Assembly (NCBI GenBank): GCA_963717315.1
Contig: CAVQWA010000019.1
Coordinates: 131 to 64,130 of the forward strand
DNA from: an uncultured Gemmatimonadales bacterium
Lineage (GTDB): Bacteria > Gemmatimonadota > Gemmatimonadetes > Gemmatimonadales > GWC2-71-9
DNA length: 64,000 bases
Direction: 5' to 3'
Positions 1-64,000 of this stretch are shown here, piece by piece. How positions within the stretch are numbered: position 1 is the first letter of the stretch; the number at the start of each line of letters is the position of its first letter. A program made the position numbers and the translations under genes. Below the pieces are notes generated by a model. The model ran no database searches. It worked only from the letters and a program-made list of their open reading frames with translations, and was not told where the DNA came from.

Positions 1-341
1 ACCTGACGGGGCTCGATGAGCCGGGGCGGCGCGCCGTCCGTGGCCTCGCATTCCCGCTCGGGCGGCGGGAGGACGGGGGCCAGCCGCTGGAACGCGACCG
101 GTCGGTCACCTGGCGGGGGCTCGACCGGGACGCGCTCCGCGCTCGGCTCCCCTTCCCCGTCGCGGAGGTGTGGGTCCTCCAGACGCCGGACTCCGCGCTC
201 CCGCCCTGGCCGCGCCGGATGGAGCCGCCGGCCCTCGACGACGGGCCGCACCTCAGCTACGCGATCCAGTGGTTCGCGTTCGCGCTCATCGGGGTGGGGG
301 GGGCGGCGGTGGTCGCCTTCCGCGCGAGGCGGCCTGGTTAG
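1..341 (+). CDS. SURF1-like cytochrome oxidase biogenesis protein, C-terminal fragment (5' end upstream of window)
   Basis: Frame 3 is open from the window edge to TAG 339-341. It is absent from the ORF track because there is no start in the window. Tail DDGPHLSYAIQWFAFALIGVGGAAVVAFRARRPG matches the conserved SURF1/Shy1 C-terminal motif plus TM helix. Confidence 0.7.
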   Translation, partial: LTGLDEPGRRAVRGLAFPLGRREDGGQPLERDRSVTWRGLDRDALRARLPFPVAEVWVLQTPDSALPPWPRRMEPPALDDGPHLSYAIQWFAFALIGVGGAAVVAFRARRPG

Positions 342-344
342 GCA

Positions 345-450
345 TTCACCGCGGAGTCGCGGAGGGCCGCGGAGAACTGCGTTCACCGCGGAGGCGCGGA
401 GGGCCGCGGAGAACTGCGTTCACCGCAGAGGCGCAGGGAACGCAGAGAGC
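345..450 (+). repeat. REP/BIME-like repeat, three tandem units
   Basis: Units 345-381 and 382-418 are 37 bp and differ at 1 nt (TTCACCGCGGAG[T/G]CGCGGAGGGCCGCGGAGAACTGCG). The third unit is 419-450 (TTCACCGCAGAGGCGCAGGGAACGCAGAGAGC). The same units recur at 14003-14082 and inverted at 634-694, 14199-14272 and 37317-37384. Confidence 0.85.
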
Positions 451-460
451 ATCAGGAGAA

Positions 461-493
461 GGGAGGGGCGGCGGGTTGTCCGCGGCCCCTCCC
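461..493 (+). terminator. GC-rich hairpin, candidate terminator downstream of the SURF1-like gene
   Basis: GGGAGGGGC(461-469) pairs with GCCCCTCCC(485-493), and GCGG(471-474) pairs with CCGC(480-483), with loop GTTGT. A T-rich tract follows only about 20 nt later, so it is not a textbook intrinsic terminator. Confidence 0.35.
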
Positions 494-513
494 TCCGGTT
501 CAGAAACTTCGCC

Positions 514-631
514 TGTTGTTGTGGCAGTTCTTCTCGCTGGTGTTGTTGTCGTTCTTCTTGTTGTTGTTCTTGTTGTTGTTCTTGTTGTTGTTGTTCTTGT
601 TCTTGTTCTTGTCGTCGTTCCGTTCCGGTTC
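514..631. repeat. Imperfect (GTT/CTT)n trinucleotide low-complexity tract
   Basis: About 118 bp of TGTTGTTG...CTTGTTGTTGTTGTTCTTGTTCTTGTTCTTGTCGTCGTTCCGTTCC. GC drops sharply relative to the flanks. Both strands translate to low-complexity (FFLLLF / NKNKNNNN). Confidence 0.9.
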
Positions 632-633
632 TA

Positions 634-694
634 CCCTGCGTCCTCTGCGCCTCTGCGGTGATCCCTCCGCGGCCCTGCGCGACTCCGCGGTGAA
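634..694 (-). repeat. REP/BIME-like repeat, inverted copies
   Basis: CCCTGCGTCCTCTGCGCCTCTGCGGTGATCCCTCCGCGGCCCTGCGCGACTCCGCGGTGAA is the reverse complement of the unit types at 345-450. It ends 1 nt from the dipeptidase stop codon (696-698). Confidence 0.85.
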
Positions 695-695
695 A

Positions 696-2006
696 TCAGC
701 GCCCGTCGAGCTGCCGGATCGTGGCAGTGGACGGTTCACGCTCCCCCCGCAGCCGGGCCGCCACCGCCTCCGCCTGTCGCATCGCGCGGAGCAGGTTGAG
801 CCCCGCCAGCTTCTTCAGGTCCTCGTCGCTCCAGCCCCGCCGGATCAGCTCGGCGAAGAGGCTCGGGAAGGTGGACACGTCCTCCAGCCCGACCGGCCCG
901 ATCTCGATCCCGTCGAAGTCCGACCCGATGCCGACGTGGTCCACCCCCGCCACCTTGCGAACGTGCTCGACGTGGTCGGCCACCTGCGCGAGCGTCGCGC
1001 GGGGAACCGGGATGGCCGCGCGGACTTCCTGCCCGATCCGCCGCCGATCGGCAGGGTCGGTGACGCCCTGCATCCGGAGGCGGAACTCGGCCATCCGCCT
1101 CGCCTCGGCCTGGTTCGCCTCCTCCGAGACGAAGTCCGGCACGAAGGTCACCATCACCACCCCGCCGTTCTTCGGCAGGCGCGCGAGGATCGAGTCGGGG
1201 ACGTTGCGGGTGTGGTTCGTGAGCGCCCGGGCCGACGAATGGCTGAAGATGACGGGCGCCGCGGAAACGTCCAGCGCGTCGCTCATCACGCCGTCCGAGA
1301 CGTGGGAGAGGTCCACCAGCATCCCCAGGCGGTTCATCTCCCGCACGACCTCCTTGCCGAACGCCGTGAGCCCGCCGTGCCGGTGCTCGTCGCCGCCGGC
1401 GTCCGCCCAGTCGAGCGTGACGTTGTGGGTCAGCGTCAGGTACCGGGCGCCGAGATCGTAGTACGCCCGGAGGGCGCCGAGCGAGTTCTCGATCGCGTGC
1501 CCTCCCTCCAGACCGAGGAACGACGCGACCTTTCCCGCGGCGTGGGCGCGCTCGATGTCCGCGGCGGAACGGGCCGGCATCAGCGCCTCCGGATACCGCG
1601 CGATCATCCGCGTCGCGATGTCGAACTCCTCGAGCTGGATCCGGGCGTAGCCGCTGTCCCGGACCTCCCCCGGCACGTAGATCGACCAGAACTGGGCGCC
1701 GACCATCCCCGCCCTGAGCCGGGCCAGGTCGGTGTGCCCCGGCGTCCGCCTCCGGAGGTCGTAGGCCGCCACGTCCCGGGGATGGTCGCGGTTCGTGCGG
1801 ATCTCCCACGGCAGGTCGTTGTGCCCGTCCACCAGCGGCACCGCGGCGAGGATCCGGCGGGCGCGCTCGAGTGCCGCGTCCGGCTGCTGGGAGGCGGCGG
1901 GCGTGACCGCCACGAGGAGGGCGAGGAGGGCGAGCAGGCCGAGGTGCGGGCGTGGCGTCACGGTGGGTGGCTCCGTAGGAGAATGGCGGGAAGGTGGGAG
2001 GATCAT
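696..2006 (-). CDS. Membrane (renal-type) dipeptidase, peptidase family M19, secreted
   Basis: C-terminal 436 aa of track ORF 696..2492. ATG 2004-2006 is chosen because a signal peptide (LGLLALLALLVAVTPAASQQ) follows and it makes an ATGA overlap with the upstream stop. VDGHNDLPWEIR and full-length resemblance to M19 dipeptidases. Confidence 0.9.
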   Translation of the reverse strand: MILPPSRHSPTEPPTVTPRPHLGLLALLALLVAVTPAASQQPDAALERARRILAAVPLVDGHNDLPWEIRTNRDHPRDVAAYDLRRRTPGHTDLARLRAGMVGAQFWSIYVPGEVRDSGYARIQLEEFDIATRMIARYPEALMPARSAADIERAHAAGKVASFLGLEGGHAIENSLGALRAYYDLGARYLTLTHNVTLDWADAGGDEHRHGGLTAFGKEVVREMNRLGMLVDLSHVSDGVMSDALDVSAAPVIFSHSSARALTNHTRNVPDSILARLPKNGGVVMVTFVPDFVSEEANQAEARRMAEFRLRMQGVTDPADRRRIGQEVRAAIPVPRATLAQVADHVEHVRKVAGVDHVGIGSDFDGIEIGPVGLEDVSTFPSLFAELIRRGWSDEDLKKLAGLNLLRAMRQAEAVAARLRGEREPSTATIRQLDGR

Positions 2007-4519
2007 CGGCCCGGTCGGCCGCAGCGGTCGAGGGGCAGGGGGAATCCGTCGAGCGGCTCGGTCGGGGCGACGCGAAGCAGCGCAGCGAGGGTGGGCGCGA
2101 TGTCGACGGTGCGTGCCAGGGCATCGCAGCGGCGCGCCGGCACGCCGACGCCCCAGAAGATCACCGGCACCGAGCGGTCGATGAGCGCCGGGGTTCCGTG
2201 GTCGGTGGTGCCGGTGCCCTCGCCCCACAGCCAGCCTTCGCGCGGTACCGCGACGGCCGCCCACTGCAGGTCGGGCGGCAGGGTTCGGCGCCAGAGCCCC
2301 CCCACCTCGTGGTCGGGCGGAAGCGCGGCCAGCTCGCGCGGGCTCCAGGCGGCCGCGACCCCGGGACGGCCGCGCAGCCCGGCCGCGAGCCGCCCGGCGA
2401 AGGCGTCGACGTCGACGCCCCGCGCCCGGAGCGCCGCGAGGTCGGCGAGCAGGATCCCGCTGTCGAAGCGGAGACCGAAGCCGGTGCCCCACCGCGCCTC
2501 GAGGGAGTCCCGGGTGCGCCGCACCCAGTCCCGCACCTCGACCCGGCCGGCGTCCCGCCCGGCGGCCTTCTCCGCCTCCGGGAACGGGTGCACCCCGTGA
2601 TCGGAGGTGAGGGCCAGCACCACGCCCCCGGGGGCGAGCACGGCCAGCGAATCGAGGAAGCCGCCGAGCCAGCGGTCAAGGCGCAGCAGGTGGTCGTGCA
2701 GCTCCCGCGAGTCGGGCCCGTAGTCGTGTCCCACCCGGTCGGTGGTCGAGAGGCTCACGCTGAGGAGGTCGGTCCGGCCGCCACCGCCAAGGCCGGTGCG
2801 CCGCACCCCCTCGAGGGCGAGCGACAGGGCGAGGGAATCCATCCACGGGTAGCGGTAGCCGCGGCCGATCCAGCCGGGCTCGTCAGCCGGCACCATGTGC
2901 GGGAAGCCGACTTCCCTGCCGCCCCGCTCCCACGACTGGGAGTCGGGCTCCGCATACTGCGGGGCCGGCAGAAGCAGGTCCCACCGCCTGCCCCGGAGCG
3001 CGCGGATCCCGGGGCGCGAGTTGAATTCCCGTACCCAGGCCGGCAGCTCGTCCGCATACCAGCGGCTGGTGGTGAAGCGACCGCCGGACCACCAGTAGAC
3101 GTCGCCCCTGGCCGTGCCGACCGGGAGGATCGCGGCGCGGTCCTTCGGCGAGACGGAGAGCACCCTGGTCCGGGCGTCGCGGGCCCGGAGCCAGTCGTAG
3201 AGCGTGCTGCCGCGGAAGACTGCCGGCGATGCGCCGGGGCCGGTGGTGCCGAGGAGCGGCCAGTCGTCCGAGTTGACGCCGAGGTCGTTCGAGGCGATGC
3301 CGGTGTGCGCCGGCACGCGCCCGGAGAGCAACGTCGAGTGTCCCGGCGCCGTCGAGGTCACCGCGTGGTCCTGGCGCCCGTTCGGGTAGACCGCACCCTC
3401 GGCCAGCAGGCGGGCGAAGCCGCCGGTCCACTGGCTCGCGTACCGATCGAGGTAATCGGGTCGGAGCTGGTCCACTGCCAGGAGCACGACGAGGGAAGGA
3501 TCTCCCGACTGGGGAATGGTGATCCCGGCGATGCGTCCGCCGGTCCCGGCGGCCCACCCCGTCCGGCCGGAGAACGTCACCGTGTTGAACCCCTCCCGGC
3601 CCAGCCGGCGCCAGCTCTCGCCGTCGTCCCGCGAGATGAAGGACCCGCGCGGTCCGACGGCCACGTAGATGCTCCCCTGGACGTGGGCCACGCCGTACAT
3701 CACGCCGTCGAGTCCCGCCTCGCGCGGCTCGCGCCAGGTGCGACCGCCGTCGCGGGTGACGGCGACGTTGTCCCCGCCGGCGTCGGCCCGCTGGTAGTCG
3801 CCGCCGACTGCGACGCCCCGGCGCGCGTCCCGGAACGCCACCCCGAAGATGCCCGCGCTGGCGGAGCCGCGAAGCGGCGTCTCTGCCGCCGCCCAGGTGC
3901 GGCCGCCGTCGGCGGAGCGAATCACCCGCGCCGCCCGGCCTCCGCCGGTGCCGATCCAGACCGTGCCTTCGCGCGCCGTGATCGCGGTGCCGCTCGCGGC
4001 GAACCCCGCCTCGCCGGGGAGGAGCGCCGGGAGGCGGGCCGCGGGCACCAGCGACCAGGTGCGGCCGCCGTCGCGCGTCGTGGCCACCGCCAGGGCGCCG
4101 CCGACCGGGTCGCCGAAGGCGACGCCGCGGCGCGCGTCGAGGAAGGCCATCCCGTCCCAGAAGGCGCCGGAACGCGCGTCCTCGAACACCTGCCTCCAGG
4201 TGGCGCCGCCGTTCTCGGTGCGCCAGATGCGGGCGAGCCCGCCGTCGAAGCTGGTGCCGAGCGCCACCGCGTGCCACGCGTCCGGAGCGTGGACGTCCAC
4301 GATGAAGAGTCCTTCAGCCCCGGGGATGCGACCGGTCGTCCAGCGCCGGCCGTCCCGGGTGTGCGCCCAGGCGCCACCCCGGCCCACCGCCCACGCCTGC
4401 CGGGAGGACACTGCGTCGAGCCCGCGGTACTCGGTGGTCGTGTCCGCCGTCTGGGGGGCCCACTGGGCCGCCACGGGGGAGGGGGCCAGGGAGAGAAGGA
4501 GGATGGAGGAGAGGCGCAT
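2003..4519 (-). CDS. Fusion protein: BNR/Ycf48-like beta-propeller + alkaline-phosphatase/nucleotide-pyrophosphatase superfamily domain, secreted
   Basis: Track ORF 2003..4660 with the start moved to ATG 4517-4519 (MRLSSILLLSLAPSPVAAQ signal peptide). The N half has Asp-box motifs TENGGATW, TRDGGRTW, SADGGRTW, TRDGGRTW, SRDDGESW. The C half has VVLLAVDQLRPDYL...TAPGHSTLLSG...LTSDHG, typical of the AP/NPP superfamily. Confidence 0.85.
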   Translation of the reverse strand: MRLSSILLLSLAPSPVAAQWAPQTADTTTEYRGLDAVSSRQAWAVGRGGAWAHTRDGRRWTTGRIPGAEGLFIVDVHAPDAWHAVALGTSFDGGLARIWRTENGGATWRQVFEDARSGAFWDGMAFLDARRGVAFGDPVGGALAVATTRDGGRTWSLVPAARLPALLPGEAGFAASGTAITAREGTVWIGTGGGRAARVIRSADGGRTWAAAETPLRGSASAGIFGVAFRDARRGVAVGGDYQRADAGGDNVAVTRDGGRTWREPREAGLDGVMYGVAHVQGSIYVAVGPRGSFISRDDGESWRRLGREGFNTVTFSGRTGWAAGTGGRIAGITIPQSGDPSLVVLLAVDQLRPDYLDRYASQWTGGFARLLAEGAVYPNGRQDHAVTSTAPGHSTLLSGRVPAHTGIASNDLGVNSDDWPLLGTTGPGASPAVFRGSTLYDWLRARDARTRVLSVSPKDRAAILPVGTARGDVYWWSGGRFTTSRWYADELPAWVREFNSRPGIRALRGRRWDLLLPAPQYAEPDSQSWERGGREVGFPHMVPADEPGWIGRGYRYPWMDSLALSLALEGVRRTGLGGGGRTDLLSVSLSTTDRVGHDYGPDSRELHDHLLRLDRWLGGFLDSLAVLAPGGVVLALTSDHGVHPFPEAEKAAGRDAGRVEVRDWVRRTRDSLEARWGTGFGLRFDSGILLADLAALRARGVDVDAFAGRLAAGLRGRPGVAAAWSPRELAALPPDHEVGGLWRRTLPPDLQWAAVAVPREGWLWGEGTGTTDHGTPALIDRSVPVIFWGVGVPARRCDALARTVDIAPTLAALLRVAPTEPLDGFPLPLDRCGRPGR

Positions 4520-4521
4520 GT

Positions 4522-4626
4522 GGAGGGGGAGAAGGGAGAGGGGAGAGGGGACTGGGAGATCGGGGGATAGGTGGGCGGCGCCCGACCGGGCCCCCGCCCT
4601 CTCCCATCTCCCCTCTCCCACTCCCC
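4522..4626. repeat. Inverted pair of G-rich/C-rich heptamer arrays (imperfect long hairpin)
   Basis: 4522-4567 is GGAGGGGGAGAAGGGAGAGGGGAGAGGGGACTGGGAG... and 4591-4626 is CCCCCGCCCTCTCCCATCTCCCCTCTCCCACTCCCC. The arms are imperfect reverse complements. The pair sits between the start of gene 2003-4519 and the stop of the IscA-like gene. Confidence 0.8.
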
Positions 4627-4629
4627 GTT

Positions 4630-4974
4630 TCAGACGCTGAAACTCACCCCGCACCCGCACGTCCCGCGGGCATTGGGGTTCTGGAAGGTGAACCGGGACT
4701 CCGTCATCGAGGAGGTCCAGTCCACGGTGAGGCCGTTGAGCGCCGGCGCGCTGGCCGGATCCACCCAGACCCGCACGCCGGCTACGTCCATCGGCTCGTC
4801 CCCCGGCTCGCCGGCCGGGACGATCCGGACGTCGTAATTGAGGCCGGAGCAGCCGCCGGAGGTGGCCGCCACCCGGAGCCCGGCGCCATCGGGCAGATCG
4901 TGCTCCCGGATCACCTGCCGGACCCGGGCCGCGGCGGCCTCGGTGACGGTAATCACGAACGTCGCGGGTGCCAT
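4630..4974 (-). CDS. HesB/IscA-family iron-sulfur cluster insertion protein
   Basis: 114 aa. GGCSGLNY and the C-terminal CGCGVSFSV three-Cys signature match A-type carriers (IscA/SufA/ErpA). Confidence 0.92.
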   Translation of the reverse strand: MAPATFVITVTEAAAARVRQVIREHDLPDGAGLRVAATSGGCSGLNYDVRIVPAGEPGDEPMDVAGVRVWVDPASAPALNGLTVDWTSSMTESRFTFQNPNARGTCGCGVSFSV

Positions 4975-5107
4975 CAGTTAGACTCCCTTCCGTCCCGGTC
5001 GGTCCGGACCGGGGGCATGTGGGATTTCGTCGGGTAATATATTCGGGTCGCGCGGGGGGCCCGGCCGTCCGGCCGGTGAACCGCCCGGCATTTCGCGGGG
5101 AGGCACC

Positions 5108-6010
5108 ATGCGGGTTCGTTATTCCCTTCTGTTCGTCGCCGCGCTGGCCGCGGGGGCCTGCAACGGCAACAAGGCCGAGCTGGAGCAGGCACTCCAGGAG
5201 TCCGAGGCGCTGAACGCCGAGAAGGACAAGCTCCTGGCCGAGGTGCTCGAGACGACCAAGTTCGTCAACGAGATCGACAGCGAGCTCGCCAAGGCGAAGG
5301 GCGTGGGCGTGGCGCCGGTGGAGGGTGGTGAGGCCGCCCCGACCGATGCCGGCCAGCAGCGCCAGGTGCTCCTGGGCAAGGTGCGCGAGGTCGTGGGCCG
5401 CCTCGACCAGGCGGAGCAGAATCTCGAGCAGGCCAAGGCCCGCGCTCAGGCGATGGGCTCGCGGAACCAGAAGCTCCTCGCCCAGATCGAGGAGTACCAG
5501 ACCACGATCAGCGGCTTCCGCGAGACCGTGGCCCGGCAGGAGACCGAGATCGTGGCGCTCCGCGCCGAGGTCGACACCGTCCGTGGCGAGAATGTCCGCC
5601 TCGCGACCGAGAAGGCCGCGCTCACCGACACCGTCGTCGAGATGACCACGGCGGTCAACACCGCGTACTACCTGGTCGGCACGAAGGAAGAGCTGATCCA
5701 GAAGGGCGTCGTGACCGAGGAGGGTGGCTCCCGGGTGCTCTTCATCTTCGGGAAGGCGGGCAGGACGCTCGTGCCGGCGCGCACCCTCGACCCGGCGCAG
5801 TTCACCCGCATCGACCGGCTGCAGGACTCGACCATCGAGCTGCCCCGGACCGACCGCGGCTATCGGGTGGTGACCCCGCAGAGCACGCAGTACGTGCAGG
5901 CCACCAAGCTGGAGAGCGGCCGCGTGGCCGACAGCTTCTACATCCAGACCCCCGAGGAGTTCTGGAAGCCCTCGCGGTACCTGATCCTCGTCGAGGAGAA
6001 GCGCGACTGA
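5108..6010 (+). CDS. Coiled-coil lipoprotein, function unknown
   Basis: 300 aa. Lipobox LAAGAC after MRVRYSLLFVAA. Long heptad-like region rich in E/K/L/A/Q. GGAGG lies about 6 nt upstream of the ATG. Confidence 0.75.
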   Translation: MRVRYSLLFVAALAAGACNGNKAELEQALQESEALNAEKDKLLAEVLETTKFVNEIDSELAKAKGVGVAPVEGGEAAPTDAGQQRQVLLGKVREVVGRLDQAEQNLEQAKARAQAMGSRNQKLLAQIEEYQTTISGFRETVARQETEIVALRAEVDTVRGENVRLATEKAALTDTVVEMTTAVNTAYYLVGTKEELIQKGVVTEEGGSRVLFIFGKAGRTLVPARTLDPAQFTRIDRLQDSTIELPRTDRGYRVVTPQSTQYVQATKLESGRVADSFYIQTPEEFWKPSRYLILVEEKRD

Positions 6011-6038
6011 GTCGCGTCCCCCTCCCCGACGGACCGGA

Positions 6039-6060
6039 CGGCACCCCTCGCGGGGTGCCG
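6039..6060. terminator. Bidirectional hairpin terminator candidate between convergent genes
   Basis: CGGCACCCC(6039-6047)-TCGC-GGGGTGCCG(6052-6060), a perfect 9-bp stem followed by TTCGCGTCT. It lies between stop 6010 (+) and stop 6069 (-). Confidence 0.55.
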
Positions 6061-6068
6061 TTCGCGTC

Positions 6069-7040
6069 TCAGGGGAGCACGACCAGCTCGATCGCGTCCA
6101 GCAGCCAGGCGATCCGCGCCGCGCTGTCGGTGACGAGGCGATAGGAGCGGTCCCCGGTCTTCTCCAGGCGCCACTCGGCCATCAGCCCGTCCACGCCCGT
6201 CACCACCCCGGCCGGGAAGCTCGGCCGGAGGGTGAACTCGACGGTGTACGGCTTCGCCAGGGTGAAGGGCTTGAAGTCCCCGCGCCGCTCGCGCTCCACC
6301 GCCTCGCGGGCGGCCGCCTCGAGCATCCCGCGGACCCGTGCCGGACTGTGGGTAATCGCCGCGCTCCGCCCGACCGCGACCTTGGTGACGACGCCGATCG
6401 CGCCGTTGCCCAGGATCTCGAGCGATTCCCTGACCAGCTGGTCGTCGCCCGAGACGACGGACACCGACACCCCCATCTCCCCCGCCACCAGCGCGTTGAT
6501 GCCCACCTCGTTGAGCCAGGCGCCGTTCACCCGGAAGTCCGAGAAGGCGTAGGTGTGGGGCATGACGCCGGGATGGCCCGCGCCGGCGTGGGCCCCGGTG
6601 AAGATGACGGTGCCGAAGCTCGAGTCGATGCCGGTGCTCATCACCATCGGCTTGGGATAGCCGCGGATGAGCATCGCGGCGGTGTCGAGCTGCCAGGGGA
6701 GGACGTTGGCGAAGCGGTTGCCGCCGTGGCCCTCGTTCACCACGAACGAGCGGGCGCCGCCCGCCCGCGCCCCGCGGATCGCCGCATTCACTTCCTCGGT
6801 GAGGAGCCCGCGGTAATGCTCCCAGTAGTCCCGCCCCCCGCGGTCGCGATAGGCCGGCCCCTCGGTGCCGCCCAGGGTTTCGGTGCCGAGCACGGCGCTG
6901 CCCATTCCCTCCATGTCGGCGATCAGGTAGACCCGGAAGCCGGGCTCGGACGGGATGCGCTTGTCGGCGAAGCGGGGCGCGGGCTGGGCGGCGGCCGATG
7001 TGGCGGCGAGGGCGAGGGCGGCAGCGAGGAGGAGGCGCAT
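6069..7040 (-). CDS. D-aminopeptidase DppA-like, peptidase family M55, secreted
   Basis: 323 aa. Signal peptide MRLLLAAALALAATSAAAQ. Motifs ADMEGMGS, VNEGHGGN, TGAHAGAGHPGVMPHT and VSGDD are typical of M55. Confidence 0.85.
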   Translation of the reverse strand: MRLLLAAALALAATSAAAQPAPRFADKRIPSEPGFRVYLIADMEGMGSAVLGTETLGGTEGPAYRDRGGRDYWEHYRGLLTEEVNAAIRGARAGGARSFVVNEGHGGNRFANVLPWQLDTAAMLIRGYPKPMVMSTGIDSSFGTVIFTGAHAGAGHPGVMPHTYAFSDFRVNGAWLNEVGINALVAGEMGVSVSVVSGDDQLVRESLEILGNGAIGVVTKVAVGRSAAITHSPARVRGMLEAAAREAVERERRGDFKPFTLAKPYTVEFTLRPSFPAGVVTGVDGLMAEWRLEKTGDRSYRLVTDSAARIAWLLDAIELVVLP

Positions 7041-7062
7041 GGGCGGGGCCGAAGGTCGAAGG

Positions 7063-8493
7063 TCAAAGGACGAGCAGGCGAAGTTCGGTCATCTCCTCGA
7101 TCGCGTAGCGGACCCCTTCCCTGCCCAGGCCGGAGGCCTTCACGCCGCCGTAGGGCATGTGGTCCACGCGGAAGCCGGGAATGTCGTCCACGATCACGCC
7201 GCCGACCTCGAGCGCCTCGAAGGCGGCCCAGGCGGTGCGGAGGTCGCGGGTGAACACCCCGGCCTGGAGGCCGTAGGCGGAGGCGTTGAGGGCGGCGAAG
7301 GCGTCCCCGATGGCGTCGTACGGGCGCACCGTGACGACGGGCGCGAAGACCTCCTCGCACTCGACCTGCATCTCGGGCTGCGTCCCGGTGAGCACGGTGG
7401 GCTCGAGGAGCGCGCCCTCCCGGCCCACCCCGGTGAGCGCCGTGGCCCCGGCGGCGAGGGCGTCCGCGATCCAGGACTCCGCCCGGCGGGCCGAGGCCTC
7501 GTCGATCATCGGGCCGACGTCGGTCCCGGCCGCAAGCGGGTCGCCGGTGCGGAGCGCCTGCACTCGCGGCACGAACCGCTCGAGGAAGGCGTCGTACAGC
7601 CCGCGCTGCACCAGGATCCGCTGCACCGAGATGCAGGACTGGCCCGCGTAGGTGAAGCCACCGACCACGCACCGGTCGACGGCGCGGTCGAGGTCGGCAT
7701 CGGGGGCGACGATGACGCCGGCATTGCCGCCCAGCTCGAGCAGCACCTTCTTCCGCGCCGCGCGGCGGCGGATCTCCCAACCTGCCTTCGCGGACCCGGT
7801 GAAGCTGATCATCCGGACCCGGGGATCGTCGAGCATCGGCGCGGCATCCTCCACGGCGCACTGGACCACGCTCACGCCGCCGGCGGGGTATCCGGCTTCC
7901 CGCACGATGGCGGCCAGCCGGAGCACCGAGAGCGGGTCCTGCGGCGGGGTCTTCACCACGATCGTGGCCCCGCAGGCGATCGCCGGGGCGAGCTTGTGGG
8001 CGGTGAGGAGCAGCGGAAAGTTGAAGGGGACGATGCCGCTCACCGGAGACAGCGGGAAGCGCCGCGTGAGCCCCCAGCGGCCGGCGCCGTGCGGCATCCG
8101 GTCGAGCGGGATCACCTCGCCGCCGATCCGCTGGGCCTCCTCCGCCGCGTCGCGGAAGACGAACATGGTGCGGTCCAGCTCGTACCGCGCCGCGGCGAGC
8201 GGCTTCCCTGCCTCCCGCGCGAGGAGGAAGGCGAGCTCCTCGCGCGCCTCCCGGATCCCGTCGTGGATCCGGAGCAGGATCTCGGCCCGGCGGTGCGCCG
8301 GGAGGGCCCGCGCCTCGGGCGCCGCCCGGCAGGCCGCGTCGACCGCGCGGGCGACCTCGTCCCGGCCCGCCACGCCGGCTCGGCCGACGAGCGATCCATC
8401 CCACGGGGCGTGGACCTCGCGCCAGCCGCTGGTGGACGCCAGCTCCCCGGCCAGGAGGACGGGATGATCGCGGGACGCGGCGAGAGGAGTCAT
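7063..8493 (-). CDS. NAD(P)-dependent aldehyde dehydrogenase
   Basis: 476 aa. LELGGNAG (catalytic Glu region), GQSCISVQR (catalytic Cys) and GGVKASGLGREG match ALDH-superfamily signatures. Confidence 0.92.
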   Translation of the reverse strand: MTPLAASRDHPVLLAGELASTSGWREVHAPWDGSLVGRAGVAGRDEVARAVDAACRAAPEARALPAHRRAEILLRIHDGIREAREELAFLLAREAGKPLAAARYELDRTMFVFRDAAEEAQRIGGEVIPLDRMPHGAGRWGLTRRFPLSPVSGIVPFNFPLLLTAHKLAPAIACGATIVVKTPPQDPLSVLRLAAIVREAGYPAGGVSVVQCAVEDAAPMLDDPRVRMISFTGSAKAGWEIRRRAARKKVLLELGGNAGVIVAPDADLDRAVDRCVVGGFTYAGQSCISVQRILVQRGLYDAFLERFVPRVQALRTGDPLAAGTDVGPMIDEASARRAESWIADALAAGATALTGVGREGALLEPTVLTGTQPEMQVECEEVFAPVVTVRPYDAIGDAFAALNASAYGLQAGVFTRDLRTAWAAFEALEVGGVIVDDIPGFRVDHMPYGGVKASGLGREGVRYAIEEMTELRLLVL

Positions 8494-9044
8494 CGGCGAT
8501 CGGGGTCCAGGGCCGCCACGGGCGGAGCGTCCGCGTCCGGCAGCGCGGAGAGGAAGAATGCGGCGAGCTCGGCGCGACCGGCCACGCCCGCCTTGCGATA
8601 CACGGCCACCGCGTGCTGGCGGACGGTGCGCTCGCTCCGCCCGTCCTGTTCGGCGATGGCCCGGTGGCTGAGCCCCCGCAGGAGGCCGCGCGCGGTGGCC
8701 CGCTCGGCACCGGTGAGCTCCCAGGCCGCGAACTGGGCCTCGAGCGCTGCCGAGAGGCCGGCGAGCGCCCGCGCCGCCTCGGCCCGCCAGTGCGCCTGGT
8801 CGACCCGGTGGCGTTCCGCCTCCGCCCCGAGCCGCCGGACCTCACCCGCCGCGCGACGCCACCCTCGCGCCAGCCAGACTGCCGAGCCGAGGGCGAGGGC
8901 GACCAGCACGAGCTCGAGCGCGATGTGCGGCGTGGCACCCTGTTGCCGCAGGTCGAGCAGGATGTCCGCCGTGCCCAGCACCACGACCGCCGCGAAGACG
9001 GCGGCGAGGGCCAGGCGCATGTTCGGCGTTTCTTCGTCGGTCAT
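8490..9044 (-). CDS. Membrane-anchored LuxR/FixJ-type HTH transcriptional regulator
   Basis: C-terminal 184 aa of track ORF 8490..10361, starting at ATG 9042-9044 (MTDEETPNMRLALAAVFAAVVVLG). Two predicted TM helices, then ELTGAERATARGLLRGLSHRAIAEQDGRSERTVRQHAVAVYRKAGV. ATGA overlap with the ALDH start. Confidence 0.8.
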   Translation of the reverse strand: MTDEETPNMRLALAAVFAAVVVLGTADILLDLRQQGATPHIALELVLVALALGSAVWLARGWRRAAGEVRRLGAEAERHRVDQAHWRAEAARALAGLSAALEAQFAAWELTGAERATARGLLRGLSHRAIAEQDGRSERTVRQHAVAVYRKAGVAGRAELAAFFLSALPDADAPPVAALDPDRR

Positions 9045-9188
9045 GTCGACCCGGGGTGTCCGGCAAGTGCCCGATGCCGGCGCGGCGCGGCCCGGCCCCG
9101 GGGTCGTCCGGCATCCGCCCGATTGTGCGCCGCGAGGGGGTAGCCGAACTTGGAGACGCTGGCACAACTCAACCTTGAGGATATACCG

Positions 9189-9698
9189 ATGCTGCCCGAT
9201 CCGCTTCATCCGGCCGTGGTCCACTTCCCTGTCGTGCTCGCGACGATGCTCCCGCTCGTGGCCCTCCTCGGCTTCCTGGCCGTCAGCCGGGGCACCGCGC
9301 CGCGGAAGGCGTGGGCCTACGTCACACTCACCGCCTTCCTGCTCTTCGCCGCATCCTTCACGGCCGTGCGCACCGGCGGGAACGAGGAGGACCGGGTGGA
9401 GGATGTCGTGGCGCGCGACCCGCTCCACGAGCACGAGGAGGCCGGGGAGCGGCTCCAGCTCCTGTCGGGGATCGGCTTCCTGATCTTCGCCGCCGGGCTC
9501 TCCGGCGGGGCAGTCGGGCGCGTCGCCCGGCCGGTGGCGCTGCTCGCGAGCCTCGCCATCGCGGGCCAGGCCTACCTGACTGGCAAGGAAGGCGGGGAAC
9601 TGGTGTACGAGCACGGGGCGGCGTCGGCGTACGTGGACAGCACCCGCGCGACCGTGCCCGCGGCGGCATCGGGGGAGCGGCGGGAAGACGACGACTAG
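9189..9698 (+). CDS. DUF2231-like integral membrane protein
   Basis: Track ORF 9150..9698. ATG 9189 is preferred because GAGGA lies about 9 nt upstream. MLPDPLHPAVVHFPVVL is the DUF2231 N-terminal signature. Four hydrophobic segments. Confidence 0.75.
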   Translation: MLPDPLHPAVVHFPVVLATMLPLVALLGFLAVSRGTAPRKAWAYVTLTAFLLFAASFTAVRTGGNEEDRVEDVVARDPLHEHEEAGERLQLLSGIGFLIFAAGLSGGAVGRVARPVALLASLAIAGQAYLTGKEGGELVYEHGAASAYVDSTRATVPAAASGERREDDD

Positions 9699-10459
9699 CC
9701 GACCCGGCCGGCGAGCAGCGTGAGGGGCCAGCGGACGGCGCGCACCGCGTCGGGCTGGCCCCAGTGCGGGGCGAGTGCCCTTCCCAGCGCAGGTACCGGA
9801 TCGTCGTCCCGCGCGTCGAGGTATCTCCGCGTCCCTGACCAGGTCCCGACATATCCCAGCATCCCCGGCAGCGTGAAGCCGGCCTCGATCGCGAAGTCCG
9901 GCGCGGGAACCGGCTCGAACGGGAACGGCAGGGCGGCGTACCCCGTCTCGACGTGGCGGCGCTCCGGCAGCCAGTACGGGCCCACCGTCTCCCGGTAGAA
10001 CCGCTGCATCACGCGGTCCACGGCAGGCGCCACCTCGGGCGAGCCGTAGGTCCAGGCGACGATCACCGCTTCGCGGCCCGCCACGCGCCGCACCTCGGCG
10101 TAGAACGACTCGAGGTGGAACCAGTGGAGGGCCTGGGCCACGGTCACGAGGTCCACCGAGCCGGCCGCGAGGCCGCTCGCGTGCGCGGGGGCGAGTCGAT
10201 ACTCGATCCGTGGGTGGGGCTCGGCGGCGGAGAGCTGCGTGGCGCTCACGTCGGTGGCCACCACTCCCGCAAAGTGCGGTGCGAGCCCCGTGGCGGCCTG
10301 GCCGGTCCCGGTCCCGCAGTCCCAGGCGAGGTCGCGCCGGGGCACCAATCCCGCGATCCAACCGAAGAGCGCCGCCGGGTAGCGCGGACGGAAGGCGGCG
10401 TACCCCCGGGGATCGCGGGAGAAGTGTTCGCGGATCGGCAGGCCGCCTGGCGTGCTCAC
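9695..10459 (-). CDS. Class I SAM-dependent methyltransferase
   Basis: C-terminal 254 aa of track ORF 9695..10684. GTG 10457-10459 forms a GTGA overlap with the RidA stop. Motif I is LAWDCGTGTGQAA. VDLVTVAQALHWF is typical of the Methyltransf_11 type. Confidence 0.85.
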   Translation of the reverse strand: MSTPGGLPIREHFSRDPRGYAAFRPRYPAALFGWIAGLVPRRDLAWDCGTGTGQAATGLAPHFAGVVATDVSATQLSAAEPHPRIEYRLAPAHASGLAAGSVDLVTVAQALHWFHLESFYAEVRRVAGREAVIVAWTYGSPEVAPAVDRVMQRFYRETVGPYWLPERRHVETGYAALPFPFEPVPAPDFAIEAGFTLPGMLGYVGTWSGTRRYLDARDDDPVPALGRALAPHWGQPDAVRAVRWPLTLLAGRVG

Positions 10460-10848
10460 GACTCGAGAATGGCCTCGGCCTCGATCTCGACCAGGATGGA
10501 GGGGTCGATGAAGCCGGACACCTCCACCATCGTGGTCACCGGACGGATGGTGGCGAAGAACTCCCCGTGCGCCTTGCCGATGGCCTCCCACCGCGAGATG
10601 TCCTTCACGAACATCCGGGTGCGGACCACGTCCTCGAGCCGGCCGCCGAGCGCCTCGAGGGTGGTGCGGCAGTTCCGGATGCATTGGCGGGTCTGCTCGC
10701 CGGGGTCGCCCGGCGCGACGATGCGGCCGTCCGGGCCGGTCGGCGCGGTCCCGGAGCAGTGGATCACGTTGCCCACCCGGACGCCGCGGCTGTACCCGAC
10801 GATCGGCTCCCAGGTGACGCCGGCTTCATGGCGCTCGCGCATGACCAT
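10456..10848 (-). CDS. RidA/YjgF/L-PSP family reactive-intermediate deaminase-like protein
   Basis: 130 aa. GNVIHCSGTAP...TRMFVKDISRWEAIGKAHGEFF...TMVEVSGFIDPSILVEIEAEA matches the RidA family pattern. Confidence 0.88.
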   Translation of the reverse strand: MVMRERHEAGVTWEPIVGYSRGVRVGNVIHCSGTAPTGPDGRIVAPGDPGEQTRQCIRNCRTTLEALGGRLEDVVRTRMFVKDISRWEAIGKAHGEFFATIRPVTTMVEVSGFIDPSILVEIEAEAILES

Positions 10849-10997
10849 CCTCCTCGTGGGACCGGGACGATTGCCAGCTCCCGCATCCGGACCGGACCCG
10901 CGCCGACGATCTCATCCGGGGCCACCTCCATCATCGCGAAGCTCCGATCGTCGAGCAGCCACTGCCCGTCCCGGCGCGGGGAGTTGTCCGCCCGTGG

Positions 10998-11642
10998 TCA
11001 GGGCACGTCGTGCGCGTGCGTGCCGGCGCCTTTCGCGATCATCAGGTGATGCGCGGCGTGGTGCGCACCCCGGGTCATCAGGCCGATGAAGCCGAGTCCG
11101 CGGATGCGGGTGACCCCGGCGGCGTCCGCGGTGTCGCGGGCGACGACCGTCAACCGCATGCCGCCGGGAACCGGCGCCGCGGTGGCACGCCATCCTCCCG
11201 GTTGTTCCAGCACCGGGGCGTGCGCGCCGACCATCCGACGGATCGCCGCGGCCACCGGGGGCGTGCCGGTGACCTCCAGGATCAGTCCACCGGGCGTCCG
11301 CGTCGAGCGAACCCGGGCGCGCAGCGTGACGTCATCCATGTCAATGAGATGCTGACGAAGCGCCTCGAGGTCGACCCGCGACCAGTCCGTGGTGCTGTCG
11401 GCTTCGAGCAGGTTCACGATTTCGGTGACGGCCGCAAAGGCCGCCTGCCCGGCCTGCGTCGGCTGCGCCGCCGGACCCTCGTGCCGCATGCCGGTGGTGT
11501 GCTGCATTCCCGGGGCGTGTTGCGTGCCGGCCGGCGGCGCCTGCTGCGCGTCGAGCCGGGAGACCCCGGCCCCGAGCACCAGGGCGGCGAGCAGAATCGT
11601 ACGGCGCAAGGGAGCATCCTCCAGGGGAGAGGCCTGAATCAT
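10998..11642 (-). CDS. Secreted Met/His-rich protein, function unknown (possible metal binding)
   Basis: Track ORF 10998..11663. ATG 11640-11642 is preferred. Signal peptide LLAALVLGAGVSRLDAQ. N-terminal HAPGMQHTTGMRHEG and C-terminal GAHHAAHHLMIAKGAGTHAHDVP. Confidence 0.65.
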   Translation of the reverse strand: MIQASPLEDAPLRRTILLAALVLGAGVSRLDAQQAPPAGTQHAPGMQHTTGMRHEGPAAQPTQAGQAAFAAVTEIVNLLEADSTTDWSRVDLEALRQHLIDMDDVTLRARVRSTRTPGGLILEVTGTPPVAAAIRRMVGAHAPVLEQPGGWRATAAPVPGGMRLTVVARDTADAAGVTRIRGLGFIGLMTRGAHHAAHHLMIAKGAGTHAHDVP

Positions 11643-11732
11643 ACCCCCGGTGAACGGGGCCAAGCCGAACAGGGCCCCCGACTCCTCGGGGGCCCTGCGG
11701 TCATCACCTGAGGATGCTGTCGCCCTGAAAAG

Positions 11733-11805
11733 TGCCCCGACCAGGACTCGAACCTGGAACCTGCTGATTAAGAGTCAGTTGCTCTACCAATTGAGCTATC
11801 GAGGC
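11733..11805 (-). tRNA. tRNA-Lys (anticodon CTT)
   Basis: Manual cloverleaf: GCCTCGA-TA-GCTC..GAGC-A-ACTGA-CTCTTAA-TCAGC-AGGTT-CCAGG-TTCGAGT-CCTGG-TCGGGGC-A, 73 nt. No encoded CCA. Confidence 0.85.
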
Positions 11806-11834
11806 GCTGCCCCGCACCGCGGGACTCAATCCAG

Positions 11835-11906
11835 TAGCCCCAACGGGAATCGAACCCGTCTCTCGACCTTGAAAGGGTCGCGTCCTAGCCGATAGACGAT
11901 GGGGCC
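11835..11906 (-). tRNA. tRNA-Glu (anticodon TTC)
   Basis: GGCCCCA-TC-GTCT..GGAC-G-CGACC-CTTTCAA-GGTCG-AGAG-ACGGG-TTCGATT-CCCGT-TGGGGCT-A. G1.U72 wobble, A73, no encoded CCA. Confidence 0.85.
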
Positions 11907-11928
11907 GATGGTCCCGTCGGGACGTCGA

Positions 11929-12001
11929 TAGCGCTAACGGGATTCGAACCCGTGTTCCAGCCTTGAGAGGGCTGTGTCCTAGGCCCCTAGACGATAGCGC
12001 C
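11929..12001 (-). tRNA. tRNA-Glu (anticodon CTC)
   Basis: GGCGCTA-TC-GTCT..GGAC-A-CAGCC-CTCTCAA-GGCTG-GAAC-ACGGG-TTCGAAT-CCCGT-TAGCGCT-A. G1.U72 wobble, A73, no encoded CCA. Confidence 0.85.
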
Positions 12002-12036
12002 GCGCTGCGCGGGCCGGCGGCCCACGAAGGGCCGCA

Positions 12037-12065
12037 AATATGGCCCGGGCCTGCGCGGTGGTCAA
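12037..12065 (-). promoter_or_regulatory. Candidate sigma70-type internal promoter for the Glu-Glu-Lys tRNA genes
   Basis: On the minus strand: TTGACC (12065-12060), 17-nt spacer, CATATT (12042-12037), about 30 nt upstream of tRNA-Glu(CTC). One of the few AT-rich hexamers in this spacer. Confidence 0.35.
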
Positions 12066-12096
12066 TCCCTTGAGGGACTCCCTGTTGCGCGGCCAG

Positions 12097-12169
12097 CAGG
12101 CCCGGCAGGAATCGAACCTGCAACCCCCGGTTTTGGAGACCGGTGCTCTACCAATTGAGCTACGGACCT
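12097..12169 (-). tRNA. tRNA-Trp (anticodon CCA)
   Basis: AGGTCCG-TA-GCTC..GAGC-A-CCGGT-CTCCAAA-ACCGG-GGGTT-GCAGG-TTCGATT-CCTGC-CGGGCCT-G, 73 nt. No encoded CCA. Confidence 0.85.
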
Positions 12170-12173
12170 TCGT

Positions 12174-12248
12174 GAGTCGCGAGTCACGAGCTGCGAGTCG
12201 AGAGCATTGCGCCGGGACGCCGTGCCGAGGACTCGTGACTCGCGACTC
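12174..12248. repeat. Perfect 17-bp inverted repeat built from GAGTCGC-type heptamers, in the tRNA-His/tRNA-Trp spacer
   Basis: GAGTCGCGAGTCACGAG (12174-12190) and CTCGTGACTCGCGACTC (12232-12248) are exact reverse complements with a 41-nt loop. The same heptamer family occurs at 48269-48433. Confidence 0.85.
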
Positions 12249-12261
12249 GCGACCGCTTCAG

Positions 12262-12336
12262 GGTGGCTGACGGGACTTGAACCCGCAACCTCCGGAGCCA
12301 CAGTCCGGCGCTCTAACCGATTGAGCTACAACCACC
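12262..12336 (-). tRNA. tRNA-His (anticodon GTG) with encoded G-1
   Basis: G(-1)-GTGGTTG-TA-GCTC..GAGC-G-CCGGA-CTGTGGC-TCCGG-AGGTT-GCGGG-TTCAAGT-CCCGT-CAGCCAC-C. The extra 5' G opposite C73 is the His identity feature. Confidence 0.85.
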
Positions 12337-12370
12337 ATGGCGGGGGCCCGAGGCCCCCACGGGGGAGGGA

Positions 12371-12399
12371 AAACTAGGCCCCGGAGAGGGCAGAATCAA
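12371..12399 (-). promoter_or_regulatory. Candidate promoter for the tRNA cluster
   Basis: On the minus strand: TTGATT (12399-12394), 17 nt, TAGTTT (12376-12371), about 34 nt upstream of tRNA-His. The -35 overlaps the stop codon of the upstream gene. Confidence 0.3.
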
Positions 12400-13061
12400 G
12401 GCCAGAAAGCCGCCGCCAGGGCCGCGGAACGCGGGTCCGAGGGCAGCGACACGCCATCCAGCTCCGCCACCGCCACCACGCCGCGCGCCGCGTTCGCCAC
12501 GAAGAGCGATCGCCCGTGCAGCCCCACCGGGAGGATCTCCCGCTCGGCCAGTCCCCCGACGAGCACGCCGAGCCGCGCCCGCGCCACCCCCGGAAGCACG
12601 CCCAGGCCGAGCGCCGGCGTCGCGAGGCGCGGGCCGTCCCACCAGAACAGGGTCCAGATCGTCGCCTCGGCCACCCGCCCCGCGCCGGTCAGCAGGAGGG
12701 CGTCGTCCGCGCCACACGACCGGGCAGCCGACCTGGCCGCGTCGAAGACCGCCCGCGCCGTGATCTTGTGCGAGTAGCCCGGGTGGACCTCTCCGGCGGT
12801 GACCAGCCGAACCGGGCGCGTGGCCCCGACTGCCCGGTCGCTCGCGCTGACCCCGGCCGCCCCGGTTTCGAGCCGCACCACCCGGTCCGGTCCGGAGGGC
12901 GGCCCGACCCGGCGCGGGAGGGGAATCCCGAGTTCCGCAGCGGAGCGGCGCAACCGCGACAGGTGGAGTGACCAGAGCGGCGCGGTCCCACCGCGCACGC
13001 GGATGGTCTCGAACAGGGACACTTCCAGGCGGCCCGGCGGCTCGGCGGATCGGCCGGTCAC
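12396..13061 (-). CDS. Aminotransferase class IV fold protein, aminodeoxychorismate lyase (PabC)-like
   Basis: 221 aa with GTG start 13059-13061 (GTGA overlap with the upstream stop). LFETIRV..G....L..HL.RL..SA..LG and HKITARAVFDAA...GADDALLL...G.V.E.T..LFW are typical of short class-IV/PabC proteins. Confidence 0.7.
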   Translation of the reverse strand: MTGRSAEPPGRLEVSLFETIRVRGGTAPLWSLHLSRLRRSAAELGIPLPRRVGPPSGPDRVVRLETGAAGVSASDRAVGATRPVRLVTAGEVHPGYSHKITARAVFDAARSAARSCGADDALLLTGAGRVAEATIWTLFWWDGPRLATPALGLGVLPGVARARLGVLVGGLAEREILPVGLHGRSLFVANAARGVVAVAELDGVSLPSDPRSAALAAAFWP

Positions 13062-13984
13062 TCCTCACCGCCTGCCGGGTGGACGGCGCCGGTCACGCGC
13101 ACGGCGTCGGGTTGGCCGCCGCCGCGGCTGTCGAGCCCGGTCTTGACGAGGGTGGCGCCGAGGATCGCCGCGCCGCCCAGGCTGGCCCATGCGCCGGGAC
13201 GCTCTCCGTGGACCAGCCACGACCAGACCGGGTTCAGCACGGGCTCGCAGAGCAGGAGGATCGACGCCTCGAAAGCGGGAACGTGCCGGATGCCGCGCGA
13301 GAGCAGGACGTAGGCCAGGCCGATCTGGATCACGCCGAGGTAGCCGACCGTCAGCCAGTCGGCGGACGATGCGCCGAGCACCGGCAGCGCGCGGGGGAGG
13401 GCCACCGCGAAGGCGATGAGGTTGCCCGCCACCACCGCGGCGATGGAACCGGAGCCATCGTCGGCACCGTCCGCCGTGCTGCCGAGCCACCGGAGGCCGA
13501 TGAGGGTGAAGGCCCAGGTGACGCTCGAGGCCAGCGCGAGGACGTTGCCCCTCACCGGGTCGGGCGCGGTGCGGACCGGCGGCTCGGTGCCCACGAAGAA
13601 GCAGGCGAGGCCCACGCCGATGGCGAGCATGAAGCCGAGGTCGCGGCGGCGGATCGGCTCCTTGAGCAGCAGCGGGCCGAGCAGCAGGAGATAGAGCGGC
13701 GCGGTGGACTGGAGGAAGATCGCGTTGGCGGAGGTGGTGAGCTTGTTCGCCAGGACGAAGAGCAGCAGCGTGGCGGCGTAGGCGACCCCCACCACCGGGG
13801 TGCGCCAGGTCCAGCGCCGCCGGCTCGCCGGCACGAGGAGCAGCACGGCGACGGCCGCGATCCCCGAGCGGAACCCCGCCACCTGCCAGCTGGCGAGGCT
13901 CGTGGCCTTGATGGCGGCGCCCCCGGTGGAGAAGAGCGCGGCGGCGGCGATGAGCGCGAGGCGCGCGCGGGTGGTCTGCTGCAT
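13058..13984 (-). CDS. DMT-superfamily (EamA-type) transporter
   Basis: 308 aa with about 10 hydrophobic helices. ALFSTGGAAIKAT...LLFVLANKLTTSANAIFLQSTAPLY is typical of EamA domains. Confidence 0.85.
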   Translation of the reverse strand: MQQTTRARLALIAAAALFSTGGAAIKATSLASWQVAGFRSGIAAVAVLLLVPASRRRWTWRTPVVGVAYAATLLLFVLANKLTTSANAIFLQSTAPLYLLLLGPLLLKEPIRRRDLGFMLAIGVGLACFFVGTEPPVRTAPDPVRGNVLALASSVTWAFTLIGLRWLGSTADGADDGSGSIAAVVAGNLIAFAVALPRALPVLGASSADWLTVGYLGVIQIGLAYVLLSRGIRHVPAFEASILLLCEPVLNPVWSWLVHGERPGAWASLGGAAILGATLVKTGLDSRGGGQPDAVRVTGAVHPAGGEE

Positions 13985-14002
13985 GCGGGATCAATCTACT
14001 CG

Positions 14003-14082
14003 TTCACCGCGGAGGCGCGGCGGAGGCGCAGAGGGCCGCCGAGAACCACATTCACCGCAGAGGCGCAGGGGACACAGAGAGC
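14003..14082 (+). repeat. REP/BIME-like repeat units
   Basis: TTCACCGCGGAGGCGCGGCGGAGGCGCAGAGGGCCGCCGAGAACCACA followed by TTCACCGCAGAGGCGCAGGGGACACAGAGAGC. Same family as 345-450. Confidence 0.85.
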
Positions 14083-14198
14083 CGCACGAATCATCTGGCC
14101 ACGTCGTTGGCAATTCCGTGGGCCTCACCTCACCCCGACATCCGTGGGGCGGGGTTGGGGAACGAGATCCCGCTGCGGTGCGGCCGGCGAGGTCGGCA

Positions 14199-14272
14199 GT
14201 CCTCTGCGTCCCCTGCGCCTCTGCGGTGACCCCTCCGCGGCCCTCCGCGGCGCTCCGCGCCCCCGCGGTGAG
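14199..14272 (-). repeat. REP/BIME-like repeat units, inverted
   Basis: CCTCTGCGTCCCCTGCGCCTCTGCGGTGACCCCTCCGCGGCCCTCCGCGGCGCTCCGCGCCCCCGCGGTGAG. It ends exactly at the permease stop codon (14273-14275). Confidence 0.85.
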
Positions 14273-15586
14273 TCAGGAGCGCCGCGGCCGGAAGAGGAAG
14301 TAGAACGGCACCCCCGCCAGGATGAGCCCGGTGCCGATGGCCGCGTCGCGGGGAGCGTCGTGGACCGTCTGCAGGACGAGCCAGGCGCAGAAGCCAAGGA
14401 AGACCACCGGCGTCACCGGGTAGCCCCAGACGCGGTACGGGCGCGCCACCCCGGGTCGGGAGCGCCGGAGCACCAGCACCGCGGCCGCGCCCAGGCCGTA
14501 GAAGATGAACGAGCCGTACACCATCCACTGGGTGAGCTGCACGTAGCTGCCGGTGAAGGAAAGCGCCACCGCCCAGACGCCCTGCACCACGAGGGCGGCC
14601 ACCGGCGCGCCGCGCTTGCCGAGCCGGCCGATGACCGTCGGGAGACGGCCCTCCCGGGCCAGGGCGAACGGCACCCGGGCCGCCGAGAGCAGGTTGCCGT
14701 TGAGCGCGCCGAGGGTGGAGACCACGATGACGCAGGCGGTGAGCCGCTCCGCGCCCGGCCCGGCCACGCGGGAAAGCATCTCGCTCGCCACCAGGGGCGA
14801 ACCCGACACCCCGGCGGGGCCGAGCACCCAGAGGTACGCGAGGTTGACCGCCACGTAGAGCAGCACCACGCTGCCCGTCCCCCAGAGCACCGCGCGGGGG
14901 AGGGTCCTGCCGGGGTCTCGTACCTCGCCGCCGACGAGGGAAACGTTGATCCAGCCGTCGCAGGCGAAGAGCGCCCCGAGGAAGGCCACCGCCACCGGGG
15001 CGGCGAATCCGCCCTCGGGAGGCGCGAGCCAGACGGGGTGCAGGTTCGTCGCGCCGCCCCCCGACAGCAGGAACGCCGCCCCGATCAGGCCGACCATCAG
15101 GAGCACCTTGAGACCGGTGAGCACGTTCTGCGCGGTGGCGCCCTCCCGCACCCCGATCGCGTTGAGGAGCGTGAATCCGGCGATCGCGCCGATCCCCACC
15201 CCCGTCCGCACGCCCGCCCCCATCGGGACCAGCACGCCAAGGTACTCGGCGAACACCATCGCGATGGCCGCGAAGCCGACCGTGTTGATGAGGGCGAAGG
15301 CGCTCCATCCGTAGAGGAACCCCCAGAAGGAGCCGAAGGCCTCCCGCAGGTACGCAGTGAGCCCACCCTGTTCGGGAAGCATGGTGCCCAGCTCGGCCAG
15401 GCAGAGGGCGCCCAGCACCGAAACCACGCCCGCGGCGAGCCAGATGGCGATCAGGGGTCCCGTGGCCGGGAGGGCCGCCGCCATCGTCGCGGGGAGAAAG
15501 AAGATGCCGGACCCGATGATGGACCCGGCACAGAGGGCGGTGGTATCGAGCAGTCCGAGCTGGCGCCGGACTTCGCCGCCGCTCAC
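14273..15586 (-). CDS. APC-superfamily amino acid/polyamine permease
   Basis: C-terminal 437 aa of read-through track ORF 14273..16837. GTG 15584-15586 (GTGA overlap with the Rieske stop). LLDTTALCAGSIIGSGIFFLP...LCLAELGTMLPEQGG and about 12 TM helices. Confidence 0.88.
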   Translation of the reverse strand: MSGGEVRRQLGLLDTTALCAGSIIGSGIFFLPATMAAALPATGPLIAIWLAAGVVSVLGALCLAELGTMLPEQGGLTAYLREAFGSFWGFLYGWSAFALINTVGFAAIAMVFAEYLGVLVPMGAGVRTGVGIGAIAGFTLLNAIGVREGATAQNVLTGLKVLLMVGLIGAAFLLSGGGATNLHPVWLAPPEGGFAAPVAVAFLGALFACDGWINVSLVGGEVRDPGRTLPRAVLWGTGSVVLLYVAVNLAYLWVLGPAGVSGSPLVASEMLSRVAGPGAERLTACVIVVSTLGALNGNLLSAARVPFALAREGRLPTVIGRLGKRGAPVAALVVQGVWAVALSFTGSYVQLTQWMVYGSFIFYGLGAAAVLVLRRSRPGVARPYRVWGYPVTPVVFLGFCAWLVLQTVHDAPRDAAIGTGLILAGVPFYFLFRPRRS

Positions 15587-16713
15587 GTCGCCATCCAGTC
15601 GCGATAGGCCGCCTTGAGCATCGCCTGGAAGTGGTGCACCGCCCCCTCGAACTGCACCGAGAACCGTCCCCGGTCGTACGCCCGGGAGCCGAGACCCACC
15701 TGGACCCGCTCGCAGATGCCGGCGTCCTCCTGCTGGACGCGGTCGGCGCAGGCGTGGTCCTCCTCGATCAGGCGCCTCGCCCCCGGGGATTCCACGTCGG
15801 CGTAGTAGTACGCGAACTCCACCCGGCAGCGCTCCGGTCCCCGGGGGAGCACGAGGTTCGTCTGGAGGCGGCCGGGCAGGATGTTGAGCATCGCGTTGGG
15901 GAAGAGGAAGTAGTAGAAGGCCGTCCCCCCCGCTCCGCCGGAGTAGATGTTGTCTTCCGCGCTCAGCGGGCTCACCTGGAGCGAATACCGCTCGTGCACC
16001 TCGGTGCTGTATGACTCGAACTGGTAGAGCTTCATCAATTCCGGGTGCACGTGCGGGACGTGGTACCCCTCGAGGTAGTTGTCCACGTACACCTTCCAGT
16101 TGCACGCGACGTCGTACGACGCCTTCCGCGCGAAGCGGAACTCGGCGAGCCGGACGGGCGCGATCCGCTCCGCGATGCCCGTCACGGCGCGTGCCAGCGG
16201 CTCCGGGTGCTCGGCGAGGTGCACGAAGACGAGGCCTTCCCAGGTGGCGACGCGGAGCGGGACGAGCCCGAAGTCCTTCTTGTCGAAGAGCTCCACCCGG
16301 TCCCACTGGGGCACCCCGCGGAGCGACCCGTCGAGCAGGTAGGTCCAGCCGTGATACTTGCACTGGAGGGCGCCGGCGCAGCCGTCCTCCAGCGCGAGCG
16401 GCCCGCCGCGATGGCGGCAGACGTTGTAGAAGGCCCGGAGCACGCCGTCCCTGCCGCGCACCACCACCACCGGCTCCCCCGCCACCTCCGCCACGAGGTG
16501 GCACCCCGGCGCCGCGAGCCGGCTTTCGTGGCCCACCAGCTGCCAGGTCCGGCCGAGCACGGCGGCCCGGTCGAGCGCCTCGAAGCGGGCCTCGCGGTAC
16601 CACGCCGAGGGGATGGTCCAGGCCCGTTCCACCGGCTCGACGGCGAGTTCCTCCGGCCCGAGGTCGGGGAACGCCTCGGGCGACGGACCCCGGGAGGGCC
16701 CGGTCAGCGGCAT
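15583..16713 (-). CDS. Rieske [2Fe-2S] non-heme-iron oxygenase alpha subunit (choline-monooxygenase-like)
   Basis: C-terminal 376 aa of track ORF 15583..18012, ATG 16711-16713. Rieske motif CRHRGGPL...CKYHGWTY. Iron site NYLEGYHVPHVHP. No signal peptide. Confidence 0.9.
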   Translation of the reverse strand: MPLTGPSRGPSPEAFPDLGPEELAVEPVERAWTIPSAWYREARFEALDRAAVLGRTWQLVGHESRLAAPGCHLVAEVAGEPVVVVRGRDGVLRAFYNVCRHRGGPLALEDGCAGALQCKYHGWTYLLDGSLRGVPQWDRVELFDKKDFGLVPLRVATWEGLVFVHLAEHPEPLARAVTGIAERIAPVRLAEFRFARKASYDVACNWKVYVDNYLEGYHVPHVHPELMKLYQFESYSTEVHERYSLQVSPLSAEDNIYSGGAGGTAFYYFLFPNAMLNILPGRLQTNLVLPRGPERCRVEFAYYYADVESPGARRLIEEDHACADRVQQEDAGICERVQVGLGSRAYDRGRFSVQFEGAVHHFQAMLKAAYRDWMAT

Positions 16714-17951
16714 TCCTCGCCGGCCAGCGTGCCGTGGACCACGACGGCGCACACGTGGCTGGTGTGCTCGAGCGGCGGGCCGTCGAAGAGCGCCAGGTCC
16801 GCCTCCTTGCCCCGCTCGAGCGAGCCGACCCGGGCATCCTGCCCGATGATCCGCGCGGCGTCGATCGTCACCGCGGCGAGCGCCTGCTCGACGCTGAGGC
16901 CGTAGGCCGCGGCCATCGCGGCCTCGAACAGCACCGCGCGGGTCTTGGGGACGTAGCCCTCGTAGCCGCTCTGGAGGGCGAAGGGGATGCCGGCGTCGCG
17001 GAGCTTCGTGGCGGTCTCGAAGGTGGCGTTCTCCATCGTTCCGCCGTGCCGCGCCATCGTCGGGTGCAGGATGACCGGCACCTTCGCCGCCCTGATCTCG
17101 TCGAGCACCAGGTAGGCCTCCGCGGCGCCGTCGAGGACGAGCCGGAAGCCGAACTCCCGCTGCAGCCGGAGGGCCGCCAGGATCTCCCGGGCGGTCTGGG
17201 CGGTGACGAGGGCGGGCAGCTCGCCGGCGAGCACCCGGGCCAGCACCTCCTTCCCCAGGTCGCGCGGCGTGGCGTCCGCCCTCGTCCTGTCGCCGCCCTT
17301 CCCCGTCCGCGCGCGCTTCGCCGCGTACTCCCGTGCCTTCACGAACTCGGCCCGGAGCATCGCGACGCCGCGGGCCCGGGTGCCGGGCCGATTGTTGTAG
17401 TAGCGCCCGACGTCGGGGCCGAGGGTCATCGCCACCATCGTCACCGAGTCCACCAGCGCCTCGCCGACGGTCTCGCCGGTGGTGCGGACCACCATCGTCT
17501 GCCCGCTCACGAGGGCGCCGGGCCCGTGCCCGGTGTGGAGCGTCGTGACCCCGAAGCCCCGCACCCAGGCCACCAGGTCCTCCCGGGCGTTGTAGGCGTC
17601 GAAGGCGCGGAGCTCGGGCTGGATCGGGTTCGAGCGCTCGAGCTGGTCCTGGTCGTGCGGCTGGTTGAGCATCCCCGAGAGCCCGACCACGGTGTGCGCG
17701 TCCACCAGCCCCGGAGTGACGTACTCCGCCGCCAGGAGCCGGTAGCCCTCGGGCACCCGCACCTCGGTGGCGGGGCCGACCCGGTCGATCCGGCCGTCCC
17801 GCCCCACGAGCACCACGCCGTCCTGGATCGGCGTGCCGGCCATCGTGTAGACCGTCCCGCCCCGCACGGCGAGCTGGGCCGCGGCGGGGGCGGGCGACGC
17901 CAGGCCGGCGGAGGTGGCCGCGAGCGCGGCTGCGAGAGTCGTGGCGCGCAT
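16704..17951 (-). CDS. Amidohydrolase-superfamily protein, secreted, metal ligands degenerate
   Basis: C-terminal 415 aa of track ORF 16704..18443, ATG 17949-17951. Signal peptide ending APAAAQ. Paralogous to the next gene (shared LRLQREFGFRLVL) but has VDAHTVVG instead of HxH and lacks the aligned His/Asp clusters. Confidence 0.85.
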   Translation of the reverse strand: MRATTLAAALAATSAGLASPAPAAAQLAVRGGTVYTMAGTPIQDGVVLVGRDGRIDRVGPATEVRVPEGYRLLAAEYVTPGLVDAHTVVGLSGMLNQPHDQDQLERSNPIQPELRAFDAYNAREDLVAWVRGFGVTTLHTGHGPGALVSGQTMVVRTTGETVGEALVDSVTMVAMTLGPDVGRYYNNRPGTRARGVAMLRAEFVKAREYAAKRARTGKGGDRTRADATPRDLGKEVLARVLAGELPALVTAQTAREILAALRLQREFGFRLVLDGAAEAYLVLDEIRAAKVPVILHPTMARHGGTMENATFETATKLRDAGIPFALQSGYEGYVPKTRAVLFEAAMAAAYGLSVEQALAAVTIDAARIIGQDARVGSLERGKEADLALFDGPPLEHTSHVCAVVVHGTLAGEECR

Positions 17952-19267
17952 CAGTGGCCCTCCATCCCCTCGTGGTGGTCGAACGGCGCATCGCGCACCG
18001 CCCGGTACCCACCGACGGCGAACGGCCGGTCGGCGGGATCCGTCAGGTCGAACACCTTCCGCCCCTCGACCCAGGCCTGCTCCACGTGGGTGGCGAGGGC
18101 GAAGGGATCGCCCGAGAGGACGACGAAGTCCGCGTCCTTGCCGGGCTCGAGGCTGCCCACCCGGTCCGCGAGGTCGAGCATCCGGGCCCCGGCCATCGTG
18201 AGCGCATACAGCGCCTGCTCGGGCTTCATCCCGGCGCGGACGGCGAGCGCTGCCGAGCGGAGGAAGAGGCGCGAGTCGGTGATCCCGTCGTCGGTATGGA
18301 AGCCGACCAGCACGCCGGCCTCGTCCAGGATCGCCCCGGTGCGCAGGCTCAGGTCCACCGCCTCGAGCTTCCCGCCCGGGGCGTCGATCACGACCACGGA
18401 GGCGGGCACGCCGGCGGCGGCGATCTCGCGGGCCACCTTCCACCCCTCGCTCACGTGGTGGAGCACCAGCCGGAACCCGAACTCCCGCTGCAGCCGGAGC
18501 ACGGTGAGGATGTCGTCGTGGCGGTGCGTGTGGTGATGCACCATCCGCTTCCCGTCGAGCGCCTCGACCAGGATCTCGAGCTCGAGGTCGCGCTCGGGCC
18601 GCCTGGTCGAGTCCGCCCCGGCGGCACGCAGCTTCTCGCGGTACTCGACCGCCTTGACGAACCGCTCGCGCACCATCGCCGCCGACTTGGCCCGGGTGCC
18701 GGGCCAGGGGCTCTCGCCGCGCGGGTTGGTGCCGTTGGCCATCTTGAGCCCGCCGCAGATCTCGGTGAGCACGTCGTGGCAGTAGAGCAGGTCGGTGATC
18801 GTGCGGCCCCGGCGGAGCTTCAGGTAGGCGGTCTGGCCGCTCATCAGGTGGCCGGAGCCGGGCATCACGTTCACCGTGGTGATGCCGCCGGCGAGCGCCT
18901 TCCGGAAGCTGTCGCTCGTCGGGTCGATCGCGTCCAGGATCCGGATGTCCCCCTGGATCGGGTCGGAACGATCGCCGCCGTCGCCGCCCCCGATGTGGGA
19001 GTGGGTGTCCACCAGGCCGGGGAGGACGACCTTGCCGGTCACGTCAACCACCTCGGCCCCGTCGGGCACGGCCACGGCGCCCTCGGCGCCCACCGCGACG
19101 ATCTTCCCGCCGCGCGTGACCAGCACGCCGCGCTCGATCGGCGGCCCGGCGACGGGCAGGATGCGGGCGCCACGGACCACGAGCGGGCGCTCCTGGGCGG
19201 ATGCTGCGGCGGGCAGGACCAGCGCGCAGGCGAGCGCGGCGCGGGCCGCACGAACGGCGGTCAGCAT
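17951..19267 (-). CDS. Amidohydrolase-superfamily metallohydrolase, secreted (intact ligand set)
   Basis: C-terminal 438 aa of track ORF 17951..19495, ATG 19265-19267. Signal peptide LVLPAAASAQ. LVDTHSHIGG (HxH), MVHHHTHRHDD, LVLHHVSEG, GFHTDDG, GKDADFVVL. Confidence 0.88.
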   Translation of the reverse strand: MLTAVRAARAALACALVLPAAASAQERPLVVRGARILPVAGPPIERGVLVTRGGKIVAVGAEGAVAVPDGAEVVDVTGKVVLPGLVDTHSHIGGGDGGDRSDPIQGDIRILDAIDPTSDSFRKALAGGITTVNVMPGSGHLMSGQTAYLKLRRGRTITDLLYCHDVLTEICGGLKMANGTNPRGESPWPGTRAKSAAMVRERFVKAVEYREKLRAAGADSTRRPERDLELEILVEALDGKRMVHHHTHRHDDILTVLRLQREFGFRLVLHHVSEGWKVAREIAAAGVPASVVVIDAPGGKLEAVDLSLRTGAILDEAGVLVGFHTDDGITDSRLFLRSAALAVRAGMKPEQALYALTMAGARMLDLADRVGSLEPGKDADFVVLSGDPFALATHVEQAWVEGRKVFDLTDPADRPFAVGGYRAVRDAPFDHHEGMEGH

Positions 19268-19397
19268 GGGCGTGGGAACTCCGGGTTGGGGAGCACCCGC
19301 GGGCGCGGCCGCGGGCGAGGAGGCAAGATGCGCCCGCGATCGGCCCCGCGGCAAGCCTCGGCTTGACCGGGGCCGCGAACCGGCGGAGCTTGCCCCG

Positions 19398-20582
19398 ATG
19401 CCGACCGCCCTCCTGCACGACCCCACGCTGGTGTTCGCGTACCTCGCCGCCGTGATCGGGGTGATCTTCTGGCTCAGCGGACTGCCCGCGTTCAAGGGCT
19501 GGTTCGACCGGGTGCCCCCCCTGGTGCACTGCTACTTCGTGCCCACCCTCTCCTCCGCGTTCGGGATCACGCCCCTCCAGTCGCCCGTGTACGACTGGGT
19601 GTCGCGATTCCTGCTGCCGCTCTGCCTCCTGCTCCTGATGGTGGCAGTGGACCTCCCCGCCATCCTGAAGGTCGGCCGCACCGCGCTCCTGATGATGCTG
19701 GCGGGCACGCTCGGGATCATCATCGGCGGGCCGGTGGCGTTCCTGATCTTCAAGGGGGCCCTGCCGCCGGACGCGTGGAAGGCGTTCGCGGCGCTCTCGG
19801 GAAGCTGGATCGGCGGCAGCGCCAACTTCGTGGCGATCGCGGAGAGCGTCGGCGCCCCCGACGCGGTGCTCGGCCCGGCGATCGTCGTGGACACCGTCGT
19901 CGGCTACGGCTGGATGGCGATCCTGCTGGCGCTCTCGGCCTGGCAGCTCCGCTTCGACACCGCGATCGGTGCCCGGCGCGAGGCGTTCGAGGAGGCCAGC
20001 CGGCACCTGAGCGAGCTGCAGGCGCACAAGCGGCCGACGACGCTGCGTGACCTCCTGATCCTGGTGGCGCTCGGGTTCGGCGGCGCCGCCGTCTCGGTGG
20101 TCATCGGCGACCGGCTGCCGGCCATCGGCCACCCGACGATCATCAGCAGCGCCACGTGGGCGGTGCTCGTGGCGGTCACCGCCGGCATCGCGCTCTCCTT
20201 CACCCCGGTGCGGCGCCTCGAGGAGGTCGGCGCGTCGAACACGGGGTACGCGGCCCTCTACCTCATCATCGCGAGCATCGGGGCCAGGGCGGACCTGCGG
20301 GCCGTGCTCGAGACGCCGGCGTTCCTCGGTGCGGGCATCGTGTGGATCGCGATTCACGTGGCGATCCTCTTCCTCGCCGCGCGGCTGCTGCGGGCCCCAC
20401 TCTTCTTCGTCGCCGTGGGCTCGATGGCGAACATCGGGGGCGCCGCCTCCGCGCCGGTGGTGGCGGCCGCCTACCACCCCGCAATGGCCCCGGTGGGCCT
20501 CCTGCTCGGCGTGTCGGGGTACATCCTGGGCATCTACGGCGGGCTGGCCTGCGCCTGGCTGCTCGGGCTCGCGGCGGGGTGA
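19398..20582 (+). CDS. DUF819-family integral membrane protein
   Basis: C-terminal 394 aa of track ORF 18876..20582, ATG 19398. Polytopic. LSGSWIGGSANFVAI and GSMANIGGAASAPVVAAAY are the paired DUF819 signatures. Confidence 0.8.
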   Translation: MPTALLHDPTLVFAYLAAVIGVIFWLSGLPAFKGWFDRVPPLVHCYFVPTLSSAFGITPLQSPVYDWVSRFLLPLCLLLLMVAVDLPAILKVGRTALLMMLAGTLGIIIGGPVAFLIFKGALPPDAWKAFAALSGSWIGGSANFVAIAESVGAPDAVLGPAIVVDTVVGYGWMAILLALSAWQLRFDTAIGARREAFEEASRHLSELQAHKRPTTLRDLLILVALGFGGAAVSVVIGDRLPAIGHPTIISSATWAVLVAVTAGIALSFTPVRRLEEVGASNTGYAALYLIIASIGARADLRAVLETPAFLGAGIVWIAIHVAILFLAARLLRAPLFFVAVGSMANIGGAASAPVVAAAYHPAMAPVGLLLGVSGYILGIYGGLACAWLLGLAAG

Positions 20583-20690
20583 GGCAGGACGGCAGGACGG
20601 CGACTCCAGCGCCCTCCCCCAACGGGACGCGGCCGTCGGCGGGGAGCCGGCGGCCGCGCTGATCACCCGGGCGGGTGACCGGTTGGGGGC

Positions 20691-21314
20691 CTACTCGCCC
20701 CCGTTGGTGCTGGACGGCTCCGAGGTGGGAACCTCGGGCTTGGCCGCGCCGTCCAGCGCCGCCTTGAGATCCCGCGCCGCGGCCAGGTGGGCCTCGAACG
20801 CCGGGATGGACTGCTCGATCAGGGTCTTCAGTTCCGGCTTCGTGGTGGCCGCCATCAGCGTCCCCTGCACCGCCTCGAGCACGGCGGCGTGGAACGCGAT
20901 CTCATGGTCGAGCCATGCGGCGTCGAACTGGTCGGACGGCACCTGCTTCAGCCAGGCGATCGTCTGCCCGTGCTTCTGCATCTCCGGCGCGTCGAACTCG
21001 CGCTTCGGGTAGAGCTGCAGTGCGCGGCCGAGCTCCTGGCCCTGCCGGCGGAGCGCCATGTGCTCGTTGGCGAACCGGACGGCCAGCTGGCGCACCTGCT
21101 GGTTCTTCGCCCGCTCGGCGGCGACCGTCGCGGTCTCGAGGTCGCGCCGGTTGGCGCCGTCGAACACGGCGAGCACGGCGGCATCATCGAGGACCGGAGC
21201 CACTTGCGCGGCGGGGACGGCGGCGGCCTGCGCGGTCGGGGCATTCTCCTGGGCAGCCAGGGCCGCGGGCGCCACGAACGCGGCGAGCGCCAGGATGGCG
21301 GTGGTTCCCTTCAC
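20691..21314 (-). CDS. DUF4142-domain secreted protein
   Basis: C-terminal 207 aa of track ORF 20691..21524. GTG 21312-21314 is preceded by GGAGG. Signal peptide AILALAAFVAPAALAAQ. FDAAWLDHEIAFHAAVLE is typical of DUF4142. Confidence 0.75.
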   Translation of the reverse strand: MKGTTAILALAAFVAPAALAAQENAPTAQAAAVPAAQVAPVLDDAAVLAVFDGANRRDLETATVAAERAKNQQVRQLAVRFANEHMALRRQGQELGRALQLYPKREFDAPEMQKHGQTIAWLKQVPSDQFDAAWLDHEIAFHAAVLEAVQGTLMAATTKPELKTLIEQSIPAFEAHLAAARDLKAALDGAAKPEVPTSEPSSTNGGE

Positions 21315-21415
21315 ATGACCTCCCTGCGTGGTAGGGACTGCGTGGGTCGGACGGGTCCAGAGGGTGAAGGGAACTTCGCCCCTGGAGGGATTCGGGGCCG
21401 TGATGGGGGTCACAA

Positions 21416-21463
21416 GGGGGGGAACGGGGAACGGGGAGCGGGGAACGGGGAGCGGGAAGCGGG
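21416..21463 (+). repeat. Tandem G-rich heptamer array (GGGGAAC/GGGGAGC), G-quadruplex motif
   Basis: GGGGGGGAACGGGGAACGGGGAGCGGGGAACGGGGAGCGGGAAGCGGG: seven G3+ runs with 3-nt loops. Confidence 0.9.
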
Positions 21464-21499
21464 ACTGCGGAGGGTTGCACCTCACTGGGCACCTGGCCC

Positions 21500-21532
21500 T
21501 TGGCACCCACTTGGCACTCGGCACTCGGTGCC
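21500..21532 (+). repeat. Short tandem heptamer array (GGCAC[C/T]C)
   Basis: TTGGCACCCACTTGGCACTCGGCACTCGGTGCC, just downstream of the GNAT gene stop. Confidence 0.7.
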
Positions 21533-21540
21533 GGGCATTC

Positions 21541-21987
21541 TCAGGTCAGTGCCAGCCTCATCACGGTCGCCGAGGCGGGGCAGCCGCCCGTCACCTCGGG
21601 CGCGGCCCCCAGCTCCGGGGGCAGCTGCTCCCGGGAGATGTCCCGGAACCCGAACCGCGGGAACCACTCGGCGGCCGTCGCGGTCAGGAGGTAGACCGCG
21701 GCGAGCCCGTCGTCGCGGGCGCGCGACAGGCGATCGGCCACCAGGGCGGCGCCTGCCCCGGTGCCGCGGCCGCTTGCGTCCACCGCCACCGACCGGAGGA
21801 GGCCGACGCCGCCGTAGCGCTCGAGGCCGGCGAGGCCCAGCGGCCGGCCGTCGCCCTCGACGATCACGTACGCCGCCGGGAACTGGTCCTCCAGCCCCTC
21901 GTCGAGCAGGTCGGCCGCGGCCAGGAGGCGCCGAGCCCAGGGGAGGTCCGCCCCCTTCGCGGGGCGGACCCGGAGCGCAGGGGTCAC
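21541..21987 (-). CDS. GNAT-family N-acetyltransferase (ArsN2-like)
   Basis: C-terminal 148 aa of track ORF 21541..22230. GTG 21985-21987 (GTGA overlap with the ApaG stop). LLRSVAVDASGRGTGAGAALV is an acetyl-CoA-binding Q/RxxGxG/A motif. Confidence 0.8.
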   Translation of the reverse strand: MTPALRVRPAKGADLPWARRLLAAADLLDEGLEDQFPAAYVIVEGDGRPLGLAGLERYGGVGLLRSVAVDASGRGTGAGAALVADRLSRARDDGLAAVYLLTATAAEWFPRFGFRDISREQLPPELGAAPEVTGGCPASATVMRLALT

Positions 21988-22388
21988 GCGACCGGACCCT
22001 CGGTGGCCACGTGCAGGTCGAACCGCGGGATCACGGCCTCGAACCGGTCCCCGCCCGACCGCACGAACGTGTAGGCGCCCTCCATCCAGCCGCTCGGGCT
22101 CCGCAGGACGCAGAAGCTCTGGTATTCGTGGGTGCCGCCGGGGGCGAGCACCGGCTGCTCCCCGACCACGCCCTCGCCCTCCACCTCGAGGTCCTCCCCG
22201 ATGTCGTCGTGGATGTGCCAACGGCGCCACCGGAGCTGTGCGGTGGCCGTCCCGACGTTCTCCAGCCGCACGAAGTAGGCGAAGACGAACTCCGACCGTC
22301 CCGGCCGGGAGTGCTCGGGCAGGTAGAGGGGCCGCACCGTCACGCGGACTCCCTCGGTCTCCCGGTAGTAGAAGGGCCGGCCGGGCAT
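21984..22388 (-). CDS. apaG: ApaG (DUF525) protein
   Basis: Track ORF 21984..22469 with the start at ATG 22386-22388 (MPGRPFYYRETEGVRVTV). FVFAYFVRLENVG...W.I.D..G....V.G.GVVGEQPVL.PG....Y.S matches the ApaG pattern. Confidence 0.85.
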   Translation of the reverse strand: MPGRPFYYRETEGVRVTVRPLYLPEHSRPGRSEFVFAYFVRLENVGTATAQLRWRRWHIHDDIGEDLEVEGEGVVGEQPVLAPGGTHEYQSFCVLRSPSGWMEGAYTFVRSGGDRFEAVIPRFDLHVATEGPVA

Positions 22389-22395
22389 TGCGCCG

Positions 22396-23001
22396 TCAGC
22401 CGGCGGGCCGGCGCACCAGGGCCACGACGACGGAGATCTCCACCTCGTCCCCCAGCATCCTCGTCCCATCCACGATCCGGTTCCACGTGAGCCCGTAATC
22501 GAGGCGGTTCACCGTGGTCGAGGCGCTGAATCCCGCCCGGTTGCCCTGCTCGCCGAGAAACTCTCCCTCGAGCACGACGGGCTGGGTCACGCCGCGGATC
22601 GTCAGGTCGCCCTCGAGACGGAGCCGGGTGCCGTCGAGCGAGGCGCTGCGGCTGCGGAAGGTCATCGTCGGGTGGTTCGCGACGTCGAAGAAGTCGGCGC
22701 CCCGCAGGTCGCTGTCGCGCCGTTCCTGCCGGGTATCCACGCTCGCCGTCTGCACGGTGACCTCGACCGCCCCGTCCTCCCATGCCCCCGGCTCCGCGGT
22801 GACGGTGCCCTCCCACGTACCGAAGGTGCCCCGCACCCGGCTCACGAAGTGCCGGACGCGAAACGAGAGCTCGGAGTGGTTGGTGTCGATCCGCCAGGTG
22901 GTCGGCCGGGCCGCGGGAGCCGGGGCCGACTGGGCGGCGCCGGGGATGGAGAACGCCGCGGCGAGGACGGCCGCGGCGAGGAGCGATCGGGTCATCGGCA
23001 T
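22396..23001 (-). CDS. YceI-family periplasmic (polyisoprenoid-binding-like) protein
   Basis: 201 aa with a signal peptide. W.IDTNHSELSFRVRHFVSRVRGTF and LTIRGVTQPVVLEGEF are YceI hallmarks. Confidence 0.88.
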   Translation of the reverse strand: MPMTRSLLAAAVLAAAFSIPGAAQSAPAPAARPTTWRIDTNHSELSFRVRHFVSRVRGTFGTWEGTVTAEPGAWEDGAVEVTVQTASVDTRQERRDSDLRGADFFDVANHPTMTFRSRSASLDGTRLRLEGDLTIRGVTQPVVLEGEFLGEQGNRAGFSASTTVNRLDYGLTWNRIVDGTRMLGDEVEISVVVALVRRPAG

Positions 23002-23005
23002 TCCC

Positions 23006-23899
23006 TCACGGGCGCTCGATCGGCGCCCGCACCAGGTTCCCCCACTCGGTCCACGACCCGTCGTAGTTCCGCACCCGGTCGTAGCCCAGCAGGTAGGTCA
23101 GGACGAACCACGTGTGGGAGGAGCGCTCGCCGATCCGGCAGTAGACGATCGTCTCCTCGGTGACCGACAGCCCCTGCTCCCCCTCGTACAGGGTGCGCAG
23201 TTCGTGGGCCGGCCGGAACGCGTGGGTGTCGGGATCCACCGCCCGGGCCCACGGCACGTTGCGCGCGCCGGGAATGTGCCCGCCGCGGAGCGCGCCCTCG
23301 TTGGGATAGTCGGCCATGTGGAGCCGCTCGCCGCGGAATTCCTCCGGGCTCCGGACGTCCACCAGCGGGCGCTGCCGCATGAGGTGCTCCAGCACGTCCT
23401 CCCGGAAGGCACGGATGCGGATGTCGTCCCGCTCCCCGACGCGCACGTCGCCCTTCGGGTGGGCCGGGGCGCCCGTCTCGAGCGGGCGGCCCTCCTCCAC
23501 CCAGCGCTGCCGGCCCCCGTCCATGATCCGGAGCCGTTCCAGCCCGAAGAGCCGGAACACCCAGAAGGCGTACGTCGCCCACCAGTTGTTCTTGTCGCCG
23601 TAGAGCACCACGGTGGTGTCCGCGAAGATGCCGCGGGCACGGAGGATCTCCTGGAGGCGCTCGCGCCCCACGAAATCACGGAGCATCACGTCATTGAGGT
23701 CGTTCACCCAGTCGAGCTTCACGGCGCCGGGCACGTGCCCGGAGTCGTACAGCAGCAGGTCCTCGTCGCACTCCACCAGCCGGACCCGGGGATCCGTGAG
23801 GTGCCCGGCGACCCAGTCGGTCGAGACGAGCGCCTCGGGGTGCGCGTAGCCACGGCGCTCGATGGGGGTGACGGGAGCGAGGGTGTCGGGTGCGGTCAT
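23006..23899 (-). CDS. Thiosulfate/3-mercaptopyruvate sulfurtransferase (tandem rhodanese domains)
   Basis: Track ORF 23006..23944 with the start at ATG 23897-23899 (GGAGG 6 nt upstream). Active-site loop [19 protein letters not shown] and GHIPGARN. Confidence 0.9.
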
Positions 23900-24016
23900 C
23901 GCGACCTCCCGGTGAGGGACCCGGCCGCCGCGGGAGCCCTGCACCGCGGGGGGAGGGGGAGGAAGGCAGGGACCAGGGGAATTACGAGCCGGATGGCGGC
24001 AGAGTCAACCGGCGGC

Positions 24017-24607
24017 TCATTCCTCGTCGTCGTTCCGCAGGATGTCCTCGAGCACCCTGTCCACGACCTCCACCACGCGGCCCTGCACGATGCGGCCGAG
24101 GACGTCGGCCGCCTCGAGCGAGAGGTTGCCGGGATGGCGCCGGTCCTGGGCGAAGCGGACGATCTGCCCGAGCGGGATCACCGCGATCGGCTCCTCCGCA
24201 CGGATTTCCCCGCCCTCCTCCCCCTGCACCGCCGCCTCGTACCTCGCCCCGGGGAGGCTCTGGGCCCACGGCTCCTCGGGCTCGTCCTCGCCCTCGGCAT
24301 CGGCGTCGCGGACCGCCTCGGGCGGCAGCGGCGCCAGGGCGAAGAGCTGGCACTGCAGGCCCGGGGGGCCCTCCCGCGCCGACAGCACGAGGCGCACCGG
24401 CACCCCGAAGACGTGGTGGCGCTCGAGCGTCTCGTGCAGCTCGGGCGGCACCACGCATCGCGCCACCAGCCGCTCGTCAATGAAGGTGCCGAGGCAGACG
24501 GTGCCCTCCGGCGCGCGCCGGTCCTCGATCTGCCGCACGCGGATGACGATCGGGGTCTCGGTGCCCGCGAGAGCCATCCCGGGATCCGGTGGTTCGGGGG
24601 AGATCAT
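24017..24607 (-). CDS. Hypothetical protein with acidic C-terminal tail
   Basis: 196-aa ORF with balanced amino-acid composition, unlike the Arg/Pro-rich overlapping frames. No family recognised. Confidence 0.55.
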   Translation of the reverse strand: MISPEPPDPGMALAGTETPIVIRVRQIEDRRAPEGTVCLGTFIDERLVARCVVPPELHETLERHHVFGVPVRLVLSAREGPPGLQCQLFALAPLPPEAVRDADAEGEDEPEEPWAQSLPGARYEAAVQGEEGGEIRAEEPIAVIPLGQIVRFAQDRRHPGNLSLEAADVLGRIVQGRVVEVVDRVLEDILRNDDEE

Positions 24608-24625
24608 GACGCAGTATACCCCGGC

Positions 24626-25180
24626 CTACCTCGTGCCGCGATCGCGCTGCCGATCCGGGAGGAGCGACCGGAGCTCGGCCACCGCGTCCACCGCGACGAG
24701 GAGGCCGGGCATCGGCAGCCGCTGCACCGCAACGAGGGTGACCGCCGGGAACTCCCCGGGGGCGAACCAGTCGGCGGCGGCGAGACGGAGCCCGGCGGCA
24801 ACCGCGGAATCGCTCCGGGCCACGTGATAGACCGTGAGCCGGACCACGTCGCCGGGCACCCCACGGCCGGCGCGGACCACCGCCACGACATTGGCCAGCG
24901 CCTGGCGAAGCTGCGCGGTCACGTCCCCGTCGCCGACGATGGCACCGGCGCTGTCCACCGCCACCTGGCCCGACACCCAGACGGTCAAGCCGACCTTGAC
25001 GCCGGAGGAGAATCCGGGAAGCTGCGGCACCGAGGGCGGATTGAGGTAGACCGGCGCCGCGACCGGCGGCGGCCCCGCCATCGGCCCGGCGCCTCCGGAG
25101 GCGGGACCGGCCGGGGCACAGGCGACGGCGAGGAACGCGAGCGCGGCGAGGGCGCGGCGCGGAGGGGAGATCAGCGGCAA
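24626..25180 (-). CDS. RidA/YjgF-family protein with lipoprotein signal peptide
   Basis: 184 aa. ALAALAFLAVAC lipobox. VSGQVAVDSAGAIVGDGDVTAQLRQALANV...VRLTVY is the RidA fold pattern. Confidence 0.75.
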   Translation of the reverse strand: MPLISPPRRALAALAFLAVACAPAGPASGGAGPMAGPPPVAAPVYLNPPSVPQLPGFSSGVKVGLTVWVSGQVAVDSAGAIVGDGDVTAQLRQALANVVAVVRAGRGVPGDVVRLTVYHVARSDSAVAAGLRLAAADWFAPGEFPAVTLVAVQRLPMPGLLVAVDAVAELRSLLPDRQRDRGTR

Positions 25181-25224
25181 TGGAACCTCGGGGTGTGGGC
25201 TGGGGCGGCGGGCCGCGGGGGAAT

Positions 25225-25749
25225 CTAGTCGCGTCCCCCCGGGGCCCGGGCGGAGGCCAGTTCACGCACCGCCACGGCGCCGATCCCGACGGGATTGCCG
25301 GTGACGGCTCGCCGGTGCGCGTCCGCCTGACCCAGGTGGAAGGCCAGGTGGGTGCAGAGATGGACGAGGAAGTCGCCCGTGGACACACGGAGCCCGCCGG
25401 CGGGCGCGGGGAAGTCTCGCGCGAGCGTGGCCGGGTCGAGCCGCTCGAGCGCGTCCCGCACCTCTTCCGAAGTGCGCGCCAGGAGGGCGTCGAGCTCGGC
25501 CCGGGGGAGCCCGGTGATGGTGAACTCCTCCTCCCGCCGCCGCACGTAGGCCGACCCGCCCAGCACGGCGCCGATGAAATGCCGCAGGTTCCCCGCCACG
25601 TGGAGCGCCAGGGTGCCACCGGAGTTCGGCAGGCCGGCCGCCGGGCCCCATACCGAGGCCTCGTCCGGATAGGCCGCGAGGGAACGCCGGAACGCCCCGA
25701 GGTCCCGGGCCAGGATCGCGGCGACGCCGGACGCGAGCGGCAGGGTCAC
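25225..25749 (-). CDS. DinB-family (DinB_2/DUF1572-like) protein
   Basis: 174 aa with GTG start. LALHVAGNLRHFIG...HLCTHLAFHLGQA is the DinB four-helix His pattern. Confidence 0.8.
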   Translation of the reverse strand: MTLPLASGVAAILARDLGAFRRSLAAYPDEASVWGPAAGLPNSGGTLALHVAGNLRHFIGAVLGGSAYVRRREEEFTITGLPRAELDALLARTSEEVRDALERLDPATLARDFPAPAGGLRVSTGDFLVHLCTHLAFHLGQADAHRRAVTGNPVGIGAVAVRELASARAPGGRD

Positions 25750-25922
25750 GCCGGTCCCTTCCGGGCGAAGAAGGCGGCCATCGCGAGGTCGGCGACGGCC
25801 ACCAGCAGCAGGAGGAACCCCACCAGCCGGTTGCCGAACTCGAAGAGGAACGCCAGCCCGAGCGTGCCGATCAGCAGCGCGGAGGCGACGAGGGCGACGG
25901 CAATGATGCGGTTGGGGGCCAT
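25746..25922 (-). CDS. Small two-TM membrane protein (58 aa), hypothetical
   Basis: Not in the track (below the size cutoff). ATG 25920-25922 to TGA 25746-25748: MAPNRIIAVALVASALLIGTLGLAFLFEFGNRLVGFLLLLVAVADLAMAAFFARKGPA. The stop forms a GTGA overlap with the DinB start. Confidence 0.45.
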   Translation of the reverse strand: MAPNRIIAVALVASALLIGTLGLAFLFEFGNRLVGFLLLLVAVADLAMAAFFARKGPA

Positions 25923-25925
25923 GAC

Positions 25926-25949
25926 GGGGAGCGGGGAGCGGGGAGCGGG
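25926..25949 (+). repeat. Tandem GGGGAGC heptamers, G-quadruplex motif
   Basis: GGGGAGCGGGGAGCGGGGAGCGGG, in the divergent spacer between the small membrane ORF and sufE. Confidence 0.9.
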
Positions 25950-25969
25950 AACCGCACTAACTTACGTGC

Positions 25970-26383
25970 ATGGCCCAGCTCGACACCATCGTCGCGCGGC
26001 TGGCGGCGGCCGGCCGGGAAACCCGCCTCCAGACCCTCCTGGAGTACTCCCGGAAGCTGCCCGACCTCCCGGAAGGGCTCCGGGCCGCCCGGGACCAGGG
26101 GGTCGGCCAGGTGCACGAATGCCAGACGCCGGTCTTCCTCTTCGTGGAGGTCGCGGCCGGCCGGGTGGCGATCCACGCCGACGTGCCGCGCGAGTCGCCG
26201 ACCGTGCGGGGGTTCCTCGCGCTGCTGATCCGGAGCCTCGCCGGGGCGGCGCCGGCCGACGTGGCCGCGGTGCCCGACGACCTGCTCGAGCGGACCGGCC
26301 TGGCGGGCGACCTGGGGCTCACCCGCACGCAGGGCCTCACGGCGATCCTGCGGCGGGTCAAGCGGGAGGTTGCCGGGGCCTAG
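25970..26383 (+). CDS. sufE: SufE-family sulfur acceptor protein
   Basis: 137 aa. RLQTLLEYSRKLP...VHECQTPVFLFVE (active Cys)...RGFLALL...GLTRTQGLTAILRRVK. Confidence 0.88.
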   Translation: MAQLDTIVARLAAAGRETRLQTLLEYSRKLPDLPEGLRAARDQGVGQVHECQTPVFLFVEVAAGRVAIHADVPRESPTVRGFLALLIRSLAGAAPADVAAVPDDLLERTGLAGDLGLTRTQGLTAILRRVKREVAGA

Positions 26384-26865
26384 TGCGGCTCGGCGAGGAG
26401 CGCGGGCACATCGAGCGGCTGGGTGACCATCTCGAGATGGCCGGCAACGTCCATCGGCCACTGCTCCCGCGGGCGGTCGCGGTAGAGTTCGACGCCGTTC
26501 CCGTCCGGATCGCGGAGATAGAGCGCCTCGCTCACCCCGTGGTCGCTCGCGCCGTCCAGCGGCACGCGGGCGGCGATCAGCCGGCGGAGCGCGTCGGCGA
26601 GCGTGCGGCGGTCGGGATACCGGATGGCCACGTGGTAGAGCCCGGTCGCGTTCTCCGGCGGCGGCGGGCCACCGCGACTGTGCCACACGTTCAGCCCGAT
26701 GTGATGGTGGTACCCGCCGGCGCTCACGAAGGCCGCGCCCTGCCCGTAGCGCTGCATCAGCTCGAAACCGAGCACCCCCACCCAGAATCCGAGCGCGCGG
26801 TCGAGGTCCGCCACCTTGAGGTGGACGTGGCCGATGTCCACTCGCGGGTCGATCGGCCCCGCCAC
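26380..26865 (-). CDS. VOC-family (glyoxalase/extradiol dioxygenase-like) protein
   Basis: 161 aa. IGHVHLKVADLDRALGFWVGVLGFEL...HHHIGLN...LYHVAIRYP...SEALYLRDPDGNGVELY. Confidence 0.85.
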   Translation of the reverse strand: MAGPIDPRVDIGHVHLKVADLDRALGFWVGVLGFELMQRYGQGAAFVSAGGYHHHIGLNVWHSRGGPPPPENATGLYHVAIRYPDRRTLADALRRLIAARVPLDGASDHGVSEALYLRDPDGNGVELYRDRPREQWPMDVAGHLEMVTQPLDVPALLAEPH

Positions 26866-26872
26866 CGCCGCC

Positions 26873-27460
26873 TCAGGCCTTCCCCAGCTCGTCGAACCGC
26901 TCGACCACCTTTCCCACCAGGCCGTACTTGATCGCCGCCTCGGCGTCGAGCCAGAAGTTGCGGTGGGTGTCCTCCTCGATCCGCTCGAGCGTCTGGCCGG
27001 TCTCGCGGGCGAAGATCTGGTTGAGCCGGTCGCGCATCCGGAGGATCTCCCGCGCCTCGATCTCGATGTCGCTCGCGGTGCCGCCCGACCCGCCGGCCGG
27101 CTGGTGCAGGAGGAACCGGGTGTTGGGGAGGCAGAACCGGCGCTCCCGGGGCACCGAGACGAAGATCAGCGCGCCGGCGCTCGCCACCCAGCCGGTGCCG
27201 ACGATGCGCACCTGCGGCCGGACGAAGCGGATCATGTCGTGGATGGTATCGCCCGCCTCGACGTGGCCGCCCTGGGAGTTGATGTAGATGGTGATGGCGT
27301 CGTCCGACTCCGCCGCCATCGCCAGCAGCTGCCCGGTGACCCGCTCGGCGAGCCGCTGGGTGATCTCGCCGCTGATGATGAGGGTGCGGGCACGGAGCAG
27401 GCGCTCGCCGACGGGGTCGCGGAGGCTGCGGAATTCCTCGGGAGCTTCGCTGCGGTTCAT
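26873..27460 (-). CDS. clpP: ClpP-family protease subunit, atypical (Ser-His-Asn, short N-terminus)
   Basis: C-terminal 195 aa of track ORF 26873..27661, ATG 27458-27460. [15 protein letters not shown] (Ser), LLHQP (His). The position of catalytic Asp (E. coli ERD171RF) reads THRNFW in a gap-free manual alignment. Confidence 0.85.
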
Positions 27461-27563
27461 CGGGGGTCCGGTAGGTGAAGGGCCGGCAGGAAACATGGAC
27501 GGGGGCCCCGAACCTGTCCACCGGCCCCGGGCCCCGCGGCCTGCACTCTCCATCAGTCGGGCG

Positions 27564-29678
27564 CTATTCGAATACGCTGATCGCCAGGACGGGCGTGCCG
27601 AACCCGTCCGATCCACCGACGGAAACGACTCGACCGTCCGGGAGGGCGAGGAGCGAGCCATCGCGGTGCCAAGTGTCCAACACCGGGCCCGGCAGGAAGC
27701 GCCCGAGTACAGGGTCGAAGACGTCAGTGCGCGTGAGGAGGCCGGTGTTGACGTTCACCGCGATCCCGGCACTCCCGCCCAGGACCAGGACCCGACCGTC
27801 CGCGGCCGTGACGGCCTGCTCGCTGGATCGGGGAATCGCCATGACGCCAGCACTGGTCCAGACGCCGGAAACCGGGTCGAGACTCTCGGCCTCCGGGACG
27901 TTCTCCCACTCGAGCCCCGGGCGCGTCCCCCCGAACAGGATGAAGCGGCCGTCACCGAGGACGGCGAATCTTCCGCCGCTCCGTGGGACCGCCGAGGAGG
28001 GGAGGTCGCTGGCCAGTCCCGAGGCGAGGTCCACCACGACCACGGCGGGTGAGAGGGCGGCACCGTGCGCCCCCCCCACGGCCAGGACGCCACCCGGCAA
28101 CTCCCGCATCGCCTGGATGCGCGTCGGGAGCGACACCCCCGTCGCAGTGAGGGAGGTGACCGCGGCCGTGCCCGGATCGAAGACGATGAGCGACGCGGGC
28201 GGCAGGCCCGGATGGGCAGCGAGCACGACGCGACCATCCGCGAGCCGGATCGCCTGGCCGACACTCTCGATCCCCTCGAGACTGTCCGCGAACGTGAAGG
28301 TCCCGGCCAGGGGATCGTACACCTCGATGATCCCGCTTCCGGCCACCAAGATGGTCCCGTCCACCATCTCCACCGCGACCCCAATGCCGACCACCCCGGA
28401 GGCACCGGCCGGCGTCACGTCGCCCGTCCCCGGATCCCAGATCTCGGCCGTGGAGGATCCGGCGGGGGCCGCGAGTCCACCCACCACGAGCACCCGGCCA
28501 TCCGGCAGTCGGGCGAGTGCCGGTGTGCCCCGCCCGAACCCGAGGGCACCATGCGGGGCGAACGATCCGGCGGCCGGCGCGAGCACCTCCACCGTGGCGG
28601 TGTCGGTGAGCACCGAATCGGCCGGATTCGTCACCGTCAGGGTGAACAGCGTCGTCGAGCCGAGCGGTGCCGTCGTGACGCCGGCCGTCGTGTTGCCCAG
28701 CGCGCCGGGGGAGGGAGCGAGCACGGTGGAACCCTCGGCGTCGCTGGCGTTGACGGCGAACAGGGCGGTCGCTCCAGGGGGGATCGCCCGCGTGATCGCG
28801 TCGAACCGGCTGATGCCTGGCGGAGAGAACCCGGCCACCTGGACGGTGGCAGTGACCGTCGCGCCTCCGGTGCCGGTCACGGTGAGGAGGTAATCGGTGG
28901 TGGCGGCAAGCGGCGTGACCTCCACCGGCACGCCAGACGTGACGGGCCCCACGCCCGGCGCGATCTCGCCGGTTCCCTCGGCGAACACGGCGGTCAGTAC
29001 GGCCTTCTGGCCGAAGGTGACCGCGGCCCGGTCCGCCGTGAAGCTCGTGATCACCGGGCCCGCGGCGAGCGTCACCGTCGCGGCCCCCTGCGCCGTGGTC
29101 CCGGCCAGGTTCGTGACCGTGCACCCGAGCTGGGCGGTGGCGCCCGCGCCCGCCGTGAACGTGACCTGGCGCGTGCCGGCGCCGGCGGTGATCACCCCGC
29201 CGACGATGGTCCAGGCGTAAGTCACGCCGGCCTGCGCCGGCACGCTGGCCACCAGCCCCGCTGTCCCCTGGCTCGCCGAGGCGGGTGCGGTGATCGTGGC
29301 GACCGGCGCGCCGACCACGAGCACTTCCGCGCTGTCGGCCGCGTCGGGGTCGGCCACGCTCGTGGCCACGACCCAGCGCACACCCGTCGTTCCCCCTGCC
29401 GTGTAGAGCCCGGCGGGGGAAACGGTGCCGGCGCCGGCCCCGCCCCGCGCCGCCCACGCGACGGCGCCGTTGGAAGTCCCCGAGACCGCCGCATCGAACG
29501 AGGCGGTCAGGCCGGTGGTCACGGTGTCCGCGCCCGGCGTCACTGTCACGGAGACCACCGGGTCCGGCGGCCCATTCCCGCCGCCAGATCCCCCGCAGGC
29601 GGCGAGCGAGAGAGTGCAGGCGACCAGGGTCGCGACGGCCGGAACCGGACAGCATGCGACAGGGCGCCGCAGGCGCAT
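27564..29678 (-). CDS. Lipoprotein with Ig-like repeats and C-terminal Kelch-type beta-propeller
   Basis: Track ORF 27564..29810 with the start at ATG 29676-29678. Lipobox LSLAAC. T/V/A/G-rich repeated about 90-aa modules. The C-terminal half has repeated DGRVLV(V/L)GG / DGRVVLA / DGRFILFGG blades. Confidence 0.8.
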
Positions 29679-29868
29679 GCAGTATCCTCGCTGGGTTGCC
29701 GGGGGAAGACGGGCCGGGGGAGGCCCGTGCGAAAGTATACTATCTACCAGCAGACCCAAGTCAATCCCGCGGGATGCTGTCCCGTCAGTGCTCGCGCAGT
29801 GCACACCCACGCGCTATCGTCCGTTCCGGCATTCCCGGGCCCCTGCGTCCCCCACCGTCACGTGAGCC

Positions 29869-31032
29869 ATGCGCGCCGCCCTCCTCCTCGCCGCGTTCGC
29901 CGTCCCCTTCCCCGCGCGCGCCCAGCGGCCGGACCCGACCCCGGGTTGGCCCGCGCTGGTCCGCACCCTCGACGCCTACGCCGACAGCGACCGGGCCGTC
30001 GGCGCCTCGGCGGCACTCGTGCGGGACGGGCGAATCGTCGCGCGGCATCACGTCGGCTTCGCCGACCGCGCCACGGGGCGACGGGTGGACGACCGCACGA
30101 TCTTCCACTGGGCGTCCATCACCAAGACGCTCGGCGCCGTGGCGGTGATGCAGCTCCGCGACCGGGGGCGCCTGTCGCTCGACGATCCCATCGTCCGATG
30201 GGTGCCGGAACTCCGGCGGCTGCACGACCCGTACGGGATGATCGACTCGATCCCCGTGCGGATGCTGCTCTCCCATTCGGCCGGCTTCCGGAACGGCACC
30301 TGGCCCTACGGCGGCGAGGCGTGGCAGCCGTTCGAGCCGACCGAATGGGGCCAGCTGGTGGCGATGATGCCGTACCAGCAGCTCGAGTTCCGGCCCGGCT
30401 CCGGCTACGGCTACTCGAATCCCGCCTACGTCTACCTGGCCCGGGTGGTGGAGCAGGAGTCACGCGACCCGTGGGTCGCTTACATCCAGAAGAACATCTG
30501 GGCCCCGCTCGGGATGACGCGCAGCTACACGGGCCTGACCCCTTACCACCTCCAGGCGGACCGCGGGCACGGGTACGAGATTCGGCGAATCGGGGACCGG
30601 GACTCGGTGCTGGACATCGGCGCCGACTTCGATCCCGGCATCACGATCCCGAACGGCGGCTGGAACGCACCGGTGGACGACGTCGCGGCGTGGGCGGCGT
30701 TCCTGCTGGGCCGGCCGGCCGGCGACGCCACCCGGGCGCGGTACCAGGGCGTGCTCGCGCGCGCCACGCTGGAGGAGATGTGGCGCCCGGTGCTGGCGTC
30801 GCGCGAAGGGTACACCGCCGGCGAATCGGTGGGGCTCGGCTTCTTCCTGCTGGAGCGGAACGGCCGCCGCCTCGTGGGGCACACCGGCGACCAGGCCGGC
30901 TACCGGTCCTTCCTCTATCTCGACCCCGCCGCCGGCACCGCGGTGATCGTCGTCCTCAACACGACGAACTACGCCCGGGACGACCGGGCCGGATGGGACC
31001 GGCTGGTGGAGGCGGGGGTGGGGGCGCTTTAG
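29869..31032 (+). CDS. Serine hydrolase, beta-lactamase/penicillin-binding (class C-like) family, secreted
   Basis: 387 aa with a signal peptide. SxxK = SITK (FHWASITKTLGAVAV). YxN = YSN. C-terminal HTGDQAGY. Confidence 0.88.
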   Translation: MRAALLLAAFAVPFPARAQRPDPTPGWPALVRTLDAYADSDRAVGASAALVRDGRIVARHHVGFADRATGRRVDDRTIFHWASITKTLGAVAVMQLRDRGRLSLDDPIVRWVPELRRLHDPYGMIDSIPVRMLLSHSAGFRNGTWPYGGEAWQPFEPTEWGQLVAMMPYQQLEFRPGSGYGYSNPAYVYLARVVEQESRDPWVAYIQKNIWAPLGMTRSYTGLTPYHLQADRGHGYEIRRIGDRDSVLDIGADFDPGITIPNGGWNAPVDDVAAWAAFLLGRPAGDATRARYQGVLARATLEEMWRPVLASREGYTAGESVGLGFFLLERNGRRLVGHTGDQAGYRSFLYLDPAAGTAVIVVLNTTNYARDDRAGWDRLVEAGVGAL

Positions 31033-31062
31033 GGGAGAGGGGAGAGGGGAGAGGGGAGAGGG
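31031..31062 (+). repeat. Tandem AGGGGAG heptamers, G-quadruplex motif
   Basis: AGGGGAGAGGGGAGAGGGGAGAGGGGAGAGGG begins inside the TAG stop (31030-31032) of the preceding gene. Five G runs with 3-nt loops. Confidence 0.9.
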
Positions 31063-31070
31063 CCTTCGAC

Positions 31071-31496
31071 CTATTCCTCCAGCCCCCACGTCGCCGCCGT
31101 CGCCAGTTCCACGCTGTTGCCCGCCGGGTCGCGCAGGTAGAGCGACCGGCCGCCACCCGCCCAGCGCACTTCCGATTCGACGTCCACGCCGGCCCGCACC
31201 AGATGGCGGCGCCAGCGCTCCACCTCCGCCTCCGGCACCCGGAATGCCACGTGGCCCGGACCCCGCGTACCGTGCATCGGGATGGGCGACCCGTTCACGA
31301 TGAAACGGTCGCGCTCCGTGCTCGCAGGGTTGAAGACCAGGAACATCCCCGCGCCGCAGCGGAAGAAGACCAGCCGGCCCTCCTGCCGCAGGAACACCTC
31401 GAGCCCCAGGACCCCCTGATAGAACCGCTCGGCGGCCGCGAGATCCTCCGCGTACACCACGGTCTCCAGCACGCCCGGAATCCGGGGCGCCGTCAT
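31071..31496 (-). CDS. VOC-family (glyoxalase/bleomycin-resistance) protein
   Basis: C-terminal 141 aa of track ORF 31071..31832, ATG 31494-31496 (ATGA overlap). VVYAEDLAAAERFYQGVLGLEV...GPGHVAFRV...SLYLRDPAGNSVEL. Confidence 0.82.
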   Translation of the reverse strand: MTAPRIPGVLETVVYAEDLAAAERFYQGVLGLEVFLRQEGRLVFFRCGAGMFLVFNPASTERDRFIVNGSPIPMHGTRGPGHVAFRVPEAEVERWRRHLVRAGVDVESEVRWAGGGRSLYLRDPAGNSVELATAATWGLEE

Positions 31497-32335
31497 CGGG
31501 CGAGGCGCTTCCGCATCACGCGCACCGCCGCGGGGCTTTCGTCCACGAGCAGCACCCGCCGGCCGTGCCGCAGCGCCGCCTCGCCGAAGCTCCCGCTTCC
31601 CGCGAAGAAATCGAGCAGCAGGTCCCCTTCGTCCGAGTGCACCCGCACGATCCGCTCGAGCAGGGCCACCGGTTTCTGGGTCGGATATCCGGTGCGCTCG
31701 CGCGAACGGGTGGGGACGATCGTGTGCCACCAGACGTCGGTGAGCGGCTTGCCGCGCGCCCGCCGCTCGGGCGTCTGGAGCCGCGGGGCCAGGTAGGGCA
31801 CCCGGTCCACCACGTCGGCGTGGAACACCCACCGCTTCGGGTCGCGGCTGTACCAGAGGATGGTGTCGTGCTTGGCGGGCCAGGCGCGCCGGGGCCGCGC
31901 GCCGAAGTCGTAGGCCCAGATGATCTCGTTCCGGAAGCAGTCCCGCCCGAACACGGCGTCGAGCAGCACCTTGACGTAGTGCACCTCGCGCTGGTCGAGG
32001 TGCACGAAGAGCGACCCGTCCTCGGCGAGCACCCGGCGGGCCTCCACCAGGCGCGGGGCCAGGAAGGCGAGGTAGTCGTCCCAGCGGTCGGCCCAGGCGT
32101 CCACCGCCACCGGGATGTCGCGGAACCGCTCACCGCCGAACCCGACCCGGTCGCCGGCGTCGTCGCGAACCGTGCGGAGCCGGCGCCGCCCGCGCCGCAG
32201 CCCGGTGTTGAAGGGAGGGTCGATGTAGATCAGCCGGACGGCCCGGTCGGGGATGGTCGCGAGGGCGGCGAGGTTGTCGCCCCGGATGATCCGGAGCGCG
32301 TCCGCGACGGCGACGCCCGCCGGCCCGCCGGTCAC
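31493..32335 (-). CDS. DNA methyltransferase, beta-class (N6-adenine/N4-cytosine type), no partner endonuclease
   Basis: Track ORF 31493..32479 with GTG 32333-32335 (GTGA overlap). Motif IV LIYIDPPFNTG precedes motif I LLDFFAGSGSFGEAA. YPTQKPVALLERIV. Confidence 0.85.
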   Translation of the reverse strand: MTGGPAGVAVADALRIIRGDNLAALATIPDRAVRLIYIDPPFNTGLRRGRRRLRTVRDDAGDRVGFGGERFRDIPVAVDAWADRWDDYLAFLAPRLVEARRVLAEDGSLFVHLDQREVHYVKVLLDAVFGRDCFRNEIIWAYDFGARPRRAWPAKHDTILWYSRDPKRWVFHADVVDRVPYLAPRLQTPERRARGKPLTDVWWHTIVPTRSRERTGYPTQKPVALLERIVRVHSDEGDLLLDFFAGSGSFGEAALRHGRRVLLVDESPAAVRVMRKRLAR

Positions 32336-32694
32336 GAATGGAAGATCCCGATCCAGGCCGCGACTCCGCCGAGGACCGGCAGGAGCACGAGCATCGGCCG
32401 GGCCAGCGCCCGGCGGCGATACGGCAGGGCCGCCGCGCCGGCGAGCAGGAGCCAGATCGCGAGCTTCGGGTGCACCCACCCGGGGATGCCGTGGACGTCG
32501 AGCTGAGCCAGCATCCCGAACCCGCCCAGCACCACGAGGAGGGCGCCCAGGCCGTGCGCCGCCAGCACGAGCGCCCGGGCCGAATGCCGCTTCTCGCCAC
32601 CGGCCGCGGCGTGCACGAAGAGGCCGCCCAGGGCGAGGAAGAGGGTGAAGATGCCGAACAAGTGGATGAGCTTGTAGGTGTCGTAGGTCAGCAT
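32332..32694 (-). CDS. Small polytopic membrane protein (4 TM), function unknown
   Basis: Track ORF 32332..32793 with the start at ATG 32692-32694 (MLTYDTYKLIHLFGIFTLFLALGG...). 120 aa and strongly hydrophobic. Confidence 0.7.
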   Translation of the reverse strand: MLTYDTYKLIHLFGIFTLFLALGGLFVHAAAGGEKRHSARALVLAAHGLGALLVVLGGFGMLAQLDVHGIPGWVHPKLAIWLLLAGAAALPYRRRALARPMLVLLPVLGGVAAWIGIFHS

Positions 32695-32878
32695 GGGTCG
32701 CGGGTCACCAGGAATCGAGGAACGGGGAACGGGGTGCTTGCGCCGCCCCCCAGGGGTTGGGGGAAGGGTTGACCGTGGCGGGGAGCGGGTCAAGTCCCGG
32801 CCGCAACACCGGCCGGGGCTTCCTCGTATACTTCGGTGTCAGGCGCGCGGCCCTTCCCGCGGCCGCCGGGAATCCGCG

Positions 32879-33784
32879 ATGCCGCTCATACCCATCCTCA
32901 TCCAGCGCCTCACCGCGTCTCGCACGCCCGAGCCCCGGCCATTCCGGCTCGAGCTCGAGCCGGCGCCCCGCCGCCGATGGGTGAGCCTGGCCGGCAGCGC
33001 CCTCTTCCACCTGCTGCTCATCGGCGTCGGTCTCGGCCTGCTACGGCACCCCACGCTCCAGCCCCCGCCCGAACGACTCGTCCGCGCCGAGCCGGACCAG
33101 CCGCAGGTGCAGCTCATCCCGCTCACGCCGCCGGCGCCGCAACCCGAGCCCGAGCGCGAGCCGGAACCGCCCCGGGAGCAACGACCCCAGCTCATCCGGC
33201 CGCCGGTCGTCGCGCCCCCCACCCCGCCGATCGACGTCGAGGACTTTCCCGACGTCGTGGATGAGGTGGCGACGCGGGGCGAGGACGGCGAGCAGGGTCA
33301 GACCGAGGTTCCCGACGCCGCCGTCGAACCGGCACCGACCGAGCTGGCGAGGATCCCGACGATGGAGGAGGAGGCCCGGCGGATCTTCGGCCGGCGCGGC
33401 CGGCGCGGAGCCGGGAGTGCCGACCGGGAGGAGTGGACGGGTCCGCTCCCGGGCCCGCCCAACGCCCTCGAGAAGTGCGACATGCCGCCGCTGCCGCAGC
33501 CCGCTCCCGGGGAGCCGGAGCCGACCAGCACCGCCACCGGCCGGATCCTGGCGGACGACAACGTCACGCCGCTCCCGGGCGCGCACCTGCAGGTGATCGG
33601 GCAGCCGTACTCGACCTTCAGCGGCTCGGGCGGGCAGTATCGGCTGACAATCCCGCGGAAGCTGGTCGAGAACTGCCGGGTGCAGTACGTTCGCGTATCG
33701 GCGACCGGCTACCGGAGCCGGCTGCTCCCGATGTCGCTGGGCCAGGCCCCGTTGAGCGACGACGTGGCGTTGCGCCGGCGGTAG
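32879..33784 (+). CDS. Membrane-anchored proline-rich protein with C-terminal carboxypeptidase-regulatory-like domain
   Basis: Track ORF 32693..33784 with the start at ATG 32879. One TM (LAGSALFHLLLIGVGLGLL). A TonB-like PxP/EP-rich linker. C-terminal GRILADDNVTPLPGAHLQVIGQPYSTFSGSGGQYRLTIP. Confidence 0.7.
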   Translation: MPLIPILIQRLTASRTPEPRPFRLELEPAPRRRWVSLAGSALFHLLLIGVGLGLLRHPTLQPPPERLVRAEPDQPQVQLIPLTPPAPQPEPEREPEPPREQRPQLIRPPVVAPPTPPIDVEDFPDVVDEVATRGEDGEQGQTEVPDAAVEPAPTELARIPTMEEEARRIFGRRGRRGAGSADREEWTGPLPGPPNALEKCDMPPLPQPAPGEPEPTSTATGRILADDNVTPLPGAHLQVIGQPYSTFSGSGGQYRLTIPRKLVENCRVQYVRVSATGYRSRLLPMSLGQAPLSDDVALRRR

Positions 33785-33787
33785 GGG

Positions 33788-33892
33788 GTCGGGAGGTCGG
33801 ACAGTCGGACAGTCGGACGGTCGGACGGTCGGACAGACGGCCTGTCCGGCAGTTCAACTGCCCGACTGTCCGACTGTCCGACCGTCGGTCGG
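33788..33892. repeat. Octamer (GTCGGACA) tandem array with inverted partner: long hairpin
   Basis: Six units GTCGG[G/A][A/C][G/A] at 33788-33835. The inverted partner CCCGACTGTCCGACTGTCCGACCGTCGGTCGG is at 33861-33892. The array starts 4 nt after the stop at 33782-33784. Confidence 0.9.
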
Positions 33893-33951
33893 GTTGACGT
33901 GGGCCGGCGGCCGGGACACGTTCCCGTGCACTCCACTGACGGGAGGGACCG

Positions 33952-34155
33952 ATGTCCGTCGCCAAGGTCTCCGAGTTGATCGCCTCCTCCTCGACCAGCT
34001 TCGAGGACGCAATCAACAAGGGCATCCAGCGCGCCACCGCCACGCTCGAACAGGTGACCGGCGCGTGGGTGGAAGGCCAGAAGGTCGTGATCGAGAACGG
34101 CAAGATCAAGGAATACCGCGTGATCCTGAAGGTGACGTTCGTGCTGAAGAGCTAG
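33952..34155 (+). CDS. Dodecin-family (flavin-binding) protein
   Basis: 67 aa. KVSELIASSSTSFEDAINKGIQRATATLEQVTGAWVEGQKVVIENGKIKEYRVILKVTFVL matches the dodecin pattern. GGGAGG lies upstream. Confidence 0.85.
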   Translation: MSVAKVSELIASSSTSFEDAINKGIQRATATLEQVTGAWVEGQKVVIENGKIKEYRVILKVTFVLKS

Positions 34156-34185
34156 GTCACGGGTCGAAGGTCGAGGGACAAGCGA

Positions 34186-34216
34186 CGAGGGTCGGGCGCC
34201 GAGCGCCCGACCCTCG
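34186..34216. terminator. Bidirectional hairpin terminator candidate
   Basis: CGAGGGTCGGGCGC(34186-34199)-CGA-GCGCCCGACCCTCG(34203-34216), a perfect 14-bp palindrome arm between convergent stops 34155 (+) and 34242 (-). Weak T tract. Confidence 0.6.
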
Positions 34217-34241
34217 CGTGCTTCCCTCCACCAGTCCCGGG

Positions 34242-34505
34242 TCAGGCGGCCTTGCTGCCCGAGAACTTGCGGTAGAGGAAGAGGATGATCAGCGCGCCGA
34301 CGACAGCGAGCAGGATGCTGCCGATGCTGAACGAGTTCACTGTCCCGATGCCGAGCAGCGAACCGACCCAGCCGCCGAGCAGCGCGCCACCGATGCCGAG
34401 GAGGATGGTGACGATGATCCCGCCCGGATCCTTGCCGGGCATGATCCACTTGCCGAGGACGCCGGCGATGAGCCCCATCACAATCCAGCTGAGCAGACCG
34501 CTCAC
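34242..34505 (-). CDS. GlsB/YeaQ/YmgE-family stress-response membrane protein
   Basis: 87 aa. SWIVMGLIAGVLGKWIMPGKDPGGIIVTILLGIGGALLGGWV is the transglycosylase-associated-protein family signature. Confidence 0.88.
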   Translation of the reverse strand: MSGLLSWIVMGLIAGVLGKWIMPGKDPGGIIVTILLGIGGALLGGWVGSLLGIGTVNSFSIGSILLAVVGALIILFLYRKFSGSKAA

Positions 34506-34655
34506 GGGGAACCTCCTGCTGAGGTAGGGACGGGCAACTGCACCAACCTACGCCCCCACCCCTGCCGCGCAAGGCTCAGGCCTCCGGGAGGCCCCCCCTG
34601 ACCCGTTCCAGCCGCCGGCCCGGCGCCGGCGGCATTGGTCCGGGACATCCTCGGC

Positions 34656-37010
34656 TCACCTCCGGATCAGGTACTGGAGCTTGAAGAAGTACTGCCGCGA
34701 GACCTTCGCGTACCGGTCGTCGCCGGGCACGCCCTGCCACCCCTGCGAGGCGCCGGCGTACATCATCGTGAACGGGTTCACGCGGTAGGTCAACAGCGGT
34801 TCCACGCTCCAGTCATCCTCGAAGTCGTCGTACTGCCCGACCAGCCGGAGGAAGAACGAGCGGGTGAACTGCACGCCAAGACGGGTCCGCGCGATGTAGC
34901 CGGAGAAGAACGTCTCCCCGTCCTCCCCCTCGAGCCGCGCGTACGCCAGGCTCGGCTCGATGGTGATCCGGCCGGTCGGCCGCAGGGTGGAGCCCAGCTC
35001 CACGTTCGTGGCGGTCCCGGGCAGCGGCACGGCGGGCGAGCGGAAGATGTCGTCGCCGTGCGCCACGAACAGGCTCATCTCGAACGCCCGGCTCGGCCGG
35101 GTCCGGACGAAGAGCTGGGGCTGGACCATGTCGCGAAAGGTCACGCCCTTGAAGGTCTCCCGCTCGACGCTCACCTCGAGGTCCACGAGGGTCTGGCCGG
35201 TCAGCTCGACCTCGAGCGAGGGCTCGAGGAAGACGCCCTTGAGCTCCCCGTCCCAGTTGTGCTCGACCTCGGCGGACATGTTCGGGTAGACCGCGCTCAC
35301 CAGCCGCCCGGCCGGGCGGAAGGAGAATCCGTTCCAGCCCGCGAACCGGCGGTAGGCGTTGGAGAACTCGAAGCCGTTGTCCGCGCGGAAGGTCGGGCTG
35401 GCCTCGTAGTAGTCGAGGTCGAGGCTCCACGTGCGCCCGTCGCGCTCCAGGCTGAGGTAGCCGGCGTGGCCGTTGAACGCCTCGCCGTCCCAGAGGCCGG
35501 TGTGCTTCCCGTTCGCGAACGTCACCCCCTCGAGGCCGGCGGTGGCTTCCGGGTCGTCGGGCTCCGTGGTCCAGCTCCCGAGGAGCTGCGCCTCCACCCG
35601 CCAGTTCCCCAGGAACTGGAGCGCGCCGTCCACCCCGCCCACGGTGTTCGACCCGCCCTGGTCGTAACGGCGGTCGGTGAGAAGCCCGCCGCCGGACGAC
35701 TGCCGGCCGAAGGTCCGGCGCACGCGCGCGATGTTCGCCACGCTCGTCCGCGTGACCCCGACGAACGACCGCTCCTCGAACGGGATCAGGATCGGCGTGG
35801 TCTCGTCCACCCCGCCGAGGTAGGCGAGGGCGGTGCGACCCATCCGGCCCACCAGCTTGGCGGCGCCGAAGGGGTCATTGATCTGGCGGGTGTTCACGGC
35901 GTCGATGTAGGTGTCGAAGAGCTCGCTCCCCTCCTGGAAGAAGGGCCGCCGCTCGGGGTAGAAGAGGGCGAACGTCGTGTTGACGTCGATCTGCGGCACG
36001 TCCGATTCCACCTGGCTGAAGTCGGGGTTGACCGCCCCCTCTGCCGTCAGCCCCCCGGCGAAGGAGTACTTCACGCCGAGGCCCGCCTCGCCCTTGAAGC
36101 TCCCGCCGTCGAACGCGGAGCCGGGATCGCCCGGGTCCACCACGTGGCCGGACTGCCCCGCCACGAACGAGGGAAGGAGCTCGAGCGCCCCGCCGGGCGA
36201 CGCACCCTCGATGCCCTCGAGCGTGCCCCACTGGCACATGAAGCAGGGATCGTCGCGGCTGATCCGGGCCCAGGTCATCTGGCGGCGCACCTCCCGCGGC
36301 TGGTTCCGCCAGAAGTTGACGCGCCAGGAATGCACCGGGCGCTTCGGGAACCGGAGCGAGGCGAACGGGATGGCGATCTCCACCTGCCAACGGTCCTCGA
36401 GCACCTCCGCCTCGGCGTCCCAGATGAGATCGAAGCCCTCGTCCTCGCCCCCGTTCCCGAGCATCCGCAGGTCCATCTGCACGCCGCGGGGGTTGACGAA
36501 GATCTCGTAGCCCCAGGCCCCGTCGCCGTAGGTGTCGAGCATCAGCCCCACATAATCGTCGGAATAGGGCTTGTCGCGGTCGGTGAGCGTCGAGCGGATC
36601 GCACGGGGGTCGTCCCAGGCGACGATCGCGACGTAGAGATTGTCGGCGTCGTACGTGACGCGGGCCTCGGTGCGAACCGGCGGGAGCACGTTGTCGCGGG
36701 GGTTCCGCTCGGCAAAGTTGCCCGCCACCGGGGCACCGGCCCAGCCGGCGTCGTCCAGGGCGCCGTCCACCACGATCGGGCCGGGGGCGCGCCGCACCAC
36801 GAGGGTCGGCCGGACGTTGGGGGCGAAGGTCTCCGGGGTGGAGCCGGGACCGTCCCGCGGGATCATCAGCGAGGCCGGGGGGAGCCTCGGGGCGGGCGGC
36901 AACTGCTGGTTCTGTGCGGCGATCGAGCCCCGGACAGGAACCGCGGTGCCGAGGAGGGTGAGCACCAGCCAGGCCCAGCCCGGCGCGCACGCGTTCACCT
37001 TGATCGGCAT
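34656..37010 (-). CDS. DUF5916/CBM9-like outer-membrane-type protein
   Basis: 784 aa with a signal peptide. N-terminal VVDGALDDAGWAGAP...YDADNLYVAIVAWD is CBM9-like. Long beta-strand-rich C-terminus ending FFKLQYLIRR. Confidence 0.78.
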   Translation of the reverse strand: MPIKVNACAPGWAWLVLTLLGTAVPVRGSIAAQNQQLPPAPRLPPASLMIPRDGPGSTPETFAPNVRPTLVVRRAPGPIVVDGALDDAGWAGAPVAGNFAERNPRDNVLPPVRTEARVTYDADNLYVAIVAWDDPRAIRSTLTDRDKPYSDDYVGLMLDTYGDGAWGYEIFVNPRGVQMDLRMLGNGGEDEGFDLIWDAEAEVLEDRWQVEIAIPFASLRFPKRPVHSWRVNFWRNQPREVRRQMTWARISRDDPCFMCQWGTLEGIEGASPGGALELLPSFVAGQSGHVVDPGDPGSAFDGGSFKGEAGLGVKYSFAGGLTAEGAVNPDFSQVESDVPQIDVNTTFALFYPERRPFFQEGSELFDTYIDAVNTRQINDPFGAAKLVGRMGRTALAYLGGVDETTPILIPFEERSFVGVTRTSVANIARVRRTFGRQSSGGGLLTDRRYDQGGSNTVGGVDGALQFLGNWRVEAQLLGSWTTEPDDPEATAGLEGVTFANGKHTGLWDGEAFNGHAGYLSLERDGRTWSLDLDYYEASPTFRADNGFEFSNAYRRFAGWNGFSFRPAGRLVSAVYPNMSAEVEHNWDGELKGVFLEPSLEVELTGQTLVDLEVSVERETFKGVTFRDMVQPQLFVRTRPSRAFEMSLFVAHGDDIFRSPAVPLPGTATNVELGSTLRPTGRITIEPSLAYARLEGEDGETFFSGYIARTRLGVQFTRSFFLRLVGQYDDFEDDWSVEPLLTYRVNPFTMMYAGASQGWQGVPGDDRYAKVSRQYFFKLQYLIRR

Positions 37011-37316
37011 CGGAGACCCCGTTTCGTAGTGGAACGCTGCCAGTCACTACGACACCCGTAGAAATCAGGTTTCAGGGGGTTGGACGGCGGGAACCTCCGG
37101 ATGGTTGCGGGGAGAGGGCCGGGGGGAGGTAGCCAGCTACTGCTTCGGGAACCGCGCGAAGATCCGGTTGACGATCTTCCACTCCCCGTTGATGCGGACA
37201 GCACGACCCGCCCGGCCACGTCGTCACTGTCGTTTGGCCCCGTCCCGCCCCGCATGCACCGTTGGCGTGGGGTGGAGCAACAAGGGTCCACAAGAGGGAC
37301 CGGGCTGGCGAGGCGG

Positions 37317-37384
37317 TTCCCTGCGTCCCCTGCGCCGCTGCGGTGAATGCAGTTCTCCGCGGCCCTACGCGCCTCCGCGGTGAA
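37317..37384 (-). repeat. REP/BIME-like repeat units (solo, inverted orientation)
   Basis: TTCCCTGCGTCCCCTGCGCCGCTGCGGTGAATGCAGTTCTCCGCGGCCCTACGCGCCTCCGCGGTGAA. It ends exactly at the stop codon 37385-37387 of the next gene. Confidence 0.85.
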
Positions 37385-38551
37385 TCACAGCAGGCCGGTG
37401 CCCACATTGGGCCGGCCCTCGGCGAACCGGGACGGCCGGAATGCGCTGACGTCGAGCGGCGGCGGCTCCCCGACGATCAGCGCCGCCAGCGCCTCGCCCA
37501 GCGCGGGCGAGTGCATCACCCCGTGGCCTGACGAGCCGTTGACGAGGAAGAGCCCTGGGACCTCGGGCGCCTCCCCCAGGATCGCATGCCGGTCGGGCGA
37601 CATCTCGTAGAGCCCGCAGTGGCACGCCGCGGGGTCGATCGGCACCCGCGCCGCCGCCGGCAGCCGCGCCGCGGCCAGCGCCATCACCCTCGGCACCCAG
37701 TCGTCGCGCCAGGTCGGTTCGTCCGACTCCTCCTCCCCCACCTCGTGCGGCCAGAGCCAGAGGATCCGCCCGTCGCGCACCCGGGCGTGGAAGCCGTCCT
37801 CGACGTAGGCGGTCATCGGCATCGAGGGGGGCAGGGCCCCGGTCGGCACCGTGGCCGCCACCTGCCGGCGCACCGGGCGCACCGGGAGATCCAGGCCCGC
37901 CCTCGCCGCGAAGCGCCCCGCCCACGGTCCCGCAGCGTTCACCACCGCGTGCGCGGCGATCCGTCCATCGGTCGTCTCGACTCCCGCCACGCGCCCGCCG
38001 TCCCGCACGAGGCCGGTCACCTCGACGCCCCACTCGACCCGGGCCCCGAGCCGGACGGCCGCCTCGAGGTACCCGCGCGCGATGCCCATCGGGCGGATGA
38101 ACCCGTCCACCGGCGAGAAGACGCCGCCGATGATCCCGTCCGGCGCCAGCGCCGGATTGAGCTCGAGCACTTCCACCGCGCTGACCTCCCGCGGCCAGGG
38201 CGCCCCCGCCCCGTGCTGCACCGCCTGGGCCTGCCGGAGCACTGCGAGGTCCTCCTCCCGCCGCGCCACGAAGAGGTAGCCGAACGGCTGGTACCCGGGA
38301 TCCCCGCCAACCTCCGCCGCGAACGCCAGCAGCTTCTCCCGCGAGCGCACGGACAGCCGGACGTTCGCCGCGGTGTCGTACTGCACCCGGAAGCCGCCGG
38401 TGGCGCGGCCGGTGCTCCCGGCGCCGGGCCCGGGCGCACGGTCGAGCAGCAGGAGATCGCGCACCCCGCGCTGCACGAGATGCCAATCCACGCTCGCGCC
38501 CATCACGCCCGCCCCGACGATCACGACCTCGGTGCCCCGGGGCAGGGTCAC
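37385..38551 (-). CDS. FAD-dependent oxidoreductase (DAO family; glycine/sarcosine/D-amino-acid oxidase-like)
   Basis: 388 aa. N-terminal VVIVGAGVMGASV dinucleotide fold. C-terminal NGSSGHGVMHSPALGE is typical of the DAO family. Confidence 0.88.
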   Translation of the reverse strand: MTLPRGTEVVIVGAGVMGASVDWHLVQRGVRDLLLLDRAPGPGAGSTGRATGGFRVQYDTAANVRLSVRSREKLLAFAAEVGGDPGYQPFGYLFVARREEDLAVLRQAQAVQHGAGAPWPREVSAVEVLELNPALAPDGIIGGVFSPVDGFIRPMGIARGYLEAAVRLGARVEWGVEVTGLVRDGGRVAGVETTDGRIAAHAVVNAAGPWAGRFAARAGLDLPVRPVRRQVAATVPTGALPPSMPMTAYVEDGFHARVRDGRILWLWPHEVGEEESDEPTWRDDWVPRVMALAAARLPAAARVPIDPAACHCGLYEMSPDRHAILGEAPEVPGLFLVNGSSGHGVMHSPALGEALAALIVGEPPPLDVSAFRPSRFAEGRPNVGTGLL

Positions 38552-38576
38552 TGCGCGGACACCGGCACGCAGGCGC

Positions 38577-39896
38577 TCACGGCCGGTCCTTTCCGGACGG
38601 GGAGAGGGTGAAGACGGTCTCGGCGCCGGGGCCCTCGCCGCGGCGGGCCACGAGCTGCGCCGGGGCGCCGAGCCGGATGCCCCGCCGCGCGCCGCCGGTC
38701 TCGAGCATCACGGGAGAGGGGACGAGGACCAGCCCGGATGCGTCCACGGTGTCGATCGCGGCGAAGTCGCGGAGGTCGCCCACATCCTCGAGGAGGAGTC
38801 CGGAGGCGCCGACGCCCCCGCCGTGGACGAACCCCAGGTCGGCCTGCACCGGGGCGAGGCCCGGGACCTGGAGCATGCCGCCCACCACCACGAGGTCGTA
38901 GGGCGTGGAGGCGTTTTCCGGCAGGTCATCGTAGGGCGCCGTCTTCCCGGGCACCTCGGGGTTCGCGGCGATCGTCTCCAGCGCGGTCACCAGTGCCGCG
39001 AAGTTGAGCGCACGGAGCCGCTGCTTCTCGGGGTCGCCGGTGAGCTGGCCGGTCTCCAGCAGCACCGTGCTGGCCCCCCAGGTCTGCATCGCGTCGCCGA
39101 ACGCGCGGGGCGACCAGGTGTCATCGTACCGGGCGATTCGGCCGGGCAGGTACCGCCCGAGCACGCCGGCCATCACGGCGGCGAGCCGCCTCGCGCGCTG
39201 GCGGGTCGGCATCCAGCTCCTGGCCGAGTCCGCCGCCGGCGCCAGCAGGGCGAACGCCGCCTGCAGCCCGCCCCGGCCCACCCGGCTCCGGCCGCTCTGA
39301 TCGTGGAGGTTGAACGCGAAGTGCGGCTCGACTGCGTCGCGCACCCGCTTGAGGGCCTGCGCCTCCGGCGTCACCTGACGCCGCGCGTCGCGATTCACGT
39401 CGATGCCCCAGGCGTTCTCCCGCCGGAAGCGCGCCGCGCCGTCGGGGTTGAGCATCGGGAGCAGCACCACGGTGAGCCGCTCGGCGATCCGGTCGCGCCG
39501 CGGGTCCGGCGCGGAGTCGGCCAGCCAGTGGATGACGTCCGCCAACGCCATCGTGGCACTCGACTCGTCGCCGTGCATCTGGCTCCAGAGGAGCAGCCGG
39601 GTCGGGCCCCGGCCGAAGGTGATGGTGCGAATCGGGCGACCCTCGCCCGAACGGCCCACCTCCTCGATCCGGAACGCCGGGTGCTCCCGGACGCCGGCCA
39701 CCGCCTCCCAGAACCGTTCCGGGAGGAACCGCTTCGAGGTGATCGCCTCGGCCCGGTGGCGGGCCGCGAGGGCAAGGAGGGGATCGTCCTGCGCGGCCGC
39801 GGGGGCGGCGGTGAGGGCCAGGACGGCCAGCACGGCCAGGGCGGCTCGGCGGCTCGGCGGCTCGGCGGCTTGGCGGAACACGGCAGCGGCTGGCAT
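38577..39896 (-). CDS. Zinc carboxypeptidase, peptidase family M14, secreted
   Basis: Track ORF 38577..40082 with the start at ATG 39894-39896 (signal peptide ...LTAAPAAAQ). SQMHGDESSAT (HxxE), LPMLNPDGA, FNLHDQ. Confidence 0.85.
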   Translation of the reverse strand: MPAAAVFRQAAEPPSRRAALAVLAVLALTAAPAAAQDDPLLALAARHRAEAITSKRFLPERFWEAVAGVREHPAFRIEEVGRSGEGRPIRTITFGRGPTRLLLWSQMHGDESSATMALADVIHWLADSAPDPRRDRIAERLTVVLLPMLNPDGAARFRRENAWGIDVNRDARRQVTPEAQALKRVRDAVEPHFAFNLHDQSGRSRVGRGGLQAAFALLAPAADSARSWMPTRQRARRLAAVMAGVLGRYLPGRIARYDDTWSPRAFGDAMQTWGASTVLLETGQLTGDPEKQRLRALNFAALVTALETIAANPEVPGKTAPYDDLPENASTPYDLVVVGGMLQVPGLAPVQADLGFVHGGGVGASGLLLEDVGDLRDFAAIDTVDASGLVLVPSPVMLETGGARRGIRLGAPAQLVARRGEGPGAETVFTLSPSGKDRP

Positions 39897-40029
39897 GTGA
39901 TGGGCCTGAAGGGTGTGAAGGGGGAACTTAGCGCGTGCAGCGCCCACGGCGGAACCGCCCGGGCTGGCCGAACCGCGCACGGGACTGCATCTTACCGGGG
40001 CAGCCTCCCCCCTGACACCGGAATCCACG

Positions 40030-43000
40030 CTGACCGACTTCGACGGCCGTCTCGCCAGCGTCCTCGGCGACCAGTACCGCATCGAGCGCGAGCTGGGTGG
40101 CGGGGGGATGAGCCGCGTCTACCTGGCCGAGGAGGTGAAGCTCGGCCGGCGCGTGGTCATCAAGGTGTTGCCGCCGGAGATGTCCGCGGCGGTGAGCGTG
40201 GAGCGCTTCGAGCGGGAGATCCGGCTCGCGGCGCGGCTGCAGCATCCCCACGTGGTGCCCTTCCTCACCGCCGGCGGCGGCGGCGACCTCCTCTACTACG
40301 TCATGCCGTACATCGAGGGCGAGTCGCTCCGCGCGAAGCTCGCCCGCGAGGGCGAGCTGCCGATCGCGGAGGCGATGGAGATCCTCCGCGACGCCACCGA
40401 GGCGCTGGCCGAGGCGCACCGGCAGGGGATCGTGCACCGCGACATCAAGCCCGACAACATCCTGCTCTCCCGGGGCCACGGGATGGTGACCGACTTCGGG
40501 GTGGCGAAGGCGGTGGCGGAGAGCGGGCGGGGCGGCACGCTCACCAGCATCGGCGTGGCGCTCGGTACCCCGACGTACATGAGCCCGGAGCAGGCGGTGG
40601 CGGATCCGCACACCGACCACCGGGCCGACATCTACGCGCTGGGCTGCGTGGCGTATGAGATGCTCTGCGGCCGCCCGCCGTTCGACGCGGTGACGCCGCA
40701 GGCGATGATCGCGGCGCACGTCACCCGGCAGCCCGACCCGGTGAGCCGCTACCGGTCCACGATTCCGCCGGCGCTCGCGGCGGTGGTGCACCGCTGCCTG
40801 GAGAAGAAGCCGGCCGACCGGTTCCAGAACGCGGACGAGCTGCTCCGGGCGCTGGCCGGGGTGATGACGCCGACGGGGATGACGCCGGCTGCCACTGCAC
40901 CCTACCCAATCCCGGACCGTGGGACGGCGGGACGGCGGGTTGCGGCAGCTCACCCGCTTCGGGTGGTGGGCTATTTCGTCCTGGCCGCCGTGGCCGTCCT
41001 GGCCGTCGTGGCCGCCCTGGCGAAGGGAGTGGGGCTCCCGCAGTGGGTGATGCCGGCGGCCATCGCCCTCCTCGCCGTCGGGCTCCCGGTCATGGTCCTG
41101 ACCGGCCTGCAGGAGCGGCGGCGGCACGTGGCGCGGACCACGGGGATGCACGTCGCGACTCCGGCCGGTCTTCCCGCCCTCTTCACCTGGAAGCGCGCGG
41201 TCCTCGGCGGCGGCCTCGCCTTCGGGGCCCTGGCGGTGGTGACCGGCGGCTACATGGCGGCCCGCAGCTTCGGCATTGGCGGGATGGGCACGCTGATGGC
41301 CACCGGTGCCCTCGACGCGCGCGACCCGATGGTGCTGGCCGACTTCACCAACCGCACGCCGGACTCGGCACTGGGCGTCTCGGTCACCGACGCCCTCCGG
41401 GTGGACCTCTCGCAGAGCCCCGTCGTCCGGCTGCTCGATGCCCGCGCCGTCCGCGCCGGCCTGGAGCGGATGCAGCGCGATCCCGCCACGCTGCTCGACG
41501 CCGAGCTCGCGCGGGAGCTGGCCCAGCGGGAGAACGCGAAAGCGGTGATCACTGGCGAGATCGGCACCGTGGGGAGCGGCTTCGTCCTCACCGCGCGCAT
41601 CGTGGGCGCCTCGGACGGCCGGGAGATGGTGGCGCTCCGGGAGACGGCGAAGGACGAGGGCGAGATCCTCGCCGCGCTCGACCGGCTCTCGAAGGCGCTG
41701 CGGGAGCGGATCGGCGAATCGCTCAAGTCGCTGCAGAACACCGAGCGGCTGGAACGCGCCACCACGACGTCGCTCGCCGCGCTCAAGAAGTACTCGGAAG
41801 GGGTGCGGCTCGACGACGCGGGAGACTACCGGGCCGCCTACACCGCGCTCCGCGAGGCGGTGGCGGCGGACTCCACCTTCGCGATGGCGTGGCGCAAGCT
41901 CGGCGTGGTGGTGCCGCGCGCCGGCGTGGCCGACTCGATCGGGGACGACGCGATCACCCGGGCCTACCGGCTCCGGGAGCGCCTGCCGCCGCTCGAACGG
42001 GAGCTGGCAATCAGCTCGTACTACTTCGGGGTGGATCCCGTTCCCGATTCCGCGATCGCCGCCCTCCGGCGGGCCCAGGCGATCGACCCGGAGGACCGGA
42101 CCTCAGGCACCAACCTGCCCTACCTGCTCAGCCTGCTGGGCCGCTACGAGGAGGCCGAGCCACTCGCGCGCGAGCAACTGGCGCGCGACCCGTCCTACTT
42201 CGCGTTCGAACGGCTCACCGTTTCCCTCGAAGGCCAGGGGCGGACCGCCGAGGCGGAGTCGGTGGCCACCGACTTCGTCCGGAGGTACCCGACGCACCCG
42301 GCCGGCGCCATCTTCCTCGCGGACAACGCCTTCGCGAGGGGTGACTACGCCCGCTCCGACAGCTTCGCCCGGCTGCCAGTGCTGAACCAGCCCGGCTCCC
42401 CGGCGCGGGTTGCTGCGCTCAACCTCCGTGCCCGGGCGGCGATCGTGCGGGGCCGCCTGGCCCTGGCGGACCGGCTGCTCGACTCGATGGCGCTGGAAGG
42501 CACCGCCCTCGGTGACAGCGCGACGATGCTCGGCGCCTTCCGCCGGAAGCTCGCGGCGGACCGTGGGCTCCGGCCGGTCCCGAGGCTGAGCCCCAGCGGC
42601 CTCGACTCGATCCTCCGGTTTCCCGGCGTGAGCCGCACCGCAAGTTTCGGCAACAGTCTCTACCTCGGTGCGATGACGGCGGCGGAGTCGGGCGACACCG
42701 CGACGGCCCGGCGGCTCTTCGACGAGGCCGACCGCCACCTCGACGCGGCCGGCCGCCGTCGGGTGCCGGGGCGGGCGGCGGCGGCGGCGGTCCTCGCACG
42801 CGAGGCCGGCCGGTACGACGAGGCCCTGCGCCTCGCGGGCCAGGAGTCGCCGACCTTCGCCGATCCCTGCGCCCGCTGCGCCGACCACATGCGCGCCCGG
42901 ATCTGGGAGGCCGCAGGCAACCGGGACTCCGCGCTCGCGGCCTACGAGCGCGCCCTGACCCGGCGGGCGCCGGGCTCGAGCAGCTTCGAGGAGGCCGCCA

Positions 43001-43179
43001 TCCCGCAGGCCTACCGCCGCCTGGGCGAGCTGTACGAGCAGGAGGGCGACCGCGCGAAGGCCGCCGACTGGTACCAGAAGTTCGTGGATCTCTGGCGCGA
43101 GGCCGACCCCGAACTGCAGCCCGTCGTCGCCGAAGTGAAGCAGCGCCTGGCCCAACTCAGCGGGGAGCCGAAGCGATGA
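40030..43179 (+). CDS. Ser/Thr protein kinase with TM segment and periplasmic TPR-like domain (start codon uncertain)
   Basis: The track gives ATG 40108, but that removes the glycine loop (YRIERELGGGGMSRVY). The frame is open back to 39919 and contains only CTG codons (40012, 40030). Motifs VIKVL, HRDIKPDN, DFGVAK, YMSPEQ. Confidence 0.85.
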   Translation: MTDFDGRLASVLGDQYRIERELGGGGMSRVYLAEEVKLGRRVVIKVLPPEMSAAVSVERFEREIRLAARLQHPHVVPFLTAGGGGDLLYYVMPYIEGESLRAKLAREGELPIAEAMEILRDATEALAEAHRQGIVHRDIKPDNILLSRGHGMVTDFGVAKAVAESGRGGTLTSIGVALGTPTYMSPEQAVADPHTDHRADIYALGCVAYEMLCGRPPFDAVTPQAMIAAHVTRQPDPVSRYRSTIPPALAAVVHRCLEKKPADRFQNADELLRALAGVMTPTGMTPAATAPYPIPDRGTAGRRVAAAHPLRVVGYFVLAAVAVLAVVAALAKGVGLPQWVMPAAIALLAVGLPVMVLTGLQERRRHVARTTGMHVATPAGLPALFTWKRAVLGGGLAFGALAVVTGGYMAARSFGIGGMGTLMATGALDARDPMVLADFTNRTPDSALGVSVTDALRVDLSQSPVVRLLDARAVRAGLERMQRDPATLLDAELARELAQRENAKAVITGEIGTVGSGFVLTARIVGASDGREMVALRETAKDEGEILAALDRLSKALRERIGESLKSLQNTERLERATTTSLAALKKYSEGVRLDDAGDYRAAYTALREAVAADSTFAMAWRKLGVVVPRAGVADSIGDDAITRAYRLRERLPPLERELAISSYYFGVDPVPDSAIAALRRAQAIDPEDRTSGTNLPYLLSLLGRYEEAEPLAREQLARDPSYFAFERLTVSLEGQGRTAEAESVATDFVRRYPTHPAGAIFLADNAFARGDYARSDSFARLPVLNQPGSPARVAALNLRARAAIVRGRLALADRLLDSMALEGTALGDSATMLGAFRRKLAADRGLRPVPRLSPSGLDSILRFPGVSRTASFGNSLYLGAMTAAESGDTATARRLFDEADRHLDAAGRRRVPGRAAAAAVLAREAGRYDEALRLAGQESPTFADPCARCADHMRARIWEAAGNRDSALAAYERALTRRAPGSSSFEEAAIPQAYRRLGELYEQEGDRAKAADWYQKFVDLWREADPELQPVVAEVKQRLAQLSGEPKR

Positions 43180-46100
43180 CGCAGCTGACCGACCGCCTGC
43201 AGCGCCACCTCGGCGACCAGTACCGCATCGAGCGGGAACTGGGCGGCGGCGGGATGAGCCACGTCTTCCTCGCCGAGGAGGTTCGGGTCGGCCGGAAGGT
43301 GGTCATCAAGGTGCTCCCGCCCGAAATGTCGGCCGCGGTGAACGTGGACCGCTTCGAGCGGGAGATCCGGCTCGCCGCCCGGCTCTCCCATCCGCACGTG
43401 GTGCCGTTCCTCACCACCGGCGGCGCGGGCGACCTCCTCTACTACGTGATGCCGTACATCGAGGGGGAATCACTCCGCGCCCGCCTCGACCGGGAACACG
43501 AGCTGCCGGTGCCGGAGGCGGTACGGATCCTCCACGAGGTGGCCGACGCCCTCGCCGAGGCGCACCGGATGGGCGTGGTGCACCGGGACATCAAGCCGGA
43601 CAACATCCTGCTCCGGGCGCGGCACGCCCTGGTGGCCGACTTCGGCGTGGCGAAGGCGGTGGCGGAGAGCGGCGGGTCGGGTGCGCTCACTTCGATCGGC
43701 GTGGCCCTCGGCACCCCGGCCTACATGAGCCCCGAGCAGGCGGTGGCGGACCCGAACGTGGACCACCGGACCGACATCTACGCGCTGGGCTGCGTGGCGT
43801 ACGAGATGCTCTGCGGCCGGCCGCCGTTCGAGGGAGGCACGCCGCAGCAGCTCATCGCGGCGCACGTGACCCGGCAGCCCGACCCGGTGGAGCGGTACCG
43901 CGAGATGGTCCCGCCCGCCCTGGCGGCATTGGTGATGCGCTGCCTCGCCAAGAAGCCGGCGGACCGGTTCCAGTCGGTGGACGAACTGCTGCACCAGCTC
44001 GACCTGGTGGCCACGCCCGGCGGGATGACGCCGATCGCGAGCACGCCGGTGGGGACGGCGCCCTACCCCGCGCCCTACCCCGCCACCGGCGCTGTGGCGG
44101 CCGGGCGGCCGGGCGGCTCGGCCGCCCATCCGCTGCGGGTGGCGGCGTACTTCGTCCTGGCCGCGCTGGCCGTCCTGGCCCTCGTCGCCGCCCTCGCCAA
44201 GGGCGTGGGCCTTCCGTCGTGGACCCTCCCGGCGGCGGTGGCGCTCCTCGCCGTGGGGATCCCGGTGATGGTCCTTACCGGCTTGCAGGAGCGGAAGCGA
44301 CACGTCGCCTACACCACCGGCCTGCACGTCCCGACGCCCACCGGGCTCCCGGCGCTCTTCACCTGGCGGCGCGCGTGGCTGGGCGGCGGGCTCGCGTTCG
44401 GCGCGCTGGCGCTCGCCACCGGGGGCTACGCCCTGGCGCGCAACTTCGGCCTCGGCGGGATGGGCACCCTGATGGCCACCGGCGCCCTCGACGCGCGCGA
44501 CCGGATGGTGCTGGCCGACTTCGCCAACCGCACCGCCGACTCCACCCTCGGCGCCTCGGTCACCGACGCGCTCCGGGTGGACCTGGCGCAGAGCCCGGTG
44601 ATCCGGCTGCTCGACGCCGCGGCGGTGGCGGAAGGGCTCCGGCGGATGCAGCGCGACGGCGCCGCCGGGCTCGACGTGGACCTCGCGCGAGAACTGGCGC
44701 AGCGGGAGAACGCCAAGGCGGTGATCGCGGGCGAGATCGGCCCCGTGGGTGCCGGGTTCGTGCTGACCGCGCGGATCGTCGCTGCCGCCGACGGGCGCGA
44801 CCTGGTGTCGCTCCGGGAGACGGCGAAGGACGAGACCGAGATCATCGCGGCGCTCGACAAGCTCTCCAAGCGGCTCCGGGAGCGGGTGGGTGAGTCGCTC
44901 AAGTCGCTGCAGAACACCGAGTCGCTGGAGCAGGTGACCACCGCCTCGATGGAGGCGCTCCGGAAGTACAGCCAGGCGGTCCGGCTCGACGACGCCGGGC
45001 AGTCCGTACCGGCCTACGGGCTGCTCAAGGAGGCGGTGGCGGCGGACTCGACCTTCGCGATGGCGTGGCGGAAGGCTGCAGCGATCGGCCCGCGCGCCGG
45101 GGCGCCGCAGGCGGAAGTCCGGGCGGCGTATCGCCGGGCCTTCGAGCTGCGGGCCCGGCTCCCGGTGCTCGAGCAGCGGCTCACGGAGGCGTCCTTCTAC
45201 AGCCAGGTCGAGATCGACCCGGGAAAGGAGGAGGCGGCCTGGCGCGCCGTCCTGGGCCTCCACCCGGACGAGCGCGTGGCGCTCAACAACCTTGCCCTGG
45301 AATTGAACGAACAGGGGCGCTACGTCGAGGCGGAGTCGCTGGCACGGCGAGCGGTGCCGGTTGACCGGAGCTGGTTTTCCTACGGCCACCTGGCGGCGGC
45401 GCTCACGGGGCAGGGGCGCTTCGCCGAGGCCGACTCGGTCCTCCAGGAGCTGGCCGCGAACTCGCCGGGCAGCCCCCGGAACGACTGGCTCCAGGCGATG
45501 GCCGCTTATTCGCGGCGCGACTACGCCCGGGGCGACAGCCTGAGCGCCGAGCTCAAGCGCCGGTTCCCCGGCGCCTCGGAGCACCTCGCCAGCATGAACC
45601 TGCGCGCGGGATCGGCGCGCGCCACCGGGCGGCTGGCCCAGGAAGCCCGGCTGACCGACTCGGTCCGGGCGCTCGCCACCAGCATCGGGAATGCCGGTGC
45701 CCGGCACGAAGCGGTGCTTCGCCTGGTGGACGCCGACCACGCCTTCCGGCCCGTACCCCGCTACGCCGCGGCCGACGTCGATTCCGTGCTCCGGGCGTAC
45801 CCGTTCGACAGCGTCCCGGTCGAGGACCGGTCGTATTACTGGTTCGCCACGACCTACGCCGACCTGGGCGACCTGGCCAGCGCCCGGCGCCTCCTGGCCG
45901 AGGGGGACCGCGTCCTGCCGGCCTACCTCCGGAGCGGTGAGGCACGACTGACAGCCGAGGGCGCCGTGGCGATGGCGGAATCCCGCTGGCGCGACGCCGT
46001 GGCCCGGTTCCGGGCGGCGGAGGCGGCGCCGGACGCGTGGTGCCGCAACTGCCTCGCGTTCGCACAGGGCAAGGCGTTCGACCGGATGGGCGAGGCCGAC

Positions 46101-46346
46101 TCGGCGCTGGCGCAATACGAGCGGGGGATCCGCTCCCCGGAGCACCCGCGGCTCCGCTCCGACGCCGCCGGGCTCGCAACCGCCCTCCGCCGTGCCGGCG
46201 AGCTCGCCGAGCAGAAGGGCGACCGGGCCAGGGCCCGGGAGTACTACACCCAGTTCCTGGACCTCTGGGCCCGGGCCGACGCCGACCTGCAGCCGGTGGT
46301 GCGGGACGTGCGGGGCCGGCTGGCGGCGCTGGGGGGGGACAGGTAG
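43176..46346 (+). CDS. Ser/Thr protein kinase with TM segment and periplasmic TPR-like domain (paralogue of the preceding gene)
   Basis: 1056 aa. ATG 43176 overlaps the upstream TGA (ATGA). MTQLTDRLQRHLGDQYRIERELGGGGMSHVFLA, HRDIKPDN, DFGVAK. Collinear with the preceding kinase over its whole length. Confidence 0.9.
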   Translation: MTQLTDRLQRHLGDQYRIERELGGGGMSHVFLAEEVRVGRKVVIKVLPPEMSAAVNVDRFEREIRLAARLSHPHVVPFLTTGGAGDLLYYVMPYIEGESLRARLDREHELPVPEAVRILHEVADALAEAHRMGVVHRDIKPDNILLRARHALVADFGVAKAVAESGGSGALTSIGVALGTPAYMSPEQAVADPNVDHRTDIYALGCVAYEMLCGRPPFEGGTPQQLIAAHVTRQPDPVERYREMVPPALAALVMRCLAKKPADRFQSVDELLHQLDLVATPGGMTPIASTPVGTAPYPAPYPATGAVAAGRPGGSAAHPLRVAAYFVLAALAVLALVAALAKGVGLPSWTLPAAVALLAVGIPVMVLTGLQERKRHVAYTTGLHVPTPTGLPALFTWRRAWLGGGLAFGALALATGGYALARNFGLGGMGTLMATGALDARDRMVLADFANRTADSTLGASVTDALRVDLAQSPVIRLLDAAAVAEGLRRMQRDGAAGLDVDLARELAQRENAKAVIAGEIGPVGAGFVLTARIVAAADGRDLVSLRETAKDETEIIAALDKLSKRLRERVGESLKSLQNTESLEQVTTASMEALRKYSQAVRLDDAGQSVPAYGLLKEAVAADSTFAMAWRKAAAIGPRAGAPQAEVRAAYRRAFELRARLPVLEQRLTEASFYSQVEIDPGKEEAAWRAVLGLHPDERVALNNLALELNEQGRYVEAESLARRAVPVDRSWFSYGHLAAALTGQGRFAEADSVLQELAANSPGSPRNDWLQAMAAYSRRDYARGDSLSAELKRRFPGASEHLASMNLRAGSARATGRLAQEARLTDSVRALATSIGNAGARHEAVLRLVDADHAFRPVPRYAAADVDSVLRAYPFDSVPVEDRSYYWFATTYADLGDLASARRLLAEGDRVLPAYLRSGEARLTAEGAVAMAESRWRDAVARFRAAEAAPDAWCRNCLAFAQGKAFDRMGEADSALAQYERGIRSPEHPRLRSDAAGLATALRRAGELAEQKGDRARAREYYTQFLDLWARADADLQPVVRDVRGRLAALGGDR

Positions 46347-46414
46347 ACGGGAAGACGGGAAGACGGGAAGACGGGAAGTTACGACCCGCCTTCCCGTCGT
46401 TCCGTCTTTCCGAC
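46346..46414. repeat. Octamer (GACGGGAA) tandem array with inverted partner: hairpin between convergent genes
   Basis: GACGGGAA x4 (46346-46377), a 13-nt loop, then TTCCCGTC GTTCCGTC TTTCCGAC (46391-46414). The first unit shares the G of the kinase TAG stop. Confidence 0.9.
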
Positions 46415-46419
46415 CGAGC

Positions 46420-46980
46420 CTACCTCCGCCTGAACGCCACCACGCCGAGGGGCAGCAGTACCAGCGGCAGGAGCGCGAGGTTCACGCCGTCCTCGTCATC
46501 CATCCCGGCCAGCGTCTTCAACTGCGACTCGATCTCCTGCGCGGTCGGGTCGGTCGGGATGGTCCACTCGCCCTGCCTCCGGTTCGGCACCTTGATCGAA
46601 CGGACTTCACCGTCCGGTCCGACACCCACCAGTGCCGTCGCACCACCCTTCCCGTTCACCGCGCCGGTCGTGATCACCAGCAGCCACGCCCCCTCCTTCG
46701 GCCACGACTGGTCGAGGGCGAAGACGGCACCGCGCGAGGTCTCGCGGAAGGCGAGCGGGATGGAGGTGCGCTTCCCGTTCACGAGGCCCTCGGCGCGGCC
46801 CACGATGTTCATCGTGATCGCGCGCTCGTGGTGGAAGGAGTGCACCAGCAGGTAGGCGCCGCGGCTGGTACGGTCGAGGGGGTTCGCCGGGAGCTCGATC
46901 GAGACCCAGGGCGGACCGGCCACCGCGATGGCGGGGAGCGCGAGCAGGGCAGCGGCGGCGAGGGCGAGGGAGCGGGGCAT
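46420..46980 (-). CDS. Secreted hypothetical protein with C-terminal TM-plus-RRR tail
   Basis: Track ORF 46420..47043 with the start at ATG 46978-46980 (MPRSLALAAAALLALPAIAVAG). Ends ...GMDDEDGVNLALLPLVLLPLGVVAFRRR. Confidence 0.65.
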   Translation of the reverse strand: MPRSLALAAAALLALPAIAVAGPPWVSIELPANPLDRTSRGAYLLVHSFHHERAITMNIVGRAEGLVNGKRTSIPLAFRETSRGAVFALDQSWPKEGAWLLVITTGAVNGKGGATALVGVGPDGEVRSIKVPNRRQGEWTIPTDPTAQEIESQLKTLAGMDDEDGVNLALLPLVLLPLGVVAFRRR

Positions 46981-46991
46981 GGGGACCTCAC

Positions 46992-47024
46992 GGGGAACGG
47001 GGAACGGGGGAACCGGGAACGGGG
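46992..47024 (+). repeat. Tandem GGGGAAC heptamers, G-quadruplex motif
   Basis: GGGGAACGGGGAACGGGGGAACCGGGAACGGGG, 12 nt upstream of the minus-strand start at 46980. Confidence 0.9.
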
Positions 47025-47079
47025 TTGTTCCGCGCCTCCACATTCACTCCGATGCCGGCGGTCGCCGATCGGTTGACGG

Positions 47080-47979
47080 CTACCTCTTCCCCGCCGCGAG
47101 GCCCTCCGCCCGGCCGACGATGATGTCTCCCTTGAAGCTCCGGGCCGTGATCACGGCGCCGCTGGCGTCGGTCCCGAAGCTCAGCTCCCGACCCCGTCCG
47201 CCCGGCCCCGGGTGCGGCTTCGTCGCGGTGAGCCGGTTCGTGATCGTGCCTCCCAGCGTGCTCAACTCGAAGATCGCCGCGACGCCCGGTGCGATGAGCA
47301 GTTCCGCCGTGCCCGCGTGGGTCTCGATCGAGATCGTGCCGGTCCGATCCGGCGCCGCGGCGAATCGCACGTCGCCGGTCACCGTCTCCACCCGCGCGCG
47401 GCCGAGCCGGCGGGCCTCCACCGCCACCGCGCCGCTGACGCTCGACGCGACGAGGTCGTCGGCGCTGCCGAGGAAGCGCACCGCCCCCCCGGCCGACTTG
47501 AGCCGCACCCAGGTCATCTCGCCTTCGACCGTCACGGCACCGTCCATCGTCTCGACCGAGAGGGTGCGGACCGGCCCGGCCACCTGGATCCGCCCACCGA
47601 CGCTGTACACGTCCACCTGCCCCGCCACGCCGGCCACGTCCACCGTGGCCTCGTCGGTCTTGATCCAGACCCTCGCGTTCCGCGGGACCATCACCTGAAG
47701 CTCGGCCCGCGGCGGGGTGGTCCCCTTGGGCTCGACGCCCATCTTGGCCGCCCCCCCCCGCCCGCCGGCATAGAACATCCCTTCACCCGGCGGGACGTTC
47801 CCGGAGACGGCCACCGAGTCGCGGTCCCACCCGCGGACCGTAATGGAGCCGGCGAGGTTGAGGATGCGGATCGCCGCGTCCCGGTCGAGCGGGAAGCCGC
47901 GGTTCAATTGCTGGGCCCCGGCGGGGACGGCGATGACGGCCAGCGCCGCGAGGAGGAGGACGGAACGGGATCGCATCAT
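47080..47979 (-). CDS. DUF4097-domain (putative beta-helical adhesin-like) secreted protein
   Basis: 299 aa with a signal peptide. Repeated ...G.I.V.G... strands (SGAVAVEA, TGDVRFAA, GDIIVGR) are typical of DUF4097. Directly downstream of the sigma/anti-sigma pair. Confidence 0.75.
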   Translation of the reverse strand: MMRSRSVLLLAALAVIAVPAGAQQLNRGFPLDRDAAIRILNLAGSITVRGWDRDSVAVSGNVPPGEGMFYAGGRGGAAKMGVEPKGTTPPRAELQVMVPRNARVWIKTDEATVDVAGVAGQVDVYSVGGRIQVAGPVRTLSVETMDGAVTVEGEMTWVRLKSAGGAVRFLGSADDLVASSVSGAVAVEARRLGRARVETVTGDVRFAAAPDRTGTISIETHAGTAELLIAPGVAAIFELSTLGGTITNRLTATKPHPGPGGRGRELSFGTDASGAVITARSFKGDIIVGRAEGLAAGKR

Positions 47980-47985
47980 GGTTCC

Positions 47986-48636
47986 TCAGGACTCGGAGCC
48001 GAGCCGCGTGGCCCGCTCCAGGAGGTCGAGCTTCTGGCGGTACGCGGCGAGGAGCATCCCACCGGCGTCGGGGTCCGCCGGGCGCTCCAGGACGGAGGCG
48101 CGCGCCTCGGCGATGGCGGCATCCACCACGGCGAGGTGACGGCCGAGGGCCTCGCGCACCGACGGAGTGAGCGCCGCCTCGGCGTCAAGCGCGCGGACGA
48201 GCTCGGCGGTGGCGCGCTGGTAGTCGGCTTCGAGGGCGGCGAGTCGGGGGTCGAGGGCGGCGCCCGCAGAGTCACGAGTCGCGAGTCGCGAGTCGCGGTC
48301 CCGGACCACGAGTACGGTGGCCAGGCTGGACAATGTCACCAGCAGCACCGCCGCGGCGGCGAGGAGCCAGGGCGACCGCGGGGAGCGGGAAGCGGGGGGA
48401 GTCGCGAGTCGCGAGTCGCGAGTCGTGAGTCGTTCCAGGGCAGCCCACACCGCCGGCGGCGGCGTGATCTCCGCCGGGGCGCGGCGGGCGCGCTCGCGGA
48501 TCGCCAGCAGGTCTGCGTGGAGGGCAGCGCAGGCGGCGCAGGCGGCAAGGTGGGCCTCGACCTCGGCCCGCTCGGCACCCGAAAGCTCGCCGTCGAGCAG
48601 GGCGTCGATCCGCACGTCCATTTCAGCGCAGGTCAT
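47986..48636 (-). CDS. Anti-sigma factor (zf-HC2 type), single-pass membrane protein
   Basis: 216 aa. N-terminal MTCAEM...EAHLAACAACAALHADL is a zf-HC2 motif. TM segment PWLLAAAAVLLVTLSSLATVLVV. ATGA overlap with the sigma gene stop. Confidence 0.85.
   Translation of the reverse strand: MTCAEMDVRIDALLDGELSGAERAEVEAHLAACAACAALHADLLAIRERARRAPAEITPPPAVWAALERLTTRDSRLATPPASRSPRSPWLLAAAAVLLVTLSSLATVLVVRDRDSRLATRDSAGAALDPRLAALEADYQRATAELVRALDAEAALTPSVREALGRHLAVVDAAIAEARASVLERPADPDAGGMLLAAYRQKLDLLERATRLGSES
48269..48296. repeat. GAGTCGC heptamer array (4 units) inside the anti-sigma gene
   Basis: GAGTCAC GAGTCGC GAGTCGC GAGTCGC. Encodes RDRDSRLATRDS immediately after the TM helix. Confidence 0.9.
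48399..48433. repeat. GAGTCGC heptamer array (5 units) inside the anti-sigma gene
   Basis: GAGTCGC x3 then GAGTCGT x2. Encodes LTTRDSRLATP immediately before the TM helix. Confidence 0.9.
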
Positions 48637-49214
48637 CGGGACAGGGCCTCCCGCAGCAGGCGCCGCGCGCGAAACAGCTGGGTCTTGGTGGTGCCGGTGG
48701 TGACGCCGCTCATCTCGGCGATCTCCGCGTGGGTGTAGCCCTCCACCTCGTGGAGGACGAAGACGGCCCGGGCCCCGGGCGGCAGGCCCTCGAGTGCGGC
48801 GCGGAGGTCCATGTCGAACCCCGCCTCGGCGGCCGGGGCCGAGGCGCCCAGCAACTCCAGGTCGCCAAAGGGCTCGACCCGCCGGAGGCGGCGGGCGGTC
48901 GTGCGCCGGTGTTCCAGCACCACGTTCACAGCGATCCGGTGCAGCCAGGTCGAGACCCGCGCCTCACCGCGGAAGTCCGGCAGCGCCCGCCAGGCGCGAA
49001 TGAAGACATCTTGCGTCAGCTCCTCCGCCGTGGCGGTGTCCCGCTCGAGCCGGAGGCAGAGCGCGTGCACCCGGGGGGCGTGCGCGGCATAGAGCGCCCG
49101 GAAGGCCACCGGATCGCCCGCCCTGGCGGGCGCGGGTGGGTCGCTCACGGCAACCCGGGGTGCGGCACGGCGAGCGGGAGGCGCAGGCGGCTCCAGGGCG
49201 AGGGCATCGGGCAT
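48633..49214 (-). CDS. ECF (sigma-70 family group 4) RNA polymerase sigma factor
   Basis: C-terminal 193 aa of track ORF 48633..49607, ATG 49212-49214. Region 2 is AEELTQDVFIRAWRAL. Region 4 HTH is GYTHAEIAEMSGVTTGTTKTQLFRARRLL. Confidence 0.88.
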   Translation of the reverse strand: MPDALALEPPAPPARRAAPRVAVSDPPAPARAGDPVAFRALYAAHAPRVHALCLRLERDTATAEELTQDVFIRAWRALPDFRGEARVSTWLHRIAVNVVLEHRRTTARRLRRVEPFGDLELLGASAPAAEAGFDMDLRAALEGLPPGARAVFVLHEVEGYTHAEIAEMSGVTTGTTKTQLFRARRLLREALSR

Positions 49215-49332
49215 CCTGGCACTGGGATGCCGGCCGCCGCCGCAGGGTTGACGGCATCCGGGTGCGTCCCGGGCGACGAAGTGATAGTATACGCCCGCTT
49301 GCCCCTGCCGTTCAGCCTTCGCTGGAGGTCGT

Positions 49333-50880
49333 ATGTCCCGTACCCTCGCGCGGCGCGCACTCCCCGCGCTCGTCGCCCTGCTCCTCGCCAGCCCCGCCGC
49401 CGCCCAGCAGGTCGTGACCGAGCGGCTCGACCTGGCCGCACTCGCGAAGATCCGGGCGGAAGCCACCGAGCACTCCCGGATCGAGTCGCTGGCGGGATAC
49501 CTCACCGACGTCATCGGGCCCCGCCTCACCGGGTCGCCCTCGATGGACCGCGCCAACGACTGGGCGGTGGCCACCTTCACGAAGTGGGGCCTCGCCAAAC
49601 CCGGCACCGAGGCGTGGGACTCCGCCTTCGGCCGCGGCTGGGAACGGGTGAGCTACAGCGGCCGCTTCCTCGAGCCGTTCGTGCAGCCGCTGAACGCCAC
49701 GAGCCAGGCCTGGTCGGGGAGCACGAAGGGCACGGTCACTTGCCGAGTGGTCGCGATGGAGGTTCAGGACACCGCCGAGCTGGCGCAGTGGCGCGGCAAG
49801 CTCAAGGGCGCCTGCGTGCTCCGGAATCCGCCGGCCGACATCCCGCCGGAATTCGATCCCACGCCCCGCCGGCTCGACGCCGACTCCCTGCTCGCGCCGG
49901 TCCCGGAACGGCCCCAGGGGCCGGGCCAGCGCGACCCCGACCGGATGGCGCGGTTCCGCCAGATGCAGGCCGTGAACCAGGCGGTCGGCGCCTTCCTCCG
50001 CGCCGAGCAGCCCACGGCGCTCCTGATTCCCTCGGGCTGGACCTACCACATCCTGCGCACCGGCGGGCATCCCGACGGCCGGCTGGCGCGCGACAGCGTC
50101 TACAACCCGATCCCGGCCCTGCTGGTGAGCCACGAGCACTACGGCCAGATGTGGCGGAACGCGAAGCGCGGCGTCCCGGTGCGGCTCGAGCTCAACGTGC
50201 GGAACCGGTTCCTCGACGCCGACCGCTCGGAGCGGAACGCGTTCGCCGAGATTCCCGGCGGCGACAAGGCGGACGAGCTGGTGATGATCGGGGCGCATTT
50301 CGACAGCTGGCACAGCGGCACCGGTGCCACCGACAACGGGGCCGGCTCGGTCGTCATGATGGAGGCGATGCGGATCCTGAAGGCCACCGGGCTCCCGATG
50401 CGCCGCACGGTGCGGATCGGCCTCTGGAGCGGTGAGGAGCAGGGCCTCATCGGTTCGCGCTCCTGGGTGCGGGCGCACGGCGCCGACCTCGGCAAGGTCT
50501 CCGCCTACCTCAACGTGGACAACGGCGCCGGGCGGCTCCGGGGGATCTGGACCCAGTCGAACGCGGCGGCCGGCCCGGTCTTCGAGGCGATCTTCAGCCC
50601 GCTGGCGGACCTCGGCGTCGTCGCGGTGCGGCACGGCAACACCGGCGGCACCGACCACCTCGCGTTCGACGCGGCGGGCGTGCCAGGATTCAACTACATC
50701 CAGGATCCGCTGGAGTACGGGATCCGCACCCATCACTCGAACGCGGACACCTACGAGCGGTTCGTGATGGACGACCTGAAGCAGGCGGCCACGGTCGTCG
50801 CGTGGACGGTCTACACGCTGGCCAACCGCGAGGAGATGATGCCGCGGAAACCGGCGGGAGAACAGGCCACGGCGCGGTAA
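49333..50880 (+). CDS. M28-family aminopeptidase with PA domain, secreted
   Basis: 515 aa with a signal peptide. MIGAHFDSWHSGTGATDNGAGSVVMMEAMR, GLWSGEEQGLIGS, TDHLAFD. Confidence 0.88.
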   Translation: MSRTLARRALPALVALLLASPAAAQQVVTERLDLAALAKIRAEATEHSRIESLAGYLTDVIGPRLTGSPSMDRANDWAVATFTKWGLAKPGTEAWDSAFGRGWERVSYSGRFLEPFVQPLNATSQAWSGSTKGTVTCRVVAMEVQDTAELAQWRGKLKGACVLRNPPADIPPEFDPTPRRLDADSLLAPVPERPQGPGQRDPDRMARFRQMQAVNQAVGAFLRAEQPTALLIPSGWTYHILRTGGHPDGRLARDSVYNPIPALLVSHEHYGQMWRNAKRGVPVRLELNVRNRFLDADRSERNAFAEIPGGDKADELVMIGAHFDSWHSGTGATDNGAGSVVMMEAMRILKATGLPMRRTVRIGLWSGEEQGLIGSRSWVRAHGADLGKVSAYLNVDNGAGRLRGIWTQSNAAAGPVFEAIFSPLADLGVVAVRHGNTGGTDHLAFDAAGVPGFNYIQDPLEYGIRTHHSNADTYERFVMDDLKQAATVVAWTVYTLANREEMMPRKPAGEQATAR

Positions 50881-50889
50881 CCGGGCCGC

Positions 50890-53070
50890 TTGACCAGACT
50901 CCGATTCTTCCTGGCGGCGGCCGCGCTCTCGAGCCCGGCCGCGGCCCAGTCTTCCCCCGATTCCGCCACCACGGCGGCCGGTGCGCACTACTCGACCCGG
51001 GGCCCGCTCGGTTTCCTCGCCGGCGGCCTCTTCGGGGCGCACCATCGGGACCTCTGGGCGGCGCCGATCCGGGCCGAGCAGCTCGAGCTCGGCGGGCGCG
51101 GATTCCGCGTGGTTGGCGTGGCGAGCCAGGCGCTGCTCGAACCGGCGCTCGCCCTCGAGGATGCCTCGGGCGCGCGCTGGCGCTTCGCCCCGCTCGACCC
51201 CCGCTTCGCCAGCGGCATCGCCCCGCTCGCGGACCACCCCGCCGTCGCCCTGGTGCTGCAGGACCTGATCAGCGCCCGCCACCCGGGAGCCCCGCTGGTC
51301 GCGGCCGCCCTCGCCTGCCAGGCGGGAGTGGCGCATCCCGAACCGACCCTCCGTTTCCTCCCGGACACCTCGAACCTCGGCTCGGCCCGCGAGCGGTTCG
51401 GCAGCCAGCTGGGGTGGCTCACGCCGGCCCGGGCGGCGCCCGACAGTGCACGCCGCAGCGCGCAGGAGATCCTCGACTTGCTCGAGGCGGGAGCCCCGTT
51501 GCGGATCGACTCGCTGAGCTACCTGCGGAGCCGGCTCTTCGACGTCCTGGTGGGTGACGCCGATCCGGCACCGGAGCGGGGGCCGTGGGAGTTGGGTGAG
51601 GACGGCCGCTGGCGTCCCGCGCCCCGGCTTCGCTGGGACGCGTTCTCGAGATTCGGCGGCCTGTTCTTCCTGGCGATCCGCCCGGTGATGCCGGAGGCGG
51701 CCACCTTCAAGCCCGAGTATCCGCGGCGTCTGGGCCAGAACCGGGCGCAGTTCATTCTCGACGCGCGACTGGCCGGGCCGCTGCCGGAATCCACCTGGGA
51801 CTCGGTGGCGGCGGCGCTCGCCGAACGGCTGGACGACGCCACCATCGCCGAAGCGGTGGCCACGCTCCCGGCAGCGTGGAGTCCGGACCGCGGCGCCGCC
51901 CTGGCCGCCGCGCTCCGGCAGCGCCGTGACCACCTGGGCGAGGCGGCCCGGACGCTCCGCACCCGGCTCCACGAGGATCCCCCGAAGGGGGATGACCTGC
52001 GCGCCGCCTCGATCCGGCAGGCTCTCGGGCAGGGGCGGCCGCAGCCGCTCAGCGGAACGGCGATCTCGCCCTGGCCCGACATCCGGGCCCACTCGGACAT
52101 CGGCCTCCTCCTCGCCGTCGGTTCGGCCTGGACGACGTGGGCTCCCGGCTACGCCCCCTGGAAGCGGCGGCTCCGCGCCCGTCTCGGTTATGCCACGGGG
52201 GCGCAGGCATTCCGCTTCGAGGCCCAGGGCGATTTCCACTGGGCCAACTCGCCGGCGTGGCTCCGGCTCGAGGGCAAGGCCTCGGGGATCGAGGTCCTGC
52301 GCTGGTATGGCTACGGCAACGAGACCCCGAAGGATTCCGCCGACACCGAGTTCTACCGGGCGCACCAGACCCACTACGTCGCGGGCGCCTGGCTCGGCAC
52401 GCAGCTTGGGGCGCGGGGCGAGTTGGCCGCCGGGCCGGTGATCCAGCACGTGTCCACCCGCGACGGCGACAACCTCGTCAATGAACGCCGCCCGTACGGG
52501 AGCGAGGACTTCTCGGCGGCCGGTGCCCGGGCCGCGTTCCGCTGGGATTCGCGGGACGCGCCGGTGGCGGCCCGGCGCGGGGTGCTGCTCGACCTCGGCG
52601 GGCACTGGTATGCCGATTGGCTCGACGCCACGCACGCCTTCGGCGAGGCCCACCTCAGGGCGTCCACCTACCTCAGTCCGACCCCCTGGTTCACCTTCGC
52701 CCCCCGGCTCGGGGCGGTGCGGTCCTGGGGCCGCTACCCGCTGCACGCGGCAGCCTTCCTCGGGGGGCCCAACGCCATGCGGGGCCTCGACCCCAACCGG
52801 TACGCCGGCGACGCCGCCGCCTGGCTCAACACCGACTGGCGGGTCCGCACCGGGAAGGTGCCGTTCCTGGTGGACTGGGATTTCGGGGTACTCGGAATCG
52901 CCGACGCCGGGAGGGTCTGGTTCGAGGACGAGCCGTCGGGCCGCTGGCACACGGGCGTGGGCGGAGGGCTCTGGATGCTCCTCCCGGACCGGAGCCTGGC
53001 CCTCGTGCTCACGGCGGTGCGCAGCGAGGGCCGGCTTGGCCTCGCCGCGATGTTCGAGTTCGACTACTAG
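50890..53070 (+). CDS. Omp85/BamA-superfamily (bacterial surface antigen) outer-membrane beta-barrel protein
   Basis: 726 aa with TTG start, 10 nt after the previous stop. Signal peptide FFLAAAALSSPAAAQ. C-terminus FLGGPNAMRGL...GIADAGRVW...GVGGGLWMLL...GLAAMFEFDY is typical of PF01103-type barrels. Confidence 0.75.
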   Translation: MTRLRFFLAAAALSSPAAAQSSPDSATTAAGAHYSTRGPLGFLAGGLFGAHHRDLWAAPIRAEQLELGGRGFRVVGVASQALLEPALALEDASGARWRFAPLDPRFASGIAPLADHPAVALVLQDLISARHPGAPLVAAALACQAGVAHPEPTLRFLPDTSNLGSARERFGSQLGWLTPARAAPDSARRSAQEILDLLEAGAPLRIDSLSYLRSRLFDVLVGDADPAPERGPWELGEDGRWRPAPRLRWDAFSRFGGLFFLAIRPVMPEAATFKPEYPRRLGQNRAQFILDARLAGPLPESTWDSVAAALAERLDDATIAEAVATLPAAWSPDRGAALAAALRQRRDHLGEAARTLRTRLHEDPPKGDDLRAASIRQALGQGRPQPLSGTAISPWPDIRAHSDIGLLLAVGSAWTTWAPGYAPWKRRLRARLGYATGAQAFRFEAQGDFHWANSPAWLRLEGKASGIEVLRWYGYGNETPKDSADTEFYRAHQTHYVAGAWLGTQLGARGELAAGPVIQHVSTRDGDNLVNERRPYGSEDFSAAGARAAFRWDSRDAPVAARRGVLLDLGGHWYADWLDATHAFGEAHLRASTYLSPTPWFTFAPRLGAVRSWGRYPLHAAAFLGGPNAMRGLDPNRYAGDAAAWLNTDWRVRTGKVPFLVDWDFGVLGIADAGRVWFEDEPSGRWHTGVGGGLWMLLPDRSLALVLTAVRSEGRLGLAAMFEFDY

Positions 53071-53539
53071 TCGGTTCGACGCGCGGGTGCGCGCCCCGGG
53101 GCGGGTATCCGGTCAGCCGGGGTCGCAGGCGGCCCGGGGGGGGCCTAGGCCTGGACCACCTGCGCCAGGAAGAGGAGGACGGCGACGACCAGGAAGTAAC
53201 GGCGCATGGACCGTGGGACACAGGAAGTGAGTCGGGGGACGTCGGTCGGGGACCATTGATGGCAGGAGGCGTGCCGCGGCAGGGGGCGCAGCCGAGGGAC
53301 GGGAAACCGCGGCCGAGTGCGTCGCCGCTGTCGCCCGCAATCGCACGCCGGACAAGGCGGAGCGCCCGACTGGCGCCCTGGCGCAGGCGCCTCCCTGCAC
53401 TGGCGACATCCGCTCCCGCGCGCGCGCGCCAGTCGCGGCGCGCTCCGCGCACCGCGAAGTGCGAGTCGCCGCGCCCCTGCGGGCACTGTCGGGCCAGTGT
53501 GGATGGACGGCGCGCCCGGGACCGGTATCTTCCCCCACC

Positions 53540-56500
53540 GTGAAGCTCCGATTCCCCGCCGGCATCGTGCTCGCGCTTGGGGCCGCCGGCCCCGCCATCC
53601 TCCGCGCCCAGGCCCCGGACTCGGCGTTCACCCCACCGGCGGCGAGCACCTGGTCCCCCATCAGGTCGATGGGGCAGCCGCCCCGCTGGAAACCGTGGTA
53701 CGCCGTGAGCCTGGGACAGGGCCGGGAAGCCGACGGGGACGTCACCAGCTTCTCGGGCAGCCTCGGGGTCTATCGCGACCTCGCCGCGCCGCTCTCCGGC
53801 CTGCTCGGCTGGCAGGCCGAGGCGTACGGCGGGGTGGCCGGAAGCCGCCTCGATGGCGGTGGGCGATTCCTCCTCCGTTCCCCCCTGTACTTCCTGGGCG
53901 GCGGGTTGGACTACAACCTGCGCCGGGAGCGCCTGCGCGGAATCATCTCCCTCCAGGTTCCGCCGGTCCGGGGAGGCCTCCTCGGGCGTGGTGGCGACCT
54001 GCGGCTCGACTGGCTCACGGGCGACGGGAACGTCCTCCAACTCGGCATTCAGCTACCCCTCGCCCAGCCCTGGCTGGGCCGGACCCGTCCAGAGCGGGTC
54101 GAGGCGGAGCTCCCGCGACCGGTGCGCGGCGAGCCCATCGAGCCTCCGGAGCCCGGCTCCCCCACCGGGCTGGAGTGGGAGGCGATGCGGTCCTCCGCCC
54201 GCTGGGTGAGCCGGTTCTCCTCCCTCCTCTGGGACCTGCCCGCGCGCGGGGCGACCGGCGGCGGCGTGGTGCCGGCCACGGAGGCCGGGGTCGCCACCCT
54301 CCGGGCCGATCTCGGGGCGCGCGACCCGCAGCTTCCGGGGGACGCGCCCTACCGGCGCGAGCTGCTGCGCTACCACGCCGCGCTCGAGCGCGCGTTCGGG
54401 CTCGCCTCGGGCGCGGCGGACTCGGTGGCGCAGTCCGCCGGCGCCCCGCTCGCGGCGATGGCCCGGCGGATCGCCCTCGAGGAGGTGCTCCTCCCGTACA
54501 ACCGCACGGTGGGCCAGATCAGGAAGCCGGATACGCTCGCGGGGCTCATCGCCCGGGCGCGCGCCCGGTTCATCGGCTGGCTCGCGCCCCGGCAGGACGC
54601 CGCACACGCCCCCGGCCAGTTGCGCGTCCTTGACGCCTGGCTCGCCGAGCTCGAGGCACTCCGGGCCGACCTGGCCGGCCGCACCGGAGACAGCCGCCTC
54701 AACTGGCTCCCGATGGCCCTGGTGCTGCGCCCCGAGGAGCACCGGACCCAGGCCCAGGTGGACGCGCTGCTGGCCCGCGCGCTCGCGCGGCCGTTCGCCG
54801 GCGGCAACGCCCTGCTCTACGTCGGCGCGCAACAGTTCCAGGTGGAGCTCAATCGCACCATCCACGAGGCGGAGCGCTACCACATACTCTGGATCGACGA
54901 CTACCGCGGCGTGGACGAGGCGGGCCAGCCGGATCGCATCGGGTTCTACCAGACCGTGCTCGGCTACCTCGCGGCGCTGACGCGCCGGGTGCGCGAGTAC
55001 GACCGGACCGGGACGGTGCCGGTCTACGTGCTGATGCTGGACCAGAACCAGTACGACCGGCAGGGGAGCCGGCGCTGGCTCGACCTGCTGGAACGGCCGC
55101 TCGACCACCGGGTCGCGCTGCCGTCGACCCACGCGGCGATGGCCGAGGTCATCGCGGCCTGGCAGGACTCGCTCCGCCAGGCGGTGGCGGGCTCGCGGCG
55201 GCTCGTCGCCGATTCGGTCGCGTTCGGCGGCGACCGGGTGCGGCAGCTGGTCAGGATCCACGTCAACGTGACCAACCCGTCCGACCTCTCCTTCCGGACC
55301 GGGCGGATCCCGGGGCTGCCCCTCGGCCTCGACAACGTGATGCGGGACCACCGGAAGATCGTGATCCGGGACGTCTCCCCGGCCGAGCCCGCGGTTGGCG
55401 AGGTGATCCTCGCGGGGGTCGGGGTCGGCGACGTCTATACCGCGCCCACCCGGGAGGACCGGGCACTCGTCCTCACCGGACCGGCCGCCGCCGACGCCGT
55501 ACAGGCCGTCCGCGACGTGATGCGGCGCAACGGTTTCCGGGAATCGGACCTCCCCCCGCCGCTCCGGGAAGGTGCCCGGCCGGCGGACTACGCGGCACAG
55601 GTGGCGATGCTCGAGGCGACGGGCGCGACGGCCCGGGTCGTCCTGGCCCAGAACCGGACCGGCTGGGGTGGGAAGGACGCCACGTTCCTGCAGTTGCTGC
55701 TCTGGGACCTGGTGCCGCCGGGCACCGTGATCCATGTCCCCGGCTCGCGCTGGACCAACCCGCTCTGGTCCGCCCAGCTGCTCTCGGCGGCGCTCCGCGG
55801 ATGCGAGGTGTACCTGGTCGCGCCGTCACGCGCCAACGCGCCGCGGGACGGGCTCGAGTCGGTCGCCGCCACCCGCGAGCTCTTCACCCGGCTGTTCCTG
55901 GTGCAGCGGGACCTGGCCGACGTGATCCACGGGGACGGCGGGGACCTGCGCGTGGGGCTCTATACCCGCGAGGCGCCCATCGGGATGCCGGAAGCGAAGC
56001 TGCAGGAGGTGGACACGACCTACGGGAAGTACGCCTTCCTGCGGTCGCAGTATCCCTTCCCGGAGACGACGTGGCGGATGCTGCGGGACCATCGCGCCCG
56101 GATGGATTCCCTCCAGGCGGGGCGGGAGGCGGTGCCGGCCGACTCCGTCGGACAGCGCCCCCAGCTGCACCAGACGGTCCAGTTCATCGCCAGCCGGGCA
56201 CTGCTGGAGGAACTGGCGCTGCAGCCGGAGACCCACCGGGCGCTGGACCTCACCCTGCGACAGTGGAGCGAGGGAGTGACGGTGACCCCGGAGCCGGGAG
56301 TGATCCCGGCACAGCGCCGCCTGGAGGTGGTTCGAACCCTGATGGAGGGCCACGACCAGCTCCCCGCGCCGGTGCGGGACCACTCGGTGCTCTACCTGGC
56401 GATGGGATCGCTCGACCGGGACACCCGGGGGCTGGCGCTCGACGGCGAGGCGCTCGCGCTCGTCTCGGGGCGGTGGGCCCTCAGCGCCTACCTCGACTTC

Positions 56501-56569
56501 TGGTCGCTCTTCGGCTCCACGACGTGGATCGAGCGGTTGGAGCAGATCGACGACCTCCTCCCGCCGTAG
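53540..56569 (+). CDS. Large secreted protein with phospholipase-D-like HxK(x)4D motif
   Basis: Track ORF 53459..56569 with GTG 53540 preferred (VKLRFPAGIVLALGAAGPAILRAQ signal peptide). One HKD motif, DHRKIVIRD. A second, degenerate site is QLHQTVQFIAS. Otherwise no family recognised. Confidence 0.6.
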   Translation: MKLRFPAGIVLALGAAGPAILRAQAPDSAFTPPAASTWSPIRSMGQPPRWKPWYAVSLGQGREADGDVTSFSGSLGVYRDLAAPLSGLLGWQAEAYGGVAGSRLDGGGRFLLRSPLYFLGGGLDYNLRRERLRGIISLQVPPVRGGLLGRGGDLRLDWLTGDGNVLQLGIQLPLAQPWLGRTRPERVEAELPRPVRGEPIEPPEPGSPTGLEWEAMRSSARWVSRFSSLLWDLPARGATGGGVVPATEAGVATLRADLGARDPQLPGDAPYRRELLRYHAALERAFGLASGAADSVAQSAGAPLAAMARRIALEEVLLPYNRTVGQIRKPDTLAGLIARARARFIGWLAPRQDAAHAPGQLRVLDAWLAELEALRADLAGRTGDSRLNWLPMALVLRPEEHRTQAQVDALLARALARPFAGGNALLYVGAQQFQVELNRTIHEAERYHILWIDDYRGVDEAGQPDRIGFYQTVLGYLAALTRRVREYDRTGTVPVYVLMLDQNQYDRQGSRRWLDLLERPLDHRVALPSTHAAMAEVIAAWQDSLRQAVAGSRRLVADSVAFGGDRVRQLVRIHVNVTNPSDLSFRTGRIPGLPLGLDNVMRDHRKIVIRDVSPAEPAVGEVILAGVGVGDVYTAPTREDRALVLTGPAAADAVQAVRDVMRRNGFRESDLPPPLREGARPADYAAQVAMLEATGATARVVLAQNRTGWGGKDATFLQLLLWDLVPPGTVIHVPGSRWTNPLWSAQLLSAALRGCEVYLVAPSRANAPRDGLESVAATRELFTRLFLVQRDLADVIHGDGGDLRVGLYTREAPIGMPEAKLQEVDTTYGKYAFLRSQYPFPETTWRMLRDHRARMDSLQAGREAVPADSVGQRPQLHQTVQFIASRALLEELALQPETHRALDLTLRQWSEGVTVTPEPGVIPAQRRLEVVRTLMEGHDQLPAPVRDHSVLYLAMGSLDRDTRGLALDGEALALVSGRWALSAYLDFWSLFGSTTWIERLEQIDDLLPP

Positions 56570-56584
56570 GGCCGCTGCCGGCGG

Positions 56585-56863
56585 TCAGCCTGAGCCGAGG
56601 CTGAAGCCCGCCTCGACCTCCTTGCGGCCATAGGACCGGAACGCGATCAGCGTCTCGCTCGCCTCGATGCCATGCAGCTTCACCAGCCGCTCGGTGACCA
56701 GTTCGGCGAGGTCCTCGTTCTTGCCCACCCGCGCCACCGCCACCACGTCGTAGGTCCCCGCCACGGAGAAGACCTCGCTGATCTCCCGGAATTCGGCGAG
56801 CCGTTCGGCGAGGGCCTTGATGTGCGAACGCTCGACCTTGAGCAGGATGACGGCGCTGACCAC
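56585..56863 (-). CDS. Stand-alone Lrp/AsnC ligand-binding (RAM) domain protein
   Basis: C-terminal 92 aa of track ORF 56585..57256. GTG 56861-56863 has GGAGG 6 nt upstream. [46 protein letters not shown]. Confidence 0.78.
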   Translation of the reverse strand: MVSAVILLKVERSHIKALAERLAEFREISEVFSVAGTYDVVAVARVGKNEDLAELVTERLVKLHGIEASETLIAFRSYGRKEVEAGFSLGSG

Positions 56864-59216
56864 GGGGCACCTCCGGCACGGGTGGGGGAGAAGCTGTCGG
56901 ACGGGCGCAGGAGGGGCAAGGGGAGCGGGGAGCGGGGCCGAGCCGCCGGGCCGCCGGGCCGCCGGACCGCCCGGGTTACATTGCGAAAGCCCGTCCCCGC
57001 CGGAGGCCCCCATCCCCACCCCGCTCGCCCTGGTCAGCAACCGCCTCCCGTTCGCCGCGGAGCGCCGCGCGGGGCGCCTCACGCTCACGCCCGCCCCCGG
57101 CGGGCTGGTGACGGCGCTGCGCGGCGCGCTCGCCGCACGGGGAGGCCGGTGGATCGGGTGGCCGGGAATCTCGTCGGAGGACCTGGCGCGCGCGGGTGGG
57201 CTGCCGCTGCCGGAGGACCCGCGCGTCGAGTACGCGGATGTGCCGCTCTCGGCCACCGAGGTGAGCGAGTACTACGGGCAGTTCGCCAACCGTACCCTGT
57301 GGCCCCTCTTCCACTACTTCGTGGAGCACGCGCGGGTGGACCGCGCCGCGTGGCCCGCGTACGAACGGGTCAACGAGCGGTTCGCCGAGGTCGCGGCGGC
57401 GGAGGCCCCCGCGGACGCCACGATCTGGATCCACGACTACCACCTGATGCGCGCCCCGGTGCACCTGCGCGCCCGGCGGCCCGACGCACCGATCGCGTTC
57501 TTCCTCCACATCCCCTTCCCCGCCGCGGACGTCTTCCGGATCCTGCCCTGGAGCCGGGCGCTCCTCCGGGGGATGCTCGGCGCCGACTACGTCGGCTTCC
57601 ACACCGCCTCCTACGCGACCCACTTCCTGGACAGCGTGGAGCGGCTGCTGGGCGGCGAGGTGGACCGGTCGCGCGGCACGGTGCAGGTCGAGGGACGGGA
57701 GGTCGCCACCGGCGTCCATCCGGTCGGCATCCCCGTGGCGGCCACCGAGGCGCGCGCCCGCGCCGCGCTCGCCCGCCCGGCGCCGCGCCGGGCCGAGGGC
57801 GTTCGCGAGATCCTCGGCGTGGACCGGCTGGACTACACCAAGGGCATCGGGGAGCGGCTGCTGGCGATCGAGCGACTGCTCGAGCGGCACCCGGAATACC
57901 GGGGGAAGATCGTATTCACCCAGGTGGCGGTGCCCAGCCGGGAGCGGGTGGCGGAGTATGGCCGGCTGAAGCGGGATGTGGACGAGATGGTGGGCCGGAT
58001 CAACGGCCGCTTCTCCGAGGAGGGCTGGAGTCCGGTGCGCTACCTCGCCCGCTCGCTCGACCAGGCCATGCTCGCCGGGCTCTACGCCCGCGCCGAGGTG
58101 GCCCTCGTCACGCCACTCCGCGACGGGATGAACCTGGTGGCCAAGGAGTACGTCGCGAGCCAGGTGGGGGCCGAGCCCGGGGTGCTGGTGCTGTCCGAGC
58201 TGGCCGGGGCGGCGGAGGCCCTGCAGGAGGCGGTGATGGTGAATCCGTTCGACATCGACGGCGTGGCCGAGGCGACCCACGCGGCGCTCGCGATGCCTGC
58301 CGTGGAGCGCCGCGCGAGGATGGCGGCGCTGCGCGACCGGGTGCGCGAGCTCGATGTCGCCGCGTGGGCCGACGGCTTCCTCGCCGCCGCGGAAGCCGCG
58401 GCGGGCGAAGAGGGCGCCGGTCCCGGGCCCGCGGACATGGTCGCCCGGCGGCTCGCGCCCTGGCTCGGGGGCCGCCCGCGCACCGCGCTCTTCCTCGACT
58501 ATGACGGCACGCTGACGGGCATCGTGGAGCGGCCGGAGGCGGCGCGGCTCGACCCGCCCGCGCTCGATGCCCTGCAGCGGGCGGCGTCGGGCCAGCACCT
58601 CGACGTGGCGGTCGTGAGCGGGCGCTCGCTCGAGGACCTGCGGGCGCGCGTGCCGGTGCCGGGAGTCACGCTCGTGGGGAACCACGGGTTCGAGATGGAG
58701 GGGCCGGGGCTCCACTGGCGGCATCCCGACGTGGGCGCCGCCCGCGAGGCGCTGGAGGAGGCGAATCGCCGGCTCGACGCGCTGGGGGAGCCCGGGGCGT
58801 GGGTGGAGGACAAGGGCCTCACGCTGAGCTGGCACCTCCGCCCGCTCCCGCCGCGGGCGCGGAGCAGGGCGGAGCGGCGCGGCGCGGCCATCCTCGAGCG
58901 GCTCGGGCTGCGCGCCGTCCCGGGGAAGGCCGTACTCGAGGCCCGGCCCCCACTCGAGTGGCACAAGGGACTCGCCGTGCTCCAACTCCTCCGGGCGCGC
59001 TACGGCGAGGAGTGGACCGGCCGGGTGCGTGCCCTCTACGTCGGTGACGACCGCACCGACGAGGATGCCTTCCGGTCCCTCGCCGGCCTCGGCCGCTCCA
59101 TCCGCGTGGGTGACGGCCAGGCCACCGCCGCCACCGACCGACTCCCCGACCCGGAGGCGGTGACCGCGCTGCTGCGCTGGCTGGCGGCCGGGCCGTGGCT
59201 GGGACCGCCGGCATGA
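56847..59216 (+). CDS. otsA: Bifunctional trehalose-6-phosphate synthase / trehalose-6-phosphate phosphatase (OtsA-OtsB fusion; start uncertain)
   Basis: Track ORF 56817..59216. GT20 region [10 protein letters not shown]...LWPLFHY...IWIHDYHLM...DRLDYTKGI...NLVAKEY. HAD region LFLDYDGTL...[12 protein letters not shown]. There is no ATG/GTG/TTG in frame between 56847 and the conserved VSNRLP at 57033. Confidence 0.85.
56913..56974 (+). repeat. GGGG-N3 heptamer G-quadruplex motif followed by CCGCCGGG octamer array
   Basis: GGGGCAAGGGGAGCGGGGAGCGGGG (56913-56937), then CCGCCGGG CCGCCGGG CCGCCGGA CCGCCCGG (56943-56974). Confidence 0.88.
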
Positions 59217-61030
59217 GGGACCGCTACTGGCCGATCGCGGACTATGGCGTCATCGGTGACCTCCGCACGGCCGCGCTGGTCAGCCGGGACGGCGGCGTGG
59301 ACTGGTGGTGCCTGCCGCGCTTCAACGATCCGTCGGTCTTCGCCGCACTCCTCGACGCCGAGCGCGGGGGGCGGTGGCGGATCGGGCCGGCCGCGCCGGC
59401 AACCAGCGAGCAGCGGTATCTCCCCGGGACGAACGTCCTGGTGACCACCTTCCATTTCGAGGCCGGCGGGGCCGCGGCGGTCACCGACTTCCTCCCGATG
59501 GGGGCCGCACGCATCGCCGAGCCGGTGCTCTTCCGCCGGGTGGTGGGGCACCGGGGCCGGGTCCCGATGGCCACGGTGTTCCACCCGCGGTTCGCGTACG
59601 GGCGGGATGAGGCCCGGCTCACCGCGCGCCGGGCGGGCCTCACCGCGACCGATTCCACCCACGCGCTGGCCCTCTCGGCCTGGCCCGAGCTCGAGTGGGC
59701 GATGGAGGGAGGTGCGGCCACCGCCCGGTTCGACCTGGAGGCCGGCGAGGAGCGCTGGTTCGTCCTCCGCTGGGACCACGACGAGACGCCGGCCGCCGTC
59801 ACCCTCGGGCCCCAGGCCGCGCTCGACGCCACCATCGACTATTGGGACACGTGGGTGGCGCCGCTCGACTACCACGGCCCGTACCGCGCCGAGGTGCAGC
59901 GCAGCGCGCTCGCGCTCAAGCTCCTGCAGTACGAGCCGAGCGGCGCGATCGTGGCGGCCCCGACCACCTCGCTGCCGGAATGGCTCGGCGCGGGGCGCAA
60001 CTGGGACTACCGCTATACCTGGCTGCGCGACTCGGCGTACGTGCTCTACGCGCTCGACTCCCTCGGCATCCTCAGCGAGGCGGAGGCCTTCATCCGGTTC
60101 CTCGTCCGCGCCTGCCGGCGGGACGACGCGAGCCACCTGCAGGTGCTCTACTCCCCCCACGGCGATCGCGAGGCGGACGAGAGGGTCCTCGACCACCTGG
60201 AGGGGTACGCCGGCTCCGGGCCGGTGCGCATCGGCAACGGGGCCGCGAACCAGTTCCAGCTCGACGTGTATGGGGAACTGCTGGACACCATCGCCATCGC
60301 CCACCGGACGCAGGCGCCCGGCGAGGCGGCGTGGGCCAGCATGAACCGGCTCGTGGACTGGGTCGCCGACAACTGGCGCCGGCCGGACTGGGGGATCTGG
60401 GAGGAGCGGCTCGCGCCGCGGCACCACGTCTCCAGCAAGGTGATGGCCTGGACCGCGCTGGACCGGGGGGCCGCGCTGGCGGAGCAGCACCAGCTCCGGG
60501 GGGACGTCGCCCGGTGGCGCGCCGAGGCGGAGGCGGTGAAGGCCGAGGTACTGGATCGGGGGTGGGACCCGGGGCGGGGGACGTTCGTCCAGGGGTATGG
60601 CGAGCCGGCACTCGACGCCTCGGTGCTCCTGATCCCCAAGGTGCACTTCATTCACCGCACCGACCCCCGGGTCCGGAGCACGCTGGACGCCGTCCGCCGT
60701 GAGCTCGGCGCCGGGCCGGAGGAGCTGATCTACCGCTACCGCACCGCCGACGGCCTGAATGGCGACGAGGGCGCCTTCGTCGCCTGTTCCTTCTGGATGG
60801 TCCAGAACGTGGCGCTCACGGGCGATTTCGACGAAGCGGAACGGCTCTTCCGCCTCCTGCTCCGCCGCGCCAGCCCGCTCGGCCTCTTCGCCGAGGAGAT
60901 CGACCCGCGCACCGGCGACCACCTCGGCAACTATCCGCTCGGCCTGTCGCACGCGGCGTTGATCAACACCGCGGTGATGCTGGAGCGGCTGCGGGCAGTC
61001 GGGCAGTCGGACAGTCGGACAGTCGGATAG
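59213..61030 (+). CDS. Glycoside hydrolase family 15 (glucoamylase/trehalase-like)
   Basis: Track ORF 59195..61030 with ATG 59213 (ATGA overlap with the otsA-otsB stop). YWPIADYGVIGDLRTAALVSRDGGVDWWCLPRF, NWDYRYTWLRDSAY, CSFWMV. The C-terminal tail is encoded by the octamer repeat. Confidence 0.88.
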   Translation: MRDRYWPIADYGVIGDLRTAALVSRDGGVDWWCLPRFNDPSVFAALLDAERGGRWRIGPAAPATSEQRYLPGTNVLVTTFHFEAGGAAAVTDFLPMGAARIAEPVLFRRVVGHRGRVPMATVFHPRFAYGRDEARLTARRAGLTATDSTHALALSAWPELEWAMEGGAATARFDLEAGEERWFVLRWDHDETPAAVTLGPQAALDATIDYWDTWVAPLDYHGPYRAEVQRSALALKLLQYEPSGAIVAAPTTSLPEWLGAGRNWDYRYTWLRDSAYVLYALDSLGILSEAEAFIRFLVRACRRDDASHLQVLYSPHGDREADERVLDHLEGYAGSGPVRIGNGAANQFQLDVYGELLDTIAIAHRTQAPGEAAWASMNRLVDWVADNWRRPDWGIWEERLAPRHHVSSKVMAWTALDRGAALAEQHQLRGDVARWRAEAEAVKAEVLDRGWDPGRGTFVQGYGEPALDASVLLIPKVHFIHRTDPRVRSTLDAVRRELGAGPEELIYRYRTADGLNGDEGAFVACSFWMVQNVALTGDFDEAERLFRLLLRRASPLGLFAEEIDPRTGDHLGNYPLGLSHAALINTAVMLERLRAVGQSDSRTVG

Positions 61031-61056
61031 TCGGGCAGTCGGATCGTCCGACCGTC
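60995..61056. repeat. Octamer ([G/A][C/T]AGTCGG) tandem array, 6 units plus partial inverted end
   Basis: GCAGTCGG GCAGTCGG ACAGTCGG ACAGTCGG ATAGTCGG GCAGTCGG ATCGTCCGACCGTCC. Same unit as 33788-33835. It contains the GH15 stop TAG (61028-61030). Confidence 0.9.
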
Positions 61057-63165
61057 CTATTCCAGCCCCTCCCGCTTCACCACCAGCGTCTCGTCCCCCG
61101 TCCCGAACGGCATCGTCCCCACCGGCCGGACCGTGCCGGGCGGGAGGCCGGGAACGTGCGCTTCAGCCACCAGCTCCGTCGCCGTCGAATCCGGGAGGAT
61201 CTCGAGGATGACCCCGGTGTCGGGCGGAGCCACCAGCGCGTAGCGCCAGCCACGCCCGTCCGGCAACGCCGCGGTCGGCAGCTCGAGCCCCGCGAGCCGG
61301 GCGACGCGGGGGGGGCGATCGAGGACGAACTCCAGGCGGCGCGTGCCCGCGGGCGCGGTGACCCGGAATCGTGCTGCGCCGTCCCCGGCCCTTCCGGGCA
61401 GGCGCTCCAGCCGCAGGCTCCCGGGGTCCGCCGCCACCCTCACCTCCGTGTTGTCCGGCCGCGGCCACGTCGCCGAGTGATGCGCGCCCCGGAGCGCCCA
61501 GGCTCCCACGCCCAGCGCACCCGCCAGCGCCGCCGCCGGCACGATCCACCAGCGTCGCGGGTCGAGCTCCGCCACCATCGGTGCGAGGAGCCAGGTGGAG
61601 AGCGCACAGAGCGCGGCGACCGCCCCGGCGGGGAGCGGGCCCGTGCCCAGGCCGAGGAATGCGAGCGGGATGAGCGGAACCACGACCGGAAGCAGCGCCA
61701 GTGTGGCCACCCATCGCGCCCACGGCGGGCCGGTCTCGTCGGAGAGGAGCGCCCGCAGCAGCAGGCCCGCTGACGCGCCGGCCGCCGGCACCAGGAAGAG
61801 GTACGACCCGGCCGGCAGCCGGAGGGCGAGCAGCCCCGCTCCCGCCACCCAGAGGACGGCGGCGCCGGCCGAAAGGGCTTCGGGAGCGCCCCATCGCCGG
61901 GCGAGGCGGAGGAGGACGAGGGCCACGCCCGAAGCCAGGACGAGGGGCGCGATCGCGAGGGCCGGGTGCCACTCCAGGACGCCGGCAGTGGATCGCCGTG
62001 CCAGCACCGCGCCCAGGCCGACCCGGAATCCGACCGCGGACGTCACCGCCAGTGCGGTGGCGACCAGCGCGCCCACCGCCCCCAGCACGATGCCGCCGGC
62101 GCGCAGCCGGCCGCGATGCAGACCGAAGCCGATGGCCGTCCCGAGCGCCAGCACGGTGGTCACGACGAGGGCCCAGGTGTAGCGCAGTGGCCACCAGACC
62201 AGGCCAAGCAGTGGCGCGGAGAAGAACGCGGCGCTGCCGCCGCCCGCGGTGTCGGCGGGCGGTCCTTCCAGCGCGAACCTCCGCGCCAGCTCCAGCACCG
62301 CGTCGCCCTGCGACTGGAGCGTCCGGCGGTCGAGCCGGCCCACGCTGTCCAGCGGCGTGTGGTAGGCCGCCACGTCGCCGAGGAAGGCGAAGTTGAGTCC
62401 CGGGGTGCCGAGAGCCCGGAGTTCGGTGAAGTCGGTGTCGTTGGGGAGCAGCTGGTAGAGCGCGTAGAAGAGGGAGGACGCGGTCGGCGCCCGCACCTCC
62501 TCGGCGTAGGCCGCGATGGTGGCGAGGTTGGGGGATCCGGTCTCGAACATGAGGGACCGGCCGCCCGCCCCGCGCGCGTCCACGTTGATCACCACGCCCA
62601 CCTCGCCGCGCCAGGGGTGGGACGCCACGAAGGCGCGGGCGCCGAGCATCCCCTCCTCCTCGGCGTCGGTGAAGAGCGCGATCACGTCGTGCCGGAGCGG
62701 GGGCCCGACGCGGAGCGCGCGCATCACTTCCACCAGGATCGCGGCGCCGGCCGCATTGTCCGCGGCGCCCGGTGCGGCGGCGTGGCCGTCGTAGTGCGCC
62801 ACGAGCAGCACCGCGGGCCCGCCATCGGTGCCGCGCAGCCGGCCCGCCACGTTCTGCACCACCGCGGCCTTGGGGGCGCGGGGCGAGGGCTGGATGGCCT
62901 CCTGGGTCAGGGTGTCGGCGTCCAGGATGCCCATCACCCGCGCGAGCCACCTGCGCGACCGCTCGTGTCCCTCCGAGCCGGGCGGCCGCGGCGAGCGCGC
63001 GAGCTGGCGGACGTGTCGCGCCGCCCGCCCCGCCGAGAACTCGAACCGCGACGGCTCCGCGTCCGGGAGGGCCGGCGGCACCAGGCCGTGGCGCACCCCG
63101 GCGGTGACCAGGGCCGCGAGGGCCACCGCCTCGAGCAGGCGCCTCATGCCGCCGTGAGCTTCCAT
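61057..63165 (-). CDS. M28-family peptidase fused to a polytopic membrane domain
   Basis: Track ORF 61057..63825 with the start at ATG 63163-63165 (or 63145-63147, MRRLLEAVALAALV). LLVAHYDGHAAAPGAADNAAGAAILVEVMR, FTDAEEEGMLGA, then about 8 hydrophobic helices and a C-terminal soluble domain. Confidence 0.82.
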   Translation of the reverse strand: MEAHGGMRRLLEAVALAALVTAGVRHGLVPPALPDAEPSRFEFSAGRAARHVRQLARSPRPPGSEGHERSRRWLARVMGILDADTLTQEAIQPSPRAPKAAVVQNVAGRLRGTDGGPAVLLVAHYDGHAAAPGAADNAAGAAILVEVMRALRVGPPLRHDVIALFTDAEEEGMLGARAFVASHPWRGEVGVVINVDARGAGGRSLMFETGSPNLATIAAYAEEVRAPTASSLFYALYQLLPNDTDFTELRALGTPGLNFAFLGDVAAYHTPLDSVGRLDRRTLQSQGDAVLELARRFALEGPPADTAGGGSAAFFSAPLLGLVWWPLRYTWALVVTTVLALGTAIGFGLHRGRLRAGGIVLGAVGALVATALAVTSAVGFRVGLGAVLARRSTAGVLEWHPALAIAPLVLASGVALVLLRLARRWGAPEALSAGAAVLWVAGAGLLALRLPAGSYLFLVPAAGASAGLLLRALLSDETGPPWARWVATLALLPVVVPLIPLAFLGLGTGPLPAGAVAALCALSTWLLAPMVAELDPRRWWIVPAAALAGALGVGAWALRGAHHSATWPRPDNTEVRVAADPGSLRLERLPGRAGDGAARFRVTAPAGTRRLEFVLDRPPRVARLAGLELPTAALPDGRGWRYALVAPPDTGVILEILPDSTATELVAEAHVPGLPPGTVRPVGTMPFGTGDETLVVKREGLE

Positions 63166-63470
63166 CTGTCGCCCGCGCCGTTGAACGCCTGGGCCATGAC
63201 CATCCCGACGCGATGGAAGAGGAACCCGAGTGCCAGCACCCGGAGGCGAAGGATCGCGACGTGACGCACCTCCCCGGCGGCGCCGGAGAGCCCCCACCCC
63301 GGCACGATCGCGAAGAGGATCACCCCGACGCCGATGGTGCAGCCCGCCGCCACGTCGCTCCCGAAGGTCGAGAGCACGCGGATGAGGCCGATCCAGCTGG
63401 CCGTGGCCCCGAACACCTGAAACGTACCCGAGCCGGAGAGCCGGACCAACGATGCGAGCGCCGCCGGATC
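63144..63470 (-). pseudogene. Remnant of a MATE-family efflux transporter (central fragment with internal deletion)
   Basis: Part of track ORF 63144..63659: ...VRLSGSGTFQVFGATASWIGLIRVLSTFGSDVAAGCTIGVGVILFAIVPGWGLSGAA... and ...GMVMAQAFNGAGD. These resemble the MATE TM7-8 and TM10-11 consensus, but the N-terminal half, the VGQNLGAG segment and the C-terminal helices are missing. Confidence 0.4.
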
Positions 63471-63553
63471 CCGCCGGGCGGGGCGAGGGCGTCGGCCGTC
63501 GCGAACTGCATGCGGGCTCCAGGCGGGATCCTGCCCGCGGTCGTCGGTCGCAA

Positions 63554-63588
63554 GGGGAGCGGGGAGCGGGGAGCGGGGAACGGGGAGC
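63554..63588 (+). repeat. Tandem GGGGAGC/GGGGAAC heptamers (5 units), G-quadruplex motif
   Basis: GGGGAGC GGGGAGC GGGGAGC GGGGAAC GGGGAGC. Another short heptamer run, AGCGAAT AGCGAGC AGCGAGC, follows at about 63613-63633. Confidence 0.9.
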
Positions 63589-63724
63589 GGACCGCGAATC
63601 GCCATCGGCGACCAGCGAATAGCGAGCAGCGAGCCGCGTGGCGCCCAGTCCCAACGCATTGTGGCAGCGGCGGTTAACGTGTCCCGGCCGGCCCGGCACG
63701 GAACTGGCGATTCGCGGGCGCATC

Positions 63725-64000
63725 ATGCCTCGCCAAGCGACTCTCGGGCTCGCCCTGCTCGCGTTGCTCTTCGTGCCCCCGCACCTGCACGGTGTATGGG
63801 TCGAGACGCTGCCGGCCGCGCGCACCGATCCGCCCGCCGAGGCCCGGCGCTACTGGCGGGAGCTGCTCGCCTGCACCCACGTGCGCCCGAAGCGCGGCCG
63901 CGGCTTCGAGTCCATCCAGTGGCACCGGGTGGCGGGACGGCAGTTCGTCCGCCCCGACACTGGCCGGGACGTCATCGGGCTCTGGCTCCGGCCGGGCAAC
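63725..64000 (+). CDS. Hypothetical secreted protein, N-terminal fragment (continues beyond window)
   Basis: ATG 63725, open to the window end (92 codons). It is not in the track because no stop is reached. MPRQATLGLALLALLFVPPHLHG is signal-peptide-like. No family recognised. Confidence 0.45.
   Translation, partial: MPRQATLGLALLALLFVPPHLHGVWVETLPAARTDPPAEARRYWRELLACTHVRPKRGRGFESIQWHRVAGRQFVRPDTGRDVIGLWLRPGN

Follow-up and report, generated by a model that had tools for sequence, protein, structure and literature searches.

The window, a 64,000-nucleotide stretch of a Gemmatimonadota metagenome-assembled genome (MAG), carries a minus-strand run of four genes, termed here AH1, AH2, RO and APC, which were defined from open reading frame (ORF) calls, translations and junction sequences. 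The run and its neighbours are arranged as follows.

12396 to 13061, minus strand: class IV aminotransferase-fold protein, PabC-like (Pfam Aminotran_4), with a 4-nt overlap with the EamA gene
13058 to 13984, minus strand: EamA-family transporter (Pfam EamA)
13985 to 14272, no strand: REP-like spacer, the putative downstream edge of an inserted cassette (repeat search, BLAST)
14273 to 15586, minus strand: APC, LAT/BasC-like amino-acid permease or exchanger (Pfam AA_permease_2, E 2.7e-60)
15583 to 16713, minus strand: RO, predicted cytoplasmic alpha-only Rieske non-haem-iron monooxygenase of group Va (Pfam Rieske and Ring_hydroxyl_A)
16704 to 17951, minus strand: AH2, predicted exported amidohydrolase-fold paralogue of AH1 without metal ligands (Pfam Amidohydro_1/3; ligand alignment)
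17951 to 19267, minus strand: AH1, predicted exported and catalytically competent amidohydrolase, COG1228/3OOQ-like (Pfam Amidohydro_1/3; Amidohydro_1, E 3.7e-20)
19398 to 20582, plus strand: DUF819 membrane protein, divergent from AH1 (Pfam DUF819, E 1.6e-87)

The overlaps of 1, 10 and 4 nt reported in an earlier note on this DNA are borne out by the ORFs and by the junctions themselves, which read TGATG for AH1/AH2 (at 17951), ATGCCGCTGA for AH2/RO (16704-16713) and GTGA for RO/APC (15583-15586). A 130-nt intergenic region separates AH1 from the DUF819 gene, and GGAG lies upstream of the AH1 ATG. Consensus scans for an internal terminator or promoter within the four-gene run returned weak, unconvincing sites only. 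The four genes are presumed to be co-transcribed.

AH1 aligns end to end with the Thermotoga protein of PDB entry 3OOQ (E 1.2e-66). In this alignment its binuclear-metal ligand set (HxH, Lys, His, His and Asp) is intact, carried by the motifs DTHSHIG, GLKMA, HTHRH, LHHVS and HTDD. AH2, which is 37% identical to AH1, retains the fold (3OOQ, E 2.1e-45) but has lost the metal site. The corresponding segments read DAHTVVG, TAQTA, LDGAA and GYEGY, and the Lys is missing; H-T-V stands in place of HxH, Gly in place of the beta6 His, and the beta8 Asp is lost. All 14 full-length orthologues in the alignment share this pattern. Without these ligands AH2 is not expected to be a competent amidohydrolase; it is probably a non-catalytic partner of AH1. 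The earlier description of two secreted amidohydrolases thus stands for the fold and export of both proteins, but AH2 appears to be a pseudoenzyme. Neither protein could be placed among Caulobacter-type Xaa-Pro dipeptidases (NF051886), AH1 scoring 82.3 bits and AH2 48.5 bits against a cut-off of 500.

Both proteins and their orthologues carry an N-terminal extension of 25-40 residues relative to the leaderless Thermotoga 3OOQ. Its start is basic and its core hydrophobic, and an A-x-A|Q site lies just ahead of the mature domain, in AH1 MLTAVRAARAALACALVLPAAASA|QERP. On a rule-based reading of the N-termini these are Sec-type leaders, which agrees with the signal peptides previously assigned to both amidohydrolases. 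AH1 lies directly 5' of AH2 in the fetched orthologue loci from which both genes were recovered; in two AH2-orthologue loci AH1 was unrecovered, through a contig end or the gene call. In three further tandem subclades an intact gene is again followed by a dead one, and, judged by its ligand motifs, the intact-plus-dead amidohydrolase tandem is a recurrent arrangement across the phylum. An exported tandem of this kind suggests a heteromer of enzyme and pseudoenzyme, within a superfamily whose members are generally taken to be homo-oligomers; a literature search turned up nothing relevant on amidohydrolase pseudoenzyme heteromers.

RO begins with MPLTGPSRGPSPEAF, in which there is no hydrophobic stretch, consistent with the absence of a signal peptide noted before. 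It matches the carnitine monooxygenase CntA of Acinetobacter baumannii (6y8j) over residues 19-351 (HMMER, E 7e-53). The Rieske ligands C99, H101, C118 and H121 correspond to CntA C86, H88, C106 and H109, and the iron site, H218, H223 and D330 with the bridging E215, to CntA H208, H213, D323 and E205. Y213, within the motif DNYLEGYH, corresponds to CntA Y203, which makes a pi-cation contact; an aromatic residue at this position is the signature of group Va, and Asn that of group Vb (PMC7948474). Among 16 homologues of A1 the majority consensus is DNYLEGYH and N212 and L214 are invariant, while Y213 itself falls outside both the invariant and the ≥90% lists. By these residues RO is assigned to group Va, as a Rieske oxygenase resembling CntA and choline monooxygenase (CMO). 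It does not qualify as CntA proper, as the pocket residues and a Cys pair differ and there is no CntB partner, nor as the glycine betaine monooxygenase GbcA (NF058607), which it matches at 155.7 bits over the N-terminal half only, against a cut-off of 670. Bacterial CMO-like proteins are biochemically uncharacterised; since none has a known substrate (PMC6157903), the chemistry proposed below for RO is by analogy. A literature search on CMO-like Rieske proteins in Gemmatimonadetes yielded no papers.

The lack of a reductase or ferredoxin partner near RO, also remarked upon earlier, is upheld by searches of the contig with Fer2, Fer4, Fer4_15 and FNR-type NAD_binding_1, none of which gave a match. 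PF00175 has no match anywhere in the 92%-complete MAG, in which Fer2 matches NuoG and SdhB only. The MAG offers generic 4Fe-4S candidates only, all on other contigs.

The permease is of the APC type, as had been proposed, matching AA_permease_2 over residues 10-424 and, as its best structural-sequence match, BasC (6f2g; E 1e-61, residues 16-433). APC is found directly 3' of RO in 36 (by tblastn) to 50 (by clustering) of about 100 loci (104). The clustering count used homology-supported ORF selection; in the high-GC window ORF selection fused AH2 and RO into one and left APC out, and adjacency was therefore also counted by tblastn. RO-APC loci span Gemmatimonadota, Bacteroidota/Ignavibacteriota and Xanthomonadales, with cultured carriers that include Dyella, Rhodanobacter, Frateuria (F. 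terrea) and Pseudoxanthomonas. In all five genomes tested the RO-adjacent permease was the best match to that of the window, at 336-374 bits, compared with at most 268 for paralogues. Such wide conservation of the predicted genes supports a functional pairing of RO and APC. RO also occurs in other contexts, beside a PLP decarboxylase, an ADI/DDAH-like protein or peptidases.

The gene-neighbourhood check advised in the earlier note thus finds the RO-APC pair widely conserved, but AH homologues lie near RO in none of 20 phylum loci and in only one of 80 wider loci. Among 300 other genomes of the phylum, RO has an orthologue in 27 and AH2 in 14 (with two more partial), and the two are never adjacent. 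Three genomes (G264, G147 and G223) hold both modules, on different contigs. The full four-gene layout is confined to very close relatives, in which AH2 is 80-89% or RO 84-85% identical. On this distribution, the cluster is best described as two separate, widely conserved two-gene units that are joined only in close relatives.

The flanks suggest how they came together. In loci L137 and L138, with AH2 89% and 85% identical, the full layout and its flanks are as in the window. L139 (AH2 76%) has the same flanks and no RO-APC, and its EamA gene begins 4 nt past the end of AH2. Common to all three are DinB, RidA, rhodanese, YceI, DUF525, GNAT, DUF4142, a divergent DUF819, AH1 and AH2; the DUF819 neighbour is also kept in L040 and L041. 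The genus g7 has the order AH1, AH2, EamA, Aminotran_4, with RO absent in 10 genomes, and EamA lies directly 3' of AH2 in L035, as in L139. On gene order, the gene that originally followed AH2 is EamA. The spacer at 13985 to 14272 contains a 28-nt inverted repeat (14052-14079 and 14202-14229) and is matched by 87 BLAST pieces over many contigs of the genome; L137 has a gap of 282 nt at this position, compared by length only. As L139 is collinear without RO-APC, the cassette and a REP-like spacer of about 285 nt are best read as an insertion into an older AH1-AH2-EamA-Aminotran_4 operon, a direction (insertion as opposed to loss) that follows from parsimony over two outgroups only (L139 and g7). 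The cassette is now predicted to be translationally coupled to AH2 through the start/stop overlap. The 10-nt and 4-nt overlaps show that it is well integrated, perhaps because joint expression with the AH pair was selected for.

We regard it as probable that the locus is a composite operon of two independent two-gene modules. AH1 and AH2 would form an exported pair, with AH2 most likely the non-catalytic subunit of a periplasmic heteromer; to judge from the closest relatives that have been characterised, this heteromer may act hydrolytically on a C-terminal amide or peptide bond. RO-APC would be a portable cassette, in which the BasC/LAT-type permease imports a compound presumed to be amino-acid-like. 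Cytoplasmic RO may then hydroxylate this compound beside a cationic, probably alkylated, ammonium group, leading to C-N cleavage or demethylation, with electrons presumably drawn from a non-dedicated ferredoxin encoded elsewhere in the genome. The cassette and its spacer would have been inserted between AH2 and EamA in a recent ancestor of the genus-level lineage.

The main alternative is a single compartmentalised route made up of all four genes in this lineage: in the periplasm AH1/AH2 would free an amino-acid-like product from an amide or peptide, the product then being taken up by APC and oxidised or demethylated by RO, and the insertion having been selected as completion of the pathway. 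The tight start/stop overlaps accord with such a route, as does retention of the layout across six or more independent contigs from metagenomes or MAGs. In Armatimonadota, one locus places a divergent AH pair 170 nt away from RO. In another Gemmatimonadota lineage, a secreted Peptidase_S58/DmpA-like hydrolase with the leader MKLALLAVCLFVVPGSAAQ overlaps the 5' end of RO-APC in 7-8 loci, and because of this placement a functional link between AH and RO keeps some credence. Nevertheless, co-conservation of the four genes ends at close relatives, each module stands alone in many genomes, and L139 and g7 keep AH1-AH2 with no RO nearby. Chance adjacency would also come easily, because secreted amidohydrolases and peptidases number in the dozens in Gemmatimonadota (13-130 candidates per genome at first look). 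We therefore consider a single route unlikely. It is essentially the sequence of periplasmic hydrolysis, uptake and oxygenation suggested in the earlier note, which falls for want of co-conservation; the joining of the modules only in close relatives points to ordinary operon packaging, and not to a new four-step pathway.

A bolder version of the composite reading, to which we give little credence, is that RO-APC is a widespread undescribed system, present among others in Gemmatimonadota of soil, for the import of a methylated or quaternary-ammonium alpha-amino acid, for example N-epsilon-trimethyl-lysine or methyl-arginine from secreted peptidases. RO would cleave or demethylate this compound oxidatively with a general ferredoxin in place of a dedicated reductase, and in this lineage the system would be fed by the periplasmic heteromeric amidohydrolase. 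If true, trimethylamine or formaldehyde would thereby gain a new aerobic source.

It has also to be considered that RO acts not on a quaternary amine but on an aromatic, chorismate-derived compound of the p-aminobenzoate type, with APC serving aromatic amino acid uptake. PabB-PabC-like genes come immediately after RO in L007, L008, L010 and L064, in five Rhodothermales loci RO itself comes immediately after a shikimate-dehydrogenase-like gene, and the window has a PabC-like gene two genes downstream. Homologues of that PabC-like protein follow the gene adjoining RO in L007 and L010, whose identity as PabB-like (chorismate-binding) is a reading of the sequence, and plant proteins of the CMO1 type may, it has been suggested, accept aromatic substrates (PMC6157903). 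The PabC synteny may be mere positional conservation, however, because the AH pair without RO shows it too, and with the group Va pi-cation Tyr (PMC7948474) and the CntA-pocket residues Y235, F266 and N277 retained in RO, and the other RO contexts pointing to amines and amino acids, an aromatic substrate is very improbable.

The failure of the four-gene route spares the pursuit of a pathway that probably does not exist. What the composite reading offers instead is RO-APC as a conserved, multi-phylum unit in the uncharacterised 'bacterial CMO-like' branch of the quaternary-amine Rieske oxygenases. As cultured Xanthomonadales carry the pair, its substrate is genetically testable; as relatives in this class make trimethylamine or demethylate osmolytes, that substrate matters for the cycling of nitrogen and C1 compounds in soil.

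Of known systems, the nearest to AH1 is the group of COG1228 carboxypeptidase/prolidase-type amidohydrolases (Cc2672, Sgx9260b/c and the ochratoxin amidohydrolase 8IHQ) together with 3OOQ. AH1 shares both fold and full ligand set with 3OOQ, a Thermotoga maritima protein itself without an assigned function; its similarity to Cc2672 and 8IHQ is weaker and partial. Unlike this group, AH1 and AH2 are predicted to be exported and are encoded in tandem, and AH2 has no metal site.

RO resembles CntA in its alpha-only Rieske plus Ring_hydroxyl_A architecture and aligns with it over nearly its full length. CntA Y203, Y225, F258 and N270 are all kept, whereas Y295, Y315 and F319 are F300, H320 and V326 in RO, and the CntA Cys206/Cys209 pair is absent (G216 and V219). 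CntA has a CntB-type reductase partner, while RO is without one nearby or in the assembled genome. APC shares the APC fold with BasC, an alanine-serine-cysteine exchanger, and with the SLC7 LAT light chains, although it scores below the cut-off of the LAT family model TIGR00911 (224.2 bits against 701.8). Unlike in these transporters, its gene is linked to that of a Rieske oxygenase and, unlike CntA and the group Va enzymes (plant choline monooxygenase, OxyBAC), RO is paired with an APC/LAT permease.

The gene cluster combines two conserved modules, a pair of tandem exported amidohydrolase-fold genes (AH1 and AH2) and a cassette encoding a Rieske oxygenase (RO) and an amino-acid permease (APC). 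It lies in a metagenome-assembled genome (G000) of 2.7 Mb, with a GC content of 73% and 92% completeness, which the names of homologues assign to Gemmatimonadota/Gemmatimonadales. The features of the cluster are as follows.

17951-19267, minus strand: AH1, ORF, Pfam Amidohydro_1/3
16704-17951, minus strand: AH2, ORF, Pfam Amidohydro_1/3
15583-16713, minus strand: RO, ORF, Pfam Rieske and Ring_hydroxyl_A
14273-15586, minus strand: APC, ORF, Pfam AA_permease_2
13985-14272: spacer between APC and an EamA gene, composed of a GC-rich palindromic (REP-like) repeat that is dispersed in the genome, TCACCGCAGAGGCGCAGGGGAC

The ORFs and junction sequences bear out the four minus-strand genes with overlaps of 1, 10 and 4 nt described in the earlier note, the junctions being TGATG (AH1/AH2), ATGCCGCTGA (AH2/RO) and GTGA (RO/APC). 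A GGAG motif is found upstream of the AH1 start, and 130 nt separate AH1 from a divergent DUF819 gene. None of the four proteins reaches an NCBIfam equivalog cut-off.

Conservation of the four genes as a unit, which the note had proposed as a test, was not found beyond close relatives. Among 300 other genomes of the phylum, an RO orthologue (at least 60% identity) is present in 27 and an AH2 orthologue in 14, with two more partial; no amidohydrolase homologue occurs in the 20 phylum RO loci fetched. Three genomes (G264, G147 and G223) contain both modules on different contigs. In a second set of 80 RO loci, drawn from several phyla, an amidohydrolase pair lies near RO only once, on an Armatimonadota contig, and this pair is divergent. 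The overlapped four-gene layout is correct, and the data argue only weakly for the integrated pathway of periplasmic hydrolysis, uptake and oxygenation suggested previously.

Close relatives (RO 84-85% or AH2 85-89% identical) have contigs on which the four-gene layout, overlaps and flanks are all the same. L139, a collinear contig lacking RO-APC (76% identity in AH2), carries the same nine genes upstream, then AH1 and AH2, with an EamA gene beginning 4 nt past the AH2 end. The order AH1, AH2, EamA, Aminotran_4 is also that of the related genus g7, cleanly in L035 and with one doubtful ORF added by the gene caller in L030 and L032; RO is absent from all ten g7 genomes in the orthologue survey. 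In the window, APC is followed by the 288-nt spacer and then by the EamA and Aminotran_4 genes. The spacer, whose 28-nt inverted arms are separated by 122 nt, yields 87 BLAST pieces spread over many contigs of the genome, and its repeat recurs in the window at 37317-37384 and about 388-681. The spacer forms the downstream boundary of the inserted cassette; the simplest reading is that RO-APC and the REP-like spacer were inserted into an older operon.

The closest match of both AH1 and AH2 is 3OOQ, a Thermotoga structure of unknown function (E 1.2e-66 and 2.1e-45, respectively). Aligned to it, AH1 has an intact binuclear site (HxH, Lys, two His, Asp), whereas AH2 has Val in place of the second His of HxH, Gln for the beta5 His and Gly for the beta6 His, and lacks the beta8 Asp. 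Fourteen full-length AH2 orthologues of other genomes, 64-73% identical, were aligned and share this pattern of ligand loss. In the AH2 orthologue loci that yielded both genes, AH1 sits directly 5' of AH2, often overlapping by 1-4 nt; two loci did not yield AH1. Both proteins are predicted to be exported, as had been proposed: they and their orthologues have Sec-type leaders ending A-x-A|Q, which stop directly before the residue aligned to the start of leaderless 3OOQ. Since an intact and a ligandless protein are paired in conserved order with export leaders on both, we infer that AH1 and AH2 may form an exported heteromer of catalytic and non-catalytic subunits. The order of an intact upstream and a ligandless downstream gene recurs in ten more distantly related tandem pairs of the phylum. 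Tandem exported amidohydrolases with the intact copy upstream and every metal ligand replaced downstream are seen in L127-L136 (ten Gemmatimonadota genomes) and L026-L039, and three or more sequence subclades follow the rule, suggesting that an enzyme/pseudoenzyme partnership of long standing underlies the Gemmatimonadota tandems.

The assignment of the permease as an amino-acid-type APC transporter agrees with its AA_permease_2 domain; its closest relatives are BasC, a bacterial LAT exchanger, and SLC7 light chains. Of about 100 loci, an APC permease lies directly 3' of RO in 36 by strict tblastn and in 50 by clustering. On the RO tree this adjacency occurs in Gemmatimonadota (three subclades), Bacteroidota/Ignavibacteriota and Xanthomonadales (29 of 37 loci in the last). 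The RO-linked permeases are orthologous, because in all five genomes tested the window APC scores clearly higher against the RO-adjacent copy (336-374 bits) than against any paralogue (268 bits at most).

Other RO neighbours vary among loci and include a secreted Peptidase_S58, a PLP decarboxylase, and ADI/DDAH-like, AroE-like, PabB/PabC-like and TonB receptor proteins. A group II PLP decarboxylase precedes RO in L005 (overlapping it by 4 nt), L006, L018, L045 (with an unannotated 498-aa product between), L047 and L054, and an ADI/DDAH-like protein of ~265 aa follows RO with a 4-nt overlap in L044 and L046. These two contexts suggest a link to the metabolism of amines or guanidino amino acids. 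PabB-PabC-like genes lie directly downstream of RO in one Gemmatimonadales genus (L007, L008, L010, L064), a PabC-like gene also being the downstream anchor of amidohydrolase pair loci, and a shikimate-dehydrogenase-like gene lies directly upstream in Rhodothermales (L068, L070, L075, L079, L081); these placements may be functional or may simply reflect conserved position. L047, labelled Bacillota MAG294, resembles typical Gemmatimonadales contigs (compare L006 and L018) in its RO and gene order, and the RO of L088, labelled Eremiobacteraeota, falls inside the Dyella clade (branch 0.05); mis-binning or contamination probably accounts for both contigs.

RO is the sole Pfam Rieske-domain protein found in the 92%-complete genome, where no cytochrome bc1/b6f-type Rieske subunit was detected. 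The earlier remark that no reductase or ferredoxin partner is encoded near RO holds: a profile search found no FNR-type PF00175 domain in the genome, the Fer2 matches are NuoG and SdhB, and the remaining ferredoxin candidates are generic 4Fe-4S proteins, all on other contigs. Homologues of RO are labelled 'choline monooxygenase' by JGI; as of PMC6157903, the CMO-like proteins of bacteria were biochemically uncharacterised. RO aligns with the carnitine monooxygenase CntA across residues 19-351 (E 7e-53), keeping all Rieske and iron ligands, the bridging Glu and the equivalent of Y203, the Tyr that in CntA contacts the trimethylammonium group through a pi-cation interaction and is the defining residue of group Va (PMC7948474). 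Unlike CntA, RO does not keep Y295, Y315, F319 or the Cys pair (PMC10952381), whereas Y225, F258 and N270 (CntA numbering) are shared by the two proteins.

Follow-up and report, generated by a model that had tools for sequence, protein, structure and literature searches.

Tandem arrays of a G-rich heptamer, GGGG followed by three nucleotides (G4N3), occupy intergenic spacers of a Gemmatimonadales genome, with the orientation of each array set by the gene beside it. We consider it probable that they are lineage-amplified simple-sequence repeats with the 7-nt unit GGGG(A)(R)(C), which belong to the quadruplex-prone heptamer class of Xanthomonas and Nostoc and are oriented by genes. The window, by which we mean the whole stretch of DNA that was analysed, is a metagenome contig of ~64 kb with a GC content of 73% throughout. 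By protein similarity the host belongs to the Gemmatimonadales, the top matches being named Gemmatimonadales; it is of the soil type. A gene map of the window built on GC3, with Pfam checks, places 41 of 57 genes (72%) on the minus strand, which also carries five clustered tRNA genes. The genes are ordinary chromosomal ones, encoding Fe-S assembly, rhodanese, YceI, ApaG, SufE, glyoxalases, a beta-lactamase-family protein, two Ser/Thr kinases, an ECF sigma and anti-sigma pair, OtsA-OtsB, GH15 and an M28 peptidase. tRNAs were the sole known RNA family found in the window, and no RAYT-type transposase was found there.

By tandem repeat finding (TRF), all seven intergenic sites named in a first-pass annotation of this DNA carry period-7 arrays, with ~3.5-6.4 copies and matches of 86-100%, and all seven lie outside ORFs having a GC3 coding signal; the family of G4N3 heptamers that it described is thus borne out. 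A strict pattern, (G4N3)x2+G3, occurs at nine sites on the plus strand of the window and at none on the minus strand. Searching the window for GGGGNNNGGGGNNNGGG returned 18 overlapping matches at nine sites, 18/18 on the plus strand. In 100 dinucleotide shuffles, the expectation for the strict pattern on both strands was 1.02 ± 1.19, and no shuffle reached 18. Two of the nine strict sites, 4475 and 62873, are not arrays but brief runs of G-rich sequence within or beside coding DNA. The G4N3 arrays are confirmed as real, intergenic and far above chance, at a local density of about 1 per 7-9 kb.

All seven named arrays satisfy the quadruplex rule of four tracts of G3+ with loops of 1-7 nt, as had been claimed for each of them; with G4+ tracts, six of the seven do so. 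Across the window, quadruplex motifs with G4+ tracts number six on the plus strand and none on the minus strand, and those with G3+ tracts number 20 on plus (12 intergenic) and eight on minus (two intergenic). The strand imbalance is therefore intergenic, given the 12 versus 2 motifs in spacers, and coding DNA is balanced. Folded in ViennaRNA with G4 folding switched on, the G strand of every array is predicted to form quadruplexes, at −10 to −34 kcal/mol; the C strands, folded as single strands, are predicted to be essentially unstructured (0 to −2 kcal/mol). The arrays are quadruplex-competent by sequence, and their folding is a prediction.

Six arrays lie upstream of minus-strand start codons, at distances of 3, 4, 12, ~44, 50 and 105 nt, with the G-rich strand antisense to the gene. 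The closest is an imperfect G-rich heptamer array of the GGAGAGG/GGGGAGA type at 4522..4567 on the plus strand (TRF 4522-4559), 3 nt upstream of the start at 4519 of a minus-strand BNR/phosphodiesterase gene, and provides the 5′ arm of a hairpin. At 25925..25953 (+), an array of (GGGGAGC)3.6 with a 100% match (TRF 25925-25949) stands 4 nt upstream of the start at 25922 of a minus-strand gene for a 58-aa membrane protein, within a 47-nt divergent spacer that has sufE on its other side. A (GGGGAAC)-type array of ~5 units (TRF 4.9 copies) at 46990..47024 (+) precedes by 12 nt the start at 46980 of a minus-strand secreted-protein gene. The (GGGGAGC/GGGGAAC)5.3 array found by TRF at 63554..63590 (+) lies ~44 nt upstream of a minus-strand start at ~63510, the position of which is inferred from the L120 orthologue, and is followed by a loose (GCGAGCA)n array. 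At 56913..56937 (+), GGGGCAA(GGGGAGC)2GGGG, of ~3.5 copies (TRF 56920-56937, extending to 56913), lies 50 nt upstream of the start at 56863 of a minus-strand gene for an AsnC-type regulator; it adjoins an octamer array, (GCCGGGCC)4, at 56937-56971. Lastly, a (GGGGAAC/GGGGAGC) array of ~7 units at 21416..21467 (+; TRF 21419-21463, 6.4 copies) is 105 nt upstream of the start at 21314 of a minus-strand DUF4142 gene. Four arrays had been placed 1-100 nt upstream of minus-strand starts; their distances are 3, 4, 12 and 105 nt. The arrays at 56913 and 63554, which were outside that group of four, are also upstream of minus-strand starts. The start codons near arrays are backed by signal-peptide-like or hydrophobic N-termini right after the ATG and by gene calls and lengths in relatives. 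Three of the seven arrays lie between divergent genes, and the genes next to arrays are functionally unrelated to each other.

The remaining two arrays are found on the sense strand at stop codons. The first, (AGGGGAG)4.6 with a 100% match in TRF, also readable as (GGGGAGA)4.6, lies at 31031..31062 (+) and overlaps the TAG stop of the plus-strand beta-lactamase-family gene 29869-31032, running over the stop at 31032. The second is the inverted partner of the array at 4522..4567: at 4591..4626 the G-rich strand is the minus strand, and the array lies 4 nt past the stop codon of 4630-4956, a minus-strand gene for Fe-S assembly, and supplies the 3′ arm of the hairpin. This is the sole array of opposite strand, a real inverted partner, so that the G strand, said to be always plus apart from this case, is plus in seven window arrays and minus in one. 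Two further sites, reported as weaker at 32719-32797 and 23948-23979, are indeed so. The former comprises 2.3 units of GGAACGG at 32719..32734 (+), ~25 nt upstream of a minus-strand gene start at 32694; the latter, at 23945..23979 (+), is G-rich and non-tandem, upstream of a minus-strand rhodanese gene whose true start, judged by homologue length, is near 23899, and the site is less G-rich in relatives.

The segment 4515-4635, which spans the pair 4522-4567 / 4591-4626, is predicted to fold into a hairpin of −42 kcal/mol (z = −5.6), with no T-run. Strong intergenic hairpins directly past stop codons are also formed by the octamer pairs at 33785-33890 and 46345-46419, and convergent inverted G/C pairs occur in the loci L008, L010, L021, L027, L029, L059, L074, L101 and L118. 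G-then-C inverted pairs directly past stop codons are thus seen both in the window and in many Gemmatimonadota loci. The spacers of the window also carry 7-8-nt tandem arrays of other units, among them GAGTCGC, GTCGGACA, CGGACAGT, AGACGGGA, GGCGGCTC, GCCGGGCC, GCGAGCA and CACTCGG, and several of these non-G4N3 arrays are inverted pairs that give long hairpins. The G4N3 arrays are one flavour of a wider tandem-repeat habit in the window's spacers.

For all arrays of the window, it is the 5′ end of the G-rich strand that borders on an ORF end. Non-G4 arrays share this polarity: that at 39840 is upstream and antisense, and those at 33796, 46345 and 60992 lie past or over stops on the sense strand. 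Array orientation is fixed by the adjacent gene, and the chromosome strand is not the reference. Because arrays upstream of genes are antisense to them and most genes are on the minus strand, most G strands fall on plus, and the one-strand bias is largely a consequence of the direction of neighbouring genes. The bias had been said to hold although most genes are on minus; with antisense-upstream placement and 41/57 genes on that strand, "although" should read "because". Counting usable upstream spacers (27 for minus genes, 12 for plus genes), the probability that all six upstream-antisense arrays fall on minus genes is 0.11; it becomes 0.028 when one after-stop array is included and 0.14 with plain gene counts, compared with an unconditioned two-sided P of 0.016 for seven of seven arrays on plus. 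The bias left after conditioning on gene direction is therefore weak, at P of about 0.03-0.14. The 30 nt before starts are C-rich on the sense strand, with a skew of −0.096 for plus genes and −0.215 for minus genes. Of ~12 plus genes with spacers, none has a C-rich plus-strand array upstream, where a gene-linked model predicts ~1.7; the deficit is non-significant, and it points, if anything, toward an extra strand effect.

Gemmatimonadota loci elsewhere often have a G4N3 unit directly past a real stop codon, and the after-stop class seems commoner there than the upstream-antisense class, which makes the composition of the window somewhat unusual; those after-stop counts are partly an artefact of array masking, and the real stop codons were checked by eye. 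On crude gene calls, orientation relative to transcription showed no preference across taxa for arrays between co-directional genes (14 vs 12), and a rule that arrays lie nearer to the 5′ neighbour was not reproduced.

Relatives that are syntenic with the window show how quickly such arrays change. We compared those identified through GH15 (L120, L121 and L124, at 92%, 87% and 78% identity) and through the rhodanese (L205/L206 at 89%, L208 at 86%), with crude gene calls outside the window. Spacers equivalent to those of the window carry repeats on the matching strand, with different units and copy numbers, and the arrays stand between unique flanks that are orthologous to those of the relatives. 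At 89% identity, L205, which comes from the fragmented assembly GCA_025924075.1, has three strict arrays in 18.5 kb. There, the ~7-unit array at 21416..21467 has ~5 units, the 3.6 copies at 25925..25953 are a single GGGGAGC unit, the array at 31031..31062 is replaced at the identical position by (GGGGAAC)3, and the 2.3 units at the weak site 32719 correspond to a 6.5-unit (GGGGAAC) array 3 nt from the start codon. Copy numbers, which the first-pass annotation proposed to compare between related strains, differ at these shared sites. In L208 the site of 21416..21467 holds a different heptamer, (GCTGGAT)3. L121 has (GTCGGACG)4 in place of the array at 56913..56937, which is decayed in L124 and degenerate in L120; that at 63554..63590 keeps its heptamer periodicity in L120 in degenerate form. 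More distant relatives have unrelated 7-8-nt units in equivalent spacers, and the convergent spacer between GH15 and M28 bears a different tandem unit in every relative compared. From these comparisons, the arrays appear to behave as fast-evolving, microsatellite-type simple-sequence repeats that grow, shrink and homogenise by slippage.

Several other identities were considered. A conserved sequence-specific element is contradicted by the changing content of conserved sites, and a mobile element is ruled out by the orthology of array flanks in relatives. Nor are the arrays REP/MITE-type elements, which have terminal inverted repeats and are dispersed as whole copies: the heptamer alone is common to the arrays, and their flanks are unique. 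Period and context rule out CRISPR arrays or iterons. Coding repeats are ruled out on several grounds, namely a period of 7, which is not a multiple of 3, a location outside the GC3 coding signal and the signal peptides encoded at adjacent starts.

The heptamer itself is widespread. An exact scan for GGGGARCGGGGARCGGGGARC, that is, (GGGGARC)3, covering one genome per species, found at least 119 blocks in at least ten phyla. Among the matches listed, ~24 are Gemmatimonadota, including Longimicrobium, ~15 are Xanthomonadales/Lysobacterales and eight are cyanobacteria, including Fischerella, Chamaesiphon and Nostocales; Streptomyces and other Actinomycetota, Chloroflexota, Planctomycetota, Verrucomicrobiota and Acidobacteriota are also represented among them. 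The high local density, by contrast, is a property of the lineage. Control loci fetched by protein similarity, independently of the pattern, yielded one strict array in 85 loci (0.82 Mb; 33 loci with GC ≥ 0.70), against nine strict sites in the 64-kb window. A metagenome scan based on the GH15 alignment, which served as a composition control, returned mostly relatives of 40-46% identity, and these were array-free. No papers came up in a literature search that combined Gemmatimonadetes with G-quadruplex.

We propose that the arrays would start from G-rich seeds in short spacers by gene ends, and that slipped-strand mispairing would both create them and alter their length. The G strand is placed antisense just 5′ of a start codon, or sense just 3′ of a stop codon. 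An array upstream of a start would give the mRNA a leader with the C-rich, G-poor complement, predicted to be unstructured, which may be harmless or even helpful in a genome of 73% GC. The reverse orientation, which would put an RNA quadruplex where the ribosome binds, is probably disfavoured by selection, which may filter orientation in this way. Past stop codons, a G-rich sense strand, in many cases accompanied by a C-rich partner, would form a 3′ structure. In folding predictions for initiation regions (−40 to +12), those preceded by arrays are among the least structured, at 0.0, −6.2 and −7.4 kcal/mol, compared with a mean of −16.5 kcal/mol for the 38 in the window and an intragenic mean of −20.1 kcal/mol.

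The strongest competing account, which we nevertheless regard as unlikely, is that the G-rich strand is held on one replication strand, in which case the arrays of one replichore would share a strand. Two routes are conceivable: G4 motifs may track the excess of G on the leading strand, or a structure-forming repeat may expand and contract differently as leading and as lagging template. Strict sites (9:0) and intergenic G3+ motifs (12:2) both lean toward plus, but most of this bias is already accounted for by gene direction. The plus strand does retain an intergenic GC skew of +0.049 once arrays and tRNAs are removed, and has a gene-independent third-codon G excess of ~+0.02 (p about 0.055-0.065); yet the cues to replication direction conflict, since GC skew would make plus the leading strand, whereas the 41/57 genes and the five-tRNA cluster would make it minus. 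Among 13 period-7/8 arrays of unrelated units in relatives, 11 are G-rich on the strand that corresponds to plus in the window. However, unpaired arrays lie on both strands in 8-kb blocks of other Gemmatimonadales (L080, L088), and across 106 pattern-selected loci from many taxa the association of array strand with local GC skew is weak and non-significant (+0.009, p = 0.08). Of the two tests of strand bias suggested by the first-pass annotation, that against transcription direction accounts for most of it in the window (residual P 0.03-0.14), and that against local skew gave the non-significant association across the 106 loci. Published work likewise divides: a leading-strand enrichment that follows GC skew is reported for bacterial G4 motifs (PMC12581993), but the Xanthomonas and Nostoc heptamers are almost equally numerous on the two strands and prefer neither leading nor lagging (PMC4692102). 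Broader still is the claim that in this lineage the G4N3 arrays (~1 per 8 kb) are polarised by replication as well as by the adjacent gene, across whole replichores. We judge it quite improbable, and think just as little of the idea attached to it, that orientation-dependent expansion or selection keeps the quadruplex-prone strand on one replication strand. Replichore polarity, if true, would be a property explicitly absent from the published Xanthomonas and Nostoc heptamers.

That the arrays are selected cis-regulatory elements, whose copy number would tune expression, we hold to be distinctly doubtful. They could act as structure-free C-rich leaders or Rho-loading (rut-like) tracts in a genome of 73% GC, as G4 on the template strand of 5′ regions, or as 3′-end RNA quadruplexes or hairpins that terminate or stabilise transcripts. 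In favour of such roles, array sites are kept by the same gene ends in relatives, even with a different unit, but among relatives of 78-87% identity there are orthologous sites where the array is absent, decayed or replaced, and no compensation was seen. All arrays have at least four G-tracts, their C-strand RNA is predicted to be unstructured, and the initiation regions that bear them are among the least structured, all of which is compatible with a regulatory function; the adjacent genes, however, are functionally unrelated, and orientation relative to transcription is inconsistent across taxa (14 vs 12). As for 3′ ends, no canonical terminators or sigma-70 promoters were detected at the arrays, no terminator-like sites (GC-rich hairpin plus U-run) were found at arrays within 20500-34000, and canonical hairpin-plus-U terminators were not enriched, so that other 3′-end signals may be needed; G-then-C inverted pairs do stand directly past stops, in the window and at many Gemmatimonadota loci. 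Position- and strand-dependent G4 effects in E. coli, as cited in passages of Rehm et al. (PMC4692102), lend the idea some plausibility, but the same authors found no regulatory role for their own heptamers. Least credible of all is that the arrays are real but share a strand by accident of sampling within one 64-kb window: there are only ~7 independent sites, P is 0.016 unconditioned (two-sided) and 0.03-0.14 conditioned, and the pattern was spotted after the fact, but independently arisen arrays in syntenic relatives share the polarity, which argues for some systematic cause, gene-linked or strand-linked.

Read as gene-oriented simple-sequence repeats, the arrays extend a little-studied class, that of G-rich, quadruplex-capable heptamers at gene boundaries, to a poorly characterised soil phylum, in which their unusually high local density and their rapid turnover at conserved sites stand out. 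They also suggest that in very GC-rich genomes the form taken by the transcript may filter the orientation of repeats, a C-rich leader being free of structure. Current views of bacterial G4 biology are unchanged, as the repeat class and the strand asymmetry of G4 motifs have both been described.

Among known systems, the most general is the class of long simple-sequence repeats with units of 5-11 nt reportedly described by Mrazek et al. in 2007, in which heptamers are said to be over-represented; such repeats are reportedly mostly intergenic and typical of large, high-GC genomes of non-pathogens, with polymerase slippage as the proposed cause. That class is statistical and carries no positional or strand rule, and the window adds to it a Gemmatimonadales case with a dominant G4N3 unit. 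The formal likeness to the STRR repeats of cyanobacteria, to which the arrays had been compared, is apt. STRR repeats are defined in heterocystous cyanobacteria with low-GC genomes, and one of them, STRR1, is CCCCAGT, the complement of a G4N3 heptamer. Both are tandem intergenic heptamers, but they differ in unit sequence and host phylum, and there is no evidence of common descent; the window arrays are analogues of the cyanobacterial STRR and not members. STRR-type heptamers are also mentioned for Calothrix (PMC4692102).

REP-type palindromes and hairpin elements at 3′ ends share with the window strong intergenic hairpins directly past stops; here, however, the arms consist of tandem short units instead of a single conserved palindrome, and most G4N3 arrays have no partner. 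Quadrupia (Genome Res 2025) describes a genome-wide enrichment of G4 motifs on the leading strand that is tied to GC skew and confined to certain phyla (PMC12581993). The window resembles it in showing a one-strand G4 excess over tens of kilobases together with a small G excess on that strand, and differs in that gene direction largely explains the bias and the cues to replication direction conflict. Chromosome-orienting skewed motifs of the KOPS/AIMS type are marked by a skew that changes strand at origin and terminus; here the comparison covered a 64-kb contig, with its conflicting local cues, and blocks of 8-20 kb from relatives.

The closest counterpart is the class described by Rehm et al. 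(PLoS One, 2015), the G4-forming heptamers GGGAATC of Xanthomonas and GGGGA(C/T)T of Nostoc (PMC4692102). Upstream of genes, at ≤50 bp, these occupy the antisense strand; just past stops, they occupy the sense strand. Stop-overlapping copies and frequent convergent inverted pairs are reported as well (PMC4692102). The first-pass annotation knew of no equivalent description for a genome of this type, but the gene-end positions, inverted pairs and length variation all recur in that work. Compared with this class, the window has different units (GGGGAGC, GGGGAAC and GGGGAGA), a Gemmatimonadales host of 73% GC and G4 folding that is predicted only. Three of its seven arrays lie in divergent-gene spacers, against 7-9% in Rehm et al., and it has a strong one-strand bias, in contrast to the near-equal strands and lack of replichore preference in the published genomes (PMC4692102). 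Its apparent density, ~1 per 7-9 kb, exceeds the ~1 per 27 kb of X. campestris, as calculated from 186 repeats (PMC4692102) and the size of that genome. The likenesses are more numerous. Both consist of a 7-nt unit with a G3-4 tract and 3-4 further nucleotides, repeated head to tail in 2 to many copies, usually enough for four G-tracts. Both are strongly intergenic, placed at ORF ends and found in convergent G/C pairs; in both, relatives share sites at which length and sequence vary, and neither is tied to mobile elements or to a single gene class. The window arrays thus possess every testable defining feature of the heptamer class of Rehm et al.

A near-palindromic motif, TAAnTTAC, lies 3-7 nt 5′ of the sufE ATG, in the short spacer that separates sufE from a divergent gene for a 58-aa membrane protein, and is conserved in the window (25950-25972) and in two syntenic relatives, L205 (7938-7974) and L208 (2170-2200). 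Possibly the motif acts in both directions as a -10-like element; sufE would then be leaderless, and the GGGGAGC heptamer array of the spacer would make up the entire leader of the divergent gene.

Several contigs of metagenome-assembled genomes (L010, L041, L059 and L111) have their first or last base within an array of GGGG-plus-3-nt (G4N3) heptamers or within an inverted pair, an indication that short-read assemblies break at such repeats and that draft genomes give too low a count of them. On contigs of other Gemmatimonadales metagenome-assembled genomes, a short block, (GGGGAGC)2-3GGGGAGCGGTC, recurs in apparent coding regions: at 1951-1968 in L018, 4488-4505 in L044, 1523-1540 in L071, 5629-5646 in L096 and, in two copies, at 2353-2370 and 5744-5761 in L088. 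Its flanks are identical between L018 and L044. The block could represent a low-complexity insert within coding sequence, or else reflect crude gene calls.

Arrays of other units also occur in the window. The minus-strand gene at 47986-48636, for a zf-HC2 anti-sigma factor, contains two (GAGTCGC)4-5 arrays within its coding sequence, at 48269-48297 and 48399-48432, one on either side of the segment predicted to be transmembrane; GAGTCGC units also form an inverted pair at 12174-12253, in the spacer between tRNA-Trp and tRNA-His. Three octamer tandem arrays, (GTCGGACA)n at 33785-33890, (AGACGGGA)4 at 46345-46419 and (CAGTCGGA)6.5 at 60992-61057, each begin at a stop codon or shortly 3′ of one, and form long hairpins by pairing with inverted copies. 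The last overlaps the 3′ end of the GH15 gene, and the tandem unit in its spacer differs in every relative, being GAGCCGCC in L120 and a GGGACGG hairpin in L121.

Among the other genes of the window, two Ser/Thr kinase-TPR paralogues of about 1,020-1,056 aa stand side by side (40108-43179 and 43176-46346), with 78-85% nucleotide identity across 300-nt stretches; the pair resembles the product of a recent tandem duplication. At 31493-32335 the window carries a gene for an N6/N4 DNA methyltransferase, for which no restriction partner is visible; the gene is missing from the syntenic region of L205. The tRNA-Gly called by ARAGORN at 49703-49786 falls within a well-supported ORF, is unconfirmed by Rfam and is probably a false positive.

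The window also holds a dispersed repeat family, 'TTCACCGCGGAGGCGCGGAGGGCCGCGGAGAAC...', with a unit of ~60-70 nt. Inverted arms occur at two loci (342-448 with 636-695, and 13985-14089 with 14199-14272), spaced ~100-200 nt apart in both, and one arm stands alone at 37311-37385. Between the arms of the first element lies a T-rich simple repeat of ~80 nt, (TTGTTC/TTCTTG)n, at 541-620, whose GC content is strikingly low against the 73% of the contig. Arms from different loci show 86-93% complementarity, and the family resembles a REP- or MITE-type element, apparently unrelated to the heptamers.
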